This document shows positions 1 to 64,000 of a stretch of DNA of 64,000 nucleotides, piece by piece. How positions within the stretch are numbered: the stretch's first letter is position 1; every line of letters begins with the position of its first letter. The notes under the pieces were generated by a model. That model made no database searches and was not told the origin of the DNA. It saw nothing but the letters and a program-made list of their open reading frames with translations. Position numbers and translations under genes: made by a program. Origin of the DNA: Candidatus Omnitrophica bacterium UBA6233 (GTDB lineage Bacteria > Omnitrophota > Gorgyraeia > Gygaellales > Profunditerraquicolaceae); contig DJWJ01000011.1 in NCBI GenBank assembly GCA_002440965.1, positions 61,427-125,426 of the forward strand. The letters are read 5' to 3'.

Positions 1-49
1 GTACATCGCAGTAATTCCATACTTTCTGCACTATTTCATTTTCGCTCAT
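1..49 (-). CDS. hsdM: Type I R-M methyltransferase subunit HsdM, 5' end only. The gene starts at 49 and runs off the window edge.
   Basis: The reverse complement of 1-49 reads ATG AGC GAA AAT GAA ATA GTG CAG AAA GTA TGG AAT TAC TGC GAT GTA, translating to MSENEIVQKVWNYCDV. This matches the conserved HsdM N-terminus (compare EcoKI ..DLVAKLWKLCDNLRDGG). Only 16 codons are visible. Confidence 0.5.
   Translation of the reverse strand, partial: MSENEIVQKVWNYCDV
3..49. repeat. Direct repeat copy A (matching 1040-1086), covering the hsdM start region
   Basis: About 43 of 47 nt are identical to 1040-1086. The mismatches are ctgc versus tggg and one g/a. Both copies encode MSENEIV(Q/P)KVWNYCDV on the minus strand. 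Confidence 0.8.
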
Positions 50-317
50 AGATTTTACCTATCTTTCTTCATGCCATAGACTTAAATTTGTAGATTTCTC
101 AACAGAATATGTTATAATATTAATATGAGGCATTTAACTCTTGCTAAAACAAACCGCTACTTAAGAAACCGCGTTGCCCGTGCGATTTTACTCGGACGTA
201 CTACCATTAGTTCGGCCGCAGTGGAAGGTATCCATACTTGCAAACACACTCGCGCCAATGGCGTTTCCCCCAGCCGTTCAAAACACAATAGCGCCGCCGT
301 TTTATCCAAATAACATT

Positions 318-977
318 CTACACGTTTCTATCCGCTTTTTTCAAAGAATATTCTATAATCTTTCGAAAAATTATTTTCATCGGTACATAATTATGGCTAA
401 GCGCGGCACGCACTGCTGAAAAATACGGCTTTTCCCTCTTCTCTCCGGAAATAAGATAGAAATCAAAAGGCGGAAGTCCGGCCTGTAACCCCATCAATAC
501 CGCCAATAATCTCGCTAATCTGCCGTTACCTTCCCGAAAAGGATGGATCAGGACTAATTCAGCATGCGTTAGCGCAATAGCGTAACTTACCGCATCGATA
601 TCTCCCCGGCACGGCGTATAACGCGCAAGAATCTCCTTCTCAAAATCATCCATCAGCTGGGGAATATATGCAGCCGAGGCGAACTGGAATCCAGATTTGC
701 CGATATTGATATTGCGATATGTCCCTGCCCATTCGTATATCTTCCCTAACCAATTCTTATGCATAGCGCGAATGTCTGCCGCCGTAAATCGTTTGCCGGA
801 ATCTATGGTTTCAATATATTTCCCTAAAATTCGCGCGTGCTCGGAAATCTCCAAAGCCTCCATATCGCGCAAACGGGTAATCCCGCGCAGATTCATTAAA
901 ACCTTGCCGCGAGAACCAGGCTGAAGTTGCGCCTCCGGATAACCCGACACATCATATTTATCGCCTTTAGCGTTCAT
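318..977 (-). CDS. fic: Fic/Doc family protein (probable AMPylator or toxin)
   Basis: A 219 aa ORF carries the canonical Fic motif HPFREGNGRLARL. A GGAAG RBS lies 6 nt upstream. The gene sits 10 nt downstream of the hsdM-remnant stop. Confidence 0.85.
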   Translation of the reverse strand: MNAKGDKYDVSGYPEAQLQPGSRGKVLMNLRGITRLRDMEALEISEHARILGKYIETIDSGKRFTAADIRAMHKNWLGKIYEWAGTYRNINIGKSGFQFASAAYIPQLMDDFEKEILARYTPCRGDIDAVSYAIALTHAELVLIHPFREGNGRLARLLAVLMGLQAGLPPFDFYLISGEKREKPYFSAVRAALSHNYVPMKIIFRKIIEYSLKKADRNV

Positions 978-987
978 ATAATCTTCC

Positions 988-1086
988 TTATTTCAAATGC
1001 TCCACATAATCGCCGTAGCTGACGCCATCATCCCACAGCACATCGCAGTAATTCCATACTTTTGGGACTATTTCATTTTCACTCAT
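988..1086 (-). pseudogene. Truncated duplicate of the hsdM 5' end (32 codons then TAA)
   Basis: The reverse complement gives MSENEIVPKVWNYCDVLWDDGVSYGDYVEHLK*. This aligns with the HsdM N-terminal domain (EcoKI LVAKLWKLCDNLRDGGVSYQNYVNELASLLFLK) and stops where HsdM would continue. Confidence 0.6.
1040..1086. repeat. Direct repeat copy B (matching 3-49)
   Basis: See copy A. The similarity also extends weakly into the RBS-side sequence (ataggtaaaatct versus aataggaaatttt). Confidence 0.8.
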
Positions 1087-1102
1087 AAAATTTCCTATTA
1101 TA

Positions 1103-2002
1103 CTAATCCATACGATGTATCCAATACCATTCTCTAACATCCTGTCCATTATCTTTTAAAGCATAAACCGCAACAAAAGCAAAAGTTCCTTTTTGATCCA
1201 ATGAATCAATATTAAAAAGCACCGGTGATTTAGAAAATGGATTAGGGATAGGATTAAAACCTATTAATCGCGTTGAAACTTTAATATTTTCAAAATCCGC
1301 CTTCAACCCAACAATATCTTTAGACGTTTCCTGACATTTATCAACAGCCCATTTCCAAAATTTACGATAATCCCATGAAGATTCCTTTCCGCCCTGTGGA
1401 ATAGCATGCCAATAACCTTTACTTGCCAAATCAGAATCAAACAATTTCGCACCTGGCGTAACCCATTTATTAACTAATTTGACATAATCTCGCCAAGGAC
1501 AATCTCTAACTTCAGAAAACTCATCTAATACCTCATTTTTCCCCGGTCTTACCCATCTCTTATTGCGATAAACTTCTAATGGCATAATTGCACCGGTTCT
1601 TCCAAAAGTAACTACAAAAATTCCAAGATGTCTGCGTTTATTATTTGTATCAGCTAAATAATGGTTAAACTGTAACCAAATAGATTGACCAAAGGTTTTA
1701 AACTGATATTCTTTACATGGAGTAAGAATTAAAAAACTGTCAGTATTTTTTGCAATCAAATAAGTTTTTACATTAGGCAAAAATGCTAATGTTCCATAAT
1801 CACGTTTATAGAATTCTTGCCGGCTAATTATTTCGTTTTGTGAATCTAATAAAACTTGCTTTTCTACAGTTTTTTCTTTCTTTTCGATAGAAGGATTAAA
1901 GAAATTTACACTAACGCTAATAATTGCAGCTAATATAGTACAACCGCCACAAATTAAAGCGGCTATAATACCAACACTAAATCTTTTCTTATTTTTTATC
2001 AT
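1103..2002 (-). CDS. Hypothetical membrane-anchored protein (N-terminal TM helix), function unknown
   Basis: A 299 aa ORF has the N-terminal hydrophobic segment VGIIAALICGGCTILAAIISV. It overlaps the upstream ORF by 14 nt. I recognise no domain in it. Confidence 0.55.
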   Translation of the reverse strand: MIKNKKRFSVGIIAALICGGCTILAAIISVSVNFFNPSIEKKEKTVEKQVLLDSQNEIISRQEFYKRDYGTLAFLPNVKTYLIAKNTDSFLILTPCKEYQFKTFGQSIWLQFNHYLADTNNKRRHLGIFVVTFGRTGAIMPLEVYRNKRWVRPGKNEVLDEFSEVRDCPWRDYVKLVNKWVTPGAKLFDSDLASKGYWHAIPQGGKESSWDYRKFWKWAVDKCQETSKDIVGLKADFENIKVSTRLIGFNPIPNPFSKSPVLFNIDSLDQKGTFAFVAVYALKDNGQDVREWYWIHRMD

Positions 2003-2612
2003 TTATTTGTTTAATAACTAAATGTTTTTCCATCTCTCCAAGATTATCAGTCCACACTCCATCCCAAGATATTTCAAACACATCATATTTCCGAGAAATA
2101 AAATTATCCGCAACGATTTCTAATTCAACGCGCATAGTTGAATTAGCAGATATATGTCCTTCAAAATTATTAGGCGTTCCGTAAGTACAAATCCTGAATT
2201 TTTTTTCAACAAGAAAACCAAAATCGGCAGTATCTTCTTTGGATATCATTGGAAACATTGGATGACTTTCTGCCGGAGCCCAAGTTAATTGCTGAGGAAC
2301 AAATACATTTGCCCGGTAAAAATTACCATCTGCCTTCTTTTTTAGTATTCCAACAAGTAATATTCGCACATTCTTAGCAGAAGACCAAGGGCGTTTATTT
2401 TTAACAGATAAATGATAATAAATAACCGATGGGCCATTACTAAAATGCGTTAATTCACCTTTAAAGTTTTTAGGTTCTAACACTAAACGAGGACCAGCAA
2501 AGAAATCTCTAAATTTGTCACCCCAGATAGCCATAACAGCTACAGCAACAGTTCCAACAGCAGTTAACCAATCCGTTAGCTTTCCAAAATTTACAGAAAT
2601 ATCACACGCCAT
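1989..2612 (-). CDS. Hypothetical membrane-anchored protein, function unknown
   Basis: A 207 aa ORF has the N-terminal hydrophobic segment LTAVGTVAVAVMAIW. It lies 19 nt downstream of the hsdS stop. I recognise no domain in it. Confidence 0.5.
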   Translation of the reverse strand: MACDISVNFGKLTDWLTAVGTVAVAVMAIWGDKFRDFFAGPRLVLEPKNFKGELTHFSNGPSVIYYHLSVKNKRPWSSAKNVRILLVGILKKKADGNFYRANVFVPQQLTWAPAESHPMFPMISKEDTADFGFLVEKKFRICTYGTPNNFEGHISANSTMRVELEIVADNFISRKYDVFEISWDGVWTDNLGEMEKHLVIKQINDKK

Positions 2613-2631
2613 CGTCCCCTCCTTGCCAATA

Positions 2632-3873
2632 TCACTTTTTACTTAATTCTAACTTCCCCTTCTTTATTCGTTCCAACAAACTCTCGACAGGCTCATCATT
2701 CGGATCCGGCTCAACCAACTTGCCTTCGAAGGCTTTTTTCAAAATACTCTGTTTCAGTCGCTCAATCTTCTCCAGTCCTTGCTCAACGGCATCCTCAAGC
2801 AATTTTGCCCGTTCAAAACGAGATTCAATATTCTCAACAATCTTCACCTGTTCTTCAGGAGAACAAAATTTAAACGGAACCTTTTTAAAGTTTCTAGATG
2901 AAATCCCTGCAACCGTTGTCCCGGTTTTAGCTCTTTCTAATCTCTTTTGAAAAAAAGTTGACATTATCTGATACATTACGAATTTATCAAAATTGTCCGA
3001 TCTTAATAAAACCATTCTTTGCGCAATCGAGAATTTATAATCCGGGATTAGAGAAACTTCTCCCATAGGAGCTTCAGTAGTCATTAAGACATCACCTTTA
3101 TGTGGAATTCCTCTAGTCATATACTTCTTGTAAGTCTCCTCAGTAACATATCGAATATTTTCAAGTCTTATTTGACCATTCCGAATGTTTGAAGTCCGCA
3201 AATGTATAACACCCTTATCCGCATACGGTGGAGTTCTCCCGCGATAATCAATGATTTTAAAAATACTCTCAATAGGTTTTTCTTGTTCAATTTTCTCAAA
3301 CGCCGATTTAAACACTGCCTGGCGATAGCGCTTAATTTCCTGCTGCACGCGCTCCAGCGAATCCTTGGCGCTATCCAGCCGCGAAAACAAGCTCTCAATC
3401 TTGGCGACAATACGTTTTTGTTCGGGATAAGAAACTACCGGCACAGTCAGACACTCTAATTCTTTCGTTGGCACACGAAGCTGGCCAGCGGTTCCTGTCA
3501 TTCGGCCCCGTAAAAACCTTCGAACACTCGCCTGGAGTAAAAAGTAAAAGTAAAACTTATTGTCGACACAATCTGGCAAACGTATGACATGGAATTCCGT
3601 TGAACCCAATCCAATCCCATTCCTCAAACCTCCCATCAAGGCAATTTTACCGTTTTCCATACATGGCGTAATCTTGGCAAAAATAATATCTCCATCTTGA
3701 AATAGGGTAAACCTTTTTAACCCATCCGAAAGTTTAATCGTTTCCGACAAATCAAACCTGCCACTTTCCACTTCAACAGCTTTCATCGACAGGAAACTTA
3801 CTGTAACATCTGTCTTGGCCCGAGGGATCGCCTTCGCCGGATTAATTATTGCTACATCACCAAGTATAATCAA
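2632..3873 (-). CDS. hsdS: Type I R-M specificity subunit HsdS (two target-recognition domains)
   Basis: A 413 aa protein has two TRD-like halves separated and followed by conserved helical spacer regions (..LFSRLDSAKDSLERVQQEIKRYRQAVFKSAFE.. and ..ESRFERAKLLEDAVEQGLEKIERLKQSILKKAFEGKL). This is the typical HsdS layout. Confidence 0.85.
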   Translation of the reverse strand: MIILGDVAIINPAKAIPRAKTDVTVSFLSMKAVEVESGRFDLSETIKLSDGLKRFTLFQDGDIIFAKITPCMENGKIALMGGLRNGIGLGSTEFHVIRLPDCVDNKFYFYFLLQASVRRFLRGRMTGTAGQLRVPTKELECLTVPVVSYPEQKRIVAKIESLFSRLDSAKDSLERVQQEIKRYRQAVFKSAFEKIEQEKPIESIFKIIDYRGRTPPYADKGVIHLRTSNIRNGQIRLENIRYVTEETYKKYMTRGIPHKGDVLMTTEAPMGEVSLIPDYKFSIAQRMVLLRSDNFDKFVMYQIMSTFFQKRLERAKTGTTVAGISSRNFKKVPFKFCSPEEQVKIVENIESRFERAKLLEDAVEQGLEKIERLKQSILKKAFEGKLVEPDPNDEPVESLLERIKKGKLELSKK

Positions 3874-3980
3874 CTGTGCTCCTTAAATTCAATAATTTTC
3901 GCTCACCAATTCACCACAAAAGTTTAACCGTTATAAAGCGAAATGAACCATTGTAACTTATAAAGTTTTTGCTTACTTGA

Positions 3981-4706
3981 TTAAGAAATAAGGGATTCGA
4001 GATTGTTACGCAATTGAGCTTTAACAACATCAATATTAAGAGACCAAATATCAGCTAAAGACGAAATTGCCCCTTGAGTTTCCCATGGCATGATCGGCAA
4101 TTTACCATTAGTGACAAACGGCCCATCCGTCTCCAGAAGAACCTTCTCACGAGGCATTAACTTTATCAATTCCCGCCCTTTCGCACCTAATATCATTGCA
4201 GGACCGACACTAAACCAACAGCCCATTGTAATAGCCCGCTGCAATTCATTCGTTGTCCCAGAAAACCAATGTAATATCGCTGTCCCGGATCGAGGATATT
4301 CTTCAAGCAAATCCAGAACAGCATTGACAGCACACCTCGAATGAATACTCATAATCCTTCCACCTTGCTTTTCACACTCAGCTAAAACATTTAAAAATAT
4401 ATCCTTTTGCAATGGAAAGAATTCCTGATTCTTTGGCGTTCCGTCAAGACCTATCTCTCCAATAAACTGAACCTTCGCAACATCTGCCAGTAACATTTTT
4501 AATTCATTCGCTTTTTTATTCGCTATTTCAGGATGCAGCCCAAGGGCAACCTTAATATTTGTATATCCCGAGAATCTTTGTGACGTCACTTGCCAAGCTC
4601 TAGGGCTAGTCGTTACGACTAGAGTAAAAATATTTCGCTTTGAAACCATTGGAAGCAACTTTAAAGAATCCTGATAAAGATCAAGATGGGAATGAAAATC
4701 AATCAT
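3981..4706 (-). CDS. TatD-family metal-dependent nuclease/hydrolase (QatD-like)
   Basis: A 241 aa ORF has the N-terminal MIDFHSHLD (the HxH motif of TatD) and a TIM-barrel-type conservation pattern. It overlaps the upstream QueC-like gene by 4 nt. Confidence 0.8.
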   Translation of the reverse strand: MIDFHSHLDLYQDSLKLLPMVSKRNIFTLVVTTSPRAWQVTSQRFSGYTNIKVALGLHPEIANKKANELKMLLADVAKVQFIGEIGLDGTPKNQEFFPLQKDIFLNVLAECEKQGGRIMSIHSRCAVNAVLDLLEEYPRSGTAILHWFSGTTNELQRAITMGCWFSVGPAMILGAKGRELIKLMPREKVLLETDGPFVTNGKLPIMPWETQGAISSLADIWSLNIDVVKAQLRNNLESLIS

Positions 4707-5983
4707 ATAACCCCATGCTTTATTAAAAGCTGCCCGAGTTCATCCAACCCCCGAGATAAGACTCCTTCATATTGAGGACGATCAGTCGATGACGCAAAAG
4801 AAAGCGCTCCGCCTGCGAAGCGTTGTATCCCATATTTTTTATAATTTAAATAGGCCATAGCCACCGCCCCAATATCGTTAGGACCAAATTCACGGCCCGC
4901 TTTAGACAAGTCTTGAAAATGATAATTATTCACCGTGGTATCAGTTAATTGTGCTTTTAAGAAGGCTGCACGCCTAACCAAGCAAGGCAAACATCTGCCA
5001 CAATGAACTAGTTTATATCGACCAAACTTCCCACAACTTGTAGACTCCCCTATTAAACCAGTCAATTTTGCCTGATCACAACATCCACTAAGAATCTCGC
5101 CTTTAGTTTTAAATCGAAAAGGGAAAGATAATTTTACTGGGATACTTAGCATGTCCCAAATTTCTTGAAGGCCTCCAGCATAAAGGGGATGCGTGGTTTT
5201 CGTGCTCAAGCTGCCGCTTCTTCCTGAATTAAGTGATGGATTAAGACTCATAAAGCCGTTCTCGGGAACAACAACTTCTATAGGTGCTTCGGATCGAGAA
5301 TTTAAGGCAGATGCCGCAAGAAGCCCGTATGCAAAAAAGATTATTGAGCGTCCCCGAGTTGAACTTTCACACCTATTAAACAAGCTTACTGGATGGCTCC
5401 AATTAAAATACCGACTAGAAGCACCCAAGGTGTTTGCAAACCTCATTTGTGATTTTCTATCACCTTTGACGACTTGAGAAACAAATAAAGGTTTTCTCCC
5501 CGTAGCTGTCAAGTCAATTGCGCCAACAAGACTATCCATACCACCCGAAAGTAACGAAATACAATCTGCATCATAAGAAGCGAGAACTGATGCTTGTGGA
5601 GGTGGCTCAGCTCCAGGAAGAAAGTTTAATTTCCAAAAATCACCAGTTAAAACACGTAAAATCGATTCTAACCGAGATTTTTGTTGTACCCATAGTCCGT
5701 GTTCACAAAGATAAACATCCACTTCAATAACGCGCGTCCATCCATCGGAACTGTTCGACCTCTTACATGATAAATCAGCAGCTGCCACTGCTAACGCAAT
5801 TGACAGAAAATCCCACACGCGTACAGTCGGACTAAAACCTTTCTTTTTAACATCACTACGCAATGTTGGCGCAATGTGCCCAACACCATCACGATGTGAA
5901 TAAGAATACATCGAGAAATAGTTGACGTCATTCACTAGTGTTGCTGGCAAAATAGAATCTGGGGCACAAATAACTTTGTTCAT
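4703..5983 (-). CDS. QueC-like PP-loop ATPase with an extra N-terminal domain (QatC-like)
   Basis: A 426 aa ORF has the PP-loop SLLSGGMDSLVGAIDL about 145 aa from the N-terminus. It has a C-terminal Cys cluster CGKFGRYKLVHCGRCLPC, like the Zn site of QueC. No queD, queE, queF or tgt neighbours are present. Confidence 0.8.
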   Translation of the reverse strand: MNKVICAPDSILPATLVNDVNYFSMYSYSHRDGVGHIAPTLRSDVKKKGFSPTVRVWDFLSIALAVAAADLSCKRSNSSDGWTRVIEVDVYLCEHGLWVQQKSRLESILRVLTGDFWKLNFLPGAEPPPQASVLASYDADCISLLSGGMDSLVGAIDLTATGRKPLFVSQVVKGDRKSQMRFANTLGASSRYFNWSHPVSLFNRCESSTRGRSIIFFAYGLLAASALNSRSEAPIEVVVPENGFMSLNPSLNSGRSGSLSTKTTHPLYAGGLQEIWDMLSIPVKLSFPFRFKTKGEILSGCCDQAKLTGLIGESTSCGKFGRYKLVHCGRCLPCLVRRAAFLKAQLTDTTVNNYHFQDLSKAGREFGPNDIGAVAMAYLNYKKYGIQRFAGGALSFASSTDRPQYEGVLSRGLDELGQLLIKHGVI

Positions 5984-6837
5984 ATAGCACCTTCATATAC
6001 ACTAAAAGTATTCGCTAATGCTTCTTGAATAACAGTTGCCATCTGTCTCGAATCTAGATTGGCATTCCCTTCTCGCAACTGACGAATCTGGGCAGCAATT
6101 TCAGCCCTCATGTATTCACCCATTTCATTCACCCGTTGCACAACGTCTTTCGGATCTAACTTGGCGCTTTCAAAAAGTTGGCCGATATCAAGCTGCAATC
6201 GTGTGGATGCCTCATTTGCCAAAAAAAGCTCAACCACTGTCCAAATATCCGCGTCGTTCATTTTAAGCAAATTCACATTCGGCTGAATTCGTAACAAATC
6301 AGACATTGCACCATTCATAGAGTTTCGACACGATTCTTCATCAAGGCTCCCTCCATCTGATACAACCAAACGGCCGATTTCATCAATCACATCCCTTGCC
6401 GTTGACGTCCTAGCCACTAAAGCATTAATCCACTGGTTAATACGTTGATCAGTACCATCTCGTACTGTTTGAAAAAACGAAACCAGGCCAGCCGCAGTCC
6501 TAGCTGACAAACGCATACGTTTCGCCACGTTTTTCGCACCGCCCATCCCCAGATGGGAATAATGACCAACTGCTTTTCTAAAATGCCCCTCGTCTCCCGT
6601 TCTAGCAAAAATCCCCATTTCTCTTCGGGCATTTGCAAATCGTCGAGCAGGAGCAACACTCACCGGCTGATTCACTTCCAATGGTTGATCTGGTGGCGCA
6701 GTTTCCCTTGGATTATTCCCATTAGGCTCATCTGCTGGCACACTAGGAATAATCAATGGATTACCAATCTGATCAAGCCAAGGAGGATCAAAACCTACCC
6801 CGGCACCAGGCCCTGAACTTGAAGTAGACGTTCCCAT
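5980..6837 (-). CDS. QatB-like protein of unknown function
   Basis: A 285 aa ORF has a Gly/Ser/Pro-rich N-terminus (MGTSTSSSGPGAGVGFDPPW..) followed by a helical region. Its position between the NTPase and the QueC-like gene matches Qat gene order. Confidence 0.5.
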   Translation of the reverse strand: MGTSTSSSGPGAGVGFDPPWLDQIGNPLIIPSVPADEPNGNNPRETAPPDQPLEVNQPVSVAPARRFANARREMGIFARTGDEGHFRKAVGHYSHLGMGGAKNVAKRMRLSARTAAGLVSFFQTVRDGTDQRINQWINALVARTSTARDVIDEIGRLVVSDGGSLDEESCRNSMNGAMSDLLRIQPNVNLLKMNDADIWTVVELFLANEASTRLQLDIGQLFESAKLDPKDVVQRVNEMGEYMRAEIAAQIRQLREGNANLDSRQMATVIQEALANTFSVYEGAI

Positions 6838-8706
6838 TTATTTTCTTCCTTGCATTGAGATAGCATTCTTAACTTGTACAGGAGTATTCGCATCCTGCGA
6901 CCAGCGCTGCAGCATATCTTGAGCCCACGCCTCTCCTTTAATATGAGGAATCAGTGGCGCGGGGCGATTAGCCGCTGGTATCGTTTCAAGATTTGATACA
7001 AATAATGGCCCTAGTCCCGCGAACGCCCTAGTTACATGAAGACATCGAATTAAAGATGACAACGACCATTGCTCCGCCCGCGAAAGTCTCAATAATCGGG
7101 ACAATATACTTCCACACTCTACTTCACCAAGAGTTTGCAATTGAGTAATCATAGGCTGCTGAATAACTTCTCTTATCTCGGCTAACGCTGTTAACAATTC
7201 TTTCCCTCTAACAGAAAGTTCATCAAAACTTGCAAAATTCATCGCCTTATCTCGGCTCAAATATAATAATGGGCGAAGATCAATAGCAGCTAAACGTGGA
7301 GTAAGTTTTAACCATTCGGCAATAAAGGGTACATTCCAGCAAGGATCAGGTGAGCTATACACCTCTCCTTTTGCAAGAGCATCCTCAATTGCCTTCAAAA
7401 AAGAAGGTTTTCCATCGCTGCTTTCGGAAACTTTTCTTACTAAATATTCAAATGCCAAAGCCGGGGCACAACGCTCAAATAGCTGCAATTTCACTAATTC
7501 CTCAAAGGCTACAGTCATACCTTGGCTTCTTGCAACCGTATCTCGAATCATGAGATTATTTAAAAATCTTTTTATCAATCTAGGATTACCTGCGATATTG
7601 TCTGCCGTCGCCATAAGACCGGCAAGTTGATCTGCCAAATCAATTTGAGAACCAATCTTGGTGACTTCTGCACCAAAAGCCTCTTCCATTGTCTTCCGTG
7701 TCAGACAGCCTTTCCAAGAATCTCGAGCTGCTTCTAAAATTTTAACTTGTGCCTCTGCTAATACTTCTTTTAAAATTACCCCACGCCTCTGTTCCAAGTC
7801 AGCTAACAACAGAATCAAATAGGCTTTTACTTCACTGATGCTTAACCGAGGGACTTCCAGCGGAACCTGTATTAACTTGTCAAAATAACTAGTGACTAAA
7901 TTATCTTCCAAGTCATTAATCCCAAAATGCGCTCTAACCGCATTGCGGATCATCTGCTGATCAGCGGCAATAACAAAAGCCGTGCGGGGCAAAAATAGAA
8001 GTAACCGCATGGCCTCCAATGTAGAAATCGCAGTATTAGGAAGACATCGATCAAGGTCATCAACTAAGACAACCAGAGTAATATCTAAATCTTTTAGGAC
8101 CTCCTCAAAAGCTATTCTTAATCCTGCTATTTCTTTTGGAAGCGACTTTAATTCTTTATCTCTTAACAGACCTTTCAGTTCAGGCTCAAGCTCGGCATAA
8201 GCATTCTTAAGCTTCGTTAAATCTTCCTCAGACGGATTCCCCTGAGAGTTCGCAAGTCCACTGACAGCCCCAATGACTGCTCCAAGAGGCCCAGCCATCG
8301 TACCGCCGACAGCCATTCCGGTTAAAACCGGTGCAACAAGTTTTCCGACCCGGAACCATTTAACACGTTTTGCAAATTCGAGAGCCTTATCCAACGGTGT
8401 TTTTCTTTTTTCTGCTTCATCAAGCAAAGCGTCGGAAACAACTTGTAACAATGCCATTCTGGCATCATCGAAACCCTGATAAAGCCAAGCGTTAAAATTT
8501 ACAAAAATGTATTTCTTTCTTGATTCTTCATCTTTCTGTAAACAAACACCTATCATTTTCACTAACGATGATTTGCCAGATCCCCAGTTACCAGACACGC
8601 CTATCGACACCGGCTGACCATTTGATTCGCGAATAAGTTGAGCTGCTGTTTCTGCAACAACAGTAAAATTTAGTAAATCCGTCGTCGTTTCTACATCGTG
8701 CCACAT
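6838..8706 (-). CDS. KAP-family P-loop NTPase (QatA-like)
   Basis: A 622 aa ORF has the Walker A motif GVSGNWGSGKSSL (the KAP signature GxWGxGKS) and the Walker B motif LVVLVDDLDRC. It has a hydrophobic insert LVAPVLTGMAVGGTMAGPLGAVIGAV typical of KAP NTPases. An AGGAGG RBS lies 6 nt upstream. Confidence 0.75.
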   Translation of the reverse strand: MWHDVETTTDLLNFTVVAETAAQLIRESNGQPVSIGVSGNWGSGKSSLVKMIGVCLQKDEESRKKYIFVNFNAWLYQGFDDARMALLQVVSDALLDEAEKRKTPLDKALEFAKRVKWFRVGKLVAPVLTGMAVGGTMAGPLGAVIGAVSGLANSQGNPSEEDLTKLKNAYAELEPELKGLLRDKELKSLPKEIAGLRIAFEEVLKDLDITLVVLVDDLDRCLPNTAISTLEAMRLLLFLPRTAFVIAADQQMIRNAVRAHFGINDLEDNLVTSYFDKLIQVPLEVPRLSISEVKAYLILLLADLEQRRGVILKEVLAEAQVKILEAARDSWKGCLTRKTMEEAFGAEVTKIGSQIDLADQLAGLMATADNIAGNPRLIKRFLNNLMIRDTVARSQGMTVAFEELVKLQLFERCAPALAFEYLVRKVSESSDGKPSFLKAIEDALAKGEVYSSPDPCWNVPFIAEWLKLTPRLAAIDLRPLLYLSRDKAMNFASFDELSVRGKELLTALAEIREVIQQPMITQLQTLGEVECGSILSRLLRLSRAEQWSLSSLIRCLHVTRAFAGLGPLFVSNLETIPAANRPAPLIPHIKGEAWAQDMLQRWSQDANTPVQVKNAISMQGRK

Positions 8707-8965
8707 GAGTGACCTCCTAAAATATATTTTCTAATTGCTTTACTAGAACCAAATATTTTCCTAATTTTAATAATTCCCTTAAAACTTTCCAGCCCCGCGT
8801 TGATGTTCTCAATGATCTTAGTAGTTAAAACATCCTAACCGAGAAGATTATCGATGCCGATTAGACTCTGTCCCTTGAACTCAAAAGTGTCAAAACTAGT
8901 TTTATCCCGATAACAAATATATCTATCTGAACCTATAAAACAATTTAGATATAGTTGTTCACCAC

Positions 8966-11644
8966 TCACCCCACCAACGCCGTATTCAACTCCTCAATCA
9001 CTCCATCCAGATTATCTCCAAATACTTCTTTAGCCTTAATAATTCCTCCGCTGGCGCTGAAGGGCGGCAGGAGGAAATCGTTTTTATCCACACTACCGGA
9101 ACCGGCGATGTGCTCAGAGATCATCGTCAGCCACTGGATTTGTTTTGCGCTGAAAGTCTTACCTAAAAATTGCTGGTTTTTCAGCCATTCCTGAAAGCGA
9201 TGCTCAACATGTTCCTTAAACGGCTCCAGGACCTCCTCTTGATGTATAGCAAAACGCACCAGGGAAACGATATCGGTTAATTGTTTCTGAATCGAGGCCG
9301 GGCGCACTTTGGATTTTTCCAGCTGTTCATAGGCGCGCCAGAGAGTATCGGTGGTAAAGCCGTAAGGCGGCATTTCGATTCTTTCGGCTAATTCGCGGAT
9401 CTCTTCATAGGTAACATGACGCTTTTTATACGGCAGGTTATAGAGGATCTGCAAAGCAGTAATTTTGTCTTTGTTCTCGGCGATAAACTGCTCAAATTTC
9501 TTGACGATGGACGAAGCTTTATCTTTGGACTGCTGATCGAATCCTGACTGGGTAATTGTATCTATAGTAACAGTATCAATGGTTTGTTCGGTCTTTTTAT
9601 GAAGCACGGTTAAAAGCTCGCGAAATTCAGGATTATCAAAAGGCGCGCAGGCTTGGTCCCGATCAGCGACGATATCCGGATCAATGACTGAGACCAGATC
9701 GTTGACGATGTTAGACAAAGACTTGCCGCCGGATACGGCCTTGATCCGCTCAATATCCCGGGGTTCCAGATCCAGATCCAGGCGCGACAAGCGCGAGGCC
9801 AGGCTGGATAAAGTGTCATTGTCGCGGATGCCGATGGCAATATTATTCAGAAGTTTTAGCGTAGGAACGCTTTTTTGCCTATCCAACGGGAAGCTCTGGG
9901 TCTTCTCGCTTTCGCACACGCCTACGGCGTCAACCAGAATAAAATGGGTCTTAGTTTTGGCGTCAGGAGTTACAGCCATAAGGTCATCGGAATCAATTAC
10001 CCGCGTGCCGCGGCCTTTCATCTGCTCAAAGTATATTGCGGATTTAACGTCGCGCATAAAAAGAATACATTCCAGCGGCTTAATGTCGGTACCGGTAGAA
10101 ATCATGTCCACGGTTACGGCAATCCGGGGATTGAAACTATTGCGAAAGGCGGCGATCAGGTCGTCGGTGCTCTCCTGGGTGCGGTAGGTGATCTTCTTAC
10201 AGAAATCATTGCCTTTGCCGAATTCTTCGCGCACAATCTCGGTGATGTCTTCGGCGTGGCTGTCGTCTTTGGCAAAAATCAGGGTTTTGGGCACTTCAGT
10301 GCGGCCGGGGAAAATTTCCGTAGAAAGTTTATCCTTAAATTCCCGAATAACCGTGCGGATCTGGTCTTTAACTACAATACTGCGGTCAAGCTGATCCGGG
10401 GCATATTCGATGTCTTCGTCCAACTTTTCCCAACGGAGTTTGCGAGTAAGCCGGTCGCGTTTATCCACGTAGAAACCGGAAGGGATTTTGCCACCCTCTT
10501 CGGTGGTCTTAGTGCGGATGCGGTACACATCAAAGCCAACGTTGACTTTATCCGCGACTGCCCGGTTATGATCGTATTCCATGACTAAGTTTTTGTTGAA
10601 AAAACCGATGGTCTGATTTGAAGGAGTTGCGGTTAGGCCGATGATAAAAGAATCAAAGTATTCCAGGACCTGACGCCAAAGGTTGTAAATGGAGCGGTGG
10701 CATTCATCAACGATGATGAAATCAAAGGTTTCTACGGGAATTTTGCCGCTGAATTGCACTGCTTGCGGATCAATATCCGGGGCATCGGATTCATAAAGAG
10801 ACTTTTCATCGAGACTGGCGTCCAAATCCTGGTCACCTTTAAGCATGGAAAACAGGCGCTGAATAGTGGTAATGCAGACTTTGGCGCCGGGGTCAAAGAC
10901 GTTAGTGGTCATGTGCTGGACGATATAAAGATCAGTAAAGTTGCGATTATCGTCAAAAGGGATATAATTCTGGAACTCTTTTCTGACTTGCCGGCCCAGG
11001 GAACAGCGGTCAACCAAAAAGAGAATCCGGCGGGCTTTGGCAAATTTAATCAAGCGGTAAATCTCGCTGATAGCGGTGTAGGTTTTGCCACTGCCGGTAG
11101 CCATTTGCAACAGGGCGCGCGGCTTGGCTTGGCGCAAAGATTTTTCCAGGTTAGTGATAGCCTCGATCTGGCATTGGCGGAGATTATAGGGATCCAAAGG
11201 CGGTAATTCGCGCAGGCGCTGACGCAAAGATTTATCCTGTTCAAGCCAATCAGCTAACGTATCCGGGGAATGAAAAGCGAATACGCGGCGCGAACGGGCG
11301 TCCGGATCGCGGTTATTGCGGTAAAAAGTTTCTATGCCGGTGGATTCGTAAGCAACCGGAAGAATATCATCAACTCGGGGAAGATTATCGAGAACCGAAG
11401 AGTTATAGCGGGCGGTTTGCTCGGCAACTCCGGAAAGAGTAATCCCCTCAGCTTTAGCTTCTACTGTACCCACGGCTTTGCGGTCGACAAAAAGCATGTA
11501 ATCAGCCGGGCCGGATTTGGTAGGAAATTCACGCACAGCTACTCCCCTGCCGGCGGAAAGATTAATCTTACGGATATCCTGAATAATCCAGCCTGCTTCT
11601 TTTAATAACCCGTCAATCACCTGCCTCGCTTCGGCTTCGCTCAT
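8966..11644 (-). CDS. hsdR: Type I restriction enzyme R subunit HsdR
   Basis: An 892 aa ORF has the HsdR N-terminal nuclease region MSEAEARQVIDGLLKEAGW..KSGPADYMLFVDRKAVGTVEAKAEG. It has SF2 helicase motif I (MATGSGKTYTA) and motif II (IIVDECHRS). Its GC content is higher than the rest of the window. Confidence 0.9.
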   Translation of the reverse strand: MSEAEARQVIDGLLKEAGWIIQDIRKINLSAGRGVAVREFPTKSGPADYMLFVDRKAVGTVEAKAEGITLSGVAEQTARYNSSVLDNLPRVDDILPVAYESTGIETFYRNNRDPDARSRRVFAFHSPDTLADWLEQDKSLRQRLRELPPLDPYNLRQCQIEAITNLEKSLRQAKPRALLQMATGSGKTYTAISEIYRLIKFAKARRILFLVDRCSLGRQVRKEFQNYIPFDDNRNFTDLYIVQHMTTNVFDPGAKVCITTIQRLFSMLKGDQDLDASLDEKSLYESDAPDIDPQAVQFSGKIPVETFDFIIVDECHRSIYNLWRQVLEYFDSFIIGLTATPSNQTIGFFNKNLVMEYDHNRAVADKVNVGFDVYRIRTKTTEEGGKIPSGFYVDKRDRLTRKLRWEKLDEDIEYAPDQLDRSIVVKDQIRTVIREFKDKLSTEIFPGRTEVPKTLIFAKDDSHAEDITEIVREEFGKGNDFCKKITYRTQESTDDLIAAFRNSFNPRIAVTVDMISTGTDIKPLECILFMRDVKSAIYFEQMKGRGTRVIDSDDLMAVTPDAKTKTHFILVDAVGVCESEKTQSFPLDRQKSVPTLKLLNNIAIGIRDNDTLSSLASRLSRLDLDLEPRDIERIKAVSGGKSLSNIVNDLVSVIDPDIVADRDQACAPFDNPEFRELLTVLHKKTEQTIDTVTIDTITQSGFDQQSKDKASSIVKKFEQFIAENKDKITALQILYNLPYKKRHVTYEEIRELAERIEMPPYGFTTDTLWRAYEQLEKSKVRPASIQKQLTDIVSLVRFAIHQEEVLEPFKEHVEHRFQEWLKNQQFLGKTFSAKQIQWLTMISEHIAGSGSVDKNDFLLPPFSASGGIIKAKEVFGDNLDGVIEELNTALVG

Positions 11645-11730
11645 ATTCTTTTCTCAAATAAAAACCCGACCGTGTGGCCGGGTTGAATATAGTTATAAAT
11701 ATAAAATGATAAAAAATTAGATAAAGACAT
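11641..11730 (-). CDS. Candidate 29-codon leader ORF translationally coupled to hsdR (ATGA overlap)
   Basis: The reverse complement is AGGAGaaaaaATG..., encoding MSLSNFLSFYIYNYIQPGHTVGFLFEKRI*. The stop TGA overlaps the hsdR ATG as ATGA. A hairpin plus T-run lies inside this ORF. It falls below the ORF-track length cutoff. Confidence 0.35.
   Translation of the reverse strand: MSLSNFLSFYIYNYIQPGHTVGFLFEKRI
11652..11684 (-). terminator. Intrinsic-terminator-like hairpin plus T-tract on the minus strand
   Basis: On the minus strand the sequence is AACCCGGCCACACGGTCGGGTT followed by TTTATTTG. The stem is 6-8 bp with a 4-nt loop. It ends 8 nt before the hsdR ATG. Confidence 0.35.
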
Positions 11731-11750
11731 TTTTTCTCCTAAGTTGTTTG

Positions 11751-11779
11751 ATTATAACACTTTTGGGGGGAGAAATACA
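11751..11779 (-). promoter_or_regulatory. Putative sigma70 promoter with an extended -10 (TGtTATAAT) upstream of the hsdR leader
   Basis: The minus strand reads gTGtTATAAT at 11760..11751. The -35 (TGTATT) is weak. The predicted TSS is about 14 nt upstream of the AGGAG of the leader ORF. Confidence 0.3.
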
Positions 11780-11805
11780 GGAAAAAGCGGCCCCCTGATT
11801 TTTTA

Positions 11806-13212
11806 CTATCGGGGTGAGTTTTTTAGCAATAGGATTACTTGGGAGAGGTTGCGCAGGGCGGATTCCGGGCGGTAGGAGGCGACTTTGGAGTTTACTTCCC
11901 TCACCTTTTCATAGCCGTAGGTTTGGATTAGCCCCAGGTAGGTTTCGATTTTTTCTAAGTCTTTGGGCTCATTGAGTTGGGCGGAAAGCTGGCAGGCTTG
12001 TTGAGTCAAATCAGGGGTGTATTTATCGGATAATGCCTGGAGCGCTTGCCGGAATTGTTCCGGGGATTGCAAAGGATTCAGGCGGTAGTCGTTAGCCGGG
12101 CGTTTGTCGAATTCTCCTTCTTTTTCGGGCCTGTGCCTGTAAACTTCCAGAATATTTTCCTTTTCCAGTTCGGTTATGGCGCTGGTAATCGAGCGCTCAG
12201 AGATGTAATATATCCGGCTTAAGTCGGCGTTACTTCTGAACCAATAGGGATTATGGCTGGATCTTTGGGCTTCGCTCAGAGAAACTAAAAACATATATTT
12301 TGCCGCAAAGGAAAGTTTTTGGCAGAAACCATAATCCCAATAAGTATCCGGAATAGTAATGTTTTCCGTAAAGGATGTGTAGATGAGTTCAAGATTTTTG
12401 CTCCAGGGTTTATGCTGGATGAGGCCGTATTTTCGGGTTAGCTTTCTTAGAGGCTGAAAAAGATTAAAATAGTAATTATTGGTGTAACCCAGGGCTTGGC
12501 CGAATTCCGGATAGTTGATTTTTATGACGGATGAATGTTCGCTTTGGGCTTTTTTTGCCAGATACAAATACAGGTCAAAGGCTTTTTCCGAGTGGCTGGT
12601 GAAGAGTTCAAATAAAAGAGGATTGGGCGCGGAAGTTAAAAGGCTAACCGGCAGTTTCAAACCCGGCAGTTGTTGAGGCTGGATAGGCGGATTAAGGCTT
12701 AATTCGATTTTAGAGATATAATCCAGCAGTTTCCCGGCTTGCCTCGGGCTTTCGGTGTAAACGGCGAATTCGTAGTTGTCGCGCAAAGAGGCGCGGGTCC
12801 AGTTAAAACTGCCGAGGATACAAATTTTGGAATCGATGACCAGGCCTTTGCCGTGAAGCACGGCTTTAGAGCTATCGATGGCTGCATTTACGCCGGCTTG
12901 CCGGAGGCGTTTATAGGCGTTGTAATTGACTTTGAAGGTAGTGTCATCCAGGATAACCTTCACGTATACGCCTCTATTTTTAGCGCTGATCAGGCCTTCC
13001 AGGAGGATTGAAGCGGGGTTATCAGTGGGCGCGGGTTCCACGCTAATGAGATAGATGGCTACGTAGATTGATTTTTGCGCTTTTTGGATAGCTTGGAGGG
13101 TAGTCAGGAAATAATCTTTGCCGATGAGAATATCGCTGCGCTCGCCGGCAAAAACAGGCGCAAAGCTAAAGGCAAATAAAGTTATAAGGATTATGAGTAA
13201 GTATCGACGCAT
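11806..13212 (-). CDS. Secreted PLD-family (single HKD motif) protein with a C-terminal region of unknown function
   Basis: A 468 aa ORF has an N-terminal signal-peptide-like segment MRRYLLIILITLFAFSFAPVFAG. It has the HKD motif LHGKGLVIDSKICILGSFNWT. The C-terminal ~250 aa are unassigned. The coding sequence is GC-rich. Confidence 0.7.
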   Translation of the reverse strand: MRRYLLIILITLFAFSFAPVFAGERSDILIGKDYFLTTLQAIQKAQKSIYVAIYLISVEPAPTDNPASILLEGLISAKNRGVYVKVILDDTTFKVNYNAYKRLRQAGVNAAIDSSKAVLHGKGLVIDSKICILGSFNWTRASLRDNYEFAVYTESPRQAGKLLDYISKIELSLNPPIQPQQLPGLKLPVSLLTSAPNPLLFELFTSHSEKAFDLYLYLAKKAQSEHSSVIKINYPEFGQALGYTNNYYFNLFQPLRKLTRKYGLIQHKPWSKNLELIYTSFTENITIPDTYWDYGFCQKLSFAAKYMFLVSLSEAQRSSHNPYWFRSNADLSRIYYISERSITSAITELEKENILEVYRHRPEKEGEFDKRPANDYRLNPLQSPEQFRQALQALSDKYTPDLTQQACQLSAQLNEPKDLEKIETYLGLIQTYGYEKVREVNSKVASYRPESALRNLSQVILLLKNSPR

Positions 13213-13315
13213 AGAGGAATCTTCTTTTATAATCAGGGGCCACTTTCCTGTCCGGCCTTCGTGGATAGCCTACTACGGAAGATGTCCCTTTTTATTTCAT
13301 TCCACTTACTATATG

Positions 13316-13819
13316 TCAAAATTCAATGCCCCGGCGGGCATATATGCCATTCTTGAAATAGTGTTTGATTTCTTTTATTTCGCTGACCAGATCGGCTGCT
13401 TTTATTATTTTGGGGTGGGCAGAGCGGCCGGTAAGAATCAATTCTTTTTTCTTAGGAAGGCATTTTATAAGGCCTAAAACATCTTTTAAACCGATAAGCT
13501 TAAGCTTTAAGGCGACGTTTATCTCATCGAGCACGACTAATGAATATTTTTTCTCCAGTATCGCTTTTTTAGCCGCCCTTAACCCGGATTGCGCCAGCTT
13601 GATATCTTCTTGCCGGGGTAAACGGCGGATAAAACATTTTGCCCCGAATTGTTCAACTTTTATATCCTTAAATTTCTTTAAAGAACGCAGCTCACCGTAA
13701 TATTTGCCTTTTAAGAATTGACAGATATATACCTTTTTGCCGGCGCCGGCTGCCCTTAAAGTTAAACCCAATGCCGCGGTAGTTTTACCTTTTCCGTTAC
13801 CGGTATATACCTGAATCAC
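13316..13819 (-). CDS. cobO: Cob(I)alamin/cob(I)yrinic acid a,c-diamide adenosyltransferase (CobO/BtuR family)
   Basis: A 167 aa ORF has the N-terminal MIQVYTGNGKGKTTAALGL typical of CobA/CobO. Confidence 0.8.
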   Translation of the reverse strand: MIQVYTGNGKGKTTAALGLTLRAAGAGKKVYICQFLKGKYYGELRSLKKFKDIKVEQFGAKCFIRRLPRQEDIKLAQSGLRAAKKAILEKKYSLVVLDEINVALKLKLIGLKDVLGLIKCLPKKKELILTGRSAHPKIIKAADLVSEIKEIKHYFKNGIYARRGIEF

Positions 13820-13873
13820 CCCATTGCTCCTTGTTTAACGAACTTAAGCGAGTAGGCAGTATTTAGGGAAAAC

Positions 13874-14536
13874 CTACCTGCTGCCTGCTTTTATAATGAA
13901 TTTTATGAATCTAAACGTATCTACGATGGGGTTAATCTGGCTCTTCTCTCCCCGGTAGACTGTTTTAATCGGAACTGACGCTATCTTAAAACCCGCCCTT
14001 GAGGCGTTAAGCAATATTTCGGTCTCTATTTCAAAGTTGGAAGTCTTTAATTCGATTTTTTCGAGCGCGCGCCTTTTAATCAGCCGGTATCCGCACTGGG
14101 TGTCGGGAATCTTCTGTTTGCATAAAAGCGAGATCATCCACGACATAAACCTGTTGGTAATTATACGGATGAACGGCATATTCTTTGTATAGCTCATCCG
14201 GTTGCCTACCACTATGCCAGCCTCGGAAGTAACGGCCAGGTTTATAAAACCCGGTAAATCTTCCGGCAAATGCTGCCCATCGCCATCCATAACTAGCGCG
14301 GCGTCAAAACCGTTTTCTATGACATAACGAAAACCCTTTTTCAAGCAAGCGCCTTTGCCCTGATTGACAGAATTACGCAAAACTGTCGCTCCCGCGGCTT
14401 GCGCAAGCTCGGCAGTGGAATCGGCTGAACCGTCATCTACCACCAACACATCCGGATTTTTTTCTTTAATTTCCTTTATAAGCCGGGCTATTTCTTTAGA
14501 CTCATTATATGTAGGAATAATAACACAGATTTTCAT
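13874..14536 (-). CDS. Family 2 glycosyltransferase (polyprenyl-phosphate sugar transferase-like)
   Basis: A 220 aa ORF has MKICVIIPTYNE..VVDDGSADST and DGDGQH motifs of the GT2 family. Confidence 0.8.
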   Translation of the reverse strand: MKICVIIPTYNESKEIARLIKEIKEKNPDVLVVDDGSADSTAELAQAAGATVLRNSVNQGKGACLKKGFRYVIENGFDAALVMDGDGQHLPEDLPGFINLAVTSEAGIVVGNRMSYTKNMPFIRIITNRFMSWMISLLCKQKIPDTQCGYRLIKRRALEKIELKTSNFEIETEILLNASRAGFKIASVPIKTVYRGEKSQINPIVDTFRFIKFIIKAGSR

Positions 14537-14600
14537 CGTTCGACTCCCTTTGGTCGCTCACGATGACCCTGAGCAAGCACAGCGCGTCGAAGGGTCATTC
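14537..14600. repeat. R1 hairpin repeat, copy 1, between lpxL and the GT2 gene
   Basis: The sequence cgTTCGACTCcctttggTCGCTCACgATGAcCCTGAG..AAGGGTcAT is homologous to the elements at 32967-33023 and 53964-54066. The inverted arms are ATGACCCT and AGGGTCAT. Confidence 0.7.
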
Positions 14601-15452
14601 TTTCCAAAATCTCCTAAACATATACCATTGCTCCGGGTAACTACGGACATACTCTTCCAAAACCATCTTGTATCGAATAAGAATCTCGCGAATATCCTTT
14701 TCATTATCCCCGGTAGGAACATATTCAATAGGCTTATTCATTACCAAATCAAAACTATCATCTTTATTTCTAAGCATAAACCCCGGAATTATCCGGGCTT
14801 TGGTTTTTAAAGAGATAGCCGCGGGGCCTAAGGGAAAAACGCTGGGTTTAGCGAAAAAATCGATAACTACGCCTTTACCTGTAAAATCGCGGTCTCCTAC
14901 CAAACCCAATAATTCATTCTTTTTTAAAGCTCTCAGGCAACCTTTGGCAGCGCTTCCCAGAGGAAAAACCCTTACGCCTTTACTCTCTCTTTGCCGATTA
15001 AAAAAAGCGTCTACCGCTTTGGATTTATGACGCAAGGCAACGGTTATGAAAGGATAACCCAGCATCGAAATTACTACCCCTCCCAATTCCCAATTTCCCA
15101 GATGCGCGGTTAACAAAATTACTCCGTTGCCCTCGGTAAGAGCGCTATCCACATAATGCATATTTCTTACATGGATATTTTCTTTTATATATTTCATATC
15201 CAGCTTGTCAAAACGAAAAAAATCGACGAGATATTTGGCAAAATTCCGGAAAAGCTGCCTGCGAACGATGGAAATCTCACGATTGCCCTTTTCCGGAAAG
15301 ATAGCTTTAAGATTATCAACCACCCACTTCCGGTCAAGAAAAGCAACCATAGAATACAAATCAGCGGCAAACTCTGCCAGCCGGTAACCGTTCTTTACCG
15401 GCATACTTAATGCGAGCAGTTGGGCAAGTTTATATAAGAAATACTTGGGCAT
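14595..15452 (-). CDS. lpxL: Lipid A biosynthesis (Kdo2-lipid IVA) acyltransferase, LpxL/HtrB family
   Basis: A 285 aa ORF shows the typical N-terminal pattern YFLYKLAQLLALSMP..RRQLFRNFAKYLVDFF of LpxL-type lysophospholipid acyltransferases. Confidence 0.75.
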   Translation of the reverse strand: MPKYFLYKLAQLLALSMPVKNGYRLAEFAADLYSMVAFLDRKWVVDNLKAIFPEKGNREISIVRRQLFRNFAKYLVDFFRFDKLDMKYIKENIHVRNMHYVDSALTEGNGVILLTAHLGNWELGGVVISMLGYPFITVALRHKSKAVDAFFNRQRESKGVRVFPLGSAAKGCLRALKKNELLGLVGDRDFTGKGVVIDFFAKPSVFPLGPAAISLKTKARIIPGFMLRNKDDSFDLVMNKPIEYVPTGDNEKDIREILIRYKMVLEEYVRSYPEQWYMFRRFWKE

Positions 15453-15462
15453 TAATGATATG

Positions 15463-16605
15463 TTATTTTTTAAGCAATAGGCGGGCTATATCCATGCTGG
15501 AATTCGGCCTGCCGATCTGCTTCGCAGCTTCTTGAAGCTGTTTAAGCGTATAAGGATTATTCAAAAGCCCGTCAATAACAGAATTGATCTTTTGCGGCTC
15601 ATCAACTTTAATCGCCGCGCCTTTTTTGGTAAGATAAGCTGTATTATTCGCCTCCTGTCCCGGCAAAGGTTCAACGATAATCATGGGTTTGCCTTTGGCA
15701 AGAACCTCGGAAGTAGTTACTCCCCCGGGTTTGCTTATCACGATATCCGCAATATGCATTAATTCATTGATGTTTTGAGCGTAACCAAAAATAATTATTT
15801 TCTTCTTATATTTCTTTATCTTGCGCTTTAAGGAGTTATAAAGTTTTTTATTAGTCCCGGTAACTACGATTTCCTGAATATCTTTATCTACTTTTTCCAA
15901 AGACTTAACAATGGTTTTTATGGGGCCTAATCCCTGGCCTCCGCCCATAACCAATAACGTGGGAAGCTCAGGAGAAAGCTTATGCTTGTGGAAAATGGCA
16001 TCCCTGTCTAAGGGTTCGTTAAATCTCGGGTCAAACGGAATACCCAGCGATTTTACCTTTTCAGCGGCAATACCTTTATCAATCAAACGCCGGCTTACAT
16101 CTTCAGATGGAGTGATATAGCAATCCACAGAATCATAAACCCAATAAGAATGCGGCACATAATCGGTCAACACCGCAATTAAAGGAAGATTCAAGCCGTA
16201 TTTCTTCTTATAATAAGCGACCATTCCGCAGGGAAAAGCCTGAGTGCAAACAACTACATCCGGCTTGAGCTTGTCAAAAAGCCTTTTCAATTTAGGGGTA
16301 TTCTTTTTGTGGACATTGTGTTTTGCCCCTTCAAGGCACTTTACAATCTCAGGATTATCATAAAGGTAATCCCAGATGCCCGGAGCAACCCTGATTATCC
16401 CCATATAAATACTATTGACGATTTTCTCGGCTATCGGGTTCGTATAATTAAAAGCATTGATGTTCGATATCTCTGCCTGCGGCTCAAGGACTCTAAGCGC
16501 CTTTTCAATAGCAATGGTAGCGCTGTGATGGCCGGAAACCTCCGAGATATACATTAATACTATACGCTTAGGATACATATATTTTAGATTTTCCCTTCCT
16601 GGCAT
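15463..16605 (-). CDS. GT28-family diacylglycerol glycosyltransferase (MGDG synthase / UgtP-like)
   Basis: A 380 aa ORF has an MGDG-synthase-like N-domain and a GT-B C-domain with the G-rich loop LLVMGGGQGLG. Confidence 0.65.
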   Translation of the reverse strand: MPGRENLKYMYPKRIVLMYISEVSGHHSATIAIEKALRVLEPQAEISNINAFNYTNPIAEKIVNSIYMGIIRVAPGIWDYLYDNPEIVKCLEGAKHNVHKKNTPKLKRLFDKLKPDVVVCTQAFPCGMVAYYKKKYGLNLPLIAVLTDYVPHSYWVYDSVDCYITPSEDVSRRLIDKGIAAEKVKSLGIPFDPRFNEPLDRDAIFHKHKLSPELPTLLVMGGGQGLGPIKTIVKSLEKVDKDIQEIVVTGTNKKLYNSLKRKIKKYKKKIIIFGYAQNINELMHIADIVISKPGGVTTSEVLAKGKPMIIVEPLPGQEANNTAYLTKKGAAIKVDEPQKINSVIDGLLNNPYTLKQLQEAAKQIGRPNSSMDIARLLLKK

Positions 16606-17750
16606 AATTCCAGAAAAACCTCGGTTACGCGGGAGCTAAACTGCAGATTGCTCAATTTCCCGATTTCTTTTACAGCGTCATCTTTATATAAAGCGGTGCG
16701 ATACGGCCTATCCGAAGTCATAGCGTCATAAGAATCCGCTACGGATATGATAGAAGCAATCAAAGGAATCTGCTCGCCCTTAAGCCCTTCGGGATAGCCC
16801 CGTCCGTCAGGCCTCTCATGATGGTATTTTATACCAACCAGAGAATGCTCAAGCTCCTTAATTGGCCTGAGAATATTCACTCCGATCTCGGGATGTTTCT
16901 TGATTTTATTCCTTTCGCCAATAGTTAAGCTTCCTCTCTTATTAAGTATTTGTTCGGGAACGCCGATCTTGCCGACGTCATGCAAAAGGCTGGCTATATG
17001 CAAGTTCTCGAGAAATTTATTGTCTACAATCTTTTTGTTTTTCTGCGCCAGGCGTTTGGCTATCTCGATGCTTAAATTAGTAACCCGCGTTGTGTGCCCA
17101 TGGGTATAGTTATCCTTCGCTTCTATAGCAGCGACAAGGGCTATGGTTGTCCGCATAAAAAGCTGGTGTTTTTTATCCAATTCGGATTTTAATTCTTTAA
17201 ATAAATAGGCATTCCTTATAGCCATCGACATATTTGAAGCCAAGGCGACGAAAAAATCCTGTTCCTGGATGGAAATTTTGCTTCCATTCTTTTTCTTGCC
17301 CAGCAATAATATGCCTAATAGCTCATCCCGGTAATAACTGGGCACGCAAGTAACGGTCTCCAGCAAGCCCATTTGATACAAAACATCTCCCATAAGAGAC
17401 TTCAACCGCTCTTTGGTATCCGGGTTCTTAAGAGCGTTCTGAATATTCTCTACAGTCAGGGCTTCGTTGTTGAATAAAAGCCTGTTATCCCTCTCTCTAA
17501 AAAAACGGATAAGCGAATCATCTTTATCGAAACAAGCCAAACCTATCGGCACTTTCTTGGCTAAAGAACCCCCTGAAACAGTGAGCACATACGCCTGCCT
17601 TTCGGGCTTAAAAAGCAAAATACTCGCGTGCTCCACTTTTACCTTATCGACTACCATCCGCACGATTATTTTGATAAGTAAATCGGGATCGTGCACGAAA
17701 ATCATATTCCGCGCGGCAGTTTCCAGTTCTTTTTTAAAATCTATCGCCAT
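16584..17750 (-). CDS. GAF-domain HD-GYP phosphodiesterase (c-di-GMP signalling)
   Basis: A 388 aa ORF has the HD motif LLHDVGKIGVP and the GYP motif HHERPDGRGYPEGL. Confidence 0.8.
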   Translation of the reverse strand: MAIDFKKELETAARNMIFVHDPDLLIKIIVRMVVDKVKVEHASILLFKPERQAYVLTVSGGSLAKKVPIGLACFDKDDSLIRFFRERDNRLLFNNEALTVENIQNALKNPDTKERLKSLMGDVLYQMGLLETVTCVPSYYRDELLGILLLGKKKNGSKISIQEQDFFVALASNMSMAIRNAYLFKELKSELDKKHQLFMRTTIALVAAIEAKDNYTHGHTTRVTNLSIEIAKRLAQKNKKIVDNKFLENLHIASLLHDVGKIGVPEQILNKRGSLTIGERNKIKKHPEIGVNILRPIKELEHSLVGIKYHHERPDGRGYPEGLKGEQIPLIASIISVADSYDAMTSDRPYRTALYKDDAVKEIGKLSNLQFSSRVTEVFLELCQEGKI

Positions 17751-17756
17751 TGGGTT

Positions 17757-17990
17757 TTATCTCTCTTCAATTATGCCTAAAACTTCGCCCACCTTAACCG
17801 GCATACCTTCTGGAACCATAATTTCAGAAAGCATCCCGGAGCAGGGACTCGGTAAATTAAACGTGGACTTATCCGTAGCCAGCTCTACCAAGTCGTCTTT
17901 TTCCCCTACCTTCTCTCCGACTTTAAAATACCAATAAGAAACTGTCGCCTTATCAATCCCTTCCCCTAATTCAGGTAAAACTATCTTCAT
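17757..17990 (-). CDS. Stand-alone lipoyl/biotinyl-attachment domain protein
   Basis: A 77 aa ORF has LVELATDKSTFNLPSP with the conserved Lys in a beta-hairpin context, like 2-oxoacid dehydrogenase E2 lipoyl domains or the GcvH fold. Confidence 0.6.
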   Translation of the reverse strand: MKIVLPELGEGIDKATVSYWYFKVGEKVGEKDDLVELATDKSTFNLPSPCSGMLSEIMVPEGMPVKVGEVLGIIEER

Positions 17991-18204
17991 TACTTCTCCC
18001 GCTTTTTGTCTATAAAATAAAGGCCTTTGCTTTTGAATTTATTTTTTTCCATTCCCGGCTAATCCCTCTTTATAATCAGCCCAAGGCTTAGCTTGAGATA
18101 ACGCATTGCGCATATTAATAGATTATTATATCCATGCCTCAAGATCTAATCAAGGGAAAATTGGACAAATCTTTAAATCGCGGCTGTTTTCTATTTTTTG
18201 AGTT

Positions 18205-19500
18205 CTAATTTCTTAAAGCTTCAGAGATTGATTCTGAAAGAGTAGGGTGGGCAAACAAAGTATTACGCAGATTCCCGACAGTAATAGAATTCGCTATGGC
18301 TAAAGAGAAAATTCCAATTAACTCGGCTGCTTTAGGCCCGATAATAGAAGCGCCCAGAACTACTCCGGATTTTTTATCTGCCACTATTTTTATAAAACCA
18401 TCTGTTTCGTCTAAAATCCGGGCCATACCTAAACCAAGAAAATCAAATCTGTAAATATCTACCGTAAATCCTTTATTTACCGCTTCTTCCTCATTCAAAC
18501 CTGCAGAACCAATTTCAGGGTCAGTAAAAATACTGCTTGGGACACAAACCGGATAAGCGCTTATTCGATTATCTGGTTGGGCTAAATTTTGCACTGCCGC
18601 CCTTCCCTGATACCCGGCAAGATGCGCCAGCATAATTCTAGAAACGCAATCCCCTGCGGCATAAACATCACTCGCGTTTACGCGAAGATATTCATCGACG
18701 ACGATTCTACCGTTTTCCGATTCTATCCCCAAATTATCGAGCCCTAAGGCATCTATTTGGGGCATCCTGCCTATACAAACCAATATAGTATCGAACTCAT
18801 CGGGCTTTAAACTTAAAACATCGGTATTGGTATTTACCCTAATCCCCTTCTTCTTAAAACAATTTTCTATTTTTCTGGCTATTTCCTTATCCTCTCCCGG
18901 TAAAAGCTGCGGCATTTTCTCAACTATGGTAACTTTGGAACCCAAAACAGAAAATAAACCGGCAAACTCGCACCCGATGACCCCGCCCCCGATAATTAAA
19001 AGCGAACCCGGGATATTCTTCAAAAAAAGGGCTTCATTGCTAGATAGTATCTTCTTACCGTCGAATTTTAATTGCGCGAGTTCACAAGGTTTGGAACCCG
19101 AAGCAATAAGAATATTCCTGGCTCGAATTATCTTATCCCCGGAAATTCTTATCTCCTGATTGGATACCAATTGCGCTTCTCCGGACAAAAAATCAATTCC
19201 CTTTAGCCTAAAACGCATTCCCAGCCTAAGTTGCTGGATTATTCGGTCCTTTCTTTCCTGTATCTTTATTAAATCTAATACCGGATCCAAAAGGCCTAGG
19301 CCAAAAACAGATGATTTTTTCGTCAGGTTAAAAACTCTGGCGGATTGAATAAGGGTTTTGGTGGGAATACAGCCTAAGTTCAGACATGTCCCGCCGATCT
19401 CGGATTTATCGACGATGACCGTCTTAAGGCCCAACTGTTTTGCTTGAAGGCCGGCATTAAAACCAGCCCAGCCCGCGCCGATTACCGCTAAATCATACAT
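18205..19500 (-). CDS. lpdA: Dihydrolipoyl dehydrogenase (E3)
   Basis: A 431 aa ORF has the FAD site DLAVIGAGWAG and the redox-active disulfide GGTCLNLGCIPTK. Confidence 0.85.
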   Translation of the reverse strand: MYDLAVIGAGWAGFNAGLQAKQLGLKTVIVDKSEIGGTCLNLGCIPTKTLIQSARVFNLTKKSSVFGLGLLDPVLDLIKIQERKDRIIQQLRLGMRFRLKGIDFLSGEAQLVSNQEIRISGDKIIRARNILIASGSKPCELAQLKFDGKKILSSNEALFLKNIPGSLLIIGGGVIGCEFAGLFSVLGSKVTIVEKMPQLLPGEDKEIARKIENCFKKKGIRVNTNTDVLSLKPDEFDTILVCIGRMPQIDALGLDNLGIESENGRIVVDEYLRVNASDVYAAGDCVSRIMLAHLAGYQGRAAVQNLAQPDNRISAYPVCVPSSIFTDPEIGSAGLNEEEAVNKGFTVDIYRFDFLGLGMARILDETDGFIKIVADKKSGVVLGASIIGPKAAELIGIFSLAIANSITVGNLRNTLFAHPTLSESISEALRN

Positions 19501-19508
19501 AGGCCGCT

Positions 19509-20429
19509 CTAAAAAGAAAACTGCCGCAACAAATTTTGAATAGAATTAGCTGAATTCATCAACTCTTTTTTTTCGCCATCGCTTAGTTCCAATTCAATTA
19601 TATCTTCAACACCGTTTTTTCCCAAGCGGGCCAAAACGCCAATACAAATATCTTTGATTCCGTATTCACCGGTTAAATAAACACAGGCTCCTAAAACCTT
19701 TTTTTCATCTTTAGCTATTGCCTCGACTACCTCAGCTACCGCAGCCGACGGAGCGAAAAACGCGCTTCCACTCCCTAAGCAAGAAACAATTTCGGCTCCC
19801 CTTTCAACTGTCCTTTTTAAGAGGCTGTCAATTTTCTCTTTATCCAGGATTTTTTCAAGGCTCTCTCCCTTTACCCTGGTATGCCCGGCTAAAGGAATCA
19901 TCCCCTGTCCATGGGCGCCGATAACAACCGGAGTTATATCCACAGGATTTAAATTCAATTCCTGCGCAATAAGATTAGCGAATCTCGAGGCATCCAAACT
20001 AACCCCCATGCCTATAATCTTATTTTTGGGAAATCCGGTGGCTTTCAAAGCAAGATAAGTCATAAGGTCAAGCGGATTCGTAACCACCACCACAATAGCC
20101 TCAGGCGCCAAGTTCCGGATATTCAAACACACATCTTTAAGGATTGAAGAGTTCTTGGCCAATAGTTCTTCGCGGGTCATTCCGGGTTTACGGGCTAGCC
20201 CCGCGGTAACCACGACAACATCCGAATCTTTTATGCTATTTATATCGTCTGAACCTTTAATATTATAACTGGCCTTAAGAATCTGCCGGGCATCTTCCAA
20301 ATCCAAACTTTTTCCCCGGGCTAGCCCTTTAGCGATATCTACCAAAACTATATCTCCGAGCTTAAGCTCGGCCATACGCATAGCGCTTAAGGCCCCGACA
20401 TTCCCAGCTCCAATAACGCTTATTTTCAT
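19509..20429 (-). CDS. mdh: Malate/L-lactate dehydrogenase (LDH-like MDH family)
   Basis: A 306 aa ORF has the NAD-binding [12 protein letters not shown] and the IGAHG catalytic-loop region. Confidence 0.8.
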
Positions 20430-21508
20430 TTTATTTTCTTGATAATCGCGTCGGCCATTTCCCGAGTGCCGACTATACCGGAATCTTCAGGATTAGATTT
20501 AAAATCGTAGGTAACAGATACGCCTTCAAGAATAACCTCTTTAACCGCATTTTCTAAAGCCTGGGCTGCCTTATTCTCGTTCAGATATTCGAGCATCAAT
20601 ACACCCGACAAAATCATCGCGGTAGGATTCACTTTGTTTAACCCTTTGTATTTGGGAGCCGACCCATGAACAGCCTCAAATACAGCCATATCCTTTCCGA
20701 CATTTGCTCCGGGAGCAATCCCCAATCCGCCGATAAGGCCTGCGCATAAATCCGAAAGTATATCTCCGTAAAGATTAGGTAAAACCAAAACATCATAAAG
20801 ATGCGGCTTCTGGACCAGCTGCATGCTCATATTATCGACTATCGCTTCAGTAAATTCTATTTTTCCCGCGTAATTCCTAGCCACTTCTCTGCCCGTTTTT
20901 AAAAATAGCCCGTCGGTAAATTTCATAATGTTCGCTTTATGCACGATAGTAACTTTTTTGCGATTATGTTTTAAAGCATACTCAAAGGCAAACTTCACTA
21001 TTCTTTCGGACGCGCTTATCGAAATTGGCTTGATCGAAATCCCTGAATCCGGACGGATGTTTTTTTTACTGGCTTCTTCAATCTCTTTGATCAACTTCCT
21101 GGTTTCCGGCTTGCCTTCCTCAAATTCAATACCCGCGTAAAGATCCTCGCTATTTTCACGGATAATAACCAAATCAATATCCTTAAACAGGCTTCTTACT
21201 CCGGGATAAGTTTTAGCCGGACGGACACAGGCGTATAAATCTAAAGCATGCCTTATCGCCACGTTTACCGAACGGAAACCTTCGCCTATCGGAGTAACTA
21301 TCGGCCCCTTCAACGCTACTTTGTTTCTTTTCACTGAATCGATAGTAGATTTGGGAAGCAATTCTCCGGTTTTCTCCAAAGCTTCACTTCCTGCCAAAGC
21401 TATTTGCCAATCGATCTTTACCCCGGTCGCGTCAATACACCTCCTGGCAGCTTCGCTTACTTCAGGCCCTATGCCATCTCCGGGTATCAAGGTAACTTTG
21501 TAGCTCAT
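20426..21508 (-). CDS. Isocitrate/3-isopropylmalate/homoisocitrate dehydrogenase family enzyme
   Basis: A 360 aa ORF has the N-terminal [15 protein letters not shown] and [10 protein letters not shown] motifs of beta-decarboxylating dehydrogenases. Confidence 0.8.
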
Positions 21509-22009
21509 TTATACTTTAAGTTCTCCGTATTTTTTATAATAGTTAATGATACCGCCTTCTTTGAGAAGCTCCTGCATAAATTCCGGAAAAGGCTTAACCG
21601 GAAGTTCAATATTCTTAGTTATATTCCTGATGACTCCTTTATCCATATCTATATCTAGACTATCGTTTTCAGCTATCTTCTGCGTATCCGTCTCTATTAA
21701 AGCCAATCCTATATTAAAAGCGTTGCGGTAGAATATGCGGGCAAAGCTCTTGGCCAAAACAGCCACGATACCGGCCTCCTTAATTACCAAAGGAGCCTGT
21801 TCCCGCGAAGACCCCATCCCAAAGTTACTGCCGGCAATAATCATAGATTTACCCGGGGTTATCTTGGCGGGAAAATCCGGATCGATATCCTCCATAATAT
21901 GTTTGGCCAACTCTTTCATATCGGTAATGGCAAATTTATACCTTCCCGATATGATAAAATCAGTATTAATGTTATCCCCTAATTTAATCGCTTTACCTTC
22001 AAATTTCAT
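21509..22009 (-). CDS. leuD: 3-isopropylmalate dehydratase / homoaconitase small subunit (LeuD-like)
   Basis: A 166 aa ORF has the archaeal-type LeuD pattern (GDNINTDFIISGRY). Confidence 0.8.
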   Translation of the reverse strand: MKFEGKAIKLGDNINTDFIISGRYKFAITDMKELAKHIMEDIDPDFPAKITPGKSMIIAGSNFGMGSSREQAPLVIKEAGIVAVLAKSFARIFYRNAFNIGLALIETDTQKIAENDSLDIDMDKGVIRNITKNIELPVKPFPEFMQELLKEGGIINYYKKYGELKV

Positions 22010-23052
22010 AGCTGCCTGAATTCGTCCGAATTTTTAACCTTCGAAAGGGCGGTATCCAGAGTAATGAGGCCCTTTTGAAGTAATTCTTTTAAACACTTAT
22101 CCATAGTCTTCATTCCATATTGAGAACCGGTTTGCATAAGCGTGGGTATCTGCTCAATTTCCTGCTCGCGGATAAGATTCCTTATCCCGGAGGTCCCGAC
22201 CATAATTTCTGTTGCCAATACTCTTCCCTTTCCTGAAGCGTGAGGAAGCAGTAATTGCGAAACTACGCCCTGCAAGCAATCGGCCAATTGCAGTTTAACC
22301 TGCTGTTGCTGGTGAGAAGGAAAAACATCAATGATTCTTTCGATAGTCTGCGGCGCATCCGGAGTATGCAAAGTCGCTAAAACCAGATGTCCTGTCTCTG
22401 CCGCAGTCAAGGCCGTTGAAATGGTTTCCAGATCGCGCATTTCCCCCACGACTATTACATTGGGATCCTGGCGCAACGCGTGTTTGAGCGCTTCAGCGAA
22501 AGAACGCGTATCTTGATAAACTTCCCTCTGCTTTATGACGCTCTTTTCGTTTTTAAAAACAAACTCGATTGGGTCTTCTATGCAAACAATAAGGCATTCT
22601 CTTTCTTTATTAATCAGGTCAATCATTGTAGCCAAAGTCGTGGTTTTACCCATACCAGTAGGGCCGGTAACCAAAACCAAACCATTTGACCTACGGGCCA
22701 AATCAGGAATTATACCGGGAAGCCCGAGTTTTTCAATTGTGGGGATTTCCAAGGGAACGCACCTGAACGCCGCTTCCGGCGAACCTTTTTGCAGATGCGC
22801 ATTGACGCGAAACCGATCCAAACCCGGCAGGGCTAGCGAAAAATCAAGCTCAAGATCCCTCTCAAATGACTCTTTTTGAGAATTGCTTAAAATTCCATAA
22901 ATCATTCTCTTTAAGTCTTCTCTATTTAATACAGGCAGTTTTGTGCGCTGAAGAAAACCGTCAACGCGCAGAATCGGAGGTTCGTTTTCGGTAATATGCA
23001 AATCAGAAGCTTTCTTCTCGATGCACATCATAAGCAATTCCTTTATTTCCAT
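22006..23052 (-). CDS. pilT: Type IV pilus retraction ATPase PilT
   Basis: A 348 aa ORF has the Walker A motif VTGPTGMGKTTT and PilT-family Asp/His boxes. Confidence 0.9.
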   Translation of the reverse strand: MEIKELLMMCIEKKASDLHITENEPPILRVDGFLQRTKLPVLNREDLKRMIYGILSNSQKESFERDLELDFSLALPGLDRFRVNAHLQKGSPEAAFRCVPLEIPTIEKLGLPGIIPDLARRSNGLVLVTGPTGMGKTTTLATMIDLINKERECLIVCIEDPIEFVFKNEKSVIKQREVYQDTRSFAEALKHALRQDPNVIVVGEMRDLETISTALTAAETGHLVLATLHTPDAPQTIERIIDVFPSHQQQQVKLQLADCLQGVVSQLLLPHASGKGRVLATEIMVGTSGIRNLIREQEIEQIPTLMQTGSQYGMKTMDKCLKELLQKGLITLDTALSKVKNSDEFRQL

Positions 23053-23127
23053 CTATAACCTCCTTTATATAGCAAACTAACTGACACTAAATGAACTTAA
23101 AAGTAAAAAAACAAAAGGCAGAACTGT

Positions 23128-23262
23128 TAATGTCAAAAGTCAAAGTTCAAAGCTCAAAATAAATTTAAATTACAAATATCAAATGACAAGAAATTAGTTT
23201 TGGATTTTGAAATTTTAGTTTTAGATTTATTTTGTGCTTTGGATTTTGTCATTTGTCATTAA
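23128..23262. repeat. P-family AT-rich imperfect palindrome, copy 1
   Basis: The left arm taatgtcaaaagtcaaagttcaaagctcaaaataaat... is an approximate reverse complement of the right arm ...tttattttgtgctttggattttgtcatttgtcatta. Confidence 0.75.
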
Positions 23263-23287
23263 ATCTTTGAATTATTAGCCTCTCTGG

Positions 23288-24544
23288 CTAACAAAGAAAA
23301 TCTCCCGGATCAGCGATATGGCCTTTAATTGCCGAAGCGGCTACCGTAGCCGGAGAAGCCAAATATATAAAAGCGCCCGGATTTCCCATTCTACCCTTAA
23401 AATTCCGGTTTGCGGTAGATATAACTATTTCTCCGTCGGCAGGTATACCGTTATGCGTGCCTACGCAAGGACCGCAACCGGGAACCAAAACAATTCCTCC
23501 GGCTTTGACAAAGACATCCAGCAGTTTTAATTTCATTGCCTCTAATAAGACTCTGCGCGAACTGGGAGCTACGATAAATTTGACACCCGGGGCAACTTTT
23601 CTACCTTTGAGTATCTTAGCAGCTATTTTTAAATCTTGCAATCTGCCGTTTGTGCAAGTTCCCAGATATGCTTCATCGATCTTCACTTCGCTTAAATCCC
23701 GCGCAGGCCTGGCATTATCCACAACATGAGGCAAAGCTACCTGCGGCTCTAGACTTGATACATCAAATTCAAGAACTTGCTCATAGGAAGCATCCGTATC
23801 CGCGCAAATCTGTTTGATTTCCGGCTTAGGCACACCGTGAGACCTCAACCAATCAATAGTAACCCTATCCACCGGCATAAACCCGGCTTTAGCGCCCATT
23901 TCTACCGCCATATTACTCATCGTAAAACGGCCGTCCATATCCATTTTATCTATTACCGGCCCGCAAAATTCTACAGCCTTATATGTCGCTCCATCAGCCC
24001 CTATCTCTTTAATGACGCGCAAAATTACATCTTTTGCGAATACGGCCTTGGGAAGTTTCCCCTTAATTACTACCTTAATTGTTTCCGGAACCTTAAACCA
24101 GTTCTTTCCGGTAGCCAAGGCGATAGCCAAATCCGTGGAACCTACCCCCGTGGAAAAAGCGGCTAACGCGCCATAAGTGCAGGTATGGGAATCCGCCCCC
24201 AAAACCAAATCTCCCGGTAAAATTTTGCCGGATTCAGGAATTACCTGGTGACAAACTCCGCAACCTATATCAAAAATATTTTGCCGGAAATCTTTGGCAA
24301 AATCGCGCATCTTTTTATGCACCCGGGACACTCCTTCACTCGGGGATGGCGCGCTATGATCAATAACCATGCAAAAGCCTGTTTTAAGCTCTTTTACGCC
24401 CAGTTCCTTTATCCTGTCAATAATGATAGAGCTAGTGCCATCCTGTCCAAAAGTAAAATCGACTTTGCAAACCGCAAAATCTCCGGCTCTTAGATCCCTG
24501 CCGGAGTGCGCGCTCAATATTTTTTCCGCTATTGTCTTTCCCAT
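23288..24544 (-). CDS. leuC: 3-isopropylmalate dehydratase / homoaconitase large subunit (archaeal-type LeuC/HacA)
   Basis: A 418 aa ORF has the aconitase-family Fe-S ligand Cys residues (GTCTNGR, VPGCGPCVG). Confidence 0.85.
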   Translation of the reverse strand: MGKTIAEKILSAHSGRDLRAGDFAVCKVDFTFGQDGTSSIIIDRIKELGVKELKTGFCMVIDHSAPSPSEGVSRVHKKMRDFAKDFRQNIFDIGCGVCHQVIPESGKILPGDLVLGADSHTCTYGALAAFSTGVGSTDLAIALATGKNWFKVPETIKVVIKGKLPKAVFAKDVILRVIKEIGADGATYKAVEFCGPVIDKMDMDGRFTMSNMAVEMGAKAGFMPVDRVTIDWLRSHGVPKPEIKQICADTDASYEQVLEFDVSSLEPQVALPHVVDNARPARDLSEVKIDEAYLGTCTNGRLQDLKIAAKILKGRKVAPGVKFIVAPSSRRVLLEAMKLKLLDVFVKAGGIVLVPGCGPCVGTHNGIPADGEIVISTANRNFKGRMGNPGAFIYLASPATVAASAIKGHIADPGDFLC

Positions 24545-24595
24545 ATTTTGTCTTCTTCTGATTTAAGCGTGCCTTTGGCGTTTACGCTTAAATCA

Positions 24596-24616
24596 CCCCG
24601 AGCTCTGCGAGGGGTA
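24596..24616. repeat. M3 short GC hairpin motif, copy 1
   Basis: The sequence ccccgagctctgcgaggggta recurs at 28597-28621 and 29516-29539. Confidence 0.5.
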
Positions 24617-24618
24617 AC

Positions 24619-25794
24619 CTATAATGCTTTTAACCAGGATTCTAATCTGTCCATACCCTTTTCTAATTGTTCAGAACTTGCGGCAAAACTCAAACGTATA
24701 AAATCATCTGCTCCAAATCCATTCCCCGGAATGATGCTTAAATATTTCTTCTCCAACAATTGATTTGCTACTTCCGTTGATTTAAGGCCTGTCTTGGATA
24801 TATCGCAAAAAATGTAAAAAGCCCCCTTTGGCACTATCGCTGTAATCTTGGGCATTGCCTGAATACGGTTAATGCAATAGTCCCTTCTTTCCTGAAACTG
24901 GGCGCGGATTTCTTGAAAGAAATCTCTCGGCCCTTTCAATGCCGCAATAGCGGCCTTTTGCGCGATAGAATTGGGATTAGAAGTTGAATGATCCTGCAGG
25001 CGCGAAATTGCCTCCGCTATATGAACCGGCGCGCCCAAATAACCAAGCCTCCAGCCGGTCATCGAGAAACTTTTAGAAAAACCATTTACGGTAACGGTCA
25101 AATCATAAATATCCTTATTTAAACTGGCAATAGAGGTATGCTTTAATCCGTCGTAAATTAATTCCTCATAGATCTCGTCACTGATTACAAATACTTTATT
25201 CTTTACGCATATTTCGGCGATAGCTTCTAATTCTTCTTTTTCATATACGCAGCCGGTTGGATTCGATGGGCTATTCAGGATTAAAACCCGGGATTTCGCG
25301 CTGACTGCCTTTTTTAAATCCTGAGCGTTAAATTTAAAATCCTTCCCGGCCTGAGTTTGTATATAACGGATAGCGCCATCGCAAAGATTCGCCATTTCAG
25401 GATAGCTTACCCAATAAGGAGAAGGAATCAAAACTTCATCCCCCGGATTCACCAGGGCCAAAAGCGCGTTAAATATGCTATGCTTGGCTCCGCATGAAGC
25501 GACGATCTGATTTGGCGCGTATTCCAGAGAGTTATCCTCTTTGAATTTGGCTGAAATTAACTGTTTTAATTCGGGAATGCCTGTGGTAGGAGTATATTTG
25601 GTGAAACCGTTATTAATAGCCTCGATTGCGGCTGCTTTGACAAAATCGGGCGTATCAAAATCGGGCTCTCCGGCGGCAAGAGTTACTATATCAAACCCTT
25701 CGGCTTTTAGTTTTTTAGCCTTGGAAGTGATAGCGAGGGTTGATGAAGGTTTTACATTCTTTAAGCGTTTGGCTAACCTCGTATCTATATGCAT
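24619..25794 (-). CDS. aspC: Class I/II (aspartate) aminotransferase
   Basis: A 391 aa ORF has a PLP-lysine region (SFSKSFSMTGWRLGY). Confidence 0.85.
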   Translation of the reverse strand: MHIDTRLAKRLKNVKPSSTLAITSKAKKLKAEGFDIVTLAAGEPDFDTPDFVKAAAIEAINNGFTKYTPTTGIPELKQLISAKFKEDNSLEYAPNQIVASCGAKHSIFNALLALVNPGDEVLIPSPYWVSYPEMANLCDGAIRYIQTQAGKDFKFNAQDLKKAVSAKSRVLILNSPSNPTGCVYEKEELEAIAEICVKNKVFVISDEIYEELIYDGLKHTSIASLNKDIYDLTVTVNGFSKSFSMTGWRLGYLGAPVHIAEAISRLQDHSTSNPNSIAQKAAIAALKGPRDFFQEIRAQFQERRDYCINRIQAMPKITAIVPKGAFYIFCDISKTGLKSTEVANQLLEKKYLSIIPGNGFGADDFIRLSFAASSEQLEKGMDRLESWLKAL

Positions 25795-25809
25795 AGAAAA
25801 AGAATAGCT

Positions 25810-26382
25810 TTATAGCGAATCCCTTTCTTTCTTGAATATGCCCCTTATCCCTCCTAAGAACTTTTTAGCTGGCTTCTTAGTAACCGGGGGCTTTTCTTTA
25901 ACCGCTTCTTCACGCGCTTCAACCTGCTTTTTCTCATTTGCTTGCGCAGAAGCTGCTGTATCAATTACTTCTTCGGTATCCTTCTCTTTTATTTCCTTGG
26001 CTTTTTTTATCTTTTTTACCTTAGGCTTTAATTCCGTAAGCTCAAAGATAACTATGCTTGCGTCATCACCGCGGCGTTTGCCTAAATTAACGATTCTGGT
26101 GAATCCGCTGACCCGCTTAGCGAAGCGCGGTCCAACCTCGTTAAAAAGACTGGACACTAATTTATGATCGCCTAAAATGCTAAAAGCTTCTCTTTTAGCG
26201 CTTAAAGTATTGGCTTTAGCCAAACTTATAAGCTTCTCGGCTAAAGGCCTTACCGCCTTAGCCCTATGCAAGGTAGTCCTCATGCTCTCATAAATGAGCA
26301 AATTCCTGACTAAGCTATTCAGAGTAGCTTTATGCCAACTGGTAACACGATTTAACTGTAGCCTTCTTTTTTTATGTCGCAT
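25810..26382 (-). CDS. rplQ: 50S ribosomal protein L17 with a Lys/Glu-rich C-terminal extension
   Basis: A 190 aa ORF has an L17 core of about 120 aa plus a roughly 70 aa K/E/A-rich tail. Confidence 0.9.
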   Translation of the reverse strand: MRHKKRRLQLNRVTSWHKATLNSLVRNLLIYESMRTTLHRAKAVRPLAEKLISLAKANTLSAKREAFSILGDHKLVSSLFNEVGPRFAKRVSGFTRIVNLGKRRGDDASIVIFELTELKPKVKKIKKAKEIKEKDTEEVIDTAASAQANEKKQVEAREEAVKEKPPVTKKPAKKFLGGIRGIFKKERDSL

Positions 26383-26386
26383 TGTT

Positions 26387-27379
26387 TTAAGCTTTCTTTA
26401 TTTTTTTAGGATCAACTTGTATGCCTAAGGTTAAACCCATACCCATAAGAAGCTCTTTGATCTCGGTTAACGATTTCTTGCCAAAATTCTTGAAACCAAG
26501 CATTTCTTCTTCGGTTTTTTTAACCAAATCCGCGATAATCCTGATACCCGCTTCCCTTAAACAATTCGAGCTGCGCACCGACAATTCCAATTCCGAAATC
26601 GGCAGCCTCAACTTTTCGTAAAGAGCCGCCTCTTCCTTGGTCATCTCCAAATCTTCTTCAATGATATCTTCGGGTAACTGGCCGAAATTGACAAATACAT
26701 CCAAATGCCTCTGAAGAATATTTGACGCGTATAAAAGAGCGTCCTTGGGAGTAATGGCGCCATTAGTAAAAATCTCAAGGATCAACTTATCGTAATCGGT
26801 GCGCTGCCCCACACGGGTATTCTCGACAAAGAAATTCACCTTCTTTATCGGAGTAAATACCGCGTCAACCGGAATTACGCCGATTGTTTTATCTTCCTTT
26901 TTATTTAACTCGGCCGGGACATACCCCCTGCCGCGCGAAACTTCCATTTCAATGTTCAACTTTGTATCCCTGGTCAGAGTCGCGATATGCAAATCGGAGT
27001 TGATAATTTCAATAGTCTCATCAACTTCGATATCTTTAGCCTTAATATCGCCTTTGGAATCGGCCTTAATCATTATAGTCTTGGGTATCTTGGAATGCGA
27101 GTTAAGAACCAAACTCTTGATGTTAAGGATGAGTTCCGGAATATCTTCTAACACGCCCGGAATAGTCGAAAATTCATGCTGGGCTCCGGAAATCTTTACA
27201 CTTGTCACCGCGCTTCCCTCGATAGAAGAAAATAAAACTCTCCTTAAAGAATTCCCCAAGGTAACGCCATAGCCTCTTTCGAATGGCGCAGCCGAAAATT
27301 TTCCGTAGGTATTGGTATATGTAGCCTCGTCGCACTCAAGCCTTTTTGGTAGTTGAAAATCTCTCCATTTTATTCCCAT
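26387..27379 (-). CDS. rpoA: RNA polymerase alpha subunit
   Basis: A 330 aa ORF has the conserved NTD (LGNSLRRVLFSS) and CTD. Confidence 0.95.
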   Translation of the reverse strand: MGIKWRDFQLPKRLECDEATYTNTYGKFSAAPFERGYGVTLGNSLRRVLFSSIEGSAVTSVKISGAQHEFSTIPGVLEDIPELILNIKSLVLNSHSKIPKTIMIKADSKGDIKAKDIEVDETIEIINSDLHIATLTRDTKLNIEMEVSRGRGYVPAELNKKEDKTIGVIPVDAVFTPIKKVNFFVENTRVGQRTDYDKLILEIFTNGAITPKDALLYASNILQRHLDVFVNFGQLPEDIIEEDLEMTKEEAALYEKLRLPISELELSVRSSNCLREAGIRIIADLVKKTEEEMLGFKNFGKKSLTEIKELLMGMGLTLGIQVDPKKIKKA

Positions 27380-27407
27380 TATATTGTTCCTCCTGTTATA
27401 ACTTCAA

Positions 27408-27540
27408 TTAATGACAAATTACAAAGCACAAAATTCAAAATAATTACAAATTAAAAAATCTAAATCACAAAACCTTAGTTTTGAAATTTGCCATTTTGAT
27501 TTTTGATTTATTTTGGACTTTGAATTTTGTCATTTGAATT
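27408..27540. repeat. P-family palindrome, copy 2 (between rpsD and rpoA)
   Basis: ttaatgacaaattacaaagcacaaaattcaaaataa... is mirrored by ...tttattttggactttgaattttgtcatttgaatt. Confidence 0.75.
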
Positions 27541-27542
27541 TA

Positions 27543-28178
27543 TTATTTAGAATACAACTCTACTATTAACTGCTCTTGTATAACCTGTTGAATATCTTCT
27601 TTACCCGGAAGCCTTAAAACTTTACCGCTTAATTCGGCTGAGTTGAATTCAAGCCAGGTCGGAACTGTCCTCTCCTTGGATTGCTCCAGGATTTCTTTAA
27701 TTTTATTGAGCGCCTTTTCTTTAACCTTAACCTGAATAACATCTCCCTGCATAATCAGATAAGACGGGATATTTACCCTGCGCGAATTAACCTGTATAAA
27801 GTTATGCCTTACTATCTGGCGGGCCTGCGCGCGGGATAATCCCAGACCTAAACGAAAGATCACGTTATCCAAACGCCTTTCCAATAATTGCAGCAATACC
27901 TTTCCGGTAACACCCTTGGTCTTGGAAGCAATTTTAAAATAACGGCGGAATTGTTTTTCTAGGACACCGTAGATTCTTTTTACTTTTTGTTTCTCTTTCA
28001 TCTGAAGGCCGTAGTTAGAGAGCTTGCTCCTGCGTTTTCCACCCTGGCCGTGCTGCCCCGGCGGATAAGCCCTTTTGCTAGCGGCGCACTTTTCCGTATT
28101 ACAACGAGTGCCCTTTAGAAAAAGCTTCTCTCCCTGCCTGCGGCACAATTTGCAAACTGCGTCAGTATAACGTGCCAT
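27543..28178 (-). CDS. rpsD: 30S ribosomal protein S4
   Basis: A 211 aa ORF has [14 protein letters not shown]. Confidence 0.95.
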
Positions 28179-28181
28179 AAA

Positions 28182-28571
28182 TTACACTCTCCTTTTCTTC
28201 TTCGGACGACATCCGTTATGCGGTATAGGAGTAACATCCTTGATTAAAGTTATGATCAAACCTGAAGCCTGAAGCGCTCGTATCGCGCTTTCACGCCCGA
28301 ATCCCGGGCCTTTAACGCGCACTTCCACATCTTTAATCCCGATTTCCTTAGCTTTTCTAGCCGCGTCAGCCGCAGCTATCTGAGCCGCAAAAGGCGTGGA
28401 TTTCTTAGAACCGCTATAACCTACAATTCCCGGGGCAGACCAAACCAATACATTGCCCTGCTTATCGGTTATTGTGATTATTGTATTATTGAAGCTAGCC
28501 TGGATATGGGCAATCCCGGAACTAATCCCTCTGGCTATTTTCTTCTTCTTCGCTCTTTCTTTTGTCGCCAT
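28182..28571 (-). CDS. rpsK: 30S ribosomal protein S11
   Basis: A 129 aa ORF. Confidence 0.95.
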
Positions 28572-28596
28572 TAATTCCCTCTTTCTTTTAGGTTAG

Positions 28597-28621
28597 GAAT
28601 TAACCCCGAGCCCAAAGGGCG
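28597..28621. repeat. M3 motif, copy 2
   Basis: The sequence is ccccgagcccaaagggcgaggggta. Confidence 0.5.
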
Positions 28622-28638
28622 AGGGGTATACCCTTATT

Positions 28639-29046
28639 TTATTTTGCCGCTGGTTTTGCTTTAGCCGGCTCAGCTTTCTTAATTATAGCCATATTCCCCT
28701 TGCGCGGCCCTTTTCTGGTCCGGGCATTGGTGCGCGTGCGCTGGCCTCTGGCCGGAAGGCCCTTTTTGTGCCTTGAACCGCGATATGAACCAATGTCCAT
28801 TAAACGTTTAATATTCTGCGAAATATCCCTGCGCAAATCTCCTTCTAAACGCAACCCGCTTTTTTGCAGCGCATTGGTGATACGGGCGACCTCTTCATCG
28901 CTTAGGTCTTTGGCGCGCTTGGATGAATCGATGTTTACCTCTTTGAGTATCTTACCGGATAGAACTCTGCCTATCCCGTATAAATAAGTCAATGAAATAT
29001 CGATCCTTTTTTCCTTAGGTATATCTACACCCAGTATTCTTGGCAT
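28639..29046 (-). CDS. rpsM: 30S ribosomal protein S13
   Basis: A 135 aa ORF has [10 protein letters not shown]. Confidence 0.95.
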
Positions 29047-29099
29047 TTATATCTCCTATTTCTTTTGAATGCGAAAGGGGAACTCAAATTCCCAAAGAG

Positions 29100-29213
29100 T
29101 TAGCCCTGTCTCTGCTTATGCTTGGGATTAGAGCAAATTACCCTGATTACCCCCGCTCTTTTTACAATCTTGCATTTGTCGCAAATTTTTCTTACAGACG
29201 CTTTTACTTTCAT
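29100..29213 (-). CDS. rpmJ: 50S ribosomal protein L36
   Basis: The reverse complement encodes [37 protein letters not shown] (37 aa). It is absent from the ORF track, which has a 60-aa cutoff. Confidence 0.9.
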
Positions 29214-29268
29214 CCCGTTACAAACCTCCGAATTCTTAACCCGTTACAAGTTTGTAACGGGATTCATT

Positions 29269-29487
29269 TTATTTAACCCTAAAAGTTATCCTTCCCCTGT
29301 TCAAGTCATACGGAGAAAGCTCCAACTTAACCTTATCTCCCGGTAGAATCCTTATAAAATTCATACGCATTTTTCCTGATACATGCGCAAGCACCATATG
29401 CCCGTTTTCCAGCTCTACCTTGAACATCGCGTTGGGTAAAGCTTCGATAATTTTTCCTTCTGTTTCAATCAACTCTTCTTTAGGCAT
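29269..29487 (-). CDS. infA: Translation initiation factor IF-1
   Basis: A 72 aa ORF has an S1-like OB fold. Confidence 0.95.
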
Positions 29488-29515
29488 AAAACCCTTCTTA
29501 ATTACTCCCGGTTTT

Positions 29516-29539
29516 ACCCCGGGCGCTTAGCCGAGGGGT
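29516..29539. repeat. M3 motif, copy 3
   Basis: The sequence is ccccgggcgcttagccgaggggta. Confidence 0.5.
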
Positions 29540-29541
29540 AT

Positions 29542-30285
29542 TTATTTTGTTAAGATTTCCGGCCCTTTCTTGGTTATGGCTACCGTATGTTCAAAATGCG
29601 CTGAAGGTAACCTATCCTTAGTCACTGCGGTCCAGCCATTATCCAGAATTTCGGCTTCCCATCCTCCAATATTCACCATAGGTTCAATAGCCAGGACCAT
29701 TCCTTCTTTAAGCAGCGGCCCCTGCCCGGGACATCCAAAATTGGGGACTTCCGGATCTTCGTGCAACTTTAAACCGATTCCATGGCCGACAAATTGCCGC
29801 ACAACGGAAAAACCGTTATCTTCGACATATCTTTGAATCCTGACAGATATATCCGATAAACAATTCCCTATTATAGCCGCCTCTATGCCTTCGGACAAAG
29901 AAACCCGGGTAACATCGATAAGTTTCTTTATCTTTGGCGAAACACTGCCTATCGGTATGGTAATTGCCGAATCTGAGAAATAGCCTTTGTAATTTACTCC
30001 TATATCTAAACCTAAAATATCGCCTTCATTCAAGAGCCTGCCGGACGGAATACCATGGACAATTTCTTCATTGACCGAAGCGCAAACTGCCGCGGGATAC
30101 CCCCGATAACCCTTAAACGCGGGTAAGGCCCCTTGCTCCAGGATAAGTTTCTCCGCTAAAGAATCAATATCCAGGGTTGAAATACCGGCCTTAATCCTTT
30201 TTTCCAACTCTCGCATAACCCTGGAAAGAATCCCCCCGGAACATCTAAGCATTCGGAGTTCTTCTTCAGACTTTAAAGGAATCAT
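29542..30285 (-). CDS. map: Methionine aminopeptidase type I
   Basis: A 247 aa ORF. Confidence 0.95.
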   Translation of the reverse strand: MIPLKSEEELRMLRCSGGILSRVMRELEKRIKAGISTLDIDSLAEKLILEQGALPAFKGYRGYPAAVCASVNEEIVHGIPSGRLLNEGDILGLDIGVNYKGYFSDSAITIPIGSVSPKIKKLIDVTRVSLSEGIEAAIIGNCLSDISVRIQRYVEDNGFSVVRQFVGHGIGLKLHEDPEVPNFGCPGQGPLLKEGMVLAIEPMVNIGGWEAEILDNGWTAVTKDRLPSAHFEHTVAITKKGPEILTK

Positions 30286-30932
30286 GCAATCTTTTTAGTA
30301 AGAGCGATTATCTCTTCGAGAACCAAACCCGCATCGCCGTCTGCCGCAAGACGATATAATTTTTTCTTATCCTGATAATATTTTATAAGGCTGGAGACCT
30401 CGTTTTTGTAAACTTCCAGCCGTTTTTTAATCGTTTCTTCCCGGTCGTCGCTCCTTTGAAAAAGCGCGCCTTGGCACTTATCGCAAACTCCCTTATTCTT
30501 AGGAGGCATATTCCTGATGTGAAAATTCGCTCCGCAGACACTGCAAACCAATCTTCCCGAGAGCCTCTGGATAATTACACTATCACTTGAATCCAGGTAT
30601 ACAACCATATCCACATCTAAATTCTTCTGCTTGAATATTTCTTCCAGGGTTTGAGCTTGGGAAAAATTGCGCGGATAACCGTCGAGAATAAAACCTTTCT
30701 TTATATCGCTTTGCGAGAATCTCTCCAAAAGCATCTTGCTCATTAACTCATCAGGGACCAAAAGCCCGCGCTCCATATAGTCTTTGGCTTCTTTTCCCAA
30801 GGCAGTTGCGTCTTTGACGTTTTGCCTTAGGATATCGCCGGTAGATATATGCGGCAAACTCAATCTCTCCGCCAATCTTTTGGCCTGAGTTCCTTTACCT
30901 GCTCCGGGTGGACCTAATAGCACTATTCTCAT
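30282..30932 (-). CDS. adk: Adenylate kinase (Zn-lid type)
   Basis: A 216 aa ORF has GPPGAGKGTQA and CxxC...CxxC in the lid. Confidence 0.95.
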   Translation of the reverse strand: MRIVLLGPPGAGKGTQAKRLAERLSLPHISTGDILRQNVKDATALGKEAKDYMERGLLVPDELMSKMLLERFSQSDIKKGFILDGYPRNFSQAQTLEEIFKQKNLDVDMVVYLDSSDSVIIQRLSGRLVCSVCGANFHIRNMPPKNKGVCDKCQGALFQRSDDREETIKKRLEVYKNEVSSLIKYYQDKKKLYRLAADGDAGLVLEEIIALTKKIA

Positions 30933-30977
30933 ATATACACCTTAATTAAAAACTTAAAACGCAAAACTGCTTATTTA

Positions 30978-31112
30978 ATTAATGTCAAAATAACAAAGCA
31001 CAAAATTCAAAATAAATTTAAATGACAAATTCCAAATGACAAAACTTTTGTTTTGCTATTTGACATTTGGACTTTGAATTTATTTTGGACTTTAAATTTT
31101 GTCATTTGTCAT
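30978..31112. repeat. P-family palindrome, copy 3 (between secY and adk)
   Basis: ...aatgtcaaaataacaaagcacaaaattcaaaataaatttaaatgacaaa... is mirrored by ...tttattttggactttaaattttgtcatttgtcatta. Confidence 0.75.
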
Positions 31113-31129
31113 TACACTTTTTACTTTAA

Positions 31130-32476
31130 CTATCTTCTTCCTTTAATATGGCTTCCTTTAATAAAGCCTTCGTAGTGATGCGTCAACAAATGCGATTCTA
31201 TTTGTTTTAAGGTATCCAGCATAACTCCTACTATGATCAAGATTCCTGTGCCTCCAAAAAATGAGGCAACCAAATACGGGACTTTAAGCCAGGCCATGAT
31301 AAAATCCGGGAAGATGGCGATAACTACGATGAAAAGCGCGCCTGCCAAGGTAATCCGGGTCATCACATAATCCAGATATTCAGCTGTAGGCGCACCCGGA
31401 CGAATGCCTGGAATAAACCCGCCGTATTTTTTCATATTCTCGGAAAGATCCTGCGGATTAAACACTATTGCCGTATAAAAATAACAAAAGAACATAATCA
31501 GGAGCCCATAAACAACCGTATAAAGCACATGGCCGCGGATTAAACTCTCTGCCAATCTTTGAAATCCCGGATTGGGAATAAACGATGCCAATGTCGCCGG
31601 AAAAAGAATGATCGATTGAGCGAATATGATGGCTATAACTCCGGAGGTATCCACTTTCAGGGGAATATAAGTGGACTGCCCTCCATAAATCTTTCTGCCG
31701 ACGATCCTGCGCGCATATTGAACAGGGATTTTCCTCTGGCCCTGGGTAATCATTATTACCGCGAAAACTACGCCTACCAGAAAAATACCCATAATTAACA
31801 AGGTAAAAGGCTGAATTTGCCGGCGGCTTGCCGCAAAAGGCGAAACCAAAACATACAACTGGTGCATCGCAGCCGGAATCCTTGATATGATACCGGCGGT
31901 AATTACCAATGATATACCGTTACCTATTCCGCGCTCCTGTATTTGCTCGCCCAGCCACATAATAAAAATAGTGCCGGTAGTCAAGGTCAAAACAGTAACC
32001 AGACGAAAACCCCAACCCGGTGTCATAACTATTCTTAAACCTTCAAAACGAGCCGGATTTTCCAGCCAAAGAGCGATAAAATACGATTGAACCAGGGCTA
32101 AGGCTACTGTGCCATAACGGGTAAATTGGTTTATTTTCTCATAGCCAGCTTTACCTTCTTTGGCTATTTTCTCCAAAGCGGGGATTACCGCGGTCAATAG
32201 CTGCATGATGATCGATGAAGATATATACGGCATAATCCCCAGCGCAAATATGGTCAGCTTTTCCATTGCGCCTCCGGAAAACATATTAATTATGCCAAAG
32301 ATCGTGCCGCCTTGCGTCCGGGATATGCGGTTAAAAAATTCGGCCAGGGCTGCTCCGTCAATGCCGGGAGTCGGAACATAACAACCAACCCTGTATACCG
32401 CAATCAAAGCGCCAGTTATAATCAAACGCCTCTTTAGATCCGGAATCTTAAAGGCATTAACTAGAGCGCTAAACAT
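31130..32476 (-). CDS. secY: Preprotein translocase SecY
   Basis: A 448 aa ORF with 10 TM segments. Confidence 0.95.
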   Translation of the reverse strand: MFSALVNAFKIPDLKRRLIITGALIAVYRVGCYVPTPGIDGAALAEFFNRISRTQGGTIFGIINMFSGGAMEKLTIFALGIMPYISSSIIMQLLTAVIPALEKIAKEGKAGYEKINQFTRYGTVALALVQSYFIALWLENPARFEGLRIVMTPGWGFRLVTVLTLTTGTIFIMWLGEQIQERGIGNGISLVITAGIISRIPAAMHQLYVLVSPFAASRRQIQPFTLLIMGIFLVGVVFAVIMITQGQRKIPVQYARRIVGRKIYGGQSTYIPLKVDTSGVIAIIFAQSIILFPATLASFIPNPGFQRLAESLIRGHVLYTVVYGLLIMFFCYFYTAIVFNPQDLSENMKKYGGFIPGIRPGAPTAEYLDYVMTRITLAGALFIVVIAIFPDFIMAWLKVPYLVASFFGGTGILIIVGVMLDTLKQIESHLLTHHYEGFIKGSHIKGRR

Positions 32477-32966
32477 TGATAACTTCCGCTACTCCGCCGG
32501 CCTTTTTGATTTCTTCCGAGGCCTTTTTGGAGAATGAGTGGGCCTGAACAGTTATGGGATTTTTTACGCAACCGTCCCCCAGAATCTTAACCAGCTTACC
32601 CTTATCTTTAATCAAACCTTTAGCCAGTAAAAGTTCCGGATTTATCACGGTTTCTTTTATTTTAGCCAAGCTTTCCAGGTTTACAATCTGATATTCTTTT
32701 TTAAATACACTATTGAAACCGCGTTTTGGCATTTTGCGGACTAAAGGAGACTGCCCTCCTTCGAAACCTAAATAAAAATGCCTTCCCGCGCGGGAAGTCT
32801 GGCCCTTGCTTCCTCTAGTCGAAGTTTTTCCATGCCCCGAGCTAGAACCTCTGCCTAAATACTTACGCCCTTTATGCGCGCCAGCCGGAACTTTTAAGTT
32901 AAATAAACCGACTAACTGCGCAGAATCTTGCGACTTACTCTTTTTTATGGTTTTTTTGCTTTTCAT
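32469..32966 (-). CDS. rplO: 50S ribosomal protein L15
   Basis: A 165 aa ORF. Confidence 0.95.
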   Translation of the reverse strand: MKSKKTIKKSKSQDSAQLVGLFNLKVPAGAHKGRKYLGRGSSSGHGKTSTRGSKGQTSRAGRHFYLGFEGGQSPLVRKMPKRGFNSVFKKEYQIVNLESLAKIKETVINPELLLAKGLIKDKGKLVKILGDGCVKNPITVQAHSFSKKASEEIKKAGGVAEVINV

Positions 32967-33023
32967 AGTTCGACTCTTTTCACTCGCTCACTATGAACCC
33001 TGAGTTTATCAAAGGGTTCATCT
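32967..33023. repeat. R1 hairpin repeat, copy 2, filling the rpsE-rplO gap where rpmD (L30) normally sits
   Basis: The sequence AGTTCGACTCttttCACTCGCTCACTATGAACCCTGAGtttatcaAAGGGTTCAT is homologous to the elements at 14537-14600 and 53964-54066. Confidence 0.75.
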
Positions 33024-33476
33024 TTAACTTTTGAGGCTCTTTAAGCCCTCGACGGTAGCTTTAATAACATTAATAGGGTTATTGGATTTAAGGCACTTTG
33101 TCAATATATCCTTGATGCCTGCGGCTTCGCATATAGCCCGCACAGGACCAGCTGCGATTACCCCTGTCCCTTCCGAGGCTGGTTTAAGCATTACTTTGGC
33201 AGCGCCATAGTGCCCGACAACTTCATGAGGAATAGTGGAACCCTCAAGGCTAACCCTAAAAAGGCTCTTTTTGGCCTTAGTCAGGGATTTGCGTATTGCA
33301 TCCGCCACCTCATTAGCTTTATCCAAAGCAAATCCAACCCTGCCCTTGGTATCGCCTACAACTACAAGCGCGCTAAAATGTAATTTCTTGCCGCCTTTGG
33401 TAACCTTGGTAACACGGTTGATGGTAATTACCTTTTCAATTAATTCCGGCTGCTGTTCAATGTTTAACTCACGCAT
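33024..33476 (-). CDS. rpsE: 30S ribosomal protein S5
   Basis: A 150 aa ORF. Confidence 0.95.
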
Positions 33477-33479
33477 AAG

Positions 33480-33851
33480 TTAAAACTCCAATCCGCCTTT
33501 TCTTAAGGATTCGGCAAATGCCTTTATCCTGCCATGATATAAATAACCTGCCCTGTCAAATATGATTTTACTAATCCCTTTTTCTTTGGCCATTTTAGAA
33601 AAAACCTCTCCAAAAACGCCAGATGCTTTGACACTTCCGGAAGAACTTACGTTTTTCTTAAACTCTTTACTTGCCGTAGAAAAAGAAAATAACACCTTAT
33701 TCTCTGTGTCGTCGATAACTTGGGCTGAAAGATTGTTCAGGGAGCGTTTGACGACCAGACGCGGCTTACTGCCTGAGCCCTGCATTTTAATCCTGATTCT
33801 GCGATGCCTTTTTAATCTTGCGAGTTCTTTTTTATTCATTTTATTTTCCAC
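33480..33851 (-). CDS. rplR: 50S ribosomal protein L18
   Basis: A 123 aa ORF. Confidence 0.95.
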   Translation of the reverse strand: MENKMNKKELARLKRHRRIRIKMQGSGSKPRLVVKRSLNNLSAQVIDDTENKVLFSFSTASKEFKKNVSSSGSVKASGVFGEVFSKMAKEKGISKIIFDRAGYLYHGRIKAFAESLRKGGLEF

Positions 33852-34392
33852 CGCCGGTTGCCTGAGCCTTGCCCACTTTCTTTTTCACGTATTCCCCGAC
33901 AAAACGAATGCCTTTACCTTTATAAGGCTCTGGCGGATATATGGCGCGTATCTCGGTCGATACCTTGCCAACCAATGCCTTATCAATACCTCTTATAACT
34001 ACCTGAGTCGGTTTAGGCGTCTCGATTTTTATGCCCGCGGGGATAGGAAAATTCACCTGATGGGAAAAACCCAGGCTCATATTCAGAATGCTGCCCTGGA
34101 CACCCGCTTTAAAACCCACGCCGATTATTTCCAGCTCTTTTGCATAGCCTTCTGTCACACCCTTGATCATATTCACTATCAAAGCCCGGTACAAACCATG
34201 CAAAGACCTGTCCATCTTGGTATCGGCAACCCGTTTCACCAAAACCTGGCCATCTTTTATCTCAAGGTTGATCCGGGGAGAAAGCGGAAGATTCAATTTC
34301 CCTTTAGCGCTCTCCACTAAAATAACGTTATCCTTTACTTCGACTTTGACTTCTTTAGGGACAGTAATAAGTTTTTTTCCTATTCTAGACAT
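33841..34392 (-). CDS. rplF: 50S ribosomal protein L6
   Basis: A 183 aa ORF. Confidence 0.95.
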   Translation of the reverse strand: MSRIGKKLITVPKEVKVEVKDNVILVESAKGKLNLPLSPRINLEIKDGQVLVKRVADTKMDRSLHGLYRALIVNMIKGVTEGYAKELEIIGVGFKAGVQGSILNMSLGFSHQVNFPIPAGIKIETPKPTQVVIRGIDKALVGKVSTEIRAIYPPEPYKGKGIRFVGEYVKKKVGKAQATGGGK

Positions 34393-34399
34393 ATTTTCC

Positions 34400-34795
34400 T
34401 TACCAGATGTAGCCGATAACTTCTCCGCCTAAACTCATTTCGCGGGCGTCCTTATCGGTCATAATACCTTTAGATGTTGAGATGATTGCCAAACCTCTGC
34501 CTCTTAAAACTGTAGGAACCTTTTTGTGAGTCACGTATAAACGTAATCCTGGACGGGAAATGCGCTTGATATTTCTGATCGCTCCTTTTCCGGCGACATA
34601 TTTCAAATATATACGGACCTGGCCCTGTTTCTTATCTTCAATCAATTTAAAATTATCAACGTAACCTTCTTTTTTCAAAATCTCTAAAATAGATTTTATG
34701 GTGTTAGAAGCCGGAACATCCACGCTATCCCTTTTGATCATTGTGGCGTTGCGGATTATCGTAAACACATCAGCTATTAAATCAGTTCTCGACAT
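34400..34795 (-). CDS. rpsH: 30S ribosomal protein S8
   Basis: A 131 aa ORF. Confidence 0.95.
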   Translation of the reverse strand: MSRTDLIADVFTIIRNATMIKRDSVDVPASNTIKSILEILKKEGYVDNFKLIEDKKQGQVRIYLKYVAGKGAIRNIKRISRPGLRLYVTHKKVPTVLRGRGLAIISTSKGIMTDKDAREMSLGGEVIGYIW

Positions 34796-34812
34796 TATTC
34801 TCCTCTATTTTT

Positions 34813-34998
34813 CTACCAGCTTGCTTTTTTGACTCCCGGGATCATACCCTGCCAAGCCAGTTCCCTGAAACATATACGGCACAATTGAAACCTGCGCAAA
34901 TAACCGCCGCTTCGGCCGCAGATAGCGCAACGATTATGTTTACGCGTCGAAAATTTTGCCTGCCTTTTCCATCTTGCTATTTGTGAATTCTTAGCCAT
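34813..34998 (-). CDS. rpsZ: 30S ribosomal protein S14 type Z (zinc-binding)
   Basis: A 61 aa ORF has CAICGRSGG...CRICFRE. Confidence 0.95.
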
Positions 34999-35006
34999 AG
35001 CCTTTA

Positions 35007-35561
35007 TTAATCCTTATCTGTTTTAAAAGGGACGCCGAATAATTTCAATATAAGGCGGGCCTCTTCTTTGTTTCTAACATTCCTGATAACAATGGTTATA
35101 TCCATACCCTGAGTGCGGGTCAATTTATCGTATTCCATCTCCGGGAAAATTCCCTGCTCGCTAAGGCCTAACGTGTAATTACCCGCCTTGTCAAATGCGT
35201 CGGGAGAAACCCCCCTGAAATCACGGATACGCGGAAGCGCTATGTTCACTAAGCGATCCAGGAACTCATACATCATGAAACGGCGTAAAGTAACCTTGCA
35301 ACCTACGGGAGAATTTTCTTTAACTTTAAAATTTGAGATAGCTTTTTTGGCCCGGCGCATAATCGCCTTCTGTCCGGTAATTAAAGCTAACTCATCCATC
35401 GCTTTTTCCAGGATCTTCACATCTTGAAGCGCTTCCCCCACGCCCATATTCACCACTATTTTTTCAATGCGAGGAACCGCCATCCTGTTCTTGATCTTTA
35501 ATTCCTGCATCAGCTGCGGAACTATTTCTTTTCTGTATTTTTCTAATAATCTCGGTAACAT
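35007..35561 (-). CDS. rplE: 50S ribosomal protein L5
   Basis: A 184 aa ORF. Confidence 0.95.
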
Positions 35562-35616
35562 ATTTTCTCTCTCTACTTTTAGCTCTTCCTATGAGCTATC
35601 AGCTATGAACTATAAG

Positions 35617-35928
35617 CTAAATAACTTCTTTGCAAGATTTGCAGACTCTGGATTTTGTTCCGTCTTTAAGTATTAAAAAACCGACTCTGGCAGCCTTATC
35701 GCAATGCTTACAGACCAACATAATATTACTCAAGGCTATAGGCATTTCGATTGAAACAATTCCGCCTTTTTGGTCCTGGCGGGTCTGCCGTTTATGCTTC
35801 TTGGCTAAATTTATTCCCTCTACAAGAGCGCGTCCGCTTTCATTAAAAATCTGGATGACTTTTCCTTTTTTCCCTTTATCTTTTCCTTTTATTACCTGGA
35901 TTATGTCGTTCTTTTTAATTTTTTGCAT
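35617..35928 (-). CDS. rplX: 50S ribosomal protein L24
   Basis: A 103 aa ORF has a KOW motif. Confidence 0.95.
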   Translation of the reverse strand: MQKIKKNDIIQVIKGKDKGKKGKVIQIFNESGRALVEGINLAKKHKRQTRQDQKGGIVSIEMPIALSNIMLVCKHCDKAARVGFLILKDGTKSRVCKSCKEVI

Positions 35929-36296
35929 TAGATTACCTCGGGTGCCAAAGATATAATCTTGGAAAAATTCTTATCCCTTAATTCGCGGGCAACCGGACCG
36001 AATACGCGCGTGCCGCGGGGATTATCCTGATTATCGATAAAAACAACCGCATTGCGATCGAACCTTAACACTGAACCATCAAGACGCCTGATTGCCTGGC
36101 GGGTTCTTACGATAACGGCCCTGCCTTTTTCGCCTTTTTTAATCGTGGCATCCGGAGACGACTCTTTGATATTCACGTTAATAATATCCCCGATCTCGGC
36201 GTTAGGGCAGTTCTTTTTCCCTAAAACTCCGATCATCGATGCCTTTTTCGCGCCGGTATTATCCGCTACATCTAGTATGGAACGCAACTGAATCAT
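35928..36296 (-). CDS. rplN: 50S ribosomal protein L14
   Basis: A 122 aa ORF. Confidence 0.95.
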   Translation of the reverse strand: MIQLRSILDVADNTGAKKASMIGVLGKKNCPNAEIGDIINVNIKESSPDATIKKGEKGRAVIVRTRQAIRRLDGSVLRFDRNAVVFIDNQDNPRGTRVFGPVARELRDKNFSKIISLAPEVI

Positions 36297-36578
36297 TTAA
36301 ATCTCCTCTTTTACTTCTATCTTGGCCGCTTCGCTGACTTTCTTGATAACTTCAGTTACTCTAAAATGCTTGTCTTTAGAAAGGGGCCGGGTTTCTTCAA
36401 TCTTTACGGTGTCGCCAAACTTAGCGATCCCTTTCTCATCATGAGCTTTGAATTTGTTGAAAATCTTAGCAATACGCGAATATTTGGAGTGTTTGCTTAT
36501 CCTCATAACGCGCACAACCACCGTCTTTTGCATTTTATTGCTTATTACCGTCCCGATAAACTCTTTTCGCTTTCCCAT
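36297..36578 (-). CDS. rpsQ: 30S ribosomal protein S17
   Basis: A 93 aa ORF. Confidence 0.95.
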   Translation of the reverse strand: MGKRKEFIGTVISNKMQKTVVVRVMRISKHSKYSRIAKIFNKFKAHDEKGIAKFGDTVKIEETRPLSKDKHFRVTEVIKKVSEAAKIEVKEEI

Positions 36579-36580
36579 TT

Positions 36581-36781
36581 TTATTCTTTCTTTGAGTTCA
36601 AAATAGTTTCGACTACCGCAATGTCTTTTTTAACCAAAGAGAACAGGTGCGGCTTCTCTACTCTTCCGGTATAACGCTGGGAGTTCAATTTAAAAAGCTC
36701 ATCTTTCAGGGCTTTCTCTTTCTCCAGTAATTCAGCTTTTGATAAGTTGATTAAATCTTTTGCTTTCAGTCTTTTTGCCAT
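36581..36781 (-). CDS. rpmC: 50S ribosomal protein L29
   Basis: A 66 aa ORF. Confidence 0.9.
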   Translation of the reverse strand: MAKRLKAKDLINLSKAELLEKEKALKDELFKLNSQRYTGRVEKPHLFSLVKKDIAVVETILNSKKE

Positions 36782-36782
36782 A

Positions 36783-37199
36783 TTATTTATGTATACGTGA
36801 TATAAATTTTGTCCTGAGTGGTAACTTATAGGCTACAAGCCTAAAACACTGACGGGCATACTCTTCGGGAACACCGCCCAATTCAAACATTATCTTTCCT
36901 CTTTTAACCACGCAAACCCAATGATCCAAATCCCCCTTGCCCTTACCCATACGCACTTCTGCCGGTTTTTTAGTTATTGATTTATCCGGAAAAACCCTAA
37001 TCCAAAGCTTTCCCCCCTTATGCAGCTGACGGGCGATAATGACACGAGCGGCTTCAATCTGGGTATTCTTTAACCACCCGTTGTCCAGGCTTTTCAATCC
37101 GAATTCACCGAAGGCTAAATCTGCGCCGCTGGTGGCTATTCCTCTGCGCTGCCCCTTTTGTAATTTACGGTATTTTACTCTCTTGGGCATTAAAGGCAT
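36783..37199 (-). CDS. rplP: 50S ribosomal protein L16
   Basis: A 138 aa ORF. Confidence 0.95.
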
Positions 37200-37200
37200 A

Positions 37201-37896
37201 TCAGTTCATCTCCTTTTTAGCCTTTACTTCTTCGGCCTTAACTTCAGAAACATCCTGAATCACTTTCTTTTCCAAAACATCCCCCTTATATATCCAGACT
37301 TTAACACCTATAAGCCCATAAGTAGTAAGGCTCTCGGCAAAACCATAATCTATATCCGCCCGAAAAGTCTGCAAGGGGACTTTGCCAAGTTTATAAGTTT
37401 CGGTCCGGGACATTTCTGCTCCGTTTAGACGTCCAGCGCAGCAAACGCGTATACCCTTAACTCCGGCGTTGATTGACTGCTCCATGGCTCGCTTTACGGC
37501 CCTGCGAAACGCAACGCGTTTCTCCATTTGGAAAGCGACGTTTTCAGCAACTAATTGCGCATCCCAAGCAGGCTGCTTTACTTCTTCGATATCAATGGCG
37601 ATTTCCTGTTTGGCCAAACTATTCAAATCCCCTCTTAAGCGCTCAATATCGGCTCCGTGACGGCCAATAATAAGCCCGGGGCGAGCGCTAAATATCCTGA
37701 TTCTAATCTTATCCGCCAATCTATCAATTACGATTTTAGATACCGCAGCCTGTTTAAATCTTTTCTTGATGAATTTACGAATGTTATAATCCTGATATAT
37801 AAATTTAGGGAACTCTTTATGCCCGGCAAACCAACGCGAGTGCCATCCCTTGATAAAACCAATTCTTAGAAGTAACGGACTAACTTTTTGACCCAT
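37201..37896 (-). CDS. rpsC: 30S ribosomal protein S3
   Basis: A 231 aa ORF. Confidence 0.95.
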
Positions 37897-37899
37897 TTA

Positions 37900-38238
37900 T
37901 TATTCTCCTGATTTCAAATCTAATTCAATCCTGATATGGCAAGTTCTCTTTAAAATCGGTTGCGCCCGGCCAAAAGCCGCGGCCTTAAACCTTTTCCAGC
38001 TCGGACCCACATTACATACTGCTTTAGAAATATAAAGCTGTTCGATATTAAAACCTTTTACCTTGGCATTAGCAATAGCCGAATTTAATATCTTGATCAA
38101 ATACTCTTTAGGACGCTTATTAATATTTAAAAGTAACGCCCGAGCAAAAACCGCATCCTTTCCGCGAATAAGATCCATTACCAGCCTTACCTTAGGCGGC
38201 GAAATCCTCAAAAATTTTCCTTCTGCTTTAGCTATCAT
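37900..38238 (-). CDS. rplV: 50S ribosomal protein L22
   Basis: A 112 aa ORF. Confidence 0.95.
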   Translation of the reverse strand: MIAKAEGKFLRISPPKVRLVMDLIRGKDAVFARALLLNINKRPKEYLIKILNSAIANAKVKGFNIEQLYISKAVCNVGPSWKRFKAAAFGRAQPILKRTCHIRIELDLKSGE

Positions 38239-38284
38239 TTTTTCTTTTTCCTATCTACTGACTACTATCTGCTAACTACCCTTA

Positions 38285-38572
38285 TTAGGTTTTCTCTAAT
38301 GCTTTCTTGGCCTTTACTCCGCCGTGCTTCCTGAATATGCGGGTAGGGGCAAACTCGCCTAATTTATGTCCAACCATATTTTCGGTTACAAAAACAGGAA
38401 CGTGTTTCTTGCCGTCATGAACGGCAAAAGTCAAACCTACGAAATCCGGAATAACAGTAGAAGCTCTCGACCAGGTTTTAATTGCCTGGCGCGTGCCGGA
38501 TTTACGCTGCTGATCAACTTTCCTTAACAATCTTTCCTCAACATAAGGACCTTTTTTTAATGAACGTGGCAT
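38285..38572 (-). CDS. rpsS: 30S ribosomal protein S19
   Basis: A 95 aa ORF. Confidence 0.95.
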
Positions 38573-39408
38573 TATGGTTTCCTTCTTTTAACAATAAACT
38601 TATTAGAATACCGATTCGGCTTCCTGGTCCTATAGCCCTTAGTAGGCTTACCCCACGGAGTAACCGGATGCGGATTACCTTGCCCGGATTTTCCTTCGCC
38701 GCCGCCATGCGGATGATCAAAGGGATTCATTGCTAAGCCTCTTGATTGCGGTTTGACGCCCAACCATCTATTCCTGCCCGCCTTACCCATATAAATCGCT
38801 TCGTGCTCCACATTACCGACCTGGCCAACCGTAGCATGACATTCAAGACTAACTAATCTTACTTCGCCTGAAGGAAGCTTTATATGGGCAAAATCCCCTT
38901 CTTTAGCCATAAGCTGAGCGCTGGAGCCGGCAGAACGAACTATCTGCCCACCTTTGCCTTTGCTTATTTCCAAATTATGAATAAGTGTTCCGGAAGGCAT
39001 ATGCCTTAGAAGCAAACAATTGCCAATTTGGATTTCCACATCTTTTTGGTTGCTTGAAATAATGGTTTGTCCTACGGATAATCCCACAGCAGCCAATATA
39101 TATCTTTTCTCTTTATTCGGATATTCGATAAGAGCTATTCGGCAAGAACGATTTGGATCATACTCAATCGCAATAACCTTTCCCGGAATATCAATAATAT
39201 CTCTTTTAAAATCAACAATTCTCAACATCCTCTTATGTCCGCCGCCGCGATGCCTGGAAGTTATTCTTCCGTAAGAATTCCTGCCGCCGGACTTCTTCAA
39301 AGGAAGCAACAAGGATTTTTCCGGGGTATTTTTAGTAATTTCCGCAAAATCCGGGCCAGTCATATGCCTGCGCGAGGGTGTTGTCGGTTTAAAATATTTA
39401 AGTCCCAT
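38572..39408 (-). CDS. rplB: 50S ribosomal protein L2
   Basis: A 278 aa ORF. Confidence 0.95.
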
Positions 39409-39412
39409 AATA

Positions 39413-39691
39413 TTAAGCTACCTCTATCTTTTGCCCTGCTATTAAAGTCACCACTGCTTTCTTTTTGTCAGCGGTCCTACCTAATTGATGACGCACCCTT
39501 TTTAATTTCCCAAAGGAAATAAATGTATTTACATGTTTAACTTTTACTTTGTAAAGCTGCTCTACGGCGTGCTTGATCTGAATCTTATTAGCCTTGATAT
39601 CAACAATAAAAAGATACCTGGAATTAGGCTCATACACTGTTGACTTCTCGGTACGAATCAAAGATTTAATTATATCTTGTGAATAATTCAT
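39413..39691 (-). CDS. rplW: 50S ribosomal protein L23
   Basis: A 92 aa ORF. Confidence 0.95.
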
Positions 39692-40341
39692 TTTTTAAGC
39701 CTGTTAGTAAGTTGAGTTAAACCGTCTTTGGTAATAACTAATTTTTTATGCGCTAAAACTTCGTAAACATTGGTATCTGTAGCCAGGGTAAATTTCAGGA
39801 AATCAATATTCCTTAAAGCCAGTTTCTCATCCCCGGTGGACTTATCCAGCAGGAAGAGCACACGAGATGATTTTTTATCTTTGGAACTGTTTATTTTAAG
39901 GTTAGTAAATAATTTCATTGCTTCTTTGGTTTTGGAATTTTCCAATTTAAACTCATCCAAAACTATCAAATTATTTTCTTTTACTTTAGCGTTAAGACTG
40001 GATTTTAAAGCTACATTTTTGATTTTATCCGGTAAGGTATAAGAAAAATCTCTCGGATGCGGACCAAACACTACGCCACCATGTCTCCATAGCGGAGAAC
40101 GAGTCGAACCTACGCGGGCCCGGCCTGTCCCTTTTTGCTTCCAGGGCTTCTTACCGCCACCGGAGACCTCGCCTCTAGTTTTGGTCGCAGCCAAACCCTT
40201 GCGCTGATTAGCCCGATAAGCAGTAACAGCCTGGTAAATAGCTTCGGAATTTATTATACCGTCAAATACAGAAGTATTCAGCTTTATACTGTCTACTTCT
40301 TTGCCTTGTGCGTTATATATAGGTAAGGTTATGGTTTCCAT
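39688..40341 (-). CDS. rplD: 50S ribosomal protein L4
   Basis: A 217 aa ORF. Confidence 0.95.
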   Translation of the reverse strand: METITLPIYNAQGKEVDSIKLNTSVFDGIINSEAIYQAVTAYRANQRKGLAATKTRGEVSGGGKKPWKQKGTGRARVGSTRSPLWRHGGVVFGPHPRDFSYTLPDKIKNVALKSSLNAKVKENNLIVLDEFKLENSKTKEAMKLFTNLKINSSKDKKSSRVLFLLDKSTGDEKLALRNIDFLKFTLATDTNVYEVLAHKKLVITKDGLTQLTNRLKK

Positions 40342-40343
40342 TT

Positions 40344-41000
40344 TTATTTTTTAGCCCCTTTTGCCTTTGCCGGTTCTTTTTTAGGGGTAGTTTTTCTTTT
40401 TATAGCTGTTTTAACAATAACATAACCGTTTTTAAATCCTGGCACCGCTCCCTTAATTAAAAGTATATTGTTTTCCGCGTCAATTTTTACAATCTTTAAA
40501 TTCTGCGTAGTTACTTGTATAGCACCCATATGTCCGGCCATATGATGGCCTCTAAAAACTCTTCCGGGAGTAGTAGTTGAACCGACTGAACCTACGCGTC
40601 GACGCGAAGTCGAACCATGAGTCATCGGTCCACCATGCCAATGCCAACGTTTCATGCCACCCTGAAAACCTTTACCGATAGAAGTTCCGGTTACATCCAC
40701 AAAATCCCCTTCGGCAAATATACCCACCTTAAGATCTTCACCTACTTTATATTCTTTGCCAGCATCCTTCGGTAATTCTCTGATTATTTTACGTCCGTGT
40801 ATGTTCAACTTTTTAAAATAACCTGCCTGCGGTTTTTTTAAATTCTTCTCTTTAGCAAGGTCAAATCCAACCTGAATACTTTTTTCATTAATGGCTAACA
40901 CCGGACAAGGACCAGCCTCAATAGCAGTAACACTTACCAAGGATCCATCCTCGGCAAAAATTTGTGTCATGCCAATTTTTTTGCCTAATAAAGCGCTCAT
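40344..41000 (-). CDS. rplC: 50S ribosomal protein L3
   Basis: A 218 aa ORF. Confidence 0.95.
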
Positions 41001-41305
41001 TTTATCTCAACATCCACCCCTGCGGGCAGGTTTAACTTCCTTAATGAATCAATCGTCTTAGCTGTTGGTTCGAATATATCGATGAGCCTCTTATGTGTGG
41101 ATAAATCGAACTGTTCGCGGGACTTCTTGTCAATGACCGGAGAACGCAAAACCGTATAGATCTCGCGCCTGGTCGGAAGCGGAACCGGGCCGGCGATTTT
41201 GGCGCCGGTCCGTTTCACTGTTTCAACAATCTCCAAGACCGCCTGGTCCAAGAGACGATGATCGTAAGCTTTTAGTTTTATACGTATCTTTTGTGCGACT
41301 GACAT
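40997..41305 (-). CDS. rpsJ: 30S ribosomal protein S10
   Basis: A 102 aa ORF. Confidence 0.95.
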
Positions 41306-41309
41306 ATTC

Positions 41310-42515
41310 TTAAGCGATAATCTCCGTAACTACGCCTGCGCCTACGGTATGGCCGCCTTCGCGAATAGCGAAACGCGATTCCTTTTCCATGGCTATAGGT
41401 GTAATCAACTCAACATCTAAATTAACATTATCTCCGGGCATAACCATTTCCACTCCGGTCGGTAAAGTAACGTTTCCGGTAACATCGGTCGTGCGGAAAT
41501 AGAATTGCGGCCTGTAACCTTTAAAGAATGGCGTATGCCTTCCACCTTCTTCTTTGGTCAGTATATACACCTGAGCCTTGAACTTAGTATGTGGAGTAAT
41601 CGACTTAGGAGCAGCAATAACCATACCACGTTCAATATCGTTCTTTTCAACACCTCTTAATAACAATCCGACATTGTCTCCGGCTTGTCCTTCATCCAAA
41701 AGCTTACGGAACATTTCAATTCCGGTAACTACGGATTTCTTTACTTCCGGTCTTAAACCTATGATCTCAACTTCTTCGCTAAGTTTAACTTTGCCACGTT
41801 CAATTCTTCCGGTGGCAACCGTACCTCTACCTTCGATACTAAATACGTCTTCAACTGCCATCAAAAGCGGTTTATCCAAGTCTCTAACCGGCAAAGGAAT
41901 AAAATCATCACAAGCTTTGATTAAATCTAAAATCGGTTTGCAATCTGCCGATGTCGGATCACTTGCCCCGGCTAAAGCCTTAGAAGCACTCCCGCGGATA
42001 ATCGGAGTTTTATCTCCGGGATACCCGTACTTAGTAAGCAATTCCCTAACTTCCATTTCCACCAAATCCAAAAGTTCATTATCTGTAACTAAATCTACTT
42101 TATTTAAGAACACAACCATTGAAGGCACGTTAACCTGTCTAGCTAAAAGAATATGCTCTCTGGTTTGAGGCATAGGGCCGTCAGCAGCCGAAACCACTAA
42201 AATAGCGCCATCCATTTGAGCGGCGCCGGTAATCATATTCTTGATGTAATCGGCGTGACCGGGGCAATCGATATGCGCATAGTGGCGGGAATCTGATTCG
42301 TATTCAACGTGAGCAACCGAAATAGTAACGGTCTTGGTATCATCTCTCACTGTTCCACCTTTAGCAATATCAGCATAAGCCTTGGCCGTTGCTTTACCCA
42401 ACTTAGCCGAAACATTAACAATAGCAGCAGTCAATGTGGTTTTACCATGATCAATATGCCCGATAGTTCCGATATTAACATGTGGCTTACTTCTTACAAA
42501 TTTATCTTTAGCCAT
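41310..42515 (-). CDS. tuf: Elongation factor Tu
   Basis: A 401 aa ORF has [10 protein letters not shown] and DCPGHADY. Confidence 0.97.
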
Positions 42516-42535
42516 TTTTTCTTCCTCCTGTTTTT

Positions 42536-44638
42536 TTAACGAAAACTTTTTCTTGTTGAACCAGTAGCTGCGAAGCCAGTAACAATTTTTTCTGCTATAT
42601 GTGCAGGCACTTCGCTGTAAAACGAAGGCTCCATTGTATAGGATGCGCGGCCTTGTGTCAAGGATCTTATTATAGTTGCATAGTTAAAAACTTCAGCTAA
42701 TGGAATGTTCGCTCGAATGGTTCTTAAGTTAAGCCGCTGGGCTAAGGAAATTATTTTTGCCCGTCGAGAACTTAAATCTCCAATGACCTGGCCCATAAAT
42801 TCTTCCGGAACGACTACTTCCATATCCATGATCGGTTCCAATAAAACCGGATGACCATTTTTTAATCCGTCATTAAATGCAAGCGATCCGGCCATTTGAA
42901 ACGCGAGTTCCGATGAGTCAACTTCATGGTAAGATCCATCAACTAAAGTGACATGAATATCAGTAACAGGATACCCTGCTAATACTCCTGATTTAGCCGC
43001 GCCAAAGACTCCCTGCTTGACTGCTGGAATATATTCGCGCGGAATCGCGCCGCTTTTAATTTTATCTTCAAAGGTTATACCTGTGCCGGGAGTTTCCTGC
43101 GGAGCCATCTCAACAACACAGTGTCCATATTGTCCGCGGCCACCGGATTGAGATATAAATTTTCCCACAGATCTTACCTTTTTAGTCATAGTTTCCCGAT
43201 AGGCAACTTGCGGTTGACCTACTTGTGCAGCTACATTAAATTCACGCAAGATTCTATCGATTATAATTTCCAAATGCAATTGTCCCATACCAGCAATAAG
43301 AGTTTGACCTGTTTCTTGATTGTAGGTAACCCTAAAAGACGGATCCTCATCTTCAAGTTTATGCAAAGCTAAACCTAATTTTTCTTGAGCGTCTTTGGAT
43401 GTAGGCTCAATTGCCTGTTGGATAACCGGTTCGGGAAAACGCATTGCTTCCAGTAAAATCATATTATTTTCAGTACAAAGCGTGTCTCCGGTTTTTGTAT
43501 CTTTTAACCCAACCGCAGCGGCAATTTCACCACAAGAAACACTCTCCACAACTTCCTGATGGTTAGCGTGCATCTTCACAATCTTGGTAACTCTTTCCCG
43601 TTCTCTTTTCGAAGCATTATATATATAGGAACCGGCAGTCAAAACTCCGGAATAAACGCGAATATAATATATTTTTCCGACATAAGGATCCGTGGCTACT
43701 TTAAAGCACAGGGCGCAAAAAGGAGACTTTTCCGAAGCCTTGATCTCTTCGAACTCTCCGGTTTCAGGATTCGTTCCTTTAATCGGGGGCAAATCAATTG
43801 GCGAAGGCAGATAATCTTTGACCGCATCCAAAACCAACTGCACGCCTTTATTTTTAAATGAAGACCCGCAAAGTACCGGAACAAATTTATTGGCTATAAC
43901 TCCCTTTCTAATCGCAGCTTTTAATGTAGCTGCGGGAATCGCTTTACCATGCAAATAATCTTCCATTATCGCATCATCTACCTCGGCAATCCTCTCTAAC
44001 ATTACCGTCCGCTGCTTTTCTACTTCCGGCATTGCTTCGGCAGGAATTTCCTTAATCTCAATATCTTTTCCTAATTCATCCTTATAATAAACAAGTTTCA
44101 TTTCGACTAAATCAATTATTCCTTTGAAATTCGCATCCTTACCAAAAGGAAGTTGAATAGGAGCAGCATTTGTTCCTAATCTCTTATGCATCTGGTCGAT
44201 AGCCTCTAAGAAATTCGCTCCGACTCTATCCATCTTATTCACAAAAGCTATCCTGGGAACACCATAGCGATCTGCCTGACGCCAAACTGTTTCAGATTGC
44301 GGCTCAACTCCCCCTACGCCGCAGAACACCACTACTGCTCCGTCTAAAACTTTTAACGATCTTTCTACTTCAATCGTAAAATCAACGTGGCCGGGAGTAT
44401 CGATTAAATTAATATGAATATCCTTCCAGGTACAAGTAGTCGCAGCAGATGTAATAGTAATTCCTCTCTCCTGCTCCTGCACCATCCAATCCATAGTTGC
44501 TGCACCATCGTGAACTTCACCAATCTTATAGTTCCTGCCGGTATAAAAAAGCACGCGCTCGCTGGTCGTGGTCTTTCCGGCATCGATGTGCGCGATGATC
44601 CCGATATTCCTAATTTTATCTAAAGATATTTTTTCCAT
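42536..44638 (-). CDS. fusA: Elongation factor G. The start is set at MEKISLDK rather than the 20-codon longer track ORF.
   Basis: [12 protein letters not shown] is present. An AGGTGG RBS lies 7 nt upstream of the ATG at 44638. The rpsG stop is at 44643. Confidence 0.95.
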
Positions 44639-44642
44639 TAAT

Positions 44643-45113
44643 TTACCACCTAAAATGAGCAAAAGCCTTATTCGACTCAGCCATCTTATGCGTATCATCT
44701 CTCTTCTTTATAACCGAACCTTCACCCTTGTAAGCTGCGATAATCTCTTCAGCCAGCTTTTGGTCCATTGGCCTTCCTTTTTTATTCTGAGCAAAGTCTC
44801 TTATCCAACGTAAGGCAATCGACGTACCTCTTTCCTGACGTACCTCAATAGGAACCTGATAAGTCGCGCCACCTACACGCCGAGGTTTTACTTCCAGGCG
44901 CGGGCGCGCATTATCCAAAGCCTTGTAAAAAACTTTCAAGATATCCTGCTCGTTAAGATTCTTTTTTACGATCTCAAAGGCGCCGTAAACAATTTTTTCG
45001 GCAGTTGCCTTTTTACCTTCAAGCATAACCATATTCACAAACTTTGCCACAATCTTACTCTTAAGTTTTGGGTCTGGCAATATTACTTTTTCCTGAGCTT
45101 TTCTTCTTCTCAT
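44643..45113 (-). CDS. rpsG: 30S ribosomal protein S7
   Basis: A 156 aa ORF. Confidence 0.95.
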
Positions 45114-45146
45114 TATAATCTTTCCTTTATTACTAGTTAAGCGTTA

Positions 45147-45530
45147 CTATTTTGTGCCTTCTTTCGGTCTCTTGGCTCCGTACTTTGAACGCCCTCTTCT
45201 TCTGGCATTTACTCCAACCGCATCCAGCGTGCCTCTTACAATATGATACCTTACACCAGGTAAATCCTTGACCCTGCCACCTCTGACTAAAACTATGGAA
45301 TGCTCTTGGAGGTTATGTCCTTCACCAGGTATATAAGCAGTTACTTCAATTCCGGTAGTAAGCCTAACCCTGGCAATTTTACGCAAAGCGGAGTTTGGTT
45401 TCTTAGGAGTCATGGTACGCACCTGCAAACAAACACCTCTGCGCTGCGGGCAAGCCTTTAACGCAGGCGATTTACTCTTTTTCTTTTTGGATATTCTACC
45501 GAGCCTGATTAACTGCGAAATTGTTGGCAT
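45147..45530 (-). CDS. rpsL: 30S ribosomal protein S12
   Basis: A 127 aa ORF has [10 protein letters not shown]. Confidence 0.95.
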
Positions 45531-45534
45531 ATGT

Positions 45535-48500
45535 TTACTTTTTCTCCTCTTTAGAAGTCTTTACAACTTCTATATCCTGATGATCATGAAAGCCTGTTCC
45601 CGCCGGAATAAGATGCCCAACGATAACATTCTCTTTTAATCCAAACAATTCATCGCGCTTACCGCTGGTAGCAGCTTCGGTAAGCACGCGGGTTGTCTCC
45701 TGGAAGCTGGCTGCAGAAATAAAACTTTCCGTAGTCAAAGATGCTTTGGTTATACCTAACAAAAGCGGAGTAGCTACCGCGGGTTTTCCTCCTTTTTTAA
45801 CAACCTTGGAGTTTTCTTTCTGGAATACCCATTTATCGACCTGTTGCGTCGCTAAAAATTCGGTATCCCCCGGATCTTCAACACGGATTTTCTTTAACAT
45901 TTGCCGGATAATTAATTCAATATGCTTATCATTTATCCGCACACCCTGCAGACGGTAAACCTCCTGCACTTCATTAACTAAATATTCCTGCAAGACTTTA
46001 TCTCCGCAGACGCGTAAAATATCCTGTAAAACCACCGGTCCGTCAGTTAATTGCTGTCCGGCATCAACTCTATCGCCTTTATAAACATTGGGATGCTTGC
46101 CGTGCGGAATTACATATTCTCTCTGCATACCGGTAGTTGACTTTACGATAATTACACGTTGGCCTTTTTTAGTTTCGCCAAACTCCACAAAACCATCAAT
46201 TTCACTGATAATGGCCGGGTCTTTAGGACGCCTGGCTTCGAATAATTCGGCAACACGCGGAAGACCTCCGGTAATATCCCTGGTTTTAACTACCATACGG
46301 GGTATCTTGGCTAACAAATCACCGCCGCCAACTGCTTGTCCGTCTTTAACCATAATATGGGCGCCAATCGGAATAGGATATATCCCGGCAACTTCTTTAG
46401 CTTCATCCAAAATGACAATCTGAGGATGAAACTCCTGTTTATGTTCAACCACGACGCGCTCAGTAAGCTTGGTAACCGGATTAAGTTCTTCCTTGATTGA
46501 AATGTTTTCCTTCAAGTCTTCATATTTTACGGTACCGGAAACCTCGGTCAAAACCGGTAAGGTATAAGGATCCCAATGAATAAAGACTACATCCTTAACC
46601 AGTTCTCCTCCGTCAGCAACATTAATAAAAGCGCCTTGGGGAACCGAGAAACGCTCTAATTCTCTACCTTGCTTATCATTAATGCTCAAGAAACCATTCC
46701 TATTCAAAACGATAAATTCTTTATTCTTGGAAACTGTCCTTAAATTATGATATTTCAATATACCTTTATTTTTCGCTTTAATGAATGATTGTTCGACTTT
46801 TCTGGATGCGGTCCCGCCGATGTGGAAAGTTCTCATGGTCAGCTGAGTTCCAGGTTCACCGATACTCTGGGCAGCAACCACTCCAACTGCCTCGCCTAAC
46901 TCAGCCATTCTACCGGTGGCTAAATTTCTTCCGTAACACTTAGTGCATACCCCTCTTCCGGACTCACAGGTTAAAACGCTGCGAATACGTATCTTTTCAA
47001 TCCCCAGTTTTTCAATCATATCGGCTTTTTCTTCCGGAATTTCTTCTCCTGCCGCAACAATAACCTCATCCGTAATGATATCGACGATATTATCCAGGGC
47101 AACACGACCCACTATGCGGTCCTTGAGCGAAACAACTTCCTCATCCCCTTCAATAATCGCCGAAACCGTAATACCATTGAGAGTGCCGCAATCGTTCTCA
47201 GCAACAATTACTTCCTGCGCCACATCAACTAACCTGCGGGTCAAATAACCGGCATCTGCCGTCTTAAGCGCCGTATCTGCCAAACCCTTGCGGGCGCCAT
47301 GAGTGGAAATAAAATATTCCAAAACATTCAAGCCTTCGCGGAAGTTAGCCGTAATAGGGCTTTCGATAATTTCACCTGACGGCTTAGCCATAAGACCACG
47401 CATCCCAGCCAACTGCCTAACCTGTAAGCGTGAACCTCTAGCGCCTGAATCTGCCATCATAAATATAGGATTAAAGGAATCCATTCCTTTAAATAATAAA
47501 TCTGAGATTTCGTCGGTAGCATGCGTCCAAATATCGATAATCTTGGATTTACGCTCGCTATCGGTAATCACACCGTGGCGATACTGTTCTTCCACCTTGG
47601 CAACCTTCTCCTTGGAATCCTTTAGCACTGCCTGCTTCTCAACCGGAACCTGCAGATCGTCTATGCCGATGGATATCCCTCCGAGCGTGCCATTTTCAAA
47701 ACCTATCGTCTTAATATCATCAAGGAGATTGATCAACGCGGTGTGGCCAAATCTCTTATAGGTCTCGACCACAATATCTCCAACCTTACCCTTATTCAAT
47801 TCCTTATTCACAAAACCAAATCCTTTGGGAAGAACCTGATTAAATAATACCCTTCCGACAGTAGTATCGATGATCTGTTTACCCTCAATAAATTTCTTTT
47901 CATCAAAATCAAAAATACTATCAACTCTTAATTTAATCTTGGCGTGTATTTCAACAGCCTTATCTTCGTAGGCAATTACAACTTCATCGCTATTAGCGAA
48001 AATCATACCTTCGCCCCTTGCGCCGGATTTTTCCTTGGTCAGGTAATACACGCCCAAAATAATGTCTTGCGTAGGCGTTATGATCGGCCGACCATCAGCG
48101 GGAGAAAATACATTGTTAATAGCCAACATCAAAATCTTGGCCTCTAATTGCGATTCTAAAGATAACGGAACGTGCACAGCCATCTGATCACCGTCAAAGT
48201 CGGCGTTAAAAGCAGTACAAACGAGCGGATGAATCTTGATGGATTTTCCTTCGATTAAAAGCGGCTGGAAAGCCTGAATACCTAGGCGGTGCAAAGTAGG
48301 AGCGCGATTCAATAATACCGGATGATCCTTAATAACTTCATCCAAAATATCCCATACTTCGATTTTGCCGCGTTCAACCATGCGGCGAGCGCCTTTAATA
48401 GTATGCACAAAACCTTTTTCTCTTAATTTTTTGATGATAAATGGCTCGAATAATTCCAAAGCCATCTGTTTAGGCAAACCGCATTCATGCAGTTTTAATT

Positions 48501-49548
48501 CCGGTCCGACAACAATAACTGAACGTCCGGAATAATCTACGCGCTTACCGAGCAAGTTCTGTCTAAAACGACCTTGCTTACCTTTTAGCATATCAGATAA
48601 GCTCTTTAATGGACGGTTATTGGCGCCCATTACCGCCTTGCCGTGTCTTCCATTATCTAAAAGTGCATCTACCGCCTCCTGAAGCATACGCTTTTCATTG
48701 CGAATGATAATCTCAGGAGCATTTAACTCCATTAATTTCTTTAAACGATTATTTCTGTTGATTACGCGGCGATATAAATCATTCAAATCAGATGTAGCGA
48801 ATCTTCCCCCATCTAACGGAACTAACGGCCTTAAATCCGGAGGAATTACCGGAAGAATCTCTAAAATCATCCAATCAGGATTATTTCCGGATTTCTTGAA
48901 GTCTTCGACAATTCTTAAACTCTTTAAACCTTTGCGGTTGTTTAAAGCATCTTTAGATTTCTCCAAATCGCGGCGTAATTTACGGCACTGGGCGTCTAAA
49001 TCCAGCTCTTTTAAAAGATCCTTAATTGCTTCGGCTCCGATTTTTGCCTTAAAATTAGCTCCATATTTAGCTAAAGACTCCTGATATTTTTCTTCGCTTA
49101 AAAGCTCTTTTTTCTTCAAAGGAGTGGTGCCCGGGTCAATGACTACATACTCCTCATAATAAATTATCTTCTCTAAATCCCTTAAGCCTATGTCCAATAA
49201 CGCGGACATGCGGGAGGGAACTGCCTTAAAAAACCAAATATGCGTAACCGACGTAGCTAATTCAATATGCCCCATACGCTCGCGCCGGACGGAAGAACGA
49301 TCAACCGTAACCCCGCAGCGGTCGCAGGTAATCCCTTTAAACTTAATACCTTTATACTTACCGCAGTTACATTCCCAGTCACGCACCGGCCCAAAGATCT
49401 TCTCGCAAAACAAACCATCTTTTTCCGGTTTCAATGTGCGGTAGTTAATGGTCTCGGCTTTCTTAACCTCTCCTTTAGACCAAGATTTGATTATCTGGGG
49501 AGAAGCTATTTTAATCGAAATATTATCAAAAGAAACTATCTCTTCCAT
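45535..49548 (-). CDS. rpoC: RNA polymerase beta' subunit
   Basis: A 1337 aa ORF has the NADFDGD catalytic motif and a Zn-finger CNCGKYK..CDRCGV. Confidence 0.97.
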
Positions 49549-52500
49549 TATTTCGCCTTTTCTGTCCGGATATCCAGACCTAAACCTTGAAGCTCTTTAA
49601 TCAAAACATTAAACGACTCTGGCGTACCATGAGTCAAGCGTTGTTCACCTTTAACAATAGCCTCATAAATTCTAGTTCTGCCTGAAACATCATCACTCTT
49701 TACGGTAAGCATTTCCTGCAAAGTGAAAGCCGCGCCATATGCCTCCAGCGCCCAAACTTCCATTTCTCCTAACCTCTGTCCGCCGAATTGAGCTTTACCG
49801 CCCAACGGCTGCTGAGTAACTAAAGAATAGGGGCCGATAGAACGGGCGTGAATCTTTTCGTCAACCAAATGAATCAGCTTCATTACATACATATAACCTA
49901 TCGTAACTCTGTGATCAAAAGGCTCGCCGCTGTAACCATCATATAGTTGAATTTTACCATCTTGCGGTAAACCGGCTTTTTCAAGCATCTCTTTAATTTC
50001 TTTTTCAGTGGCGCCATCAAAAACCGGGGTTCCGATATAAAGACCTAAGGTCTTAGCCGCCCAACCTAAATGACATTCCAAAATCTGCCCAACGTTCATA
50101 CGGGAAGGCACGCCTAACGGGTTTAAAACCACTTCTACGGGGGTGCCATCAGGCAAATAGGGCATATCCTCTTCAGGCATAATCCTGGCTACCACACCCT
50201 TGTTCCCGTGACGCCCCGCTAACTTATCGCCTTCAGCTAATCTACGCTTAGTGGCAATATAGACTACCACTCTCTTCAAAACACCAGCGGGTAACTCATC
50301 GCCGCGCCTAACCTTCTCAATTTCCTGTTCTTGCTCGGAAAGTAATTCCTGAATCTGCTCATCAAAAGAAGCGGCTAAAATTTTAGCTTCTTCATTATCG
50401 TTAAAATCATGTTTCTCGACTTTCTTTTTATCTATTCCTAAAAGCTGGGCTAAACGGGCAGTTCTTTCGGTTTCGACAAATTCAATTTCCTGCTTGTAGT
50501 AAGCTTTTAATTCTCTGATCTTAATTAATTCTTTGGACTTTTCTTCTTTGGATTTTCTGCCGCGATCCTTGCGGGAAAAAACATGCACATCAATAACTAC
50601 ACCTTGCACGCCCGGAGGAACGATTAAAGAAGTATCACGCACATCTCCGGCTTTTTCTCCGAATATAGCCCTTAAGAGCCTTTCTTCCGGAGACGGTTCC
50701 GAATCAGTTTTAGGCGTAATCTTACCGACTAATATATCCCCAGGCATAACTTCGGCTCCAATGCGAATAACACCAGTCTCATCTAAATTAGCCAAAGCCT
50801 CTTCGCTAACATTAGGAATATCACGAGTAATCTCTTCGTTGCCTAAACGGGTTTCGGTAGCTTCAATCTCGAACTCTTCAATATGTATAGAAGTGAAAGC
50901 ATCTTCCTTTACCAGCTTCTCGCTGATTAGGATAGCGTCTTCAAAGTTAAACCCGCGCCAGGGCATAAATGCGACTAAAACATTTTTTCCCAAGGCAAGC
51001 TCCGCATTCTTTGTAGCAATACCATCGGCAATTACTTCACCCCGCTCTACCCTATCCCCGAGTTTAACAATCGGCCTCTGATTAATGCAAGTGTCGTTAT
51101 TCGTACGCAAAAATTTATTTAAATGGTAGATTTTCTTGCCTATAGTAATGGAGGATGCATCAATACTAGTAACCTTTCCCGACTCTTCAGATACAAGCAC
51201 TGTGCCGGAATCTCGCGCAACTTTTTCTTCCATAAGAGTCCCAACCAAAGGCGGTTCGGTAATCATTAAAGGCACACCTTGCCTCTGCATATTTGACCCC
51301 ATTAACGCTCTGTTTGCATCATCATGTTCTAAGAAGGGGATTAAAGCCGCGGCAACCGAAACTAACTGCTTCGGAGAAACATCCATATATTGAACCTGCT
51401 TACCCGCTACCTTAGGAAAATCATTCTTATAACGACAGGATACTTCCTTCTCGACAAAATATCCATTCTCATCCAGTGGAACGTTGGCCTGCGCGATAAT
51501 CATATCTTCTTCGATATCAGCAGTTAAATAATCAATTTTTTTAGTAACCCGTCCATCTTCAACCTTGCGGTAAGGTGTTTCAATCAAACCCAAATAATTC
51601 ACCCGGGCAAATGTGCTTAAAGATGCAATCAAACCGATATTCGGGCCTTCAGGAGTTTCGATGGGACACACCCGCCCATAATGCGAAGGATGAATATCTC
51701 TTACCTCAAATCCGGCGCGCTCGCGAGACAATCCTCCCGGGCCTAAAGCACTTAAGCGTCTCTTATGAGTCATCTCGGCCAAAGGATTGATTTGATCCAT
51801 AAACTGAGACAACTGGCTGCGGCCAAAAAAATCGCGGATCTGGTTGGATAATAATTTGGAGTTGATCAGGTAATGCACATTGATATTATCAAACTCGCTT
51901 AAAATACTTAATCTTTCGCGGATGGATCTTTCCACGCGAGAGAGGCCTATGCGCATTTGATTCTGCACTAATTCACCGACGGTCTTAACCCGGCGGTTAC
52001 CTAGATGATCGATATCATCGATTTTCCCAATACCGCTCTTCAAATTAATCAGATATTCTATAACCTTAACCACGGTATCAGAATCAAGTATACGTTTATC
52101 GAGAGAAACATCCATTCCCAATTTTCTATTTAGAATAAACCTTCCTGCTCTCTCCAAATCATAGCGGGCCGGATCAAAAAATAGCCTATAGAATAAAGCT
52201 TCCGCCGCCTCTTTAGTTACCGGTTCAGTCGGCCTCATTTTACGGTAAAAATCCATACAGGCTTCTTCTTTATTCTTAGTGTAATCTTTCTTGAGGGTAT
52301 TAACGATCTCAGGGTATTCTTTTCCAAAAGCTGAAATTATATCTTTATCTTCGGAAAAACCAAGTATCCTTAAAATCTGAGTGGCGGGAAAATTCCTGCG
52401 GCGGTCAACATAAGCTAAAATCGTTTCGGTCAAGTCATATTTAAATTCCAGCCAAGCTCCCCGATAAGGAATGACTCTGCCGTAAAATATCTTTTTACCC

Positions 52501-52952
52501 GTCGGATGCAGCTCTTCTTCGAAGGAAACACCGGGAGAGCGCTGCAACTGGCTGACTACTACACGTTCATCTCCGTTAATAATAAAGGTGCCGGTTTCAG
52601 TCATTAACGGTATTTCGCCAAAATAAGCATCCTGCTCTTTAGTCTCTTTTGGAGTCGTCAGGCGGAACTTGACCTTTAGAGGAAGGGCATACGAAAGACT
52701 CCTTGTCTTAGACTCAGCCAGATTATACTTTGGCTTACCTAATGAATAGCTTATAAACTCCAATTTTACAGAGCGATTCGGGCTTTCAATAGGAAAAATC
52801 TCAGCAAAAACTTCCTGCAGGCCTTGGTGCTTTCTTTCATTTGGCTTAGCATCAAGCTGCAAAAACTCAGCGTAAGCCTCAAGCTGAACGTCTAAAAGAT
52901 TCGGTATATTATAGACTTCCTTGATTTTGGCAAAACTTTTTCGCTTAATCAT
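49548..52952 (-). CDS. rpoB: RNA polymerase beta subunit. The start is placed at ATG 52952 (MIKRKSF...). The track ORF begins 22 codons earlier at a TTG.
   Basis: The N-terminus ..[28 protein letters not shown] matches RpoB N-termini. The exact start is uncertain. Confidence 0.9.
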
Positions 52953-53036
52953 ATAATCTTTCTTATGATTGCTGACCGCTAGTATCGGCATCGATATCAC
53001 CGACAATAGCATTAGCAACCTTTGAAAATATTGTCT

Positions 53037-53423
53037 TTATTTGAGTTCTACGGTAGCGCCGGCTGCTTCAAGTTTCTTCTTTATCTCTTCGGCTTCTTCT
53101 TTGGTTGCGCCTTCTTTAATCGGCTTGGGAGCGCCATCAACTAAATCTTTGGCTTCCTTTAAACCAAGATTGGTAATAGTGCGAACCTCTTTGATAACTG
53201 CGATTTTGTTTGCGCCTGAGCTGACTAAAACTACCGTAAAGGCAGTCTTCTCTTCGGCTGCAGGTGCAGCTCCAGCTGCGCCGCCTGCTGCGGGAGCAGC
53301 CATCATCGGCATATTTGCCTTAACCCCGAATTTCTCTTCCAGGGCTTTGACTAAATCCGATAGCTCCAGCACTGTCATGCCCTCTATCGACTTAATCATT
53401 TCATCTAACTTTGCGCTTGCCAT
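53037..53423 (-). CDS. rplL: 50S ribosomal protein L7/L12
   Basis: A 128 aa ORF has an Ala-rich hinge. Confidence 0.95.
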
Positions 53424-53435
53424 TCCTTCCTCCTT

Positions 53436-53963
53436 TTAACTTGTCTTTTTTTGTTTTATTTGATCCAAACAAATAACAAATTTCGCCAATACCTGATTTA
53501 GCGTTATTACCAAACCCGATATCGGCGAATTCAATGCACCCACTACCTGAGCACGTAAAACTTCCTTGGATGGAAGCTTAGCCATATGCTCAATATCTTC
53601 TTTCTCGATTATTTTATCGCTTAACGCCCCGCCTTCAAGCTTAAGCTGTTCATGCTCTTTGGTAAAATTACATAAAACTTGCGATGCTCCCACGGGTTCG
53701 TCTTTAATAAAAATCAAACCGCACGGACCGTCTATATTCTTAACCAGAGGCTCTAATGCTGAATCCTTAAATGCCCGGCGGGCAACACTGTTTTTTACTA
53801 TAAACAAAGAAGCGTTTGCTCCTTTTAAAATTTGCCTTAATGAACATAAATCCGGGCTGGACACTCCGGAGTATTTGACGATAAATACCGTCCCGGAATC
53901 TTTCAGGGTATCTTTAATACGGCTCTGCGAAGCCTCCTTAACAATTAAACCGATTTTTTTCAT
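53436..53963 (-). CDS. rplJ: 50S ribosomal protein L10
   Basis: A 175 aa ORF. Confidence 0.95.
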   Translation of the reverse strand: MKKIGLIVKEASQSRIKDTLKDSGTVFIVKYSGVSSPDLCSLRQILKGANASLFIVKNSVARRAFKDSALEPLVKNIDGPCGLIFIKDEPVGASQVLCNFTKEHEQLKLEGGALSDKIIEKEDIEHMAKLPSKEVLRAQVVGALNSPISGLVITLNQVLAKFVICLDQIKQKKTS

Positions 53964-54066
53964 AGTTCGACTCGTTTCACTCGCTCACTATGAACCCTGA
54001 GCTTGGTAGCGCTTCGACTCTACTCAGTGTCGCTGGTGAGCAAGGTCGAACCACCGAAGGGTTCGT
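53964..54066. repeat. R1 hairpin repeat, copy 3 (long variant), between rplA and rplJ
   Basis: The sequence is AGTTCGACTCgtttCACTCGCTCACTATGAACCCTGAG followed by a 52-nt insert containing a second TTCGACTC, then GAAGGGTTCG. Confidence 0.75.
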
Positions 54067-54071
54067 TTTAT

Positions 54072-54752
54072 TTATACCGCTAAAGTTAATCCCGGATTCA
54101 TCGATGTGGCGATAGAAAGGCTTTTTACAAACTTACCTTTCACTGATGCCGGCTTTGTCTCGTTTAATGCCTCAATTACTCTTGAGGCATTATCATATAA
54201 TTTATCTTCGCTAAAAGACACTTTACCTACTGAAAGATGAACCCCACCCTGCTTATCCACGCGGAATTCCACTTTGCCTTTTTTTACATCTTCAATCGCT
54301 TTCAATATATCGTTAGTAACAGTTCCGGTTTTTGGACTAGGCATCAGGCCACGGGGACCTAGAATCTTGCCTAATTTACTTAAATCCTTCATCATCTCAG
54401 GAGTGGCAATCACGCAATCAAAATCCATAAAACCAGCCGCTACTTTGTCTATAAGCTCTACTCCACCCACATGATCGGCATTGGCAGAACGGGCAATCTT
54501 TTCGTGTTCTCCCTTACAAAAAACCGCCACCCGGATCTTTTTACCTGTTCCATGCGGCAGGATAACAGTTCCACGAACCATTTGATCGCTCTTCTTTGTA
54601 TCAACGCTTAAATTAAAGTGTAAATCTACAGAACTGTCAAATTTCGTCAGAGCCATTTTCTTCAACACAGTTATGGCCTCTTTAAGCTGATATATCTTAT
54701 CCCTGTCTAACAGCTTAACCGATTCCTTATATCTTTTGCTGCGCGTTTTCAT
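54072..54752 (-). CDS. rplA: 50S ribosomal protein L1
   Basis: A 226 aa ORF. Confidence 0.95.
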   Translation of the reverse strand: MKTRSKRYKESVKLLDRDKIYQLKEAITVLKKMALTKFDSSVDLHFNLSVDTKKSDQMVRGTVILPHGTGKKIRVAVFCKGEHEKIARSANADHVGGVELIDKVAAGFMDFDCVIATPEMMKDLSKLGKILGPRGLMPSPKTGTVTNDILKAIEDVKKGKVEFRVDKQGGVHLSVGKVSFSEDKLYDNASRVIEALNETKPASVKGKFVKSLSIATSMNPGLTLAV

Positions 54753-54758
54753 AGTAAT

Positions 54759-55187
54759 TTAACCCTCAACTGCTATGCCCATACTGCGGGCTGTTCCTTC
54801 AATAACCTTGATTGCTTGAGCCATATCCGAAGTATTTAAATCCGACATTTTCTGCTTGGCAATCTCCTCAACCTGCTTCTTAGTAACCTTGCCTATAATC
54901 TCTTTTCCGCTGATGCCGCTGGCCTTGGCTAAATTTGCCGCGCGCTTCAAAAGAACGGATGATGGCGGGCTCTTTATAATAAAGGTAAAGGATCTATCTT
55001 CATATACGCTGATAACAACCGGAAGGATCAATCCATCCCGGCCTTTAGTCTGATCATTGAACTGCTTACAGAACTGCATGATATTCACGCCATGCTGTCC
55101 TAATGCCGGGCCAACCGGAGGTGCCGGATTAGCCTGAGCAGCCGGAACATGTAATTTAATCTGCGCTTTAATCGCTTTCTTTGCCAT
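54759..55187 (-). CDS. rplK: 50S ribosomal protein L11
   Basis: A 142 aa ORF. Confidence 0.95.
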
Positions 55188-55189
55188 AT

Positions 55190-55717
55190 TTAAATTTTCT
55201 CAACCTGCCAATACTCCAACTCAACCGGAGTAGAACGCCCAAAGATAGAAACACTCACCTTAATCTTGCCTTTTTCCGGATGGATCTCGTCGATTGTCCC
55301 GTTGAAATTCTGAAATGGACCTTCGGTTACCCTTACCTGCTCACCCTTCTCAAAAACGATCTTCGGACTAGGTTTAACTTGAGTGTCTTTTGTCTTCTTT
55401 AAGATATTATCCACTTCGCTTTGAGGAAGAGGCATGGGTTTTTTACCTAGGCCTATGAAACCGGTAACTCCGGGAGCGGTCTTAACGAACAAATACGTCT
55501 TTTCATTCAGTTCCATTTCTACCAAAAGATAGCCCGGAAAGAATTTTCTTTGGGATATTTTCTTTTTTCCGGAACGAACTTCAGAAACCTGCTCAGTTGG
55601 AATGATTACGCTCGAAATAGAATCCTGTAAACCAGAAGCGGCAATCTTGTTCTCTAAAGAAGTTTTTACTTTATCCTCTAAGCCAGTTTGTGTATGCACT
55701 ACGTACCAGTTCTTCAT
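55190..55717 (-). CDS. nusG: Transcription antitermination factor NusG
   Basis: A 175 aa ORF has an NGN domain plus a KOW motif. Confidence 0.95.
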
Positions 55718-55908
55718 TATTTGAATAGTAAGCTTAATAATTTGGAAAGGAAAATATCCAACACTCCGATAAAAATACCCAGTATTAAAGTCACGACTAT
55801 AACCACCAGCGTTGATGCTAATAACTCTTCACGCGTACTCCAAGCAACCTTCCCTAACTCTGCCTTTACTTCTTTGATAAAATTTACCGGTCTTGCTATT
55901 AAGTTCAT
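55717..55908 (-). CDS. secE: Preprotein translocase SecE. The start is at MNLIARP. The longer track ORF would overlap tRNA-Trp.
   Basis: A 63 aa ORF with a single TM helix. An AAGGAA RBS lies upstream of the ATG at 55908. Confidence 0.85.
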   Translation of the reverse strand: MNLIARPVNFIKEVKAELGKVAWSTREELLASTLVVIVVTLILGIFIGVLDIFLSKLLSLLFK

Positions 55909-55946
55909 AGTTCCTTTTTTTGCCCCTTGACCGCCTTCAAAAACTA

Positions 55947-56017
55947 CAGGAGCGGCAGGACTTGAACCTGCAGTCACGGTTTTGGAGACCGTTGGTTTGC
56001 CATTAACCGACGCCCCT
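55947..56017 (-). tRNA. trnW: tRNA-Trp (anticodon CCA)
   Basis: The reverse complement is AGGGGCGTCGGTTAATGGCAAACCAACGGTCTCCAAAACCGTGACTGCAGGTTCAAGTCCTGCCGCTCCTG. It forms a cloverleaf with a 7-bp acceptor stem (one G-U pair) and a GGTTCAAGT T-loop. The anticodon loop is CTCCAAA. Confidence 0.85.
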
Positions 56018-56022
56018 AATCA

Positions 56023-56172
56023 TTATTTTGTTTCTTTATGCGGGGTATGCTTATGACAGGACTGACAAAACTTGTTTATCTCTAAACGGTCCTGATGCAG
56101 TTTCTTGTTCTTTGTCGTCGTATAATTTCTATTCTTGCAAACCGTACACTCTAATGTAATGATTTCGCGCAT
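56023..56172 (-). CDS. rpmG: 50S ribosomal protein L33
   Basis: The reverse complement encodes [49 protein letters not shown] (49 aa, C4 zinc ribbon). It is below the ORF-track cutoff. Confidence 0.9.
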
Positions 56173-56231
56173 TTTTTAATGAGCGCATAGCTTACGAACA
56201 CTATAGCGTAAGTAAGTTATTGCGCGAATTA

Positions 56232-56304
56232 AGCTGGAGACGAGAATTGAACTCGTGACCCCGTCCTTACCAAGGACGTGCTCTGCCAACTGAGCTACTC
56301 CAGC
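56232..56304 (-). tRNA. trnT: tRNA-Thr (anticodon GGT)
   Basis: The reverse complement is GCTGGAGTAGCTCAGTTGGCAGAGCACGTCCTTGGTAAGGACGGGGTCACGAGTTCAATTCTCGTCTCCAGCT, 73 nt. The anticodon stem is CGTCC/GGACG and the loop is TTGGTAA. Confidence 0.85.
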
Positions 56305-56436
56305 GTTACCTTTTTAATGACCGCCGGAGGAATGATTCCCAAAATAAAAAAAATCCAGCAAAGAAATTTTTTTAAACTTCTTTTTGTATATTCCAAATTA
56401 AAGTTATGCTGTTACCTCGATTTACGTAAGCAATAA

Positions 56437-56465
56437 AATATATACTAATTTGACATACTTGTCAA
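56437..56465 (-). promoter_or_regulatory. Near-consensus sigma70 promoter (TTGACA-17-TATATT) for the tRNA-Thr/rpmG/tRNA-Trp/secE/nusG unit
   Basis: On the minus strand, TTGACA lies at 56465..56460, overlapping the ksgA stop. It is followed by a 17-nt spacer agtatgtcaaattagta and the -10 element TATATT at 56442..56437. Confidence 0.55.
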
Positions 56466-57274
56466 GCTTTTTTTATTGAAAATTGCAGATTAGCCAAAAA
56501 AGCAAAATTTTCCAGAGTTAATCTTTCCGGCCGGATATTTCGATCCAAAGAAATCTCGCTAAAAAATTTATCCAGAACTTGCGGGTCTACAATTCCCAAA
56601 AGGCTGTTCCTCAATATCTTTCTCCTCTTGCCGAAACCGCTTCTTACAATCTTAAAAAAAAGCGCTTCACTAGCTACATTGACCGCTGGGTGATTCCGGA
56701 TTTCCAATTTCAGGAACGAAGAGTCTACTTTGGGCAACGGACGAAAACAATTCTTACTAATATCGAACAATATTTTAGGTAACGCGTAATACTGCGTAAA
56801 ACAACTAAATGATCCGTAATCTTTTGAGCCGGGGATTGCTGCCACTCTTGCGCCAAACTCTTTCTGCACCGTTAAAAATATTTCGCCTATATGCTTACAG
56901 AATCCCAGTAAGTGCTCGATTATAGGACTAGAAATATAATAAGGTATATTGCCAAAAACTTTTATCTTACTTTCAATTCTTCTATCCTTAACAAAACCGT
57001 CTAAGTCAAATTTTAAGACATCCTGATTAATGATTTCGGTATTTTTGCAACCGGCAAGTGACTCGCTCAAGATTTCTAGTAACCTTTTATCAATCTCCAA
57101 AGCATAAACCCTGCTCACTCTAGGAGCAATTAAAGCGGTCAGTTCCCCTCTTCCTGATCCTATCTCAAATATAATATCCGATTCTTTTAATTCCAAAGAA
57201 TTAATAATCTTATTCCGGATATTTTGATCAACTAGGAAATTTTGGCCTAAGCTCTTTTTAGATTTAATGCGCAT
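56462..57274 (-). CDS. rsmA: 16S rRNA (adenine1518/1519-N6)-dimethyltransferase RsmA/KsgA
   Basis: A 270 aa ORF has the SAM motif IFEIGSGRGELT. Confidence 0.9.
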   Translation of the reverse strand: MRIKSKKSLGQNFLVDQNIRNKIINSLELKESDIIFEIGSGRGELTALIAPRVSRVYALEIDKRLLEILSESLAGCKNTEIINQDVLKFDLDGFVKDRRIESKIKVFGNIPYYISSPIIEHLLGFCKHIGEIFLTVQKEFGARVAAIPGSKDYGSFSCFTQYYALPKILFDISKNCFRPLPKVDSSFLKLEIRNHPAVNVASEALFFKIVRSGFGKRRKILRNSLLGIVDPQVLDKFFSEISLDRNIRPERLTLENFAFLANLQFSIKKA

Positions 57275-58254
57275 TTTACGGCTAGTCTAATAGCAGCAAT
57301 CAAAGAGCTAGGATCGGCTAACTTAGAATTATTGGCTATATCAAACGCGGTGCCGTGCAAAGGAGACGTTCTTATAAAAGGCAGGCCCAGGGTTAAATTT
57401 ACGCCGCTTTCTGCAGAGGTAAGCTTTAAAGGTATTAACGCCTGATCATGATAAATAGCAACAACGCAATCATATTGGCCGTCGGCTGCCCTTGAAATAG
57501 CTATATCGCTAGGTAAAGGGCCTTCGATTCCCGCCTTAACAACCTTCCTGATTTCCTTTAAACAAGGCTTGATTATTGTATTCTCTTCCTTCCCGATTAA
57601 ACCATTATCCGAAGCGTGAGGATTTATCCCGCAAACGACAATCCGCGGATTCTTAATCCCAAACACTTTCCGAAGCGACCTATACGTAAGAAGAATATTG
57701 TTGTAGAGCTTATGCTTATTCAGATTCGATGCAACTTTAGATAAAGCCAAATGCCTTGTGGCTAAACTAAACCTCAACTTATCGTTAATCAGCATCATAA
57801 CTACATCGCTAACGCCAGTATTCCTGATAAAGTATTCGGTATGCCCACTGTAATTAAAACCAGCCAGGTTAACTGCCTCTTTCGATATCGGAGCAGTTAC
57901 TAAACAATCTATCTGTTTTTTCTTCAATAATCCCAAGGCAAAGTCTAAATATTCAATAGACGCTCGTCCGTATTCAGCCCTAATCCTTCCGAAAGAAAAT
58001 CTTCTACGGTCAACATTATTTAAGTCATTAAATTTGACTTTTGATTCCTCCGGCCCGCCGCCGTAACGGCTGATGAACTTTTGGACTTTTGGAACCCGGC
58101 TTAGAACCCAATTATCTCCTATGATCGTAAAATCCGCAAAGCCCTTAAGCTCGTTAAGGGCTTTTAAAATTACCGCCGGGCCTATTCCGGAAGGATCCCC
58201 TATAGTGATACCGACCTTAATTGAGTTTGATATAAGACTTGTTTTTGAGCTCAT
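57247..58254 (-). CDS. pdxA: 4-hydroxythreonine-4-phosphate dehydrogenase PdxA
   Basis: A 335 aa ORF has ITIGDPSGIGPAV. It overlaps rsmA by 28 nt. Confidence 0.9.
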   Translation of the reverse strand: MSSKTSLISNSIKVGITIGDPSGIGPAVILKALNELKGFADFTIIGDNWVLSRVPKVQKFISRYGGGPEESKVKFNDLNNVDRRRFSFGRIRAEYGRASIEYLDFALGLLKKKQIDCLVTAPISKEAVNLAGFNYSGHTEYFIRNTGVSDVVMMLINDKLRFSLATRHLALSKVASNLNKHKLYNNILLTYRSLRKVFGIKNPRIVVCGINPHASDNGLIGKEENTIIKPCLKEIRKVVKAGIEGPLPSDIAISRAADGQYDCVVAIYHDQALIPLKLTSAESGVNLTLGLPFIRTSPLHGTAFDIANNSKLADPSSLIAAIRLAVKCALNLKRA

Positions 58255-59212
58255 CTAACCATTTAGCCATTTCTTCCTGCATTTTCTTTTCAAATAAAAA
58301 AACTTGGATTTTATACTGCACTTCATTAAGGGGCAACTCTCTGGAAGGAACTATATTAACGAGTTTAAATATATAGTATTTGTCATCCATTTTAACCACG
58401 CCGGAAATTTCATTAGCCCCCAGATTAAAAACGGCTTCTTCGACTTCCTTCTTCAAGGATTCGCCTGAAAGCACCTTGAACTTATTCACCGTAAAAGGAT
58501 ACCTCGTCGCCAGATCCGCCGGAGTTTTGCCGATCTTCAGATTATACGCAAAGCTATCAGCCAAATCCTGACTTTCCAAGGCAAAGGCTTCAAATTCTCT
58601 TTCTTCTCCCGAGGAAAAATCCTTTTTGTTGGATTCATAAAAACTGGTTATCTCCTCAGGCTTCACATTAATCTTGCTACGCACTTTCTGTTCAATCACT
58701 CCATACATAAAAAACTGATCCCTTATCTTATTCTCGATATCTGCCTGCGTCAGCCCCTGCTTAACCAACTCCCGCTGAAAATCTTCGTCTGAATTATAAC
58801 GTTTCTTGACCTCGCTGATTCTGGCTTTAACCCTTGCCTCTTCCACGGGAATCTTTTCTTTTTTTGCCTCTTGCAGAATAAGACGATCCTCGACAAGCCG
58901 GCCTAACAAATCCATTTTTAGAGAATTAATCCTGGTTTCAAGTTCCTTACCCTTATATTCTTTCATCAACTGCATACTCATAAAATGCAAGAAGTCATTC
59001 AGGTCTTTCTGCGTAACAACTTCGTTATTAACGATAGCCACAATTTTATCCTCAGCATAGACAGAATAAATCCAGGTGCCAAAACTAAAATTACAAATAC
59101 CAAAGCCCAAAATTAAAAATAAGCACAAATAACAAATACTAAATGAACAAACCTTTGTTTTGATATTTGGCGTTTTTATTTCAGGTTTATTTTGAGCTTT
59201 GAATTTTATCAT
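58217..59212 (-). CDS. surA: SurA-like periplasmic chaperone / parvulin PPIase (single PPIase domain); start uncertain
   Basis: A 331 aa ORF has a mature N-terminus EDKIVAIVNNEVV like SurA (DKVAAVVNN). The predicted signal peptide is encoded inside repeat P4. Confidence 0.7.
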   Translation of the reverse strand: MIKFKAQNKPEIKTPNIKTKVCSFSICYLCLFLILGFGICNFSFGTWIYSVYAEDKIVAIVNNEVVTQKDLNDFLHFMSMQLMKEYKGKELETRINSLKMDLLGRLVEDRLILQEAKKEKIPVEEARVKARISEVKKRYNSDEDFQRELVKQGLTQADIENKIRDQFFMYGVIEQKVRSKINVKPEEITSFYESNKKDFSSGEEREFEAFALESQDLADSFAYNLKIGKTPADLATRYPFTVNKFKVLSGESLKKEVEEAVFNLGANEISGVVKMDDKYYIFKLVNIVPSRELPLNEVQYKIQVFLFEKKMQEEMAKWLDELKNKSYIKLN

Positions 59213-59220
59213 TTATCATT
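59080..59220. repeat. P-family palindrome, copy 4, overlapping the Mfd C-terminal codons and the SurA signal-peptide codons
   Basis: aaaactaaaattacaaataccaaagcccaaaattaaaaataagcacaaataacaaa... is mirrored by ...tttattttgagctttgaattttatcatttatcatt. Confidence 0.7.
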
Positions 59221-61100
59221 GCCTTTCTTAACGTAGAAATTCCCTCTCTCAATAATCTGCAATATAAATCAAAACCGACCGCCGAGATAAAACCATGCTG
59301 CTCTAATCCCAATAAGTTTCCCGCTCCCCTTATCTCCAAATCTTCCATAGCGATATTAAACCCGGCCCCGAGATCCGCATACTCCTGAATAGCAGCCAAT
59401 CTCTTACGGGCATCTTTTTCTAAAACAATATTTTTCGGTATCATAAAATATGCGTAAGCCGAGCGGTTAAACCTACCCACCCTGCCGCGTAACTGATGTA
59501 AATCCGCTAACCCGAACATATGCGCGTTATTTACAATTATAGTGTTAGCATTAGGAATATCTATGCCTGATTCAATAATCATTGTGGAAATAAGGCAATC
59601 TATCTCTCCTCGCAGGAAACGCCCCATTACATCCTCTAGCTCCTTAGGATGCATTTGACCGTGGCCTGTTTCCAGGCGCACTTCCCGGGGTAATTTTCGC
59701 GCCAACCTTTCTTTAACCTTATGAATATCTTCTATCCGGTTATGCAGAAAGAAAATTTGGCCTTTTCGGGAGATTTCCCTCAAGATTGCCTGCCGGATTA
59801 AATCATCATCATATTCTACCACAATTGTTTTTATAGGCAATCTGTTTTGCGGAGGAGTATTAATCGCGGATAAATCGCGCGCCCCCATTAAGCTCATATA
59901 CAAGGTCCGGGGAATGGGTGTCGCAGTCAATGTAAGCACATTCGCCGAAAGCCTAAATGCCTTTAGCTTTTCTTTATTCTTTACCCCAAAGCGCTGTTCT
60001 TCATCAATTATAATCAACCCCAACTCTTTGAAGAATACATCCTCTGATAAAAGCCTATGCGTTCCAATTACCATATCGACAGAACCGTCTTTTAACCCCT
60101 TCACCACTTCTTTTTGCTCACCCTCAGTCCTAAAACGGCAAAGAAGTTTTATGTTTAAAGGAAAACTTTTGAGCCGGGAGCTAAAATTCTGAAAATGCTG
60201 TTCGGCCAAAATGGTTGTAGGAACCAAATAAGCTACCTGTTTACCATCCATTACCGTTTTAAATGCCGCCCGCATTGCTACTTCGGTCTTACCATACCCA
60301 ACATCGCCACAAAGCAGCCTGTCCATAAGTTTTCCGGATTCCATATCTTTTTTGACTTCTAATGTAGCGTTCAGTTGATCCAAAGTCTCCTCATAAGGGA
60401 ATGAATCTTCGAATTCTCTCTGCCAATCGGTATCCCTGGAATAAGTAAAACCCTTTGTCGAAATACGCATAGCTTGCAAACTCAACAAATCCCAAGCCAT
60501 CTTTTGAATACCCTTACGCGCCCTTTCCTTTACCCGCGACCACTCTCTTCCTCCTAACCGGTAGAGCTTTGGCCGTTTCGCGTGAAAAGCAATATACTTC
60601 TGGACCAAATGCATTGATTCAACCGGCACGAAAAGTTTTTCCTGCCGGTCATACTCAATCACCAAATGGTCCCTGATTTTATCCTGATGCTTAATTTTGT
60701 TGAGGCCCAAAAACCTTCCTATGCCATGCTGATTATGCACCACATAATCGCCGACACTCAAATCGAGAAAACCTGTTAGCGACAAATCTGCGGTAATGGG
60801 AGTAGTCTTTAAGCTACCCGGTTTTTTAATGGGCAACAGAATAAGCATGTTATGTTGCCAAAGGCCCTCACCATTAGAAGGATTAAATGTCCTTATGGAA
60901 CTGATTGAATTGTTATCTAATTCTATTCTGACGGGAAGTTCGAAGGAATTCGGAAAGATATCGATTAAGCCGCCGCGACGGGAAAAATCACCCTCAACTA
61001 AAACAGCATCCTGCCTTTTATAGCCAAAAACAATAAACTCATTCAAGAGGCTTTCAAAATCGATCTCCTGACCAACGTATATCTTCAGGGACTTAAACAT
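59187..61100 (-). CDS. mfd: Truncated Mfd-like transcription-repair coupling factor (RNAP-interacting domain plus RecG-like translocase; lacks the UvrB-homology and D7 modules)
   Basis: A 637 aa ORF has the CarD/TRCF-type region VGDYVVHNQHGIGRFLG. It has helicase motif I (LLCGDVGYGKTEVAMRAAF) and motif II (IIDEEQRFGV). Only 80 nt separate it from secDF upstream, so no longer ORF is possible. Confidence 0.75.
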   Translation of the reverse strand: MFKSLKIYVGQEIDFESLLNEFIVFGYKRQDAVLVEGDFSRRGGLIDIFPNSFELPVRIELDNNSISSIRTFNPSNGEGLWQHNMLILLPIKKPGSLKTTPITADLSLTGFLDLSVGDYVVHNQHGIGRFLGLNKIKHQDKIRDHLVIEYDRQEKLFVPVESMHLVQKYIAFHAKRPKLYRLGGREWSRVKERARKGIQKMAWDLLSLQAMRISTKGFTYSRDTDWQREFEDSFPYEETLDQLNATLEVKKDMESGKLMDRLLCGDVGYGKTEVAMRAAFKTVMDGKQVAYLVPTTILAEQHFQNFSSRLKSFPLNIKLLCRFRTEGEQKEVVKGLKDGSVDMVIGTHRLLSEDVFFKELGLIIIDEEQRFGVKNKEKLKAFRLSANVLTLTATPIPRTLYMSLMGARDLSAINTPPQNRLPIKTIVVEYDDDLIRQAILREISRKGQIFFLHNRIEDIHKVKERLARKLPREVRLETGHGQMHPKELEDVMGRFLRGEIDCLISTMIIESGIDIPNANTIIVNNAHMFGLADLHQLRGRVGRFNRSAYAYFMIPKNIVLEKDARKRLAAIQEYADLGAGFNIAMEDLEIRGAGNLLGLEQHGFISAVGFDLYCRLLREGISTLRKAMINDKIQSSK

Positions 61101-61180
61101 TTTTATACTAATATACTAGGTAGAAGTACAGGTAGCGGTAAAGATACGGGGTTTTCTATGCCTTAACCTATACCATTTAT

Positions 61181-63388
61181 CTATTTGGAGCTTTTACGGC
61201 CCCAGGCAAGAACTAAAGGAGAAGCAATAAAAACTGTAGAATATACGCCTGAAATAAAACCTACTAACAAGGCAAAAGCGAAATTATTTAATACGGCTCC
61301 GCCGTAGAGGAAAATAGCCAGAACAACCAATAAAGTTACACCTGAAGTAAGTATGGTCCTGGAGAGTGTCTGGTTTACGCTTAAGTTGATTAACTCATAA
61401 AGGCTAAGTTTCTGATAAATACGCATATTTTCCCTGACCCGATCATAAATGACTATTGTATCATTAATAGAAAAACCGGCGATGGTCAAAAAAGCGGTAA
61501 TACTCAAGAGGTCAATAGGTCTACCCGTAATAACCAGGGCTCCAAAAGTCACCAAAACATCATGAATAAGAGCGATTACACCGGCAAGAGCAAAATTCAT
61601 ATGTTTAAACCTGAACCCTACATAGACCAGTATAATGACCAACGACCAGATCAAAGCCCATATTGCTTTTTCTTTTAAATGTTTACCGGCGACAGGACCG
61701 ACGCGCTCTACCCTCAAGACCTGAATATCTTGATTAGGAAATACCTCTTTTAACTTAGAGGTCAAAATATCGCTTTTATCTTCAATAGTCCGGATTAAGA
61801 CCGCCTTAGGGTTCTCTTTAAACTGCTGTATAGAAGCATCCCCTAAACCTATATTCTTTAATACGCCGCGTATCTTATCTATGTCAGGGGCTTCTTTAAA
61901 ACTATACTCCTGCATTGAACCTCCGGCAAAATCAATTCCGTAAGCGCTGTTCCCTTTTTTAAAATAAGCCGCAAGCCCGATAATTATAATAATCAGCGAA
62001 ACAGCGTAAAAAAACCTGCGCTTCTTAATAAAGTCGATTTTAGTCTGACCGATTAACTTAAGCATAGGCAGCGAATCCCTAATCCACCCTAAGCTTAACA
62101 AAATTTCAAATATAGTGCGCGTTACCACTATCGCGGTAAACATACTCGCGATTAAACCTATGGTCAAGGTTACGCCAAAACCCTTTATTGAACCTGTTCC
62201 AAGCCAAATCAAAATAATTGCCGCAAATAAAGTAGTTAGGTTAGAATCAAATATCGCGCTGAACGCCTTGGAATAACCATTATTTATGGCGGTGCGCAAA
62301 TTCCTGCCAAGATTTAATTCTTCACGGATACGCTCGTTAATTAAAACATTGGCATCTACGGCCATACCCAAAGATAAAACCATACCGGCTATTCCCGGCA
62401 AAGTCAGCGTAGCAGAAAATTCCGGTAACAAATACGGAAGAATTCCTAGCACGCCTAAAATCATAAACAAATTAAATATAAGTGCAATATTCGCGATTAA
62501 ACCTGCCAAAAGATAATAAACTGCCATAAAAATAAAAACAAGAATACCGCCAATGATAGTGGCCTTTATACCGCTATTTATGGAATCCTGTCCTAATAGA
62601 GGCCCGATAGTCCGTTCTTCTTCAATATAAAGCGGCGCAGGGAGTGCGCCTGACCTTAATACATTTGCCAAGTCCTGAGCTTGCTCAACGCTAAAACGAC
62701 CAGTAATCACTGCCTCACCCGAAGGGATAGCTTCCCGGATATTCGGGGCAGACTGCACTTTACCGTCTAAAACAATAGCCAGCCTCTTTCCGACATTAGC
62801 CGCAGTCACTTCCGCAAACTTTCTAGCCCCTTCGGCGTTAAAACGCAAAGAAACTACCGGCTCATTAAATTGACTTGAGCTGAAATGCACGGATGCATCA
62901 GTCAAGGCATCGCCGATTAAAGTTGCATTTTTCTCCACCAAAATCGGCGCGTTATCATCCTGGGTATATTTCAATTCATACCCTTCAGGGACTTTTCCGG
63001 CTAACGCTTCTGTTAAACCGGCTTGATCCGAAGAAACTAACTTGAATTCAAGCAATGCCACTTTCCCAATCAATTCTCTAGCGCGCTCTCTATCCGTAAA
63101 ACCAGCCAACTCAACTACGATTTCATCAATGCCATGCTTCTGGATTAAGGGCTCTCGCACACCATAGTTGTCTATTCTCTTTCTGATAACTTCTATAGCA
63201 CGGTCTGCGGCATCTTCTCTGGCGTTTTCCGGGATCTTAGCTGTATCAACCTTAAGCAAAAGATGCATACCTCCCTTCAGGTCCAAACCAAGGTTAATCC
63301 TCTTATTCAAAGGAAAGGTAAAATATAAGCACAATCCCAGAGTTAACAGTATAAAAATAGACTTATAAACAACCCTTTTCTCCATCAC
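61181..63388 (-). CDS. secDF: Fused protein translocase subunit SecDF
   Basis: A 735 aa ORF with 12 TM segments. The SecD periplasmic domain is followed by a SecF-like half. Confidence 0.9.
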   Translation of the reverse strand: MMEKRVVYKSIFILLTLGLCLYFTFPLNKRINLGLDLKGGMHLLLKVDTAKIPENAREDAADRAIEVIRKRIDNYGVREPLIQKHGIDEIVVELAGFTDRERARELIGKVALLEFKLVSSDQAGLTEALAGKVPEGYELKYTQDDNAPILVEKNATLIGDALTDASVHFSSSQFNEPVVSLRFNAEGARKFAEVTAANVGKRLAIVLDGKVQSAPNIREAIPSGEAVITGRFSVEQAQDLANVLRSGALPAPLYIEEERTIGPLLGQDSINSGIKATIIGGILVFIFMAVYYLLAGLIANIALIFNLFMILGVLGILPYLLPEFSATLTLPGIAGMVLSLGMAVDANVLINERIREELNLGRNLRTAINNGYSKAFSAIFDSNLTTLFAAIILIWLGTGSIKGFGVTLTIGLIASMFTAIVVTRTIFEILLSLGWIRDSLPMLKLIGQTKIDFIKKRRFFYAVSLIIIIIGLAAYFKKGNSAYGIDFAGGSMQEYSFKEAPDIDKIRGVLKNIGLGDASIQQFKENPKAVLIRTIEDKSDILTSKLKEVFPNQDIQVLRVERVGPVAGKHLKEKAIWALIWSLVIILVYVGFRFKHMNFALAGVIALIHDVLVTFGALVITGRPIDLLSITAFLTIAGFSINDTIVIYDRVRENMRIYQKLSLYELINLSVNQTLSRTILTSGVTLLVVLAIFLYGGAVLNNFAFALLVGFISGVYSTVFIASPLVLAWGRKSSK

Positions 63389-63400
63389 TACCGATTCTCC

Positions 63401-63694
63401 TTAGGCTGCCGGAACAGTCTGTGTTTTTTTAATATAAGCTACGCAATTTTTTTCCAGCTCAATCTTGACATTATCGTCTATCCTCAAGGTTATTGTCTTA
63501 TCTTTCACATTAACGATAGTCCCGTGTATACCGCTGGAAGTAACGACTTCGTCATTTTTATTCAAATTTTTGAGCATATTCTGCTGCTCTTTTTCTTTTT
63601 TCCTCTGTGGACGGATAAGCATAAAATAAAAAACAACAAAGATAAGCACCAGAGGAACTAGGTTAACTATAGGATTAGCTGCTTGCGGTTGCAT
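63401..63694 (-). CDS. yajC: Preprotein translocase subunit YajC
   Basis: A 97 aa ORF with a single TM helix (LVPLVLIFVVFYFMLIRPQRKK). Confidence 0.85.
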   Translation of the reverse strand: MQPQAANPIVNLVPLVLIFVVFYFMLIRPQRKKEKEQQNMLKNLNKNDEVVTSSGIHGTIVNVKDKTITLRIDDNVKIELEKNCVAYIKKTQTVPAA

Positions 63695-63932
63695 TCTTTT
63701 TCTCCTTTTTAATAAGATTCTTTACTGTCTGCGAAGCTTGAGCTCCATTCTTAATCCAATATTGTATGCGTTCGGATTTCATTTTCGCCTGCCCAGTGGT
63801 AGGCTCATAAAACCCGAGTTCTTCGAGTATGCGCCCGTCTCTACCTGTGCGCTCATCATAAGCGGCAATGCGGAAATGCGGTTTGCCCTTGGGGTTTTTA
63901 CCGATTCTTCTTAAACGAATATGTACTGCCAT
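63675..63932 (-). CDS. rpsP: 30S ribosomal protein S16
   Basis: An 85 aa ORF has MAVHIRLRRIGKNPKGKPHFRI. Confidence 0.9.
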   Translation of the reverse strand: MAVHIRLRRIGKNPKGKPHFRIAAYDERTGRDGRILEELGFYEPTTGQAKMKSERIQYWIKNGAQASQTVKNLIKKEKKNATASS

Positions 63933-63959
63933 TGTATTTCCTCCTTATTTAGTTTTAAT

Positions 63960-64000
63960 ATCAAATGACTAAATCCAAATGACAAATTAAATCCAAAGTC
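63960..64000. repeat. P-family palindrome, copy 5 (left arm only; runs off the window)
   Basis: The sequence atcaaatgactaaatccaaatgacaaattaaatccaaag matches the left-arm consensus. Confidence 0.5.

Follow-up and report, generated by a model that had tools for sequence, protein, structure and literature searches.

Why should the start of a methylase gene stand twice in the same operon, on either side of a toxin-type gene, and does the extra copy do anything? This question is raised by the window analyzed here, a 64-kb stretch (64,000 nucleotides) of a contig from a Candidatus Omnitrophota bacterium that begins inside a type I restriction-modification (R-M) operon. There, the 5' end of hsdM forms a direct repeat around a fic gene. 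We consider it reasonably probable that this 5'-end repeat is a scar left when recombination anchored on homology brought in a fic cassette and regenerated hsdM in the process.

The minus strand of the window carries the genes in the order hsdR-QatABCD-hsdS-orf207-orf299-hsdM'-fic/ORF62-hsdM, where hsdM' is the duplicated 5' end (Table 1). Contig L001 is the reverse complement of the window (window position = 10978 - L001 position), and with hsdR and hsdS in the window and hsdM in L001, the locus has all three genes of a type I system. No Pfam family was found for orf207, orf299, or ORF62; in NCBIfam, orf299 had two sub-threshold matches, and the other two proteins had none. A homologue of orf299 occupies the same position in the sister locus L015.

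Table 1. Features at the left end of the window, in window coordinates (L001 coordinates where so labeled).
Feature	Position	Strand	Remarks
hsdM 5' end, codons 1-16	1-49	-	translation MSENEIVQKVWNYCDV; full gene L001 10929-12383
Live (left) direct-repeat copy, cut by window edge	1-62	-	complete copy L001 10916-11022, ~107 nt
hsdM-ORF62 spacer	50-124	.	hsdM RBS; plus-strand extended -10 TGTTATAAT at 110-118
ORF62, putative alpha-inh antitoxin gene	125-313	+	SAAVEG at 212-229
fic, 219 aa, Fic-domain protein	318-977	-	intact motif HPFREGNGRLAR at 510-545
Junction	978-992	-	hsdM homology ends after codon 31, AA-TAA, GGAAG RBS overlapping stop
hsdM' remnant ORF, 32 codons + TAA	988-1086	-	remnant-specific R18W, Q30H
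Dead (right) direct-repeat copy including duplicated RBS region	993-1098	-	L001 9880-9985
orf299, embedded between hsdS and remnant	1103-2002	-	no Pfam, PADLOC, or NCBIfam family
orf207, embedded between hsdS and remnant	1989-2612	-	no Pfam, PADLOC, or NCBIfam family
hsdS, specificity subunit	2632-3873	-	Methylase_S domain; PADLOC Specificity_I 1.9e-94
QatABCD, embedded between hsdR and hsdS	3981-8706	-	PADLOC QatA 2e-124, QatB 8e-31, QatC 1e-86, QatD 3e-81
hsdR, restriction subunit	8966-11644	-	Pfam ResIII, EcoEI_R_C, HSDR_N

Window positions 3 to 49 and 1040 to 1086 match at 43 of 47 nucleotides (91.5%), in line with the approximately 91% of the original prediction, and a repeat search lengthened the pair to 3 to 56 versus 1040 to 1093 (54 nt, 89%). 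The length of about 47 bp first given to the repeat had to be revised: the window edge cuts the left copy, and in L001 the full repeat, which begins about 12 nt before the ATG and reaches codon 31, measures about 107 nt. The two copies lie 1037 nt apart and are 89.7% identical overall and 91.5% identical over 94 coding nucleotides. A degenerate 41-mer spanning both copies matched twice in the 64-kb window and never in 100 shuffles, and tblastn found no further hsdM-like pieces in the window; within the window, the search for additional copies that had been suggested thus returned only these two.

Followed leftward past the window edge, the left copy continues, as predicted, as an intact hsdM of 484 aa with an HsdM_N (6.3e-13) and an N6_Mtase (1.1e-72) domain, and its NPPF motif falls within invariant alignment columns. 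The right copy reads MSENEIVPKVWNYCDVLWDDGVSYGDYVEHLK-TAA on the minus strand (1086-988), which agrees with the 32 codons and TAA described for it; codons 1 to 31 are homologous to hsdM and are followed by K-TAA. It has no catalytic domain, and its HsdM_N match (E = 0.034 over 23 residues) lies below the cut-off. Judged from its sequence, this copy is a dead remnant of the hsdM 5' end and no methylase gene. The fic gene follows 10 nt farther on with its own RBS, also as predicted, starting at 977 behind GGAAG. RNA structure at this remnant-fic junction was unremarkable (minimum free energy [MFE] z-score of -0.54).

Direct repeats are places at which assemblies can fail, and some short contigs indeed begin or end inside the remnant (L010, L182), as expected at repeats. 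The Fic protein was found on at least 14 contigs, and the 10 listed places correspond to 10 samples (JGI, ENA, Logan); samples with this locus include JGI 3300001594, SRR13427971, and ERZ27247363, and the remnant-fic-hsdM order was the same in every listed Fic contig that reached far enough. Since independently assembled contigs have the same structure, it is not a mis-assembly, and since the copies differ by about 10%, collapse or expansion of a repeat is excluded as well. Against this recurrence in 10 samples and three assembly sources, with copies distinct in sequence and a junction conserved in sister lineages, the chance that mis-joined strain variants produced the repeat is negligible, and the artefact of which the original prediction had warned was rejected.

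The unit between the copies (window 63 to 992; 0.93 kb) holds fic and ORF62 only. It contains no transposase or integrase, and none of the best 25 of 41 inverted-repeat pairs in positions 1 to 12000 bounds it as terminal inverted repeats. There was no integrase between or beside the repeats in the window or in L001 to L015, no tyrosine-recombinase domain among the proteins of the window and L001 scanned with Pfam, and no tRNA gene that could serve as an att site in L001, L011, L012, or L015 (ARAGORN).

The Fic protein matches Pfam Fic (2.8e-17) and PADLOC PDC-S04 (PDLC04839; 2e-65, 203 of 205 profile positions). The motif HxFx(D/E)GNGRxxR is present as HPFREGNGRLAR at residues 145 to 156, the motif residues are invariant in 33 homologues, and the best PDB relatives are Fic-1 (8wt0) and VbhT. 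By these matches, the protein resembles a class I toxin of the VbhT/Fic-1 type and corresponds to the PADLOC candidate PDC-S04. The closest Fic among GTDB species representatives is 53% identical. Most distant homologues do not lie beside hsdM, which indicates that this Fic is not obligatorily linked to R-M systems. PDC-S04 is a candidate gene predicted to protect against phage; when another group tried a PDC-S04 predicted by PADLOC in the native host, it showed no defense activity (PMC12409345).

The second gene of the unit, ORF62 (62 aa), is convergent with fic, with 4 nt between the two stop codons. All sister loci carry a convergent gene of this type at the 3' end of fic, and homologues in the same convergent position conserve TNPYL...SSxA(V/I)EG across phyla. 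More broadly, an opposite-strand ORF of 37 to 116 aa (mostly 50 to 80) with the motif S/T-x-x-x-E-G/N abuts the fic 3' end at 29 of 80 GTDB loci, again across phyla. The inhibitory motif is invariant (S30, E34, G35) in a 24-sequence alignment of the ORF62 family, and the only PDB match of the family profile, made through this motif and weak (E = 0.57), was the BiaA antitoxin (5eu0_B). ORF62 is thereby a putative alpha-inh Fic antitoxin. An extended -10 element lies 6 nt before its ATG, and TGnTATAnT and its spacing to the ATG are kept in 5 lineages, in a spacer that is otherwise variable; from this element, ORF62 probably has its own leaderless transcript. A generic sigma-70 promoter/terminator scan of positions 1 to 4000 was uninformative, since its count (13 versus 11.9 in shuffled sequence) was not above chance.

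Like the class I modules VbhA/VbhT, YhfG/EcFicT, and AntF/Fic-1, the unit thus pairs a small Fic protein of about 200 aa and canonical motif with a separate inhibitor-motif protein of about 60 aa, and the antitoxin motif [ST]xxxE[GN] is supplied by that small protein, as in class I. The other class I mark, an upstream co-transcribed antitoxin gene, is missing. In the class I systems described, the inhibitor gene lies immediately upstream and is co-directional (PMC13327609), whereas here and at the 29 of 80 related loci the inhibitor-like gene is downstream and convergent and abuts or overlaps the fic stop. A widespread Fic family has its inhibitor gene placed convergently, unlike the class I systems compared (PMC13327609). 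By analogy, Fic would AMPylate a cellular target, for which GyrB/ParE are the class I precedent, and would be restrained by the glutamate of the ORF62 SxxxEG helix; the module would then be a cassette of the toxin-antitoxin or abortive-infection type.

Sister loci bear on the age of the arrangement. The sister loci L011 to L015, with Fic 76 to 88% identical, have the identical junction, ...GAGCAGTTGAAAT(A/G)A-RBS-ATG; this junction sequence is common to the window, L012, L011, and L015. A block running from remnant codon 24 through fic, the spacer, and hsdM is also conserved. A shared junction and a conserved block in lineages whose Fic proteins have diverged this far indicate a single old event. 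The original prediction had called for relatives with an uninterrupted hsdM and no fic, and such an empty site exists in L176/L177, where the order is hsdS-Ymh-193aa-hsdM, HsdM is about 91% identical, and collinearity with L012 extends up to hsdM nucleotide 41, which is the L012 remnant. The intact hsdM of L176 begins at the position at which the L012 remnant starts. For the orf299 context of the window, no empty-site version was found; all orf299 contigs that extend far enough have the remnant and fic.

Had the cassettes been transferred recently, they should be more alike than the hsdM genes that host them. Instead, cassettes diverge more between loci than hsdM does (e.g., Fic 46% versus HsdM 59%), and there is thus no direct sign of recent cassette transfer. 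Conservation of the remnant pieces equals or exceeds that of the neighboring coding DNA (87 to 94% where fic DNA is at about 78%). This finding indicates that a purely neutral scar is insufficient and that gene conversion or selection is required. In a within-genome comparison aimed at gene conversion, which covered 43 nt and few variable sites, remnant and hsdM share a few genome-specific variants (e.g., T21/A24 in L002). Mosaic recombination tracts were seen at the hsdM loci between strains L001 and L002.

The duplication at this locus belongs to a family-wide pattern. We surveyed 80 unselected metagenome loci of the HsdM family, within a set of about 100 loci that represents one HsdM subfamily and is metagenomic throughout; the canonical order in the 80 loci is hsdR-hsdS-hsdM. 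Pieces of the hsdM 5' end were present at 12 of the 80, only upstream of hsdM and only in direct orientation, beginning at about nucleotides 1 to 16 of hsdM and ending at codons 19 to 155. Pieces from the last ~190 nt of hsdM were present at 3 of the 80, only downstream and again direct, with seven copies in L169. No long internal piece of hsdM occurred in the 80 loci, where internal matches were short, weak, or split (L121, L153); L144 contains internal hsdM repeats of 26 to 38 nt on both strands. Elsewhere, remnant lengths span about 50 to 463 nt. An upstream hsdS was detected at 54 loci, and of these, remnants were confined to loci at which hsdS and hsdM are separated by over 1 kb of genes (9/25 versus 0/29; Fisher p = 4e-4). 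The control, duplication of hsdR ends, was negative in 42 loci, and no hsdS or hsdR debris was found beside the remnants. Arrays of the form (remnant-cassette)n-hsdM occur in L032 (three remnants), L133, L140, L178, and L011, and the distant lineages L032, L159, L024, L025, and L063 likewise have Fic modules between hsdM 5' pieces, with different breakpoints. This pattern, including the 3'-end remnants, goes beyond the original prediction, as do the ~107-nt length of the repeat and the presence of ORF62 in the unit.

We propose that a two-gene Fic module of 0.93 kb entered hsdM within its first ~95 nt, accompanied by a new copy of the hsdM RBS and 5' end. Such an event would leave the methylase whole, with the old RBS and codons 1 to 31 staying behind as a dead remnant upstream of fic; it would be old and would have involved no transposase. 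It would also be one instance of a recurrent process: in this hsdR-hsdS-hsdM family, the strongly conserved hsdM would take up cassettes at each of its two ends. Because an event would persist only if it restored a complete hsdM, truncated 5' copies would accumulate upstream and 3' copies downstream. The recombination may have proceeded by single-crossover (Campbell-type) integration of a circularized fragment, by one-ended homologous repair completed through end joining, or, where a remnant was already in place, by double crossover with the remnant as the second homology arm; the route is one that we infer, as no donor sequence, circular intermediate, or recent event was caught. In Campbell-type insertion-duplication, one homologous segment suffices, and a circle carrying a gene-end fragment yields a truncated and a full copy in direct orientation. 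Insertion-duplication and homology-facilitated illegitimate recombination are laboratory or transformation phenomena of naturally transformable bacteria. The geometry of insertion-duplication, in which the outer boundary is the end of homology, matches both sides of hsdM here. To our knowledge, neither process has been described as a natural route by which defense cassettes build up in R-M operons.

An integrase or transposase acting in trans could instead have inserted the module site specifically, in which case the repeat would be an att-type or long target-site duplication. All three L032 remnants break after codon 22/23, as might be expected if a particular site were preferred or a specific enzyme acted, and breakpoints near codons 22 to 27 and 42 to 45 recur in several loci. 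Y1-transposase-like genes lie between two remnants in L178 and downstream in L001, and a tRNA/tmRNA-like fragment, typical of island att sites, is found just upstream of hsdM or a remnant in L178 (sub-threshold, sole Rfam match) and L015. There are integrases that insert at the end of a gene and restore it, known from tRNA genes and from the rplL 3' end and rbgA 5' end in streptococcal integrative and conjugative elements (ICEs) (PMC4701971). The hsdM loci are like these in that the target gene is intact, a partial end copy forms a direct repeat, and arrays can arise by tandem accretion. They are unlike them in that the elements are large, with their own tyrosine integrase and a fixed core, whereas the units here are 0.5 to 2 kb, have variable breakpoints (codon 19 to 155 across loci), and have no consistently linked recombinase: the unit itself is only fic and ORF62, and no recombinase is common to the remnant-bearing loci in the visible flanks. 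Moreover, the streptococcal Tn1806-type ICEs (serine-integrase triplets), which integrate site specifically with hsdM as the target gene, disrupt it and leave repeats of 2 to 8 bp (PMC4701971), whereas here hsdM is regenerated and the repeat is ~107 nt long and about 10% diverged. The outer repeat boundary is always the end of hsdM homology, as homology-driven events predict. Taken together, insertion by such an enzyme appears quite unlikely. A transposon or insertion sequence (IS) target-site duplication does not fit a repeat of ~107 nt and ~90% identity whose length varies elsewhere, with no transposase in the unit and no bounding inverted repeats among the best 25 of 41 pairs; an integrase-borne island at a gene end is not supported either, since no integrase is adjacent (window, L001 to L015) and breakpoints vary, although the L032 breaks still allow a local site preference. 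Of the two origins first offered for the repeat, recombination involving hsdM thus fits better than a long target duplication, which is at odds with the divergence of the copies, the age of the event, the variable breakpoints, and the lack of a transposase or integrase.

The two copies, differing by about 10% like two alleles, could also descend from a tandem second type I system whose upstream hsdM was mostly deleted, leaving 31 codons beside a pre-existing fic; the mosaic tracts that distinguish L001 from L002 would fit such a history. However, only one hsdM is present at the empty-site locus, at the remnant position and behind the same upstream genes, no hsdS or hsdR debris accompanies the remnants, and internal hsdM matches are short, weak, or split only. 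Arrays of 2 to 7 remnants, each by a small cassette, and mirrored 3' remnants downstream would moreover demand many systems, each deleted exactly to the gene end, which makes this history very improbable. Another reading takes the origin to be incidental and holds that the remnant is kept mainly for function, its initiation region and leader ORF being selected to express TIR-poor cassette genes. The ATG and frame are kept in 19 of 22 remnants, and remnants are more conserved than neutral DNA would be. Six independent junctions have the stop of an ATG-initiated remnant ORF -4 to +10 nt from the ATG-started next gene, including a TAATG overlap in L011. Several "-4" overlaps in the set depend on mechanically chosen GTG/TTG starts. 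In three independent fic captures, the cassette gene starts 2 to 10 nt from the junction. On the other hand, several remnants end 40 to 350 nt before the next gene, 3' remnants downstream of hsdM cannot play a leader role, and L012 and L015 have lost the coupling to a leader ORF but still carry fic. As the main explanation, retention for function is unlikely; it complements the explanation of the repeat as a recombination scar.

If the remnant of the recombination scar does have a function at this locus, it would be that of a 32-codon leader ORF with an hsdM-derived RBS and ATG, from which ribosomes would pass to fic, 10 nt farther on. The translational coupling of this leader to fic in the original prediction is plausible in that the arrangement recurs at the six junctions, and its loss in the sister lineages L012 and L015 indicates that the coupling is not indispensable. 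A parallel is ORF-11 of the class 1 integron attI1, a short leader ORF that boosts translation of cassettes without their own initiation region. As with ORF-11, the first cassette gene is preceded by a short ORF that has a good RBS, ends beside the gene, and could feed it ribosomes; unlike ORF-11, the leader here is a fossil of the neighboring gene's own start and no part of a recombination site, and no IntI or attC is apparent.

Embedded defense genes in type I operons are already known, among them PrrC in EcoprrI and DarTG2 between hsdS and hsdR in EPEC, and the "guilt-by-embedding" candidates of Payne et al. (2024) include PADLOC PDC-S04. The present locus is like these systems in having a toxin-type module inside a type I operon, on the operon strand, and in having neighboring slots filled, by QatABCD here and by AAA_13, TIR-STAND, or Gabija-like genes in sister strains. 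It is unlike them in its order, hsdR-hsdS-hsdM, with the slot at the hsdM start. Genes nested in R-M, BREX, and similar operons have been used for immune-system discovery, their arrival being explained by a general "genomic sink" (Payne et al. 2024), and the embedding studies, in the parts available, offer general terms for the origin ("genomic sink," "potential recombination hotspot") and do not settle it. Those parts contain no mention of partial hsdM-end duplications bounding embedded genes, and a search of the literature for truncated, partial, or duplicated hsdM beside embedded genes gave nothing relevant, only hsdM-disrupting ICEs. The hsdM-end scars thus appear to be undescribed.

Gene-end scars around embedded genes may record how embedding occurs. 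As the physical footprint of embedding, the hsdM-end remnants mark cassette boundaries to the nucleotide and, in arrays, the order of captures; they show selection keeping the methylase intact, and they point to homology-anchored recombination over a dedicated mobile-element enzyme. They could also delimit candidate defense cassettes, with orf207 and orf299 as one candidate pair. More tentatively, and as a possibility we would not yet call probable, the two hsdM ends in this widespread hsdR-hsdS-hsdM family may be recombinase-independent docking sites for small defense or toxin cassettes, each capture regenerating hsdM and leaving a truncated end copy that would act both as a portable homology arm, for entry into or excision from related hsdM genes, and, at the 5' end, as a leader ORF coupling the cassette gene to the hsdM initiation signals. 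If this proposal is true, these operons would hold integron-like arrays without an integrase, and the embedding of defense genes in R-M operons would have a concrete mechanism.

The hsdM start is present in two direct copies in the window, which begins inside a type I restriction-modification operon. Positions 3-49 and 1040-1086 were identical at 43 of 47 positions, in agreement with the repeat of about 91% identity in the original prediction, and a repeat search extended the pair to 54 nt at 89% identity. A degenerate 41-mer fitting both copies matched exactly twice in the 64-kb window and not once in 100 shuffles, and no further hsdM-like pieces were found in the window. The 47 bp seen there proved to be part of a longer repeat. 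In L001, the public contig that carries the locus as the reverse complement of the window, the repeat covers ~107 nt, starting in the RBS region ~12 nt before the ATG and ending at codon 31, and the two copies, spaced 1037 nt apart, are 89.7% identical overall and 91.5% identical over 94 coding nt. The left copy encodes MSENEIVQKVWNYCDV before running out of the window, and in L001 it continues into a 484-aa protein with HsdM_N and N6_Mtase domains, confirming that this hsdM is intact. The right copy (the remnant) reads on the minus strand as an ATG-started 32-codon ORF, MSENEIVPKVWNYCDVLWDDGVSYGDYVEHLK, ending in TAA at 990-988; as predicted, fic starts 10 nt past this stop, at 977, behind GGAAG. 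Beyond codon 31 the two copies part: AA-TAA-GGAAG..ATG(fic) follows in the remnant and ..ACGTATTTGTTG (LTYLLFLKM) in the live gene. The remnant-specific changes R18W and Q30H were absent from every live copy.

Genes of the locus in the window; all but ORF62 lie on the minus strand
Feature	Position	Strand	Remark
PLD-like gene	13212-11806	-	468 aa, PLDc_2; directly before hsdR
hsdR	11644-8966	-	EcoEI_R_C domain
QatA, QatB, QatC, QatD	8706-3981	-	between hsdR and hsdS
hsdS	3873-2632	-	
orf207 + orf299	2612-1103	-	no known family
hsdM remnant	1086-988	-	
fic	977-318	-	
ORF62	125-313	+	convergent with fic
hsdM	49 to beyond window	-	

Fourteen public contigs encode the Fic protein, and the 10 places listed correspond to 10 samples (JGI, ENA and Logan assemblies). 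The order remnant-fic-hsdM was identical in each contig that extended far enough. An assembly artefact, against which the original prediction had cautioned, was excluded because the copies differ by 10%. The window's EF-Tu was identical to proteins from Candidatus Omnitrophota MAGs. Contigs L001 and L002 are ~97% identical over the locus, with differences clustered at L001 10800-11000 (spacer and hsdM 5' end) and 11300-11600 (an internal hsdM segment), which indicates probable mosaic recombination tracts within hsdM; homology between the two picks up again at the central conserved region of hsdS.

Five sister loci (L011-L015) have the order hsdR - variable genes - hsdS - variable genes - remnant - fic - ORF62 - hsdM, with Fic proteins 88% (L011), 77% (L015) and 76% (L012-14) identical to that of the window. 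The block common to the window and these loci runs from remnant codon 24 through hsdM. This shared block, together with the same junction sequence, argues that the remnant-fic junction arose in a single ancestral event. The remnant is old and is positioned where hsdM once started. In these sister lineages it is split: between codons 1-14/16 and codons 24-31 lie 160-600 nt of other DNA. This filler holds a 162-aa ORF and another scrap of hsdM start in L011; at L012 3150-3190 and L015 1325-1365, it contains a perfect 10-bp hairpin, ATTTCCCAGA-TGCCG-TCTGGGAAAT. Relatives with an uninterrupted hsdM and no fic, a proposed check on the insertion, were found in L176 and L177, whose HsdM is ~91% identical to the window's and whose order is hsdR - TIR/STAND - hsdS - Ymh - 193aa - hsdM. 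L176 and L012 align collinearly across Ymh and the 193-aa gene and on into hsdM nt 1-41, a stretch that corresponds to the remnant of L012. On this alignment, L012 and L176 are an apparent pair of occupied and empty sites, and L176 would be either ancestral or the product of deletion between the repeats.

A profile search of JGI metagenomes yielded 80 loci with HsdM 60-66% identical to the window's, canonically ordered hsdR-hsdS-hsdM with hsdS often abutting hsdM, and each hsdM was compared with its own flanks. Twelve loci have pieces of the 5' end, all of them upstream of hsdM and in direct orientation, starting at hsdM nt ~1-16 and ending at codons 19, 22-24, 27, 42-45, 72 or 155. Pieces from the last ~190 nt of hsdM were found in three loci, only downstream and likewise direct. 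L169 (1650-9450) carries seven partial copies of the final 50-150 nt, downstream, direct and separated by small unrelated genes, a mirror image of the 5' remnant arrays. Arrays of the 5' kind, [remnant-cassette]n-hsdM, are present in L032, L133, L140 and L178 (an NCBI Omnitrophota MAG); the three remnants of L032 precede fic/ORF68, a 126-176 aa gene and a 217-aa gene. The flank comparison found no long internal hsdM pieces, internal matches being only short, weak or split (L121, L153) or 26-38-nt both-strand repeats (L144). In the 54 loci where hsdS was detected upstream, remnants were confined to those with an hsdS-hsdM distance above 1 kb (9/25 versus 0/29, p = 4e-4). No comparable scars were found at hsdR ends in 42 family loci.

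The outer boundary of each repeat coincides exactly with the end of hsdM homology, and the inner one varies; the scars are in direct orientation, those of the 5' end upstream and those of the 3' end downstream. From this geometry we infer that cassettes were captured by a homologous route anchored in hsdM, only products with an intact hsdM persisting. Capture could proceed by a single crossover of a circularised fragment bearing a cassette and an hsdM end; by repair of broken hsdM on an ectopic cassette-hsdM template, with end joining completing the repair; or, with a remnant already present, by a double crossover with remnant and hsdM as arms. A dedicated recombinase is needed by none of these routes, and none was consistently present. 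The original prediction had offered recombination involving hsdM, which fits these data, or a long target duplication left by an inserted fic cassette. A transposon-type duplication is not supported: the copies have diverged, the repeat is long and varies in length in other loci, the unit has no transposase, and no terminal repeats bound it among the best 25 of 41 inverted-repeat pairs in 1-12000. A site preference in insertion is also conceivable, given the break after codon 22/23 in all three L032 remnants, Y1-transposase-like genes in two loci and a tmRNA-like fragment that immediately precedes hsdM in L178 and the remnant in L015.

The product of the Y1-like gene (L001 15737-16270; L178 4938-5474) is ~177 aa long and has part of an IS200-like Y1 transposase domain. 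The gene lies downstream of the island in the window lineage and, in L178, between two hsdM remnants; no link between it and the scars was established. The tmRNA-like fragment (L178 6749-6973; L015 986-1232) is a ~230-nt element, 82% identical between the loci, that ends in tRNA-like GGGTTCGAT(T/C)CCCTTTGCCTCCA. It matched both ends of the Rfam tmRNA model below the gathering score (23.3 bits, E = 9e-6), and ARAGORN called no gene there in L015; possible identities are an att relic and a small tRNA-like RNA cassette. Since cassettes are more diverged between loci than their host hsdM genes, there was no direct evidence of recent cassette transfer. The remnants are conserved above the expectation for neutral DNA, which would require gene conversion or selection; a comparison over 43 nt showed a few genome-specific variants shared by remnant and hsdM.

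The truncated HsdM peptide had been predicted to be translated and coupled to fic. ATG and reading frame are kept in 19 of 22 remnants, and the remnant stop lies -4 to +10 nt from an ATG-started gene at six independent junctions (window fic, +10; L032 fic, +2; L159 fic, -4; L011 ORF162, TAATG overlap; L032 orf217, +7; L133 217-aa gene, +10). This recurrence supports a translated leader that may be coupled to fic, an arrangement lost in L012 and L015. No unusual RNA structure was found at the remnant-fic junction. Overall, the repeat itself is confirmed and found to be longer, and the original interpretation is upheld in part. The repeat is probably a scar left by recombination at the edges of an embedded Fic toxin/inhibitor cassette, and it may since have been co-opted as a leader ORF.

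Two genes, fic and ORF62, lie between the repeat copies. The fic product is a 219-aa Fic-domain protein (Pfam, 2.8e-17; PADLOC PDC-S04, 2e-65) whose Fic motif, HPFREGNGRLAR, is intact and invariant in 33 homologues; among solved structures, those of the class I toxins Fic-1 (8wt0) and VbhT are closest to it. The 62-aa ORF62 stops 4 nt from the fic stop on the opposite strand and contains SAAVEG, which fits the Fic-inhibitory motif [ST]xxxE[GN]. ORF62 is not a chance ORF, because all sister loci have an ORF62-type gene and 29 of 80 Fic loci retrieved from GTDB genomes by Fic profile (L016-L094 among them) carry an opposite-strand ORF of 37-116 aa (mostly 50-80 aa) with S/T-x-x-x-E-G/N that abuts or overlaps the fic 3' end, often covering its stop. 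These loci come from groups such as Nitrospirota, Omnitrophota, Bacteroidota and candidate Patescibacteria. The family aligns as TNPYL(R/K)(D/N)...SSxA(V/I)EG(I/V) with S, E and G invariant, and its sole match among 177,635 PDB sequences was the Fic antitoxin BiaA (5eu0_B), weak (E = 0.57) and aligned through the motif. An extended -10 element, TGTTATAAT at 110-118, lies 6 nt before the ORF62 ATG and is conserved in five lineages (6-7 nt before ATG) while the remaining spacer varies, which suggests that the mRNA is leaderless. In described class I systems, the inhibitor gene lies directly upstream of the toxin gene and is co-directional (PMC13327609), whereas here the inhibitor-like gene is downstream and convergent, a variant of that arrangement. 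Most Fic homologues do not adjoin hsdM. Fic modules bracketed by hsdM starts recur, with different breakpoints, in Thermodesulfovibrionia, Nitrospirales, Betaproteobacteria and other metagenome loci.

orf299 and orf207, which overlap by 14 nt between hsdS and the remnant, matched no Pfam, PADLOC or NCBIfam family and are candidates for an embedded system; L015 has an orf299 homologue at the same position. The hsdR-hsdS interval is a second variable slot, occupied by QatABCD in the window, a 195-aa gene and an AAA_13 ATPase in L002/L003 (4171-7088), a TIR/STAND protein in L176 (1538-4084) and a Gabija-like pair, OLD-like ATPase/TOPRIM and UvrD-like helicase, in L013 (1315-3922). The PLD-like protein has weak matches to DrmC-type defence nucleases and may be a further component of the defence island. 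Abi_2, RhuM, a SWIM-domain protein and the Y1-transposase-like gene lie downstream of hsdM in L001.

Embedded defence genes are established in type I operons (PrrC, DarTG2 and PADLOC 'PDC' candidates); PDC-S04 is a candidate, and a PADLOC-predicted PDC-S04 was inactive in another group's native-host test (PMC12409345). Streptococcal ICEs that target hsdM disrupt the gene and leave 2-8 bp repeats (PMC4701971), whereas here hsdM is intact and the repeat is ~107 nt. The nearest formal analogue is gene-end-regenerating integrases, but those elements are large and integrase-borne (PMC4701971). Term searches and the consulted sections of the papers on embedded genes turned up no hsdM-end duplications, nor did targeted full-text searches. 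The Fic cassette and its embedding in a restriction-modification operon are thus ordinary, and the gene-end scars, two-sided arrays and leader-ORF arrangement appear undescribed in those sources. We propose, tentatively and with less confidence than the scar itself, that hsdM ends may serve more broadly as recombinase-independent docking sites for cassettes.

What the first reader, a model, noticed from the sequence alone, without database searches (positions are those of the whole stretch)
1103..2612. Two overlapping membrane-anchored proteins of unknown function embedded in the R-M/defence operon
ORFs of 207 aa and 299 aa are wedged between hsdS (19 nt upstream) and the hsdM-remnant/fic pair (16 nt downstream). 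They overlap each other by 14 nt. Each has a single N-terminal TM helix followed by a soluble domain. I can assign neither to any family. Gene pairs sandwiched inside type I R-M loci are frequently abortive-infection or other defence modules, so this is a plausible undescribed two-component system. The operon context is hsdS -> 207 -> 299 -> hsdM' -> fic.
Basis: inference. Interest (0 to 1): 0.7.

Follow-up and report, generated by a model that had tools for sequence, protein, structure and literature searches.

The report
Two membrane proteins inside restriction operon
Two real but uncharacterised membrane-protein genes sit inside a restriction-enzyme operon; they face opposite sides of the membrane, usually occur apart in other genomes, and are plausible but untested anti-phage genes.

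Summary
A is 207 aa (1989-2612, minus strand) and B is 299 aa (1103-2002, minus strand). They overlap by 14 nt and lie between hsdS and a 32-aa hsdM remnant followed by fic. Both are conserved and under purifying selection. Neither matches Pfam, NCBIfam, PHROGs, PADLOC or PDB sequences.

Each has one N-terminal membrane helix and an Ig-like beta-sandwich, but they are unrelated and probably oppositely oriented.
- A: charge bias puts its sandwich in the cytoplasm. Its membrane helix is its best-conserved part.
- B: its anchor and linker vary and its domain is strongly conserved. About 80% of its distant relatives start with a hydrophobic, Sec-signal-like segment, so the domain is probably periplasmic.

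The two-component reading is weak. A and B are adjacent in 2 of 9 B contexts. All other A contexts examined, about 23 loci, lack B and share no recurrent neighbour. Two of them are phage or prophage.

B recurs in the hsdS-hsdM slot of one type I R-M lineage, directly between the two genes in two loci, although hsdM synonymous sites are saturated between loci.

Best reading: two separable, operon-embedded cargo genes, probably envelope-level phage-exclusion candidates. Function is untested.

The parts
1989..2612 (-). Gene A, 207 aa. It has an N-terminal membrane helix and a C-terminal Ig-like beta-sandwich that is predicted to be cytoplasmic.
2520..2579 (-). Membrane helix of A (aa 12-31, LTDWLTAVGTVAVAVMAIWG), the most conserved segment of the protein. 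Small residues form a stripe at A18, T21, A25, A28 and G31.
   Evidence: Mean majority-residue frequency is 0.74 in the helix, with 10 of 20 columns at 0.9 or above. In the beta-sandwich it is 0.58, with 20 of 161 columns.
1103..2002 (-). Gene B, 299 aa. It has a basic N-terminus (KNKKR), one variable membrane anchor, a variable linker and a strongly conserved domain that is probably periplasmic.
1910..1975 (-). Membrane anchor of B (aa 10-31). It is not conserved in sequence.
   Evidence: The Kyte-Doolittle 19-residue maximum is 2.58 at residues 10-28. None of 21 columns reaches 0.9 conservation.
1106..1828 (-). Conserved domain of B (aa 59-299). Motifs include WLQFNH, LEVYRNKxWxRP, KGxWHAIPxGG, SWxYRxFW and KVSxRLI.
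   Evidence: 85 of 241 columns are at 0.9 or above. H114, W150 and S209 are invariant across 54 sequences that include distant relatives. 88 representatives were found by full HMMER search. 69 of 86 representatives examined start with an N-terminal hydrophobic, signal-like segment.
2632..3873 (-). hsdS, the type I specificity subunit, 19 nt upstream of A.
   Evidence: Pfam Methylase_S at 8.8e-20. PADLOC Specificity_I at 1.9e-94.
988..1086 (-). 32-aa remnant of the hsdM 5' end, 16 nt downstream of B.
   Evidence: PADLOC MTase_I positions 1-31 at E 1.7e-10. B's 3' end, the spacer and the hsdM start in L045 are collinear with the window's B end, spacer and remnant.
318..977 (-). Fic-domain gene (PADLOC candidate PDC-S04), a separate cassette inserted at the hsdM 5' end.
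   Evidence: Pfam Fic at 2.8e-17. PDC-S04 at 2e-65. It is flanked by direct repeats.
1..56 (-). Start of the true hsdM: the start codon is at window 49 and the gene runs off the left edge. Positions 3-56 are one copy of a 54-nt direct repeat whose other copy is 1040-1093.
   Evidence: The direct repeat D1 is 89% identical. The window start maps to L015 position 12002, and the full 484-aa hsdM is at L015 11954-13408.
3981..8706 (-). QatABCD defence system lying between hsdR and hsdS (context).
   Evidence: PADLOC QatA 2.1e-124, QatB 7.7e-31, QatC 1e-86, QatD 3.2e-81.
8966..11644 (-). hsdR, the type I restriction subunit (context).
   Evidence: Pfam EcoEI_R_C at 2.7e-43, ResIII at 5.4e-38 and HSDR_N.

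Best explanation
Summary: A and B are two genuine, unrelated, separately mobile single-gene modules. They sit as cargo in the variable slot between hsdS and hsdM of one type I R-M lineage and are co-transcribed with it.

B (shown):
- It is the recurrent occupant of that slot.
- It has a short basic N-terminus, a poorly conserved anchor helix, a variable linker and a strongly conserved beta-sandwich domain.
- The domain carries His/Trp/Arg/Ser-rich loops.

B (inferred):
- The domain faces the periplasm.
- It binds or modifies an envelope or phage component and hinders phage genome delivery. This would resemble membrane-anchored superinfection-exclusion proteins and would complement restriction in the cytoplasm.

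A (shown):
- It belongs to a larger family of stand-alone genes that are scattered sparsely across bacteria and archaea, including prophages.
- Its membrane helix is its most conserved part and carries a small-residue stripe.

A (inferred):
- Its Ig-like domain is cytoplasmic.
- It works as a homo-oligomer. The cytoplasmic domain senses an infection cue and the helices perturb the membrane (abortive-infection-like), or they occupy a membrane site that phages need.

The A-B adjacency in two lineages suggests they sometimes travel or cooperate together. Each clearly also exists alone.
For: Anatomy:
- No minus-strand terminator lies between hsdS and fic.
- A's model has pLDDT 88.7 with a helix at 9-39 and a beta-sandwich.
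- B is a beta-sandwich with a helical insert.
- A and B are not homologous: hhalign probability 0.3.

Topology:
- A's flanks have K+R 14 on the N side and 86 on the C side across 31 sequences.
- Full HMMER search found 88 representatives of the B superfamily, mostly about 265 aa.
- 69 of the 86 examined start with an N-terminal hydrophobic segment. Many end in AxA-like sites, for example ...LASAQD and ...PAAAQE.

Conservation pattern:
- In A the membrane helix is the best-conserved segment. In B the anchor is variable and the domain is conserved.

Embedding of B:
- L045 has hsdS-B-hsdM with gaps of 7 and 25 nt.
- L047 has hsdS-B with a 1-nt overlap, then hsdM and Mrr.
- L044 has hsdS, a 309-aa gene, then B.
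- L046 has hsdS, an hsdM remnant, Peptidase_U49 and further genes, then B.
- hsdM proteins in L015, L045 and L047 are about 90% identical, but their synonymous sites are saturated (pS 0.73-0.80). The arrangement is therefore old.
- L001 has Dam and N6_N4 MTases, then A, B and GmrSD.
- P0137 lies in an AbiE/PIN/RelE island.
- The distant relative P0228 lies beside AAA_23-MC2-CTD6 and an MTase.

Separability:
- tblastn finds no B in any of the A-only loci examined, and no A in seven B contexts.
- A has no shared neighbour family across 20 loci.

Mobility of A:
- L009 has A beside an integrase, with a tape-measure protein and a capsid gene nearby. L042 is a viral contig with A beside terminase and portal genes.
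- L013 has A near an IS1595 element.

Other:
- A and B have the lowest GC in the locus, 0.33-0.34 against 0.40-0.49.
- Precedent for defence genes embedded in type I R-M comes from Payne et al. (bioRxiv 10.1101/2024.01.29.577857) and TgvAB (PMC11411939).
Against: - No functional evidence of any kind exists.
- B's most conserved loops (residues 141-164 and 190-208) are modelled with pLDDT below 50.
- B's own charge bias is ambiguous: N-flank K+R 45, C-flank 38. Its topology therefore rests on the distant relatives.
- Two B contexts (L005, L006) are not obviously defence-related.
- Neighbours of stand-alone A genes are mostly housekeeping genes, with only scattered defence hits.
- The B loci were retrieved through B itself. 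How often this R-M lineage lacks B is unknown.
- The R-M-embedded B loci share one R-M lineage, so they are not fully independent.
- B was not found in phages, which are the classical home of exclusion proteins.
Confidence: 0.45

Rival explanations
1. A and B form one obligate two-component transmembrane system. B senses an event in the periplasm and signals through the membrane helices to A, whose cytoplasmic domain or helix bundle executes the response.
For: - Both families are very rare, yet they are adjacent, in the same order (A then B), in two different contexts.
- Those contexts are type I R-M in the window and type II-like MTases with GmrSD in L001. The copies are diverged (A 72%, B 53% identity).
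- The two A-linked B proteins fall in different B sub-lineages.
- The genes overlap by 14 nt in the window and have similar low GC.
- Opposite topologies would suit signalling across the membrane.
- B without A is sometimes next to another single-pass membrane protein: L005 (DUF4760-like), L048 (209 aa) and L006 (54 aa).
- TgvAB shows that R-M-embedded pairs can be obligate.
Against: - Seven of nine B contexts lack A. These include hsdS-B-hsdM loci with only 7-25 nt gaps, which leave no room for a partner.
- About 23 other A contexts lack B, and A has no recurrent neighbour.
- B's anchor helix, the only part that could touch A inside the membrane, is not conserved.
- The other single-pass neighbours of B are not related to A.
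Confidence: 0.17
2. B is an accessory factor of this particular type I R-M lineage rather than an independent defence gene. It could be a PrrC-like guard, a regulator, or a factor that places or couples the enzyme at the membrane where foreign DNA enters. A would be unrelated cargo.
For: - B sits directly between hsdS and hsdM, with a 1-nt overlap or a 7-nt gap, in loci whose hsdM synonymous sites are saturated. That implies long co-inheritance.
- The window shows the same arrangement, later disrupted by the fic insertion.
- PrrC is a known gene found almost only inside type I R-M systems.
Against: - Only about 9 residues of B are predicted to be cytoplasmic, so it has little surface with which to contact a cytoplasmic R-M complex.
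- B or close relatives also occur without any type I R-M: L001, L005, L006 and L048.
- B evolves about 3 to 5 times faster than hsdM at non-synonymous sites.
- B has no NTPase or nuclease domain.
Confidence: 0.13
3. Neither gene is a defence gene. They are accessory envelope proteins, for example with surface, adhesion or envelope-maintenance roles, or selfish hitch-hikers that accumulate in recombination hotspots such as the hsdS-hsdM slot.
For: - Ig-like beta-sandwiches are typical of surface and adhesion proteins.
- Stand-alone A genes mostly have housekeeping neighbours.
- L005 and L006 place B among biosynthetic genes.
- The B superfamily consists of ordinary-looking secreted proteins in many bacteria.
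Against: [quoted passage not shown]
- Seven of nine B contexts are defence or toxin-antitoxin islands, and one distant relative lies beside an ABC-3C-like system.
- A's predicted cytoplasmic domain does not fit a surface role.
- A occupies prophage accessory-gene positions.
Confidence: 0.22

Closest known systems
Candidate defence genes embedded in type I R-M, BREX, DISARM or Hma systems (PADLOC PDC/HEC sets; Payne et al., bioRxiv 10.1101/2024.01.29.577857)
   Same: The genes are on the same strand and tightly packed between subunit genes of a type I R-M system. They lie next to a recognised embedded candidate, Fic (PDC-S04), and to QatABCD.
   Different: Neither A, B nor 53 B relatives match any PADLOC model. 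Both are membrane proteins with no recognisable enzymatic domain.
TgvAB, a two-gene GmrSD-like system embedded in the Vibrio cholerae type I R-M (PMC11411939)
   Same: It is a gene pair wedged inside a type I R-M operon. It is the experimental precedent that such pairs can defend.
   Different: TgvAB proteins are GmrSD-like restriction proteins that need each other for protection. A and B are membrane proteins that mostly occur apart.
Membrane-anchored superinfection-exclusion proteins such as lactococcal Sie2009, S. thermophilus Ltp and T4 Sp (from general knowledge, not tested here)
   Same: The architecture proposed for B matches: an N-terminal anchor and a modest extracytoplasmic domain acting at the envelope.
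   Different: Those proteins are encoded by phages or prophages. B was not found in phage collections. No sequence similarity appeared in PHROGs. Whether B blocks DNA entry is untested.
Single-protein membrane effectors with a cytoplasmic sensor domain, such as CBASS Cap15, Pycsar PycTM and type III CRISPR Cam1 (from general knowledge)
   Same: The architecture proposed for A matches: a membrane helix or helices plus a small cytoplasmic beta-rich domain. Its membrane segment is conserved and rich in small residues, which is compatible with oligomerisation.
   Different: Those effectors are activated by a nucleotide signal made by a partner enzyme in the same operon. A has no conserved partner and is not homologous to them.
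PrrC, the anticodon nuclease embedded in type I R-M
   Same: Like B, it is found inside type I R-M operons, in PrrC's case almost exclusively.
   Different: PrrC is a cytoplasmic NTPase-nuclease (general knowledge). B has neither domain and probably faces the periplasm.

Membership tests
Defence-system-embedded candidate genes (guilt-by-embedding class) | The gene lies between, and on the same strand as, genes of a known multi-gene defence system. | tested here: met
   The order is hsdR, QatABCD, hsdS, A, B, hsdM', fic, hsdM, all on the minus strand.
Defence-system-embedded candidate genes (guilt-by-embedding class) | The embedding recurs in other loci. | tested here: met
   This is met for B in L045, L047, L044 and L046. 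All four share one R-M lineage. For A, embedding in an R-M system is seen only in the window lineage.
Defence-system-embedded candidate genes (guilt-by-embedding class) | The protein matches an existing PDC, HEC or known-defence profile. | tested here: not met
   PADLOC gives no families for A, B or the other 53 members of alignment A4.
Defence-system-embedded candidate genes (guilt-by-embedding class) | Anti-phage activity on expression. | not testable with these tools
   This needs plaque assays.
Obligate two-gene defence system (TgvAB-like logic) | The two genes co-occur consistently across homologous loci. | tested here: not met
   A and B are adjacent in 2 of 9 B contexts and in 2 of about 25 A contexts.
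Type IV pilin / archaellin | A class III signal peptide: a basic leader, a Gly/Ala cleavage site and a domain outside the cell. | tested here: not met
   A's N-tails are acidic or neutral (K+R 14, D+E 39) and its C-flanks are basic (K+R 86). There is no conserved G/A at position -1.
Membrane-anchored superinfection-exclusion proteins | An N-terminal anchor with an extracytoplasmic functional domain. | tested here: inconclusive
   B's relatives carry signal-like N-termini in 69 of 86 cases. B's own charge bias is ambiguous, and no experimental topology exists.
Membrane-anchored superinfection-exclusion proteins | The gene is carried by phages or prophages. | tested here: not met
   B has no hits in IMG/VR or INPHARED phages. 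A does occur in one prophage and one viral contig.
Membrane-anchored superinfection-exclusion proteins | The protein blocks phage DNA entry or receptor use. | not testable with these tools
   This needs adsorption and injection assays.
Signal-activated membrane effectors (Cap15 / Cam1 / PycTM type) | A membrane segment plus a cytoplasmic sensor domain. | tested here: met
   This is met for A: a helix at 9-39, a beta-sandwich and a basic C-flank.
Signal-activated membrane effectors (Cap15 / Cam1 / PycTM type) | A signal-producing enzyme (cyclase, CD-NTase or CRISPR) in the same operon. | tested here: not met
   None is present in the window operon. A has no recurrent neighbour in 20 loci.
PrrC-like guard of type I R-M | A cytoplasmic NTPase plus a nuclease domain. 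| tested here: not met
   No such domains were found by Pfam or by fold search.
   Pfam and NCBIfam give no significant hits for A, B or B relatives. No conserved lipobox cysteine is present in the B alignment.

The most novel reading that the evidence does not exclude
B founds a previously unrecognised class: a periplasm-facing protein that is a stable, translationally coupled part of a type I R-M operon. It would act at the envelope in concert with restriction, for example by detecting or obstructing incoming phage DNA at the entry site. A would be a new family of self-contained sensor-pore membrane proteins that sometimes partners with B.
Probability: 0.15. Interest if true: 0.8.

Novelty: new variant of a known kind. 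Interest (0 to 1): 0.5.

Why it matters
Genes wedged inside restriction-modification operons have repeatedly turned out to be new anti-phage systems. Nearly all known examples are cytoplasmic nucleases or NTPases. Here the embedded genes are membrane proteins with no enzymatic signature.

One of them, B, probably faces the periplasm. It has stayed between hsdS and hsdM over a divergence at which synonymous sites are saturated. If B defends, it would add an envelope-level layer that is genetically coupled to restriction, and it would give a function to a superfamily of at least 88 representative clusters of secreted proteins that no database describes.

A would give a function to a family of at least 232 clusters spread across bacteria, archaea and prophages. 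If neither gene defends, the locus still documents a cargo slot in which cassettes are flanked by duplicated hsdM 5' ends.

Tried and rejected
Searches that found nothing:
- Pfam, PADLOC, NCBIfam and PHROGs scans of A and B.
- Pfam, PADLOC and NCBIfam scans of the 54 sequences of alignment A4 (B and 53 relatives).
- Profile searches of PDB sequences with A1 and A4.
- tblastn of A and B against cultured phages and plasmids.
- IMG/VR scan for B.
- The metagenome scan for B returned only 2 loci.

Fold searches gave only generic results:
- Foldseek of A against viral structures gave only uncharacterised membrane-helix plus Ig-like proteins.
- The AlphaFold-database library was unavailable.

Ideas rejected:
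- A and B as paralogues: hhalign probability 0.3.
- Neighbours of solo B genes as hidden A relatives: the L005 277-aa and 155-aa proteins and the L048 209-aa protein show no similarity to A.
- A as a pilin or archaellin: the charge bias is reversed and there is no cleavage motif.
- B as a lipoprotein: there is no conserved lipobox.
- A conserved partner for A: all-against-all BLAST of 131 neighbour ORFs gave no recurrent family.

Limits of the neighbour scans:
- The Pfam and PADLOC scans of A's neighbours report only pooled counts, so the number of loci with a defence gene could not be stated exactly.
- ORF calling in those high-GC loci was crude.
Full report
**1. The observation**

A is 1989..2612 (207 aa) and B is 1103..2002 (299 aa), and they overlap by 14 nt.

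- A starts 19 nt after the hsdS stop, behind an AAGGAGG ribosome-binding site.
- B ends 16 nt before a 32-aa ORF that matches positions 1-31 of a type I methyltransferase profile at E 1.7e-10.
- A Fic gene follows. It matches Pfam Fic at 2.8e-17 and PADLOC candidate PDC-S04 at 2e-65.
- No terminator-like site lies on the minus strand between hsdS and fic.

Both ORFs are real genes. A has 30 homologue clusters by single-sequence search and at least 232 by profile search, and B has 14. Length and motifs are conserved. dN/dS is 0.13 for A and 0.13-0.27 for B, although dS is near saturation. Neither matches Pfam, PADLOC, NCBIfam, PHROGs or any PDB sequence. NCBI annotates both as hypothetical proteins.

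**2. Wider context**

Upstream on the same strand lie hsdR (8966-11644) and a complete QatABCD system (3981-8706), followed by hsdS.

An essentially identical public contig (L015; A and B 100% identical, though its hsdS gene differs) extends beyond the window's left edge. There, fic is followed by a full 484-aa hsdM, then Abi_2 and RhuM genes. The window's position 1 falls 16 codons into that hsdM.

The 32-aa remnant after B and the true hsdM start form a 54-nt direct repeat (3-56 and 1040-1093, 89% identical) that brackets fic. In L045, the end of B, the spacer and the hsdM start are collinear with the window's B end, spacer and remnant. The older arrangement was therefore hsdS-(A)-B-hsdM, and fic arrived later at the hsdM 5' end.

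The host is probably a Candidatus Omnitrophota MAG. The island genes were binned into a Patescibacteria MAG in one assembly. A and B have the lowest GC in the locus, 0.33-0.34 against 0.40-0.49.

**3. Anatomy of A**

Across 31 family members, the 15 residues before the hydrophobic segment hold 14 K+R and 39 D+E. The 15 residues after it hold 86 K+R. By the positive-inside rule the sandwich is cytoplasmic. This is the reverse of a prepilin, and there is no conserved cleavage motif, so A is not a pilin.

The membrane helix is the best-conserved part of the protein. Ten of its 20 columns are at least 90% conserved, against 20 of 161 in the sandwich. It carries a stripe of small residues at A18, T21, A25, A28 and G31. 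I infer that the helix makes specific helix-helix contacts, most simply in a homo-oligomer.

**4. Anatomy of B**

The anchor (aa 10-31) and linker are variable, and the domain (aa 59-299) is strongly conserved, with 85 of 241 columns at 90% or above. B's own charge bias is not decisive.

A full HMMER search found 88 representative relatives, mostly about 265 aa, that match the domain only. Of the 86 examined, 69 begin with an N-terminal hydrophobic segment. Many of these look like Sec signal peptides ending in AxA-like sites. Most of the rest look truncated. I therefore place B's domain outside the cytoplasm, with about 0.8 confidence.

H114, W150 and S209 are invariant across 54 sequences. 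None of these relatives matches Pfam, PADLOC or NCBIfam. A and B are not homologous to each other.

**5. Is it a pair?**

Nine B contexts were recovered.

- A precedes B in two of them: the window lineage, and L001-L004. In L001-L004 the pair lies between Dam and N6_N4 methyltransferases and a GmrSD gene.
- L045 has hsdS-B-hsdM with gaps of 7 and 25 nt.
- L047 has hsdS-B with a 1-nt overlap, then hsdM and Mrr.
- L044 has hsdS, an unrelated 309-aa gene, then B.
- L046 has hsdS, another hsdM remnant, Peptidase_U49 and further genes, then B.
- L005 and L006 have B alone among biosynthetic genes.
- L048 has a 44%-identical relative in an AbiE/PIN/RelE island.

Conversely, A occurs without B in about 23 further loci.

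- It lies next to a prophage integrase in L009, in a Fib_succ/fn3 surface-protein gene cluster in L011, and near an IS1595 element in L013.
- It occurs in 19 species-representative genomes from Acidobacteriota, Chloroflexota, Proteobacteria and an archaeon.
- It occurs in one viral contig beside terminase and portal genes.

tblastn finds no B in any of these loci. All-against-all BLAST of 131 neighbour ORFs finds no recurrent partner. Their neighbours are mostly housekeeping genes, with scattered integrase and defence hits.

The pair is therefore not obligate. Even so, two such rare families being adjacent in the same order in two contexts, with the two B copies in different B sub-lineages, is unlikely to be chance. 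They sometimes travel or work together.

**6. B and the R-M lineage**

The hsdM proteins of L015, L045 and L047 are about 90% identical, but their synonymous sites are saturated (pS 0.73-0.80). B has therefore stayed in the hsdS-hsdM slot over a long time.

B evolves about 3 to 5 times faster than hsdM at non-synonymous sites. The slot also holds other cargo in different loci: A, a 309-aa gene, a Lit-like peptidase and fic. Two loci keep short hsdM 5' remnants. This suggests that cassettes are exchanged by recombination at the conserved hsdM start.

One caveat applies. All these loci were found through B, so how often the lineage lacks B is unknown.

**7. Mechanism**

What is shown:
- Two conserved single-pass membrane proteins with Ig-like domains are co-transcribed with a type I R-M system.
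- B is recurrently embedded.
- A is a mobile stand-alone gene.

What is inferred:
- The two proteins have opposite topology.
- B acts in the periplasm on an envelope or phage component and hinders genome delivery. This resembles membrane-anchored exclusion proteins such as Sie2009, Ltp or T4 Sp (general knowledge).
- A oligomerises through its conserved helix, and its cytoplasmic domain acts as a sensor. This resembles Cap15 or Cam1 in architecture but lacks a partner signal enzyme (general knowledge).

Precedent for defence genes embedded in type I R-M comes from Payne et al. and from TgvAB. I put about 0.45 on this reading as a whole. The defence role itself is near 0.55 for B and slightly lower for A.

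The rivals and their probabilities are:
- an obligate cross-membrane two-component system, 0.17;
- B as an accessory of the R-M enzyme itself, 0.13. This is weakened because only about 9 residues are cytoplasmic and because B occurs without R-M;
- non-defence envelope cargo, 0.22.

**8. Novelty and verdict**

Both families are absent from every curated library searched. Embedded candidate defence genes are a known kind. Membrane proteins without enzymatic domains in that position, one of them probably periplasmic, are an unusual variant of it.

The lead is clean, testable and somewhat surprising, but there is no functional evidence and no fold-based mechanism.

Noticed in passing
window 3-56 and 1040-1093; L046 4770-4829: A 54-nt direct repeat (89% identical) of the hsdM 5' end brackets the fic cassette, with 1037 nt between the copies. 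A similar 20-aa hsdM remnant precedes a Peptidase_U49 gene in L046. Cargo seems to be swapped by recombination at the hsdM start, which leaves short hsdM stubs.
   Followed up: partly
window 3981-8706: A complete QatABCD system lies between hsdR and hsdS of the same type I R-M locus. One defence system is therefore nested inside another.
   Followed up: partly
window 11806-13212: A 468-aa PLD-like (PLDc_2) protein lies just upstream of hsdR. It may be another nuclease-type defence gene or the edge of the island.
   Followed up: no
L015 11954-15929 (beyond the window's left edge): After fic the locus continues with a full-length hsdM, then Abi_2 and RhuM genes. The type I system is therefore probably intact, and the island is larger than the window shows.
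   Followed up: partly
window-wide (proteins at 1103-2612 and 13316-19500): In NCBI records the island proteins are assigned to a Patescibacteria MAG. The flanking housekeeping proteins on the same contig are assigned to Candidatus Omnitrophota MAGs. This is a likely binning conflict caused by the island's unusual composition.
   Followed up: no
proteins P0045-P0047, P0025, P0089: Some A-family members are fusions. In one type the A module is followed by about four more membrane segments and a C-terminal domain, giving about 600 aa. In another it is preceded by a multi-pass N-terminal region.
   Followed up: no
L009 7139-13373; L042 3587-10573: A-family genes sit in phage accessory-gene positions. 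In L009 the gene is next to a prophage integrase, with tape-measure and capsid genes nearby. In L042, an IMG/VR contig, it is next to terminase and portal genes.
   Followed up: partly
L051 7001-14090: A distant secreted relative of B lies beside an AAA_23-MC2-CTD6 (ABC-3C-like) gene set, an N6_N4 methyltransferase and IS110-type transposase genes.
   Followed up: no
L005 11000-11467; L048 9443-10072; L006 9794-9958: Where B lacks A, another small single-pass membrane protein sometimes lies beside it: a DUF4760-like 155-aa protein, a 209-aa protein and a 54-aa protein. None is related to A.
   Followed up: partly
L015, L045 and L047 hsdM and B genes: hsdM proteins are about 90% identical between loci although their synonymous sites are saturated. 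B in the same loci changes about 3 to 5 times faster at non-synonymous sites.
   Followed up: partly

Follow-up and report, generated by a model that had tools for sequence, protein, structure and literature searches.

Defence genes embedded in the operons of Type I restriction-modification (R-M) systems have been surveyed (Payne et al., 2024; bioRxiv 10.1101/2024.01.29.577857). EcoprrI is a Type IC R-M system with an embedded anticodon nuclease, PrrC (PMC3874165), and TgvAB lies inside the Type I R-M cluster of V. cholerae VPI-2 (PMC11411939). The genes of EcoKI are arranged in the order R, M, S (PMC12707154), and the staphylococcal hsdRSMS systems begin with hsdR and have one hsdS ahead of hsdM (PMC10030836). 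Here, we describe a Type I locus in a 64,000-nucleotide stretch of DNA (hereafter, the window) from an uncultivated bacterium related most closely to Candidatus Omnitrophota MAGs; the operon gaps of this lineage appear to harbour other anti-phage genes. Very probably, this is an intact Type I system with a native R-S-M order, in which recombination via the hsd arms swaps the anti-phage cargo in both gaps.

All of the locus genes lie on the minus strand, with hsdR at 11644–8966, QatABCD at 8706–3981, and hsdS at 3873–2632. The features are listed below in the direction of transcription; related loci and contigs are denoted by L numbers.

11806–13212, minus strand: gene for a PLD-family (Nuc/DrmC-like) nuclease, 468 aa, directly upstream of hsdR (PLDc_2 E 1e-23; NucT and DrmC models)
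8966–11644, minus strand: hsdR, intact restriction/translocase subunit, 892 aa (from domains and motifs)
8966–9740, minus strand: last 775 nt of hsdR, left arm of the recombination tract relative to the sister strain (L002/L003; from mismatch mapping)
8766–8918, minus strand: decayed 3'-end relic (~51 codons, ~150 nt) of a different hsdM (from tblastn)
6838–8706, minus strand: qatA, KAP-family P-loop NTPase, 622 aa (PADLOC QatA E 2e-124; Pfam KAP_NTPase E 3e-57)
5980–6837, minus strand: qatB, 285 aa (PADLOC QatB E 8e-31; PF28083 QatB, precomputed annotation)
4703–5983, minus strand: qatC, QueC-like, 426 aa (PADLOC QatC E 1e-86; Pfam QueC E 7e-5)
3981–4706, minus strand: qatD, TatD-family DNase, 241 aa (PADLOC QatD E 3e-81; Pfam TatD_DNase E 1.5e-41)
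2632–3873, minus strand: hsdS, specificity subunit, 413 aa from a TTG start (Methylase_S; PADLOC Specificity_I E 2e-94)
1989–2612, minus strand: orf207, unknown cargo gene; N-terminal membrane helix, then an Ig-like beta-sandwich
1103–2002, minus strand: orf299, unknown cargo gene, overlapping orf207 by 14 nt
990–1088, minus strand: hsdM 5' stub, 32 codons then a stop; 94 nt, 91.5% identical to the true hsdM start
318–977, minus strand: Fic/DOC-domain gene, 219 aa, candidate PDC-S04 (Pfam Fic E 3e-17; PADLOC PDC-S04 E 2e-65)
1–49, minus strand: start of the functional hsdM, continuing beyond the window edge (L001, an identical contig, has all 484 aa)

An earlier note on this DNA had placed hsdR and hsdS on the same strand, about 5 kb apart with a Qat cassette between them, and the domain and PADLOC assignments confirm this arrangement: the spacing is 5,092 bp and is occupied by a complete QatABCD. 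The 2.6 kb between hsdS and hsdM contain orf207, orf299, the hsdM stub, and the Fic gene. The 32-codon remnant and the true hsdM start at the window edge were likewise read correctly, but they are not the only hsdM sequences, as had been stated, since a third fragment (8918–8766) lies between hsdR and qatA.

HsdR contains the ResIII, SWI2_SNF2, Helicase_C, EcoEI_R_C, and HSDR_N domains, with the motifs D..EAK (aa 48–64), GSGKT at 184, DECH at 313, TAT at 338, and QMKGRGTR. HsdS, for which an alternative ATG start would give 384 aa, has the layout TRD1-CR1-TRD2-CR2 (CR1 ~3296–3423, CR2 ~2632–2830); among the relatives, both conserved regions are nearly invariant and follow the HsdM lineage, and the TRDs are variable. 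HsdM was read on L001, a contig matching window bases 1–10977 at 100% identity, and possesses the HsdM_N and N6_Mtase domains and the motifs DPACGTGGF and NPPF; among solved structures, it is closest to 2okc (E 6e-132) and EcoKI M (E 1e-90). AbiD and RhuM follow downstream of hsdM. The NCBIfam scores of HsdR, HsdM, and HsdS are below the equivalog cut-offs of the classical families (401 vs 729, 197 vs 550, and 92 vs 243). The related loci are all MAGs or metagenome contigs, for which mis-assembly across the repeated hsd segments is possible in principle; still, the window recurs at 100% identity in six independent contigs. Judged from the genes themselves, the Type I R-M system is intact, with hsdR, hsdS, and hsdM each complete with catalytic motifs. 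The locus had been described as split open, but it is no dismembered system without hsdM, as an intact hsdM lies just beyond the window edge.

The spacing of the hsd genes, the three hsdM fragments, which testify to a history of breakage, and the unlike compositions of hsdR and hsdS might be taken to mean that the system is dismembered, with hsdR and hsdS being orphans of different systems in a defence island that encodes no working enzyme. This is very unlikely, considering that all three genes have kept their full length and their motifs, that the HsdS conserved regions track the HsdM lineage, and that, as described below, the trio recurs in the same order across phyla, the differences from the sister strain in the hsdR and hsdM tracts are overwhelmingly synonymous, and hsdR and hsdM share their composition.

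The earlier note had also called the order hsdR-hsdS-hsdM atypical. It does differ from the classical E. coli order, but it is native in this subfamily. The Actinomycetota relatives (HsdM 55–57% and HsdR 41–43% identical, the latter compared to 80–97% in the Omnitrophota-type relatives) have the genes packed into one compact operon, hsdR-hsdS-hsdM, in which stop and start codons overlap; 4-nt overlaps or short spacers are found in Promicromonospora, Streptomyces, and Pseudonocardiaceae (L013, L015–L017, L019, and L020), and the metagenome locus L037 is also compact. Such cargo-free operons extend over the Actinomycetota and metagenome loci at 55–66% HsdM identity. Every related locus with sufficient upstream DNA has R, then S, then M; the ordered trio is found in more than 25 loci across phyla, and L052–L055 carry a second, 60%-divergent R-S-M system. 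Because of the compact, cargo-free operons in the Actinomycetota, the R-S-M order is, as far as gene order among relatives can tell, the native one and not a product of insertions.

The possibility that insertions in this lineage rearranged a canonical hsdR-hsdM-hsdS or hsdM-hsdS-hsdR operon is thus already contradicted, and we consider it the least probable of the alternatives. The order is unlike those of EcoKI and the Type IC systems, and the hsdM stubs testify to duplication or movement of hsdM sequence, but the compact operons and the divergent second system argue against it, as do the hsdRSM-type orders mentioned for staphylococci (PMC10030836). An identical gene order in distant relatives, together with uniform composition, had been named beforehand as evidence against the earlier proposal; such a shared order does hold for the hsd genes, though not for the cargo.

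The patchy composition described in the earlier note was reproduced by the GC3 and codon-usage analysis. The window has a GC content of 42.2% and a mean gene GC3 of 0.418 (sd 0.064), and GC3 is 0.545 for hsdR, 0.533 for the PLD gene, 0.561 for hsdM, 0.31–0.35 for Qat, and 0.21–0.22 for orf207 and orf299 (0.216 for orf207). The PLD gene is the strongest compositional outlier (codon-usage distance z of 3.1, compared to 2.8 and 2.3 for orf207 and orf299, respectively), with a coding-strand GC skew of -0.22. The claim that hsdR and the PLD gene stand out as GC-rich is therefore correct for both genes, but hsdM is equally so; hsdR and hsdM are alike GC3-rich, here and in the relatives, and the cargo is AT-rich. 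Therefore, the contrast is between hsdR plus hsdM and the cargo, not between hsdR plus the PLD gene and everything else. Only the window lineage and the sister strain have the PLD gene beside hsdR; no homologue occupies this position in the other related loci, and distant PLD-like matches were found elsewhere in L011 and L035.

For the Qat cassette, the relic upstream of qatA matches aa 438–488 of the L052 HsdM (62.7% identity over 51 aa, E 1.8e-12, tblastn) and is degraded by an in-frame stop and a 2-nt deletion. In L052–L055, Qat directly follows hsdM, with ~90% nucleotide homology to window positions 8909–3960. As the cassette adjoins the relic's hsdM type in these other genomes, Qat appears formerly to have lain directly downstream of another hsdM and to have brought the fragment with it, from which we infer the direction of transfer.

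For the gap between hsdS and hsdM, orf207 and orf299 have no match in Pfam, NCBIfam, or PADLOC. Homologues of orf207 form 30 clusters among 5.8 billion proteins, and its AF2 model (pLDDT 91) gave weak fold matches only. Those of orf299 form 14 clusters, and the Type I loci L058 and L059 also have them 3' of hsdS, in the gap before hsdM in the former and within a run of cargo in the latter; the orf299 model (pLDDT 67) had no PDB match. The hsdM stub breaks at GAGCA, and the Fic ribosome-binding site comes next. A Fic gene also directly precedes hsdM in L033 and L046, and the same adjacency is seen on the short contigs L028 and L049. A promoter and terminator scan of the locus gave signals no better than chance, and co-transcription is therefore unproven.

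In the close relatives (Candidatus Omnitrophota-type MAGs), the defence cargo of both gaps differs in nearly every lineage. The 72 cargo proteins of 19 surveyed loci fall into 56 clusters, and the cargo between hsdR and hsdS is unique to each distinct locus type (L034 and L036 are apparently the same locus). It comprises Qat, a 195-aa protein with PDC-S06, a GHKL-type protein with a Dam methyltransferase, HerA-like, SIR2-HerA, TIR/PDC-S60, PD-Lambda-5, PDC-M19, an HNH set, and others; the window itself carries QatABCD in this gap, and orf207-orf299 plus Fic/PDC-S04 in the gap between hsdS and hsdM. The positions directly before hsdR and after hsdM are also variable. The serial horizontal acquisition proposed earlier is thus supported by the patchy composition, the locus-specific cargo, the cassette swap in the sister strain, and the three hsdM relics. 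The single hotspot is not, as there are at least two gaps within the operon, in addition to the variable positions outside it.

The sister strain has both flanks identical to those of the window, with PDC-S06 in place of Qat. No mismatches were found over 3,383 nt (13123–9741), followed by 79 in 775 nt (~90% identity). Beyond hsdR, no homology remains in the cargo or in either TRD, CR1 and CR2 are 92% and 72–77% identical, respectively, and near-identity resumes within orf207. The divergent codons are mainly synonymous (57 synonymous and 13 non-synonymous for HsdR, 55 and 2 for HsdM), indicating purifying selection. Since the divergent tract begins inside hsdR and ends in orf207, these results indicate that the cassettes were exchanged through homologous recombination with the hsd genes as anchors rather than through point insertion.

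Stubs of the hsdM 5' end were found in the window (94 nt), L011 (62 and 41 nt), L035 (two), L046, L049, L050, L051, and L021, and an hsdR 3' stub was found in L046. The hsdM stubs are 41–211 nt long and all begin at hsdM nt 1, with differing breakpoints. The three hsdM relics are records of separate events. The recurrence of such stubs suggests a preferred zone, and the edges of the cargo coincide precisely with the hsdR stop and hsdM start codons, as might be expected if a dedicated mobile element targeting hsd gene ends (a transposon, an integron-like recombinase, or an IS200/IS605-type element) had placed the cassettes. In addition, L011 has a Y1-transposase-like gene (p177) between hsdS and hsdM, and in L001 such a gene follows hsdM. 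However, inspection of the window sequence revealed no terminal inverted or direct repeats flanking Qat or Fic and no adjoining recombinase (for Qat, no transposase or integrase), the breakpoint differs at each stub, and the sister-strain swap is flanked by divergent homologous tracts in hsdR and orf207, which are typical of homologous recombination. We therefore consider such an element improbable.

In the preferred reading, an intact R-S-M system exchanging its cargo through its own genes, the conserved hsd genes would serve as homology arms for DNA from related loci. Recombination in hsdR, the conserved hsdS helices, or hsdM replaces the intervening cargo, as observed for the sister strain. 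New cargo may be gained when one end pairs by homology and the other joins illegitimately, and this one-sided joining would leave truncated hsd copies as scars; alternatively, the stubs may have originated from a circular intermediate integrated by a single crossover. The Type I enzyme is predicted to work still, as an R2M2S1 complex, with the embedded systems acting independently of it; methylation, restriction, and the Qat and Fic functions are predicted from homology. Embedding would give the cargo co-orientation and co-transfer with the operon and, possibly, co-expression.

The cargo may instead be coupled to the enzyme in a PrrC-like manner, with Qat, Fic, or orf207/orf299 sensing R-M inhibition or being restrained by the R-M complex. 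Embedding would then be needed for the mechanism, beyond offering a favourable site. PrrC and TgvAB provide precedents (PMC3874165, PMC11411939), and a PrrC-related AAA_13 protein (PDC-S06) occupies the hsdR–hsdS gap of the sister strain. In addition, the cargo genes all share the orientation of the operon and are closely spaced within it, and wherever the Qat cassette was encountered it was joined to a Type I operon, although these contexts were recovered via Qat or hsd homologues. Conversely, near-identical backbones hold unrelated systems in the same gap, and the position of Qat varies, either after hsdM or between hsdR and hsdS. QatABCD was also reportedly first validated as a stand-alone system, which counts against coupling. 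Overall, coupling is unlikely, though less so than the other alternatives.

Compared to the known systems, the locus resembles the staphylococcal hsdRSMS systems in having hsdR first and hsdS before hsdM, but this lineage has AbiD instead of a second hsdS after hsdM, and a single HsdS with two full TRDs; among the related loci, a second hsdS after hsdM occurs only in the distant L043. It resembles the EcoKI-type (Type IA) and EcoAI-type (Type IB) systems in that HsdM is most like 2okc and EcoKI M, HsdS has the TRD1-CR1-TRD2-CR2 layout, and the PRK11448 and EcoAI models fit HsdR, which also has EcoEI_R_C, whereas the order is R-S-M rather than R-M-S and the NCBIfam scores are sub-equivalog. As in EcoprrI, a non-R-M defence gene lies in a Type I operon, and the sister strain has its PrrC-related protein between hsdR and hsdS; the window, however, has no PrrC, the gene order and hsd family differ, and the likeness is one of genes alone. 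As with TgvAB, a multi-gene defence system interrupts a Type I cluster, which in that case is active and thought to be complementary to its cargo; TgvAB is a GmrSD-like Type IV system, whereas the cargo here is QatABCD, in a locus whose activity is predicted from its genes.

The closest likeness is to the embedded systems of Payne et al. (2024), in which the defence genes are likewise situated between, and co-directional with, the hsd genes; the PADLOC PDC families defined as embedded, PDC-S04 (Fic), S06, S31, S01, S60, and M19, have matches among the cargo of this locus or its sister loci. Neither recombination nor hotspots came up when that paper was searched by term. In contrast to those systems, the present locus has the R-S-M order, belongs to an uncultivated lineage, and has both internal gaps loaded simultaneously, and its hsd relics and recombination tracts document the movement of cargo. 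Thus, a Type I R-M operon with embedded defence systems is of an already known kind, and the scars in this locus show the arrival of the cassettes.

All genes between positions 318 and 13212 of the window lie on the minus strand, and the earlier note's coordinates and gene calls for this segment agreed with the domain and PADLOC matches. In transcription order, the segment comprises the following features.

13212-11806, minus strand: PLD-family nuclease gene, the first in transcription order
11644-8966, minus strand: hsdR, 892 aa, with ResIII, SWI2_SNF2, Helicase_C, EcoEI_R_C and HSDR_N domains
8706-3981, minus strand: qatA, qatB, qatC and qatD (PADLOC E values of 2e-124, 8e-31, 1e-86 and 3e-81, respectively)
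3873-2632, minus strand: hsdS, 413 aa
2612-1989, minus strand: orf207, overlapping orf299, without a family match
2002-1103, minus strand: orf299, overlapping orf207, without a family match
1088-990, minus strand: hsdM 5' stub (a truncated gene copy), 32 codons
977-318, minus strand: Fic gene, PADLOC candidate defence family PDC-S04 (E = 2e-65)
base 49, minus strand, continuing off the window: start of hsdM

Judged from sequence comparisons, this locus is probably a Type I system of R-S-M order that is intact and acts as a carrier, anchored by recombination, of exchangeable defence cargo, that is, of non-hsd genes within or beside the operon. The qat genes are adjacent in the order A-B-C-D and overlap or abut one another, as in QatABCD systems, with QatA a KAP NTPase, QatC QueC-like and QatD a TatD DNase; their anti-phage activity is predicted. 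These defence-model genes are flanked by hsd genes of the same orientation, the arrangement described for embedded cargo by Payne et al. The domain search detected no transposase or integrase in either the hsdR-hsdS (R|S) or the hsdS-hsdM (S|M) gap. Upstream of the PLD gene lie housekeeping genes (cobA, glycosyltransferases and a lipid A acyltransferase), and no tRNA or integrase marks the border of the locus. The lipid A acyltransferase gene occupies 14595-15452 on the minus strand, and the nearest relatives of the hsd and Qat genes are from Candidatus Omnitrophota. The scan for promoters and terminators gave counts close to those for shuffled sequence (31 versus 27.9 and 19 versus 14.5), and a 9-bp, terminator-like hairpin is present between PLD and hsdR (11684-11663). 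The PLD nuclease has about 300 C-terminal residues without a family match, and its gene is missing from most of the related loci.

The earlier note had recorded, besides the 32-codon remnant, an hsdM gene starting at the window edge. A contig identical to the window and running past its edge (L001) encodes a complete HsdM of 484 aa with HsdM_N and N6_Mtase domains, whose PDB relatives are 2okc and EcoKI M. The motifs DPACGTGGF at aa 170 and NPPF at aa 255, read on L001, are motifs I and IV of an N6-adenine methyltransferase. HsdR carries both the PD-(D/E)xK nuclease (D..EAK) and the SF2 translocase (GSGKT, DECH, TAT and QMKGRGTR) of a Type I enzyme, and HsdS matches Methylase_S in two stretches with the layout TRD1-CR1-TRD2-CR2, in which the conserved regions CR1 and CR2 are maintained across relatives and the target-recognition domains (TRDs) vary. 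Downstream of hsdM, L001 contains AbiD (PADLOC E = 8e-74), RhuM and more genes, and no second hsdS, so that the locus does not correspond to the four-gene hsdRSMS variant. It also does not resemble a phase-variable hsdS inverton, as there is a single hsdS, with no significant inverted repeats and no recombinase. In addition, the Fic protein was found on six metagenome contigs, four of which are 100% identical to the window across their overlaps.

Membership of the classical families IA (EcoKI) and IB (EcoAI) was assessed at the equivalog level, which was taken to stand in for complementation and antibody cross-reaction, and all scores fell below the cut-offs: HsdR scored 401 bits against 729 for PRK11448 and 197 against 550 for restrict_EcoAI, HsdM 92 against 243 for TIGR00497, and HsdS 100 against 662 for PRK09737. 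The nearest by sequence are the EcoKI-type HsdM and, for HsdR, the PRK11448 and EcoAI models. At the level of sequence families, we regard the system as a subfamily of its own, outside both IA and IB.

A scan with HsdM, taking one genome per species, revealed two groups of relatives: a close group of Candidatus Omnitrophota MAGs (91-93% identity) and a distant group of Actinomycetota (HsdM 55-57%, HsdR 41-43%). The genes of Promicromonospora, Streptomyces and Pseudonocardiaceae run hsdR-hsdS-hsdM without intervening genes, and in L013, L015 and L020 the stop codon of one gene overlaps the start codon of the next at one junction or at both. The metagenome scan added 24 loci, in which R was followed by S and then M wherever the upstream DNA sufficed; L037, L039, L043 and L045 are compact examples, and R and S overlap in L042 (HsdM identity 55-66%). 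A second R-S-M system, with HsdM 60% and HsdR 49% identical to those of the window, has the same order. An order conserved in distant relatives was part of what the earlier note had named as refuting its reading, and the hsd genes show such conservation, so that the insertions did not create this order; on this comparative evidence, R-S-M is the native order. The literature search on the hsdR-hsdS-hsdM order returned nothing relevant, the nearest case being the staphylococcal hsdRSMS, in which hsdR comes first and hsdS lies ahead of hsdM (PMC10030836). One distant relative, L043, carries a second hsdS-like gene after hsdM (2257-2910; S-M-S), like staphylococcal hsdRSMS. In another locus, L010, hsdR is divided into two ORFs of 549 and 386 aa (3104-5849) by a frameshift near codon 519, which marks a pseudogene or else a mistake in the assembly.

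TRD1 of the window HsdS (3424-3873) is clearly related to the TRD1 of L009 (5384-5830) and L020 (8553-9000). Motifs such as ITPCMENGK and GSTEFHV are shared with an Omnitrophota relative and Streptomyces youssoufiensis, with the remainder of the window HsdS only 29% identical to the Streptomyces protein. This recognition domain seems to be shared across phyla.

The gaps of 19 loci contain 72 predicted proteins in 56 clusters, and the R|S cargo is distinct for each distinct locus type.

Cargo of the R|S gap, by locus
Window: Qat
L002/L003 (sister strain): 195-aa protein and PDC-S06 (E = 3e-234)
L009: GHKL-ATPase-type protein, two unknown proteins and a Dam-like methyltransferase
L010: HerA-like protein
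L011: three proteins, one with an HNH domain
L029: SIR2-HerA
L034/L036 (apparently one locus): TIR/PDC-S60 protein
L035: PD-Lambda-5
L038: PDC-M19
L032 and L046: unannotated proteins

Varied combinations of Fic/PDC-S04, a Hypoth_Ymh HEPN protein, PDC-S31, PDC-S01, a DUF6036 pair and orf207/orf299 occupy the S|M gap. Both internal gaps, R|S and S|M, are cargo hotspots. The serial horizontal insertion proposed in the earlier note thus agrees with the locus-specific cargo, but not its restriction to one hotspot, as both gaps are loaded.

The orf207/orf299 pair is rare (30 and 14 clusters among 5.8 billion proteins) and matched none of the defence models. For orf207, a membrane helix and, after it, an Ig-like beta-sandwich are predicted (pLDDT 91). 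Two other Type I loci have an orf299 homologue downstream of hsdS: in L058 it is placed between hsdS and hsdM, and in L059 it belongs to a run of cargo genes after hsdS. The pair adjoins methyltransferases and GmrSD in L023/L024, an orf207 homologue lies next to a prophage integrase in L026, and homologues in L056 and L025 occur in non-defence contexts. We regard orf207/orf299 as a candidate new defence system. The L059 cargo downstream of hsdS also includes a Peptidase_U49 (Lit-like) gene (4405-5328).

Comparison with the sister strain L002/L003 delimits the exchanged segments. There are no mismatches over 3,383 nt (13123-9741), which cover PLD and the first 1.9 kb of hsdR, whereas the last 775 nt of hsdR contain 79 mismatches. 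Homology is then wholly lost over the cargo and both TRDs, with CR1 92% and CR2 72-77% identical, and near-identity resumes at about 2504-2562, within orf207, with only 9 mismatches in the next 2.4 kb. A second divergent tract, with about 85 mismatches to L002, begins roughly 85 nt ahead of hsdM and extends 800-1,000 nt into that gene (L001 10845-11720; window 133 to about -745, running off the window), after which identity returns. Since the 2.4 kb between the two tracts are nearly identical, the exchange was patchy or happened twice. The tract pattern bears the signature of allelic replacement via homologous recombination, with crossovers within the hsd genes. Transposon-type insertion of Qat was rejected, as Qat has no flanking repeats, no recombinase is present and no tRNA lies within 40 kb. 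Co-adaptation of the swapped HsdR C-terminus with the HsdM N-terminus was also considered and dropped, because the differing codons are almost all synonymous (57 synonymous and 13 non-synonymous in HsdR, 55 and 2 in HsdM).

In L052-L055 (two Omnitrophota MAGs and two further contigs), hsdM of the other R-S-M system is followed immediately by a Qat cassette whose nucleotide sequence is about 90% identical to that of the window cassette and whose QatA protein is 91-92% identical. The homology spans window positions 8909 to 3960 and thus begins 203 nt upstream of qatA, where part of the apparent hsdR-qatA spacer is the decayed 3' end of the other system's hsdM (window RDKTSFDTFEFKGQSLIGIDNLLG*DVLTTKIIENINAGLESFKGII versus L052 RDKTSLDIFWLKDKSLTDLDNLPDPDVLAAEIIENIEAGLESFKGIIEKLGK*; 62.7% identity, E = 1.8e-12, with an in-frame stop and a 2-nt deletion). 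The earlier note, which counted only two hsdM sequences in the window, therefore missed a third. This relic of about 150 nt beside Qat suggests that Qat was derived from an hsdM-Qat arrangement and carried the relic along, the direction of transfer being one that we infer. The repeat 8749-8777/9018-9046 and the peptide GIIKIRKIFG had been considered as an hsdR 3' stub (12 aa, E = 0.004); this reading was rejected because the segment is the tail of the foreign hsdM.

The exchange route is thus evidenced at the sequence level by identical flanks, divergent arms in hsdR and orf207, and hsd relics at the cargo borders. Together, these show that the swap seen against the sister strain proceeded by homologous recombination with its anchors in the hsd genes, and that cassettes can change position between different Type I operons.

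The stub at 1088-990 matches the true hsdM start with 91.5% identity and breaks after GAGCA, exactly at the onset of the Fic ribosome-binding site. Other hsdM stubs all begin at nt 1 of hsdM and differ in their breakpoints; one each is present in L046, L049, L050, L051 and L021, and two nested stubs lie in the S|M gaps of L011 (7204-7265 and 8471-8511; 62 and 41 nt) and L035 (7686-7754 and 8376-8441), implying at least two successive additions beside the hsdM start at each of these two loci. In L046, an hsdR 3' stub just past the intact hsdR (3010-3090; 27 codons, 70% identity, internal stop) mirrors the hsdM 5' stubs. In the simplest model, homology in hsdM or hsdR would have anchored one end of the incoming DNA, and the other end would have been joined illegitimately; the same product would result if a circular intermediate with a short hsdM fragment integrated by a single crossover. 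A Y1_Tnp (IS200-like) gene (E = 3e-8, 177-178 aa) lies in the S|M gap of L011 (7938-8474), directly before an hsdM stub, and in the window lineage a copy with 75% identity to it follows hsdM (L001 15737-16270). This gene may be a mobile element that contributes to rearrangements.

A broader and doubtful proposal, to which we assign a low probability, is that the R-S-M hsd genes are portable homology arms that build defence islands from inside. Illegitimate recombination, anchored by homology on one side, would then repeatedly add cargo beside the start of hsdM and the end of hsdR, and the nested hsdM and hsdR stubs would preserve a legible history of which cassettes were acquired first. Type I operons would in that case be capture platforms for defence cassettes, a recombinase-free analogue of the integron, and cargo that is rare and unannotated, for instance the membrane-anchored orf207/orf299 pair, would represent new anti-phage systems.

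The composition of the locus is patchy, as the earlier note had observed: against a mean GC3 of 0.418 (sd 0.064) for the window genes, the values are 0.545 for hsdR, 0.533 for PLD, 0.561 for hsdM, 0.31-0.35 for the Qat genes, 0.39 for hsdS, 0.22 and 0.21 for orf207 and orf299, and 0.47 for Fic. The division it had drawn, hsdR and PLD versus the rest, does not hold, since hsdM is equally GC3-rich. In L002, L009 and L010, hsdR and hsdM are likewise GC3-rich and the cargo AT-rich, indicating that the contrast is between hsdR plus hsdM and the cargo. In codon-usage distance from 30 core genes, PLD ranks highest (z = 3.1), followed by orf207 (2.8), orf299 (2.3) and qatC (2.1), and Fic, hsdM, hsdS and qatA are unremarkable; PLD, with a coding-strand GC skew of -0.22, is the strongest compositional outlier of the island. 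Over hsdR and PLD the plus-strand GC skew is positive, and this was also considered as a trace of inversion or separate origin of hsdR. For hsdR this was rejected, because the coding-strand skew of the gene is negative in all relatives as well and is a property of the gene itself.

Overall, the split locus described in the earlier note was borne out in part as an observation and in part as an interpretation, the functions of the components being predicted. Its apparent disorder is the ordinary state of the R-S-M subfamily, and neither pipelines nor human readers should call such loci broken. It also offers candidate defence genes from an uncultivated phylum, namely orf207/orf299 and several cargo genes of the sister loci, all unannotated.

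Known cases of defence genes embedded in Type I operons include PrrC in EcoprrI (PMC3874165) and TgvAB in V. cholerae VPI-2 (PMC11411939). A PrrC/RloC-like AAA_13 nuclease is absent from the window and occurs only in the sister strain L002/L003, as PDC-S06. Embedded genes are frequent in Type I R-M, BREX and DISARM systems, with 96.7% co-oriented with the host system, and the PDC families are derived from the same survey (Payne et al., bioRxiv 10.1101/2024.01.29.577857). The presence of defence genes in Type I operons is already recognised and used for discovering new systems, and the locus does not overturn current understanding; what it adds to these systems is an explicit record of recombination tracts and gene relics.

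Follow-up and report, generated by a model that had tools for sequence, protein, structure and literature searches.

A four-gene cassette lies between the hsdR and hsdS genes of a type I restriction-modification (R-M) locus in the window, the 64,000-nucleotide stretch of DNA analyzed here, and it raises the question of whether these genes form a phage defense operon in their own right, serve the R-M enzyme, are a relic, or belong to 7-deazaguanine metabolism. Our analysis points to a complete, intact, and canonical qatABCD anti-phage defense operon, which occupies, as exchangeable cargo, the slot between hsdR and hsdS in a type I R-M defense island of an uncultured diderm bacterium, most likely from Candidatus Omnitrophota, a reading to which we give a probability of about 93%.

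The four adjacent genes are read in one direction from the minus strand, in the order qatA (6838-8706), encoding a 622-aa KAP-family P-loop NTPase; qatB (5980-6837), encoding a 285-aa protein with a disordered N-terminal tail followed by a helical QatB domain; qatC (4703-5983), encoding a 426-aa QueC-family PP-loop protein with N- and C-terminal extensions; and qatD (3981-4706), encoding a 241-aa TatD-family metal-dependent nuclease (HxH, type II). The stop codon of qatA abuts the start codon of qatB without a gap (TAA, then ATG), and the qatB/qatC and qatC/qatD junctions are 4-nt ATGA overlaps, in agreement with the co-directional, abutting or overlapping arrangement described in the first-pass annotation. 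That annotation had also proposed a Qat architecture from the domain order, and the profile searches bore this out, as the top PADLOC match of each protein was its own Qat profile (QatA, 2.1e-124; QatB, 7.7e-31; QatC, 1e-86; QatD, 3.2e-81), with E-values of about 1e-31 to 1e-124 that are far beyond chance. QatB, QatC, and QatD passed the NCBIfam equivalog cut-offs (135 bits against 100, 296 against 280, and 293 against 230, respectively), and GenBank entries identical to these three proteins already bear those names. The same gene order and protein sizes were also found in unrelated neighborhoods.

QatA was the only protein below its equivalog cut-off (NF041923, 403.9 against 600 bits), with an alignment confined to residues 1-547, and it is labeled "P-loop NTPase fold protein" in GenBank because of this score. 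Its last ~75 residues aligned to no QatA profile from PADLOC or NCBIfam, and the low score reflects divergence of this C-terminal stretch, with no domain missing. Its identity as a KAP/QatA protein was upheld by matches to Pfam KAP_NTPase (2.8e-57) and to the QatA profiles of PADLOC (2e-124) and NCBIfam (1.3e-120), and both a Walker A motif (G39NWGSGKS46, nt 8569-8592) and a Walker B motif (VVLVDDLDR, residues 212-220, nt 8047-8073) were present; no solved homologue was found for this protein. The hydrophobic insert noticed earlier does exist as a Gly/Ala-rich segment at about residues 120-160 (nt 8227-8349), but its Kyte-Doolittle peak of 1.52 falls short of the usual transmembrane threshold of 1.6.

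The QatB N-terminus, MGTSTSSSGPGAGVG, opens a disordered Pro/Gly/Ser-rich tail of ~70 residues (nt 6628-6837), so the flexible Gly-rich N-terminus noted at first sight was recovered together with its M1GTS4 start (nt 6826-6837). A second motif, P18PW20 (nt 6778-6786), follows. Both are strongly conserved: MGTS starts 119 of 120 QatB homologues, the sole exception being a mis-called start, and PPW is found in 120/120. The two motifs correspond to G2 and to P16/W18 of the Pa protein, and published mutants identify this part of QatB as essential (G2D and deletion of residues 16-22; PMC13279940). Against a solved QatB (9zee_A), the protein aligned at 1.9e-16.

For QatC, the question was whether the 426-aa protein has a PP-loop fold, and this is answered by its homology to two crystallized PP-loop QatC proteins (9vlk and 9zee; E 7e-44), with the SGGxDS and other motif columns aligned; the solved QatC/QatB homologues of the locus proteins are 9vlk, 9zee, and 9vll. 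The S146GGMDS151 motif (nt 5531-5548), which is preceded by ~140 aa, places S146 and S151 on S156 and S161 of the Pa protein, and T261-K-T263 (nt 5195-5203), the invariant T-x-T that stands in QatC where QueC and Cap9 have Y-x-D, falls on T278/T280. Downstream, Cys317, Cys328, Cys331, and Cys334 (nt 4982-5035) form the Zn site and coincide with the published Zn residues in the 9vlk and 9zee alignment.

QatD had been called a TatD nuclease from its HSHLD motif, and H5SH7 is indeed read at its N-terminus. All nine active-site residues of a type II HxH two-metal site (H5, H7, H58, E84, D88, H122, H146, E192, and D194) are present and match H8, H10, H60, E86, D90, H124, H148, E194, and D196 of Acinetobacter baumannii QatD (9xsn), residue roles being taken from PMC13434339. 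The protein aligned to PDB 3gg7 at 3e-65 and to 9xsn at 1.5e-55, and the ligand columns were all identical.

Compared with known QatABCD systems, the locus has an identical set, order, and translational coupling of its four genes, the same MGTS/PxW tail in QatB, the same SGGxDS, T-x-T, Cys4-Zn site, and N- and C-terminal extensions in QatC, the same HxH two-metal site in QatD, and the same KAP Walker A and B motifs in QatA. It is of the canonical full-length type, as are 98% of the clusters in a published survey (PMC13434339). The differences are a QatC that is ~40 residues shorter (426 against 465-466 aa) and whose first two Zn cysteines lie closer together, the ~75 C-terminal QatA residues that escape the profiles, and the hsdM 3′ scar upstream described below, and they leave the architecture unchanged. 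Omnitrophota is absent from the phyla named in the published QatD survey.

The first-pass annotation had further suggested that the QatB N-terminus could be the substrate of a QueC-like conjugation reaction, which coincides with the model published for homologues (PMC13279940, PMC13376578, PMC13639016) and by analogy may hold here. The steps of this model have been established in homologues, and we apply them to the present locus by extrapolation. QatB would lose Met1 and expose Gly2, its helical body would bind QatC 1:1, and its disordered tail would thread the Gly2 amine into the PP-loop active site. QatC would use ATP to adenylate a carboxylate substrate, putatively 7-carboxy-7-deazaguanine or a related molecule, and then transfer it to the QatB N-terminus, an N-terminal deazaguanylation (NDG) like that carried out by Cap9 on CD-NTases in type IV CBASS. 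The QatB tail would also tether QatD, a predicted two-metal TatD 3′-5′ exonuclease and AP endonuclease that would be inhibited at physiological NTP levels, and QatA would act as an oligomeric DNA-binding KAP NTPase that widens the range of blocked phages. We infer that modification of QatB would license the attack of QatD, and of QatA, on phage DNA.

In the homologues, experimental support for the QatB tail as the QatC substrate, proposed in papers from 2026, is partial (PMC13279940, PMC13376578, PMC13639016). G2D and tail deletions in QatB abolish defense, and a QatBC complex and a requirement for the tail have been reported (PMC13279940); the QatB N-terminus occupies the QatC active site in crystals, with Gly2 read by Edman sequencing (PMC13376578); and in Escherichia coli QatB, LC-MS/MS revealed a GTSKAY peptide carrying NDG at low stoichiometry, with binding of the QatB tail to QatD described in the same study (PMC13639016). 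The 1:1 QatB-QatC complex with Gly2 in the active site has been described for the E. coli and Pseudomonas aeruginosa homologues (PMC13279940, PMC13376578, PMC13639016), and the activities of QatD and their inhibition by NTPs come from PMC13434339. According to the literature, QatC catalysis has not been reconstituted in vitro, and the T-x-T found in place of the CDG-binding Y/D pair suggests that CDG may not be what QatC first binds as substrate. For this locus, activity, complex formation, and modification are extrapolated from proteins that, judging by their profile scores, are considerably diverged (QatC, E 7e-44; QatB, 1.9e-16), and all three should be considered probable by analogy.

Between the hsdR stop codon and the qatA start codon lie 259 bp (8707-8965). 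An AGGAGG ribosome-binding site (8713-8718), read from the sequence 6 nt before the qatA ATG (8704-8706), is conserved in another Omnitrophota MAG locus, L005. The cassette had been credited with its own AGGAGG and a 259-bp upstream region, and both are there, but most of that stretch consists of a decayed 3′ piece of hsdM and is not dedicated regulatory sequence. This fragment (8766-8918, minus strand), detected by tblastn, is the pseudogene remnant of the 3′ end of a foreign hsdM; it is 63% identical over 51 aa to the HsdM C-terminus of L005 (E 7e-17), carries an internal in-frame stop, and gave no tblastn match to the resident HsdM. The hsdM 3′ fragment, the spacer, and qatABCD form a unit common to the window and L005 (3976-8909, minus strand; 90% DNA identity), which ends 5 bp past the qatD stop codon; in the numbering of L001, the source contig, where the window position equals 10978 minus the L001 position, the blastn alignment pairs L001 2069-7002 with L005 5075-10008. 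Nucleotide identity is 73% in the remnant against 83-96% in the qat genes. Most likely, judging from these alignments, recombination brought this copy in from a locus where qatA came directly after hsdM, leaving the hsdM 3′ scar. We found no convincing promoter or terminator for the operon, as promoter-like matches nearby were not in excess (15 against 11.3 ± 3.3 in shuffled sequences) and no terminator-like site was found between hsdR and qatA.

The R-M genes themselves are hsdR (8966-11644, minus strand; 892 aa; EcoEI_R_C 2.7e-43, ResIII 5.4e-38, HSDR_N; PADLOC REase_I 5.9e-52), directly upstream, and hsdS (2632-3873, minus strand; 413 aa; TTG start after AAGGAG; two Methylase_S stretches in Pfam; PADLOC Specificity_I 1.9e-94), directly downstream. 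The hsdM gene, also on the minus strand, begins at position 49 of the window and runs past the left edge (L001 10929-12383; MTase_I 5.5e-198), downstream of hsdS, two ORFs without assignment, and a Fic gene. The cassette therefore does lie between hsdR and hsdS as first described, but the locus is better seen as a fragmented defense island, with hsdR, hsdM, and hsdS all present, parted by inserted cassettes, and hsdM farther downstream; the island also holds Fic (PDC-S04) and AbiD. When compared by blastn with two sister haplotypes (L002 and L003), the locus showed flanks that are 96-97% identical and a variable segment (2831-8967, minus strand) that holds qatABCD and most of hsdS here, and a 195-aa ORF, a 770-aa PDC-S06 ATPase (2.6e-234), and a different hsdS there, unrelated save for 128 bp in the middle part of hsdS. 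The presence of an unrelated cassette in this slot of the sister haplotypes agrees more with a hotspot than with a functional partnership.

This exchange bears on the possibility that the Qat cassette is not autonomous and serves the type I R-M system as an accessory, for instance by sharing a transcript with hsdR and working on restriction products or phage DNA that escaped restriction by methylation. Several observations fit such a role, as qatABCD adjoins type I R-M genes both in the window, where it follows hsdR, and in L005, where it follows hsdM, the hsdM fragment moves with the cassette, and the hsdR-qatA gap has neither a terminator-like site nor a better-than-chance promoter. However, relatives with 48-76% identical QatB are found in DUF1016, VWA/PP2C, and BREX-BrxL/GmrSD/Mrr neighborhoods without type I R-M genes, the hsdM remnant occurs in none of these neighborhoods, and Qat operons cloned alone defend E. 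coli (PMC13279940); together with the unrelated cassette in the sister haplotypes, this makes an accessory role unlikely. Very unlikely is an inactive relic, recently acquired or decaying, that no longer defends: the recombination scar flanking the cassette, the QatA score, and an uncertain CDG supply in the host could suggest one, but the four ORFs are full length, all catalytic and binding motifs are intact, the coupling by ATGA overlaps is kept, and dN/dS against L005 is 0.10-0.18 for all four genes, next to an hsdM remnant at 73% nucleotide identity with a stop codon.

The QueC-like and TatD proteins could also be read as housekeeping 7-deazaguanine/queuosine enzymes, as part of Dpd-type DNA modification, or as a type IV CBASS pair. 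Such readings would draw on the weak match of QatC to Pfam QueC (22.9 bits, over the C-terminal 60 residues of the Zn region only) and on a PLD protein beside hsdR with a faint DpdK match (3.4e-5 in one search and 1.8e-4 in another). QatC does share with canonical QueC a Rossmann-like PP-loop core, SGGxDS, and a CxxCxxC zinc site, but the QueC motifs YxQxHxxE, VPxRN, and YPDC are absent, and no queC, queD, queE, queF, or tgt was found among ORFs of at least 150 aa across the 64-kb window (ribosomal-protein and rpoBC stretches sampled) or in 10 kb of sequence beyond its left edge, nor any dpdA/B/C, CD-NTase, or Cap10 in the window or left flank. The earlier statements that queuosine partners are missing nearby and that the QueC homologue does not serve preQ0 synthesis thus held up. 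Type IV CBASS Cap9/CD-NTase (PDB 9NTO) shares with Qat the proposed chemistry, in which the Gly2 amine of a partner protein with a flexible tail and an M-G-x-S start is the target of a PP-loop enzyme of the QueC family (PMC13279940, PMC13376578). In contrast, Qat lacks a CD-NTase, Cap10 (TGT-like), and a cyclic-nucleotide effector, QatC carries additional N- and C-terminal domains and has its CDG-binding residues remodeled from Y-x-D to T-x-T, its complex is 1:1 and not 2:2, and the protein has 426 aa against ~185 aa in Cap9. QatC was the sole PADLOC match of this protein, and E. coli QatC fails to complement a queC deletion (PMC13329287); together with the missing motifs and partners, this refutes a queuosine, Dpd, or CBASS identity, whose remaining probability is negligible.

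The preferred reading, an intact qatABCD operon in an exchangeable slot, resembles other defense genes carried between hsd genes in type I R-M loci, such as PrrC/RloC-type anticodon nucleases and PADLOC PDC-S candidates, and the alternative allele at this slot, PDC-S06, has a PrrC-like C-terminus. Qat is not known to depend functionally on the R-M enzyme, unlike PrrC, which is regulated by EcoprrI. As a find, this copy is ordinary because standard tools and GenBank already recognize the system; QatABCD itself has been described, and the copy here is a textbook one. The new observations are minor and consist of hsdM beyond the left edge of the window, PDC-S06 in the slot of the sister haplotypes, and the decayed hsdM 3′ fragment upstream of qatA.

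We assign the four minus-strand genes at 3981-8706 to a canonical QatABCD operon in its full-length form, which accounts for 98% of surveyed clusters (PMC13434339), on the basis of profile matches, structure matches and GenBank names. The co-directional layout described in the first-pass annotation was recovered in full: qatA (6838-8706, 622 aa) abuts qatB (5980-6837, 285 aa) with TAA directly followed by ATG, while qatB and qatC (4703-5983, 426 aa), and again qatC and qatD (3981-4706, 241 aa), overlap by 4 nt (ATGA). Its Qat assignment also stood when checked with PADLOC HMMs, as every protein matched its own Qat profile (QatA, E 2.1e-124; QatB, 7.7e-31; QatC, 1e-86; QatD, 3.2e-81). Against the NCBIfam equivalogs, QatB (135 bits, cut-off 100), QatC (296 bits, cut-off 280) and QatD (293 bits, cut-off 230) scored above threshold, whereas QatA reached 404 bits, below its cut-off of 600, with the model aligning to residues 1-547 only. 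Pfam returned KAP_NTPase (2.8e-57) and TatD_DNase (1.5e-41), and a marginal QueC match for QatC confined to the zinc region. Among solved structures, QatC matched the crystallised QatC proteins 9vlk and 9zee (E 7e-44), a sequence homology that answers the earlier question of a PP-loop fold; QatB matched 9zee_A and 9vll_A, QatD matched 3gg7 and the A. baumannii QatD 9xsn, and no homologue of QatA was found in this search. GenBank holds identical sequences (proteins MFA5197751-55 of a metagenome-assembled genome, MAG) named QatB, QatC and QatD, with QatA listed as a 'P-loop NTPase fold protein'. The earlier observation is confirmed and its interpretation supported, but the kind of system is already known and this exact sequence already annotated, so its significance beyond annotation is small; what is added is context, namely an alternative cargo, hsdM scars and an Omnitrophota host.

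Published essential Qat features map one to one onto the window proteins when the sequences are aligned. The motifs quoted in the first-pass annotation were all found in place, with GNWGSGKS at QatA residues 39-46, SGGMDS at QatC 146-151 and HSH at QatD 5-7, and QatB opens with MGTSTSSSGPGAGVG (N-terminal peptide GTSTSSSGPGAGVGF). QatB starts MGTS and carries P18PW20; in P. aeruginosa QatB, defence is abolished by G2D and likewise by deleting residues 16-22, P16 and W18 among them (PMC13279940). Among 120 QatB homologues spanning 46-100% identity, PPW was present in 120 and the MGTS start in 119; in the sole exception the start is mis-called and MGTS follows ten residues later. In QatC, S146 and S151 align with P. 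aeruginosa S156 and S161, T261 and T263 with the invariant T278 and T280, which replace the Tyr/Asp that bind 7-carboxy-7-deazaguanine in QueC and Cap9, and the predicted Cys cluster (C317, C328, C331 and C334) with the zinc ligands. This QatC has none of the canonical QueC motifs (YxQxHxxE, VPxRN and YPDC), a lack that has been described for the QatC cluster (PMC13329287). In the QatD alignment, the window protein keeps all nine residues that make up the active site in the A. baumannii structure.

From this conservation throughout, we infer that the locus would work as its homologues do. There, the minimal defence unit is a QatB-QatC complex of 1:1 stoichiometry, and the ATP-site and T-x-T residues of QatC are essential (PMC13279940). 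Met1 of QatB is removed, and its Gly2 amine occupies the PP-loop site of QatC, the place at which the CD-NTase substrate sits in Cap9 (PMC13639016, PMC13376578). An N-terminal QatB peptide modified by N-terminal deazaguanylation has been seen by LC-MS/MS at a low level, and the QatB tail binds QatD too (PMC13639016). The first-pass suggestion that the Gly-rich tail could be a conjugation substrate is the model that has been published. QatD is a Mg-dependent 3'-5' exonuclease and a Ca-dependent AP endonuclease inhibited by NTPs (PMC13434339), and QatA binds DNA and assembles as heptamers or octamers (PMC13279940). In vitro reconstitution of QatC failed in published work (PMC13279940, PMC13639016), and the divergent QatB and QatC of this locus, the latter shorter, could help find the substrate attached to the QatB N-terminus.

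Measured against L005, an Omnitrophota MAG copy with 90% identity, dN/dS was 0.10-0.18 for all four qat genes, which are therefore under purifying selection. That the cassette is a relic is unlikely, given this low dN/dS and the intact motifs, and the operon is clean and probably functional. A queuosine, Dpd or CBASS identity was rejected on motifs and on neighbours, as the ORFs of at least 150 aa scanned in the 64-kb window and its left flank, with the ribosomal-protein and rpoBC stretches only sampled, included no que, tgt, dpd, CD-NTase or Cap10 gene; the lack of queuosine partners reported earlier holds over the same ORFs. Divergence within the operon is mosaic, as window 3981-5983 against L005 8001-10003 gives 96% nucleotide identity for qatC and 83% for the adjacent qatD (dS 0.13 and 0.61, respectively), suggesting recombination inside the operon.

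The window lies within JGI contig 3300001594 Draft_10000393, and the cassette is flanked, as previously noted, by an HsdR-like protein (EcoEI_R_C, ResIII, HSDR_N) and an HsdS-like protein (two Methylase_S repeats). On the coding strand the order is a PLD-family protein, hsdR, an hsdM 3' scar with qatABCD, hsdS, orf207, orf299, an hsdM 5' duplicate, Fic (PDC-S04), hsdM, AbiD and RhuM, with hsdM starting at window 49 (-) and leaving through the left edge. Past hsdM, at 12603-15653 of the source-contig locus (L001), lie AbiD (7.8e-74), a RhuM-family protein and a SWIM-zinc-finger protein; at least four further modules of a defence or toxin-like kind are thus interspersed among the type I R-M genes. 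In two other contigs, the sister haplotypes L002 and L003, the flanks are 96-97% identical to the window, and the sequence differs from the hsdR stop codon up to the final ~200 bp of hsdS; their hsdS target-recognition domains are unlike those of the window. In the slot equivalent to window 3981-8965 (L002 4171-7088, and L003), qatABCD is replaced by a 195-aa ORF and a 770-aa AAA_13 ATPase that matches PADLOC PDC-S06 (2.6e-234) and has a PrrC-like C-terminus. Cargo is therefore genuinely exchanged at the hsdR-hsdS slot, in direct support of the earlier description of a hotspot. The locus is of modest value as a natural case in which cassettes, here the alternative alleles Qat and PDC-S06, are exchanged at a type I R-M hotspot, with the junctions marked by hsdM scars. 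Window 1103-2612 (-), between hsdS and Fic, holds a 207-aa and a 299-aa ORF that overlap and are kept in both haplotypes, the longer product having a hydrophobic segment at its N-terminus; neither these nor the 195-aa ORF matched Pfam, PADLOC or NCBIfam, and orf207/orf299, lying inside the island, are a candidate uncharacterised defence pair. Directly upstream of hsdR, a 468-aa protein (11806-13212, -) with an N-terminal PLD-family nuclease domain (NucT-/DrmC-like, weak) and a long uncharacterised C-terminal region may be an additional island defence gene.

A genome-collection scan with QatC, a single-protein pattern that reaches close relatives only, returned L005 as the only close locus, with the order hsdR, hsdS, DUF1016, hsdM, qatABCD. 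Its DNA is shared with the window from within the final ~160 bp of L005 hsdM to 5 bp past qatD. In accordance with this starting point, translation of window 8766-8918 yields the C-terminus of an HsdM (E 7e-17, 63% identity over 51 aa, an in-frame stop), decayed and without a match to the resident HsdM, and nucleotide identity to L005 is 73% across this scar versus 83-96% across the qat genes. The AGGAGG 6 nt 5' of the qatA ATG and the 259 bp back to the preceding stop codon were correctly reported, but with a decayed hsdM end in it this upstream region is mostly recombination scar. Scanning 3700-9100 gave promoter and terminator matches no commoner than in shuffles, with two weak sigma-70-like matches (9/12 each) upstream of qatA and no terminator between hsdR and qatA. 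No hsdM remnant was found beside four more distant Qat cassettes (L006, L007, L009 and L010), which confines the scar to the window/L005 lineage. Functional coupling of Qat to the R-M system that surrounds it here is not favoured, since no hsd genes or scars accompany the distant cassettes, whose neighbourhoods are unrelated; this makes Qat a mobile module rather than an accessory devoted to R-M.

A ~105-bp direct repeat, ~90% identical, lies on both sides of Fic (window 993-1098 and 1-62, both -), the upstream copy duplicating the resident hsdM RBS region and first 31 codons (MSENEIVPKVWNYCDVLWDDGVSYGDYVEHL), and looks like a second recombination scar of the island. The foreign hsdM 3' end with Qat, the hsdM 5' duplicate before Fic and the swapped segment from the hsdR stop to the hsdS 3' end point, tentatively, to the hsd genes themselves as recombination handles that could move defence cargo between genomes. 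Were this general, the conserved ends of hsdM, hsdR and hsdS would serve as portable homology arms, explaining type I R-M loci as defence hotspots with no integrase needed.

With this locus, the known hosts of Qat come to include an uncultured, Omnitrophota-like lineage. In GenBank, the MAG that holds these proteins is labelled 'Patescibacteria group bacterium'. Between them, however, window regions 14595-15452, 58217-59212 and 45535-49548 encode a lipid A acyltransferase and SurA, both diderm features, and an RpoC identical to one found in MAGs of Candidatus Omnitrophota; the Patescibacteria label probably stems from an error in binning or classification. Elsewhere in the window, a PilT/T2SSE-type secretion ATPase gene (22006-23052) splits an aconitase-family pair that is normally adjacent (21509-24544, -; large subunit 23288-24544, small subunit 21509-22009). 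An Mfd-like protein at 59187-61100 (-), with UvrB_inter, CarD_TRCF_RID, DEAD and Helicase_C domains, is listed at 637 aa, short for a transcription-repair coupling factor, and may reflect a mis-called start or a truncated architecture.
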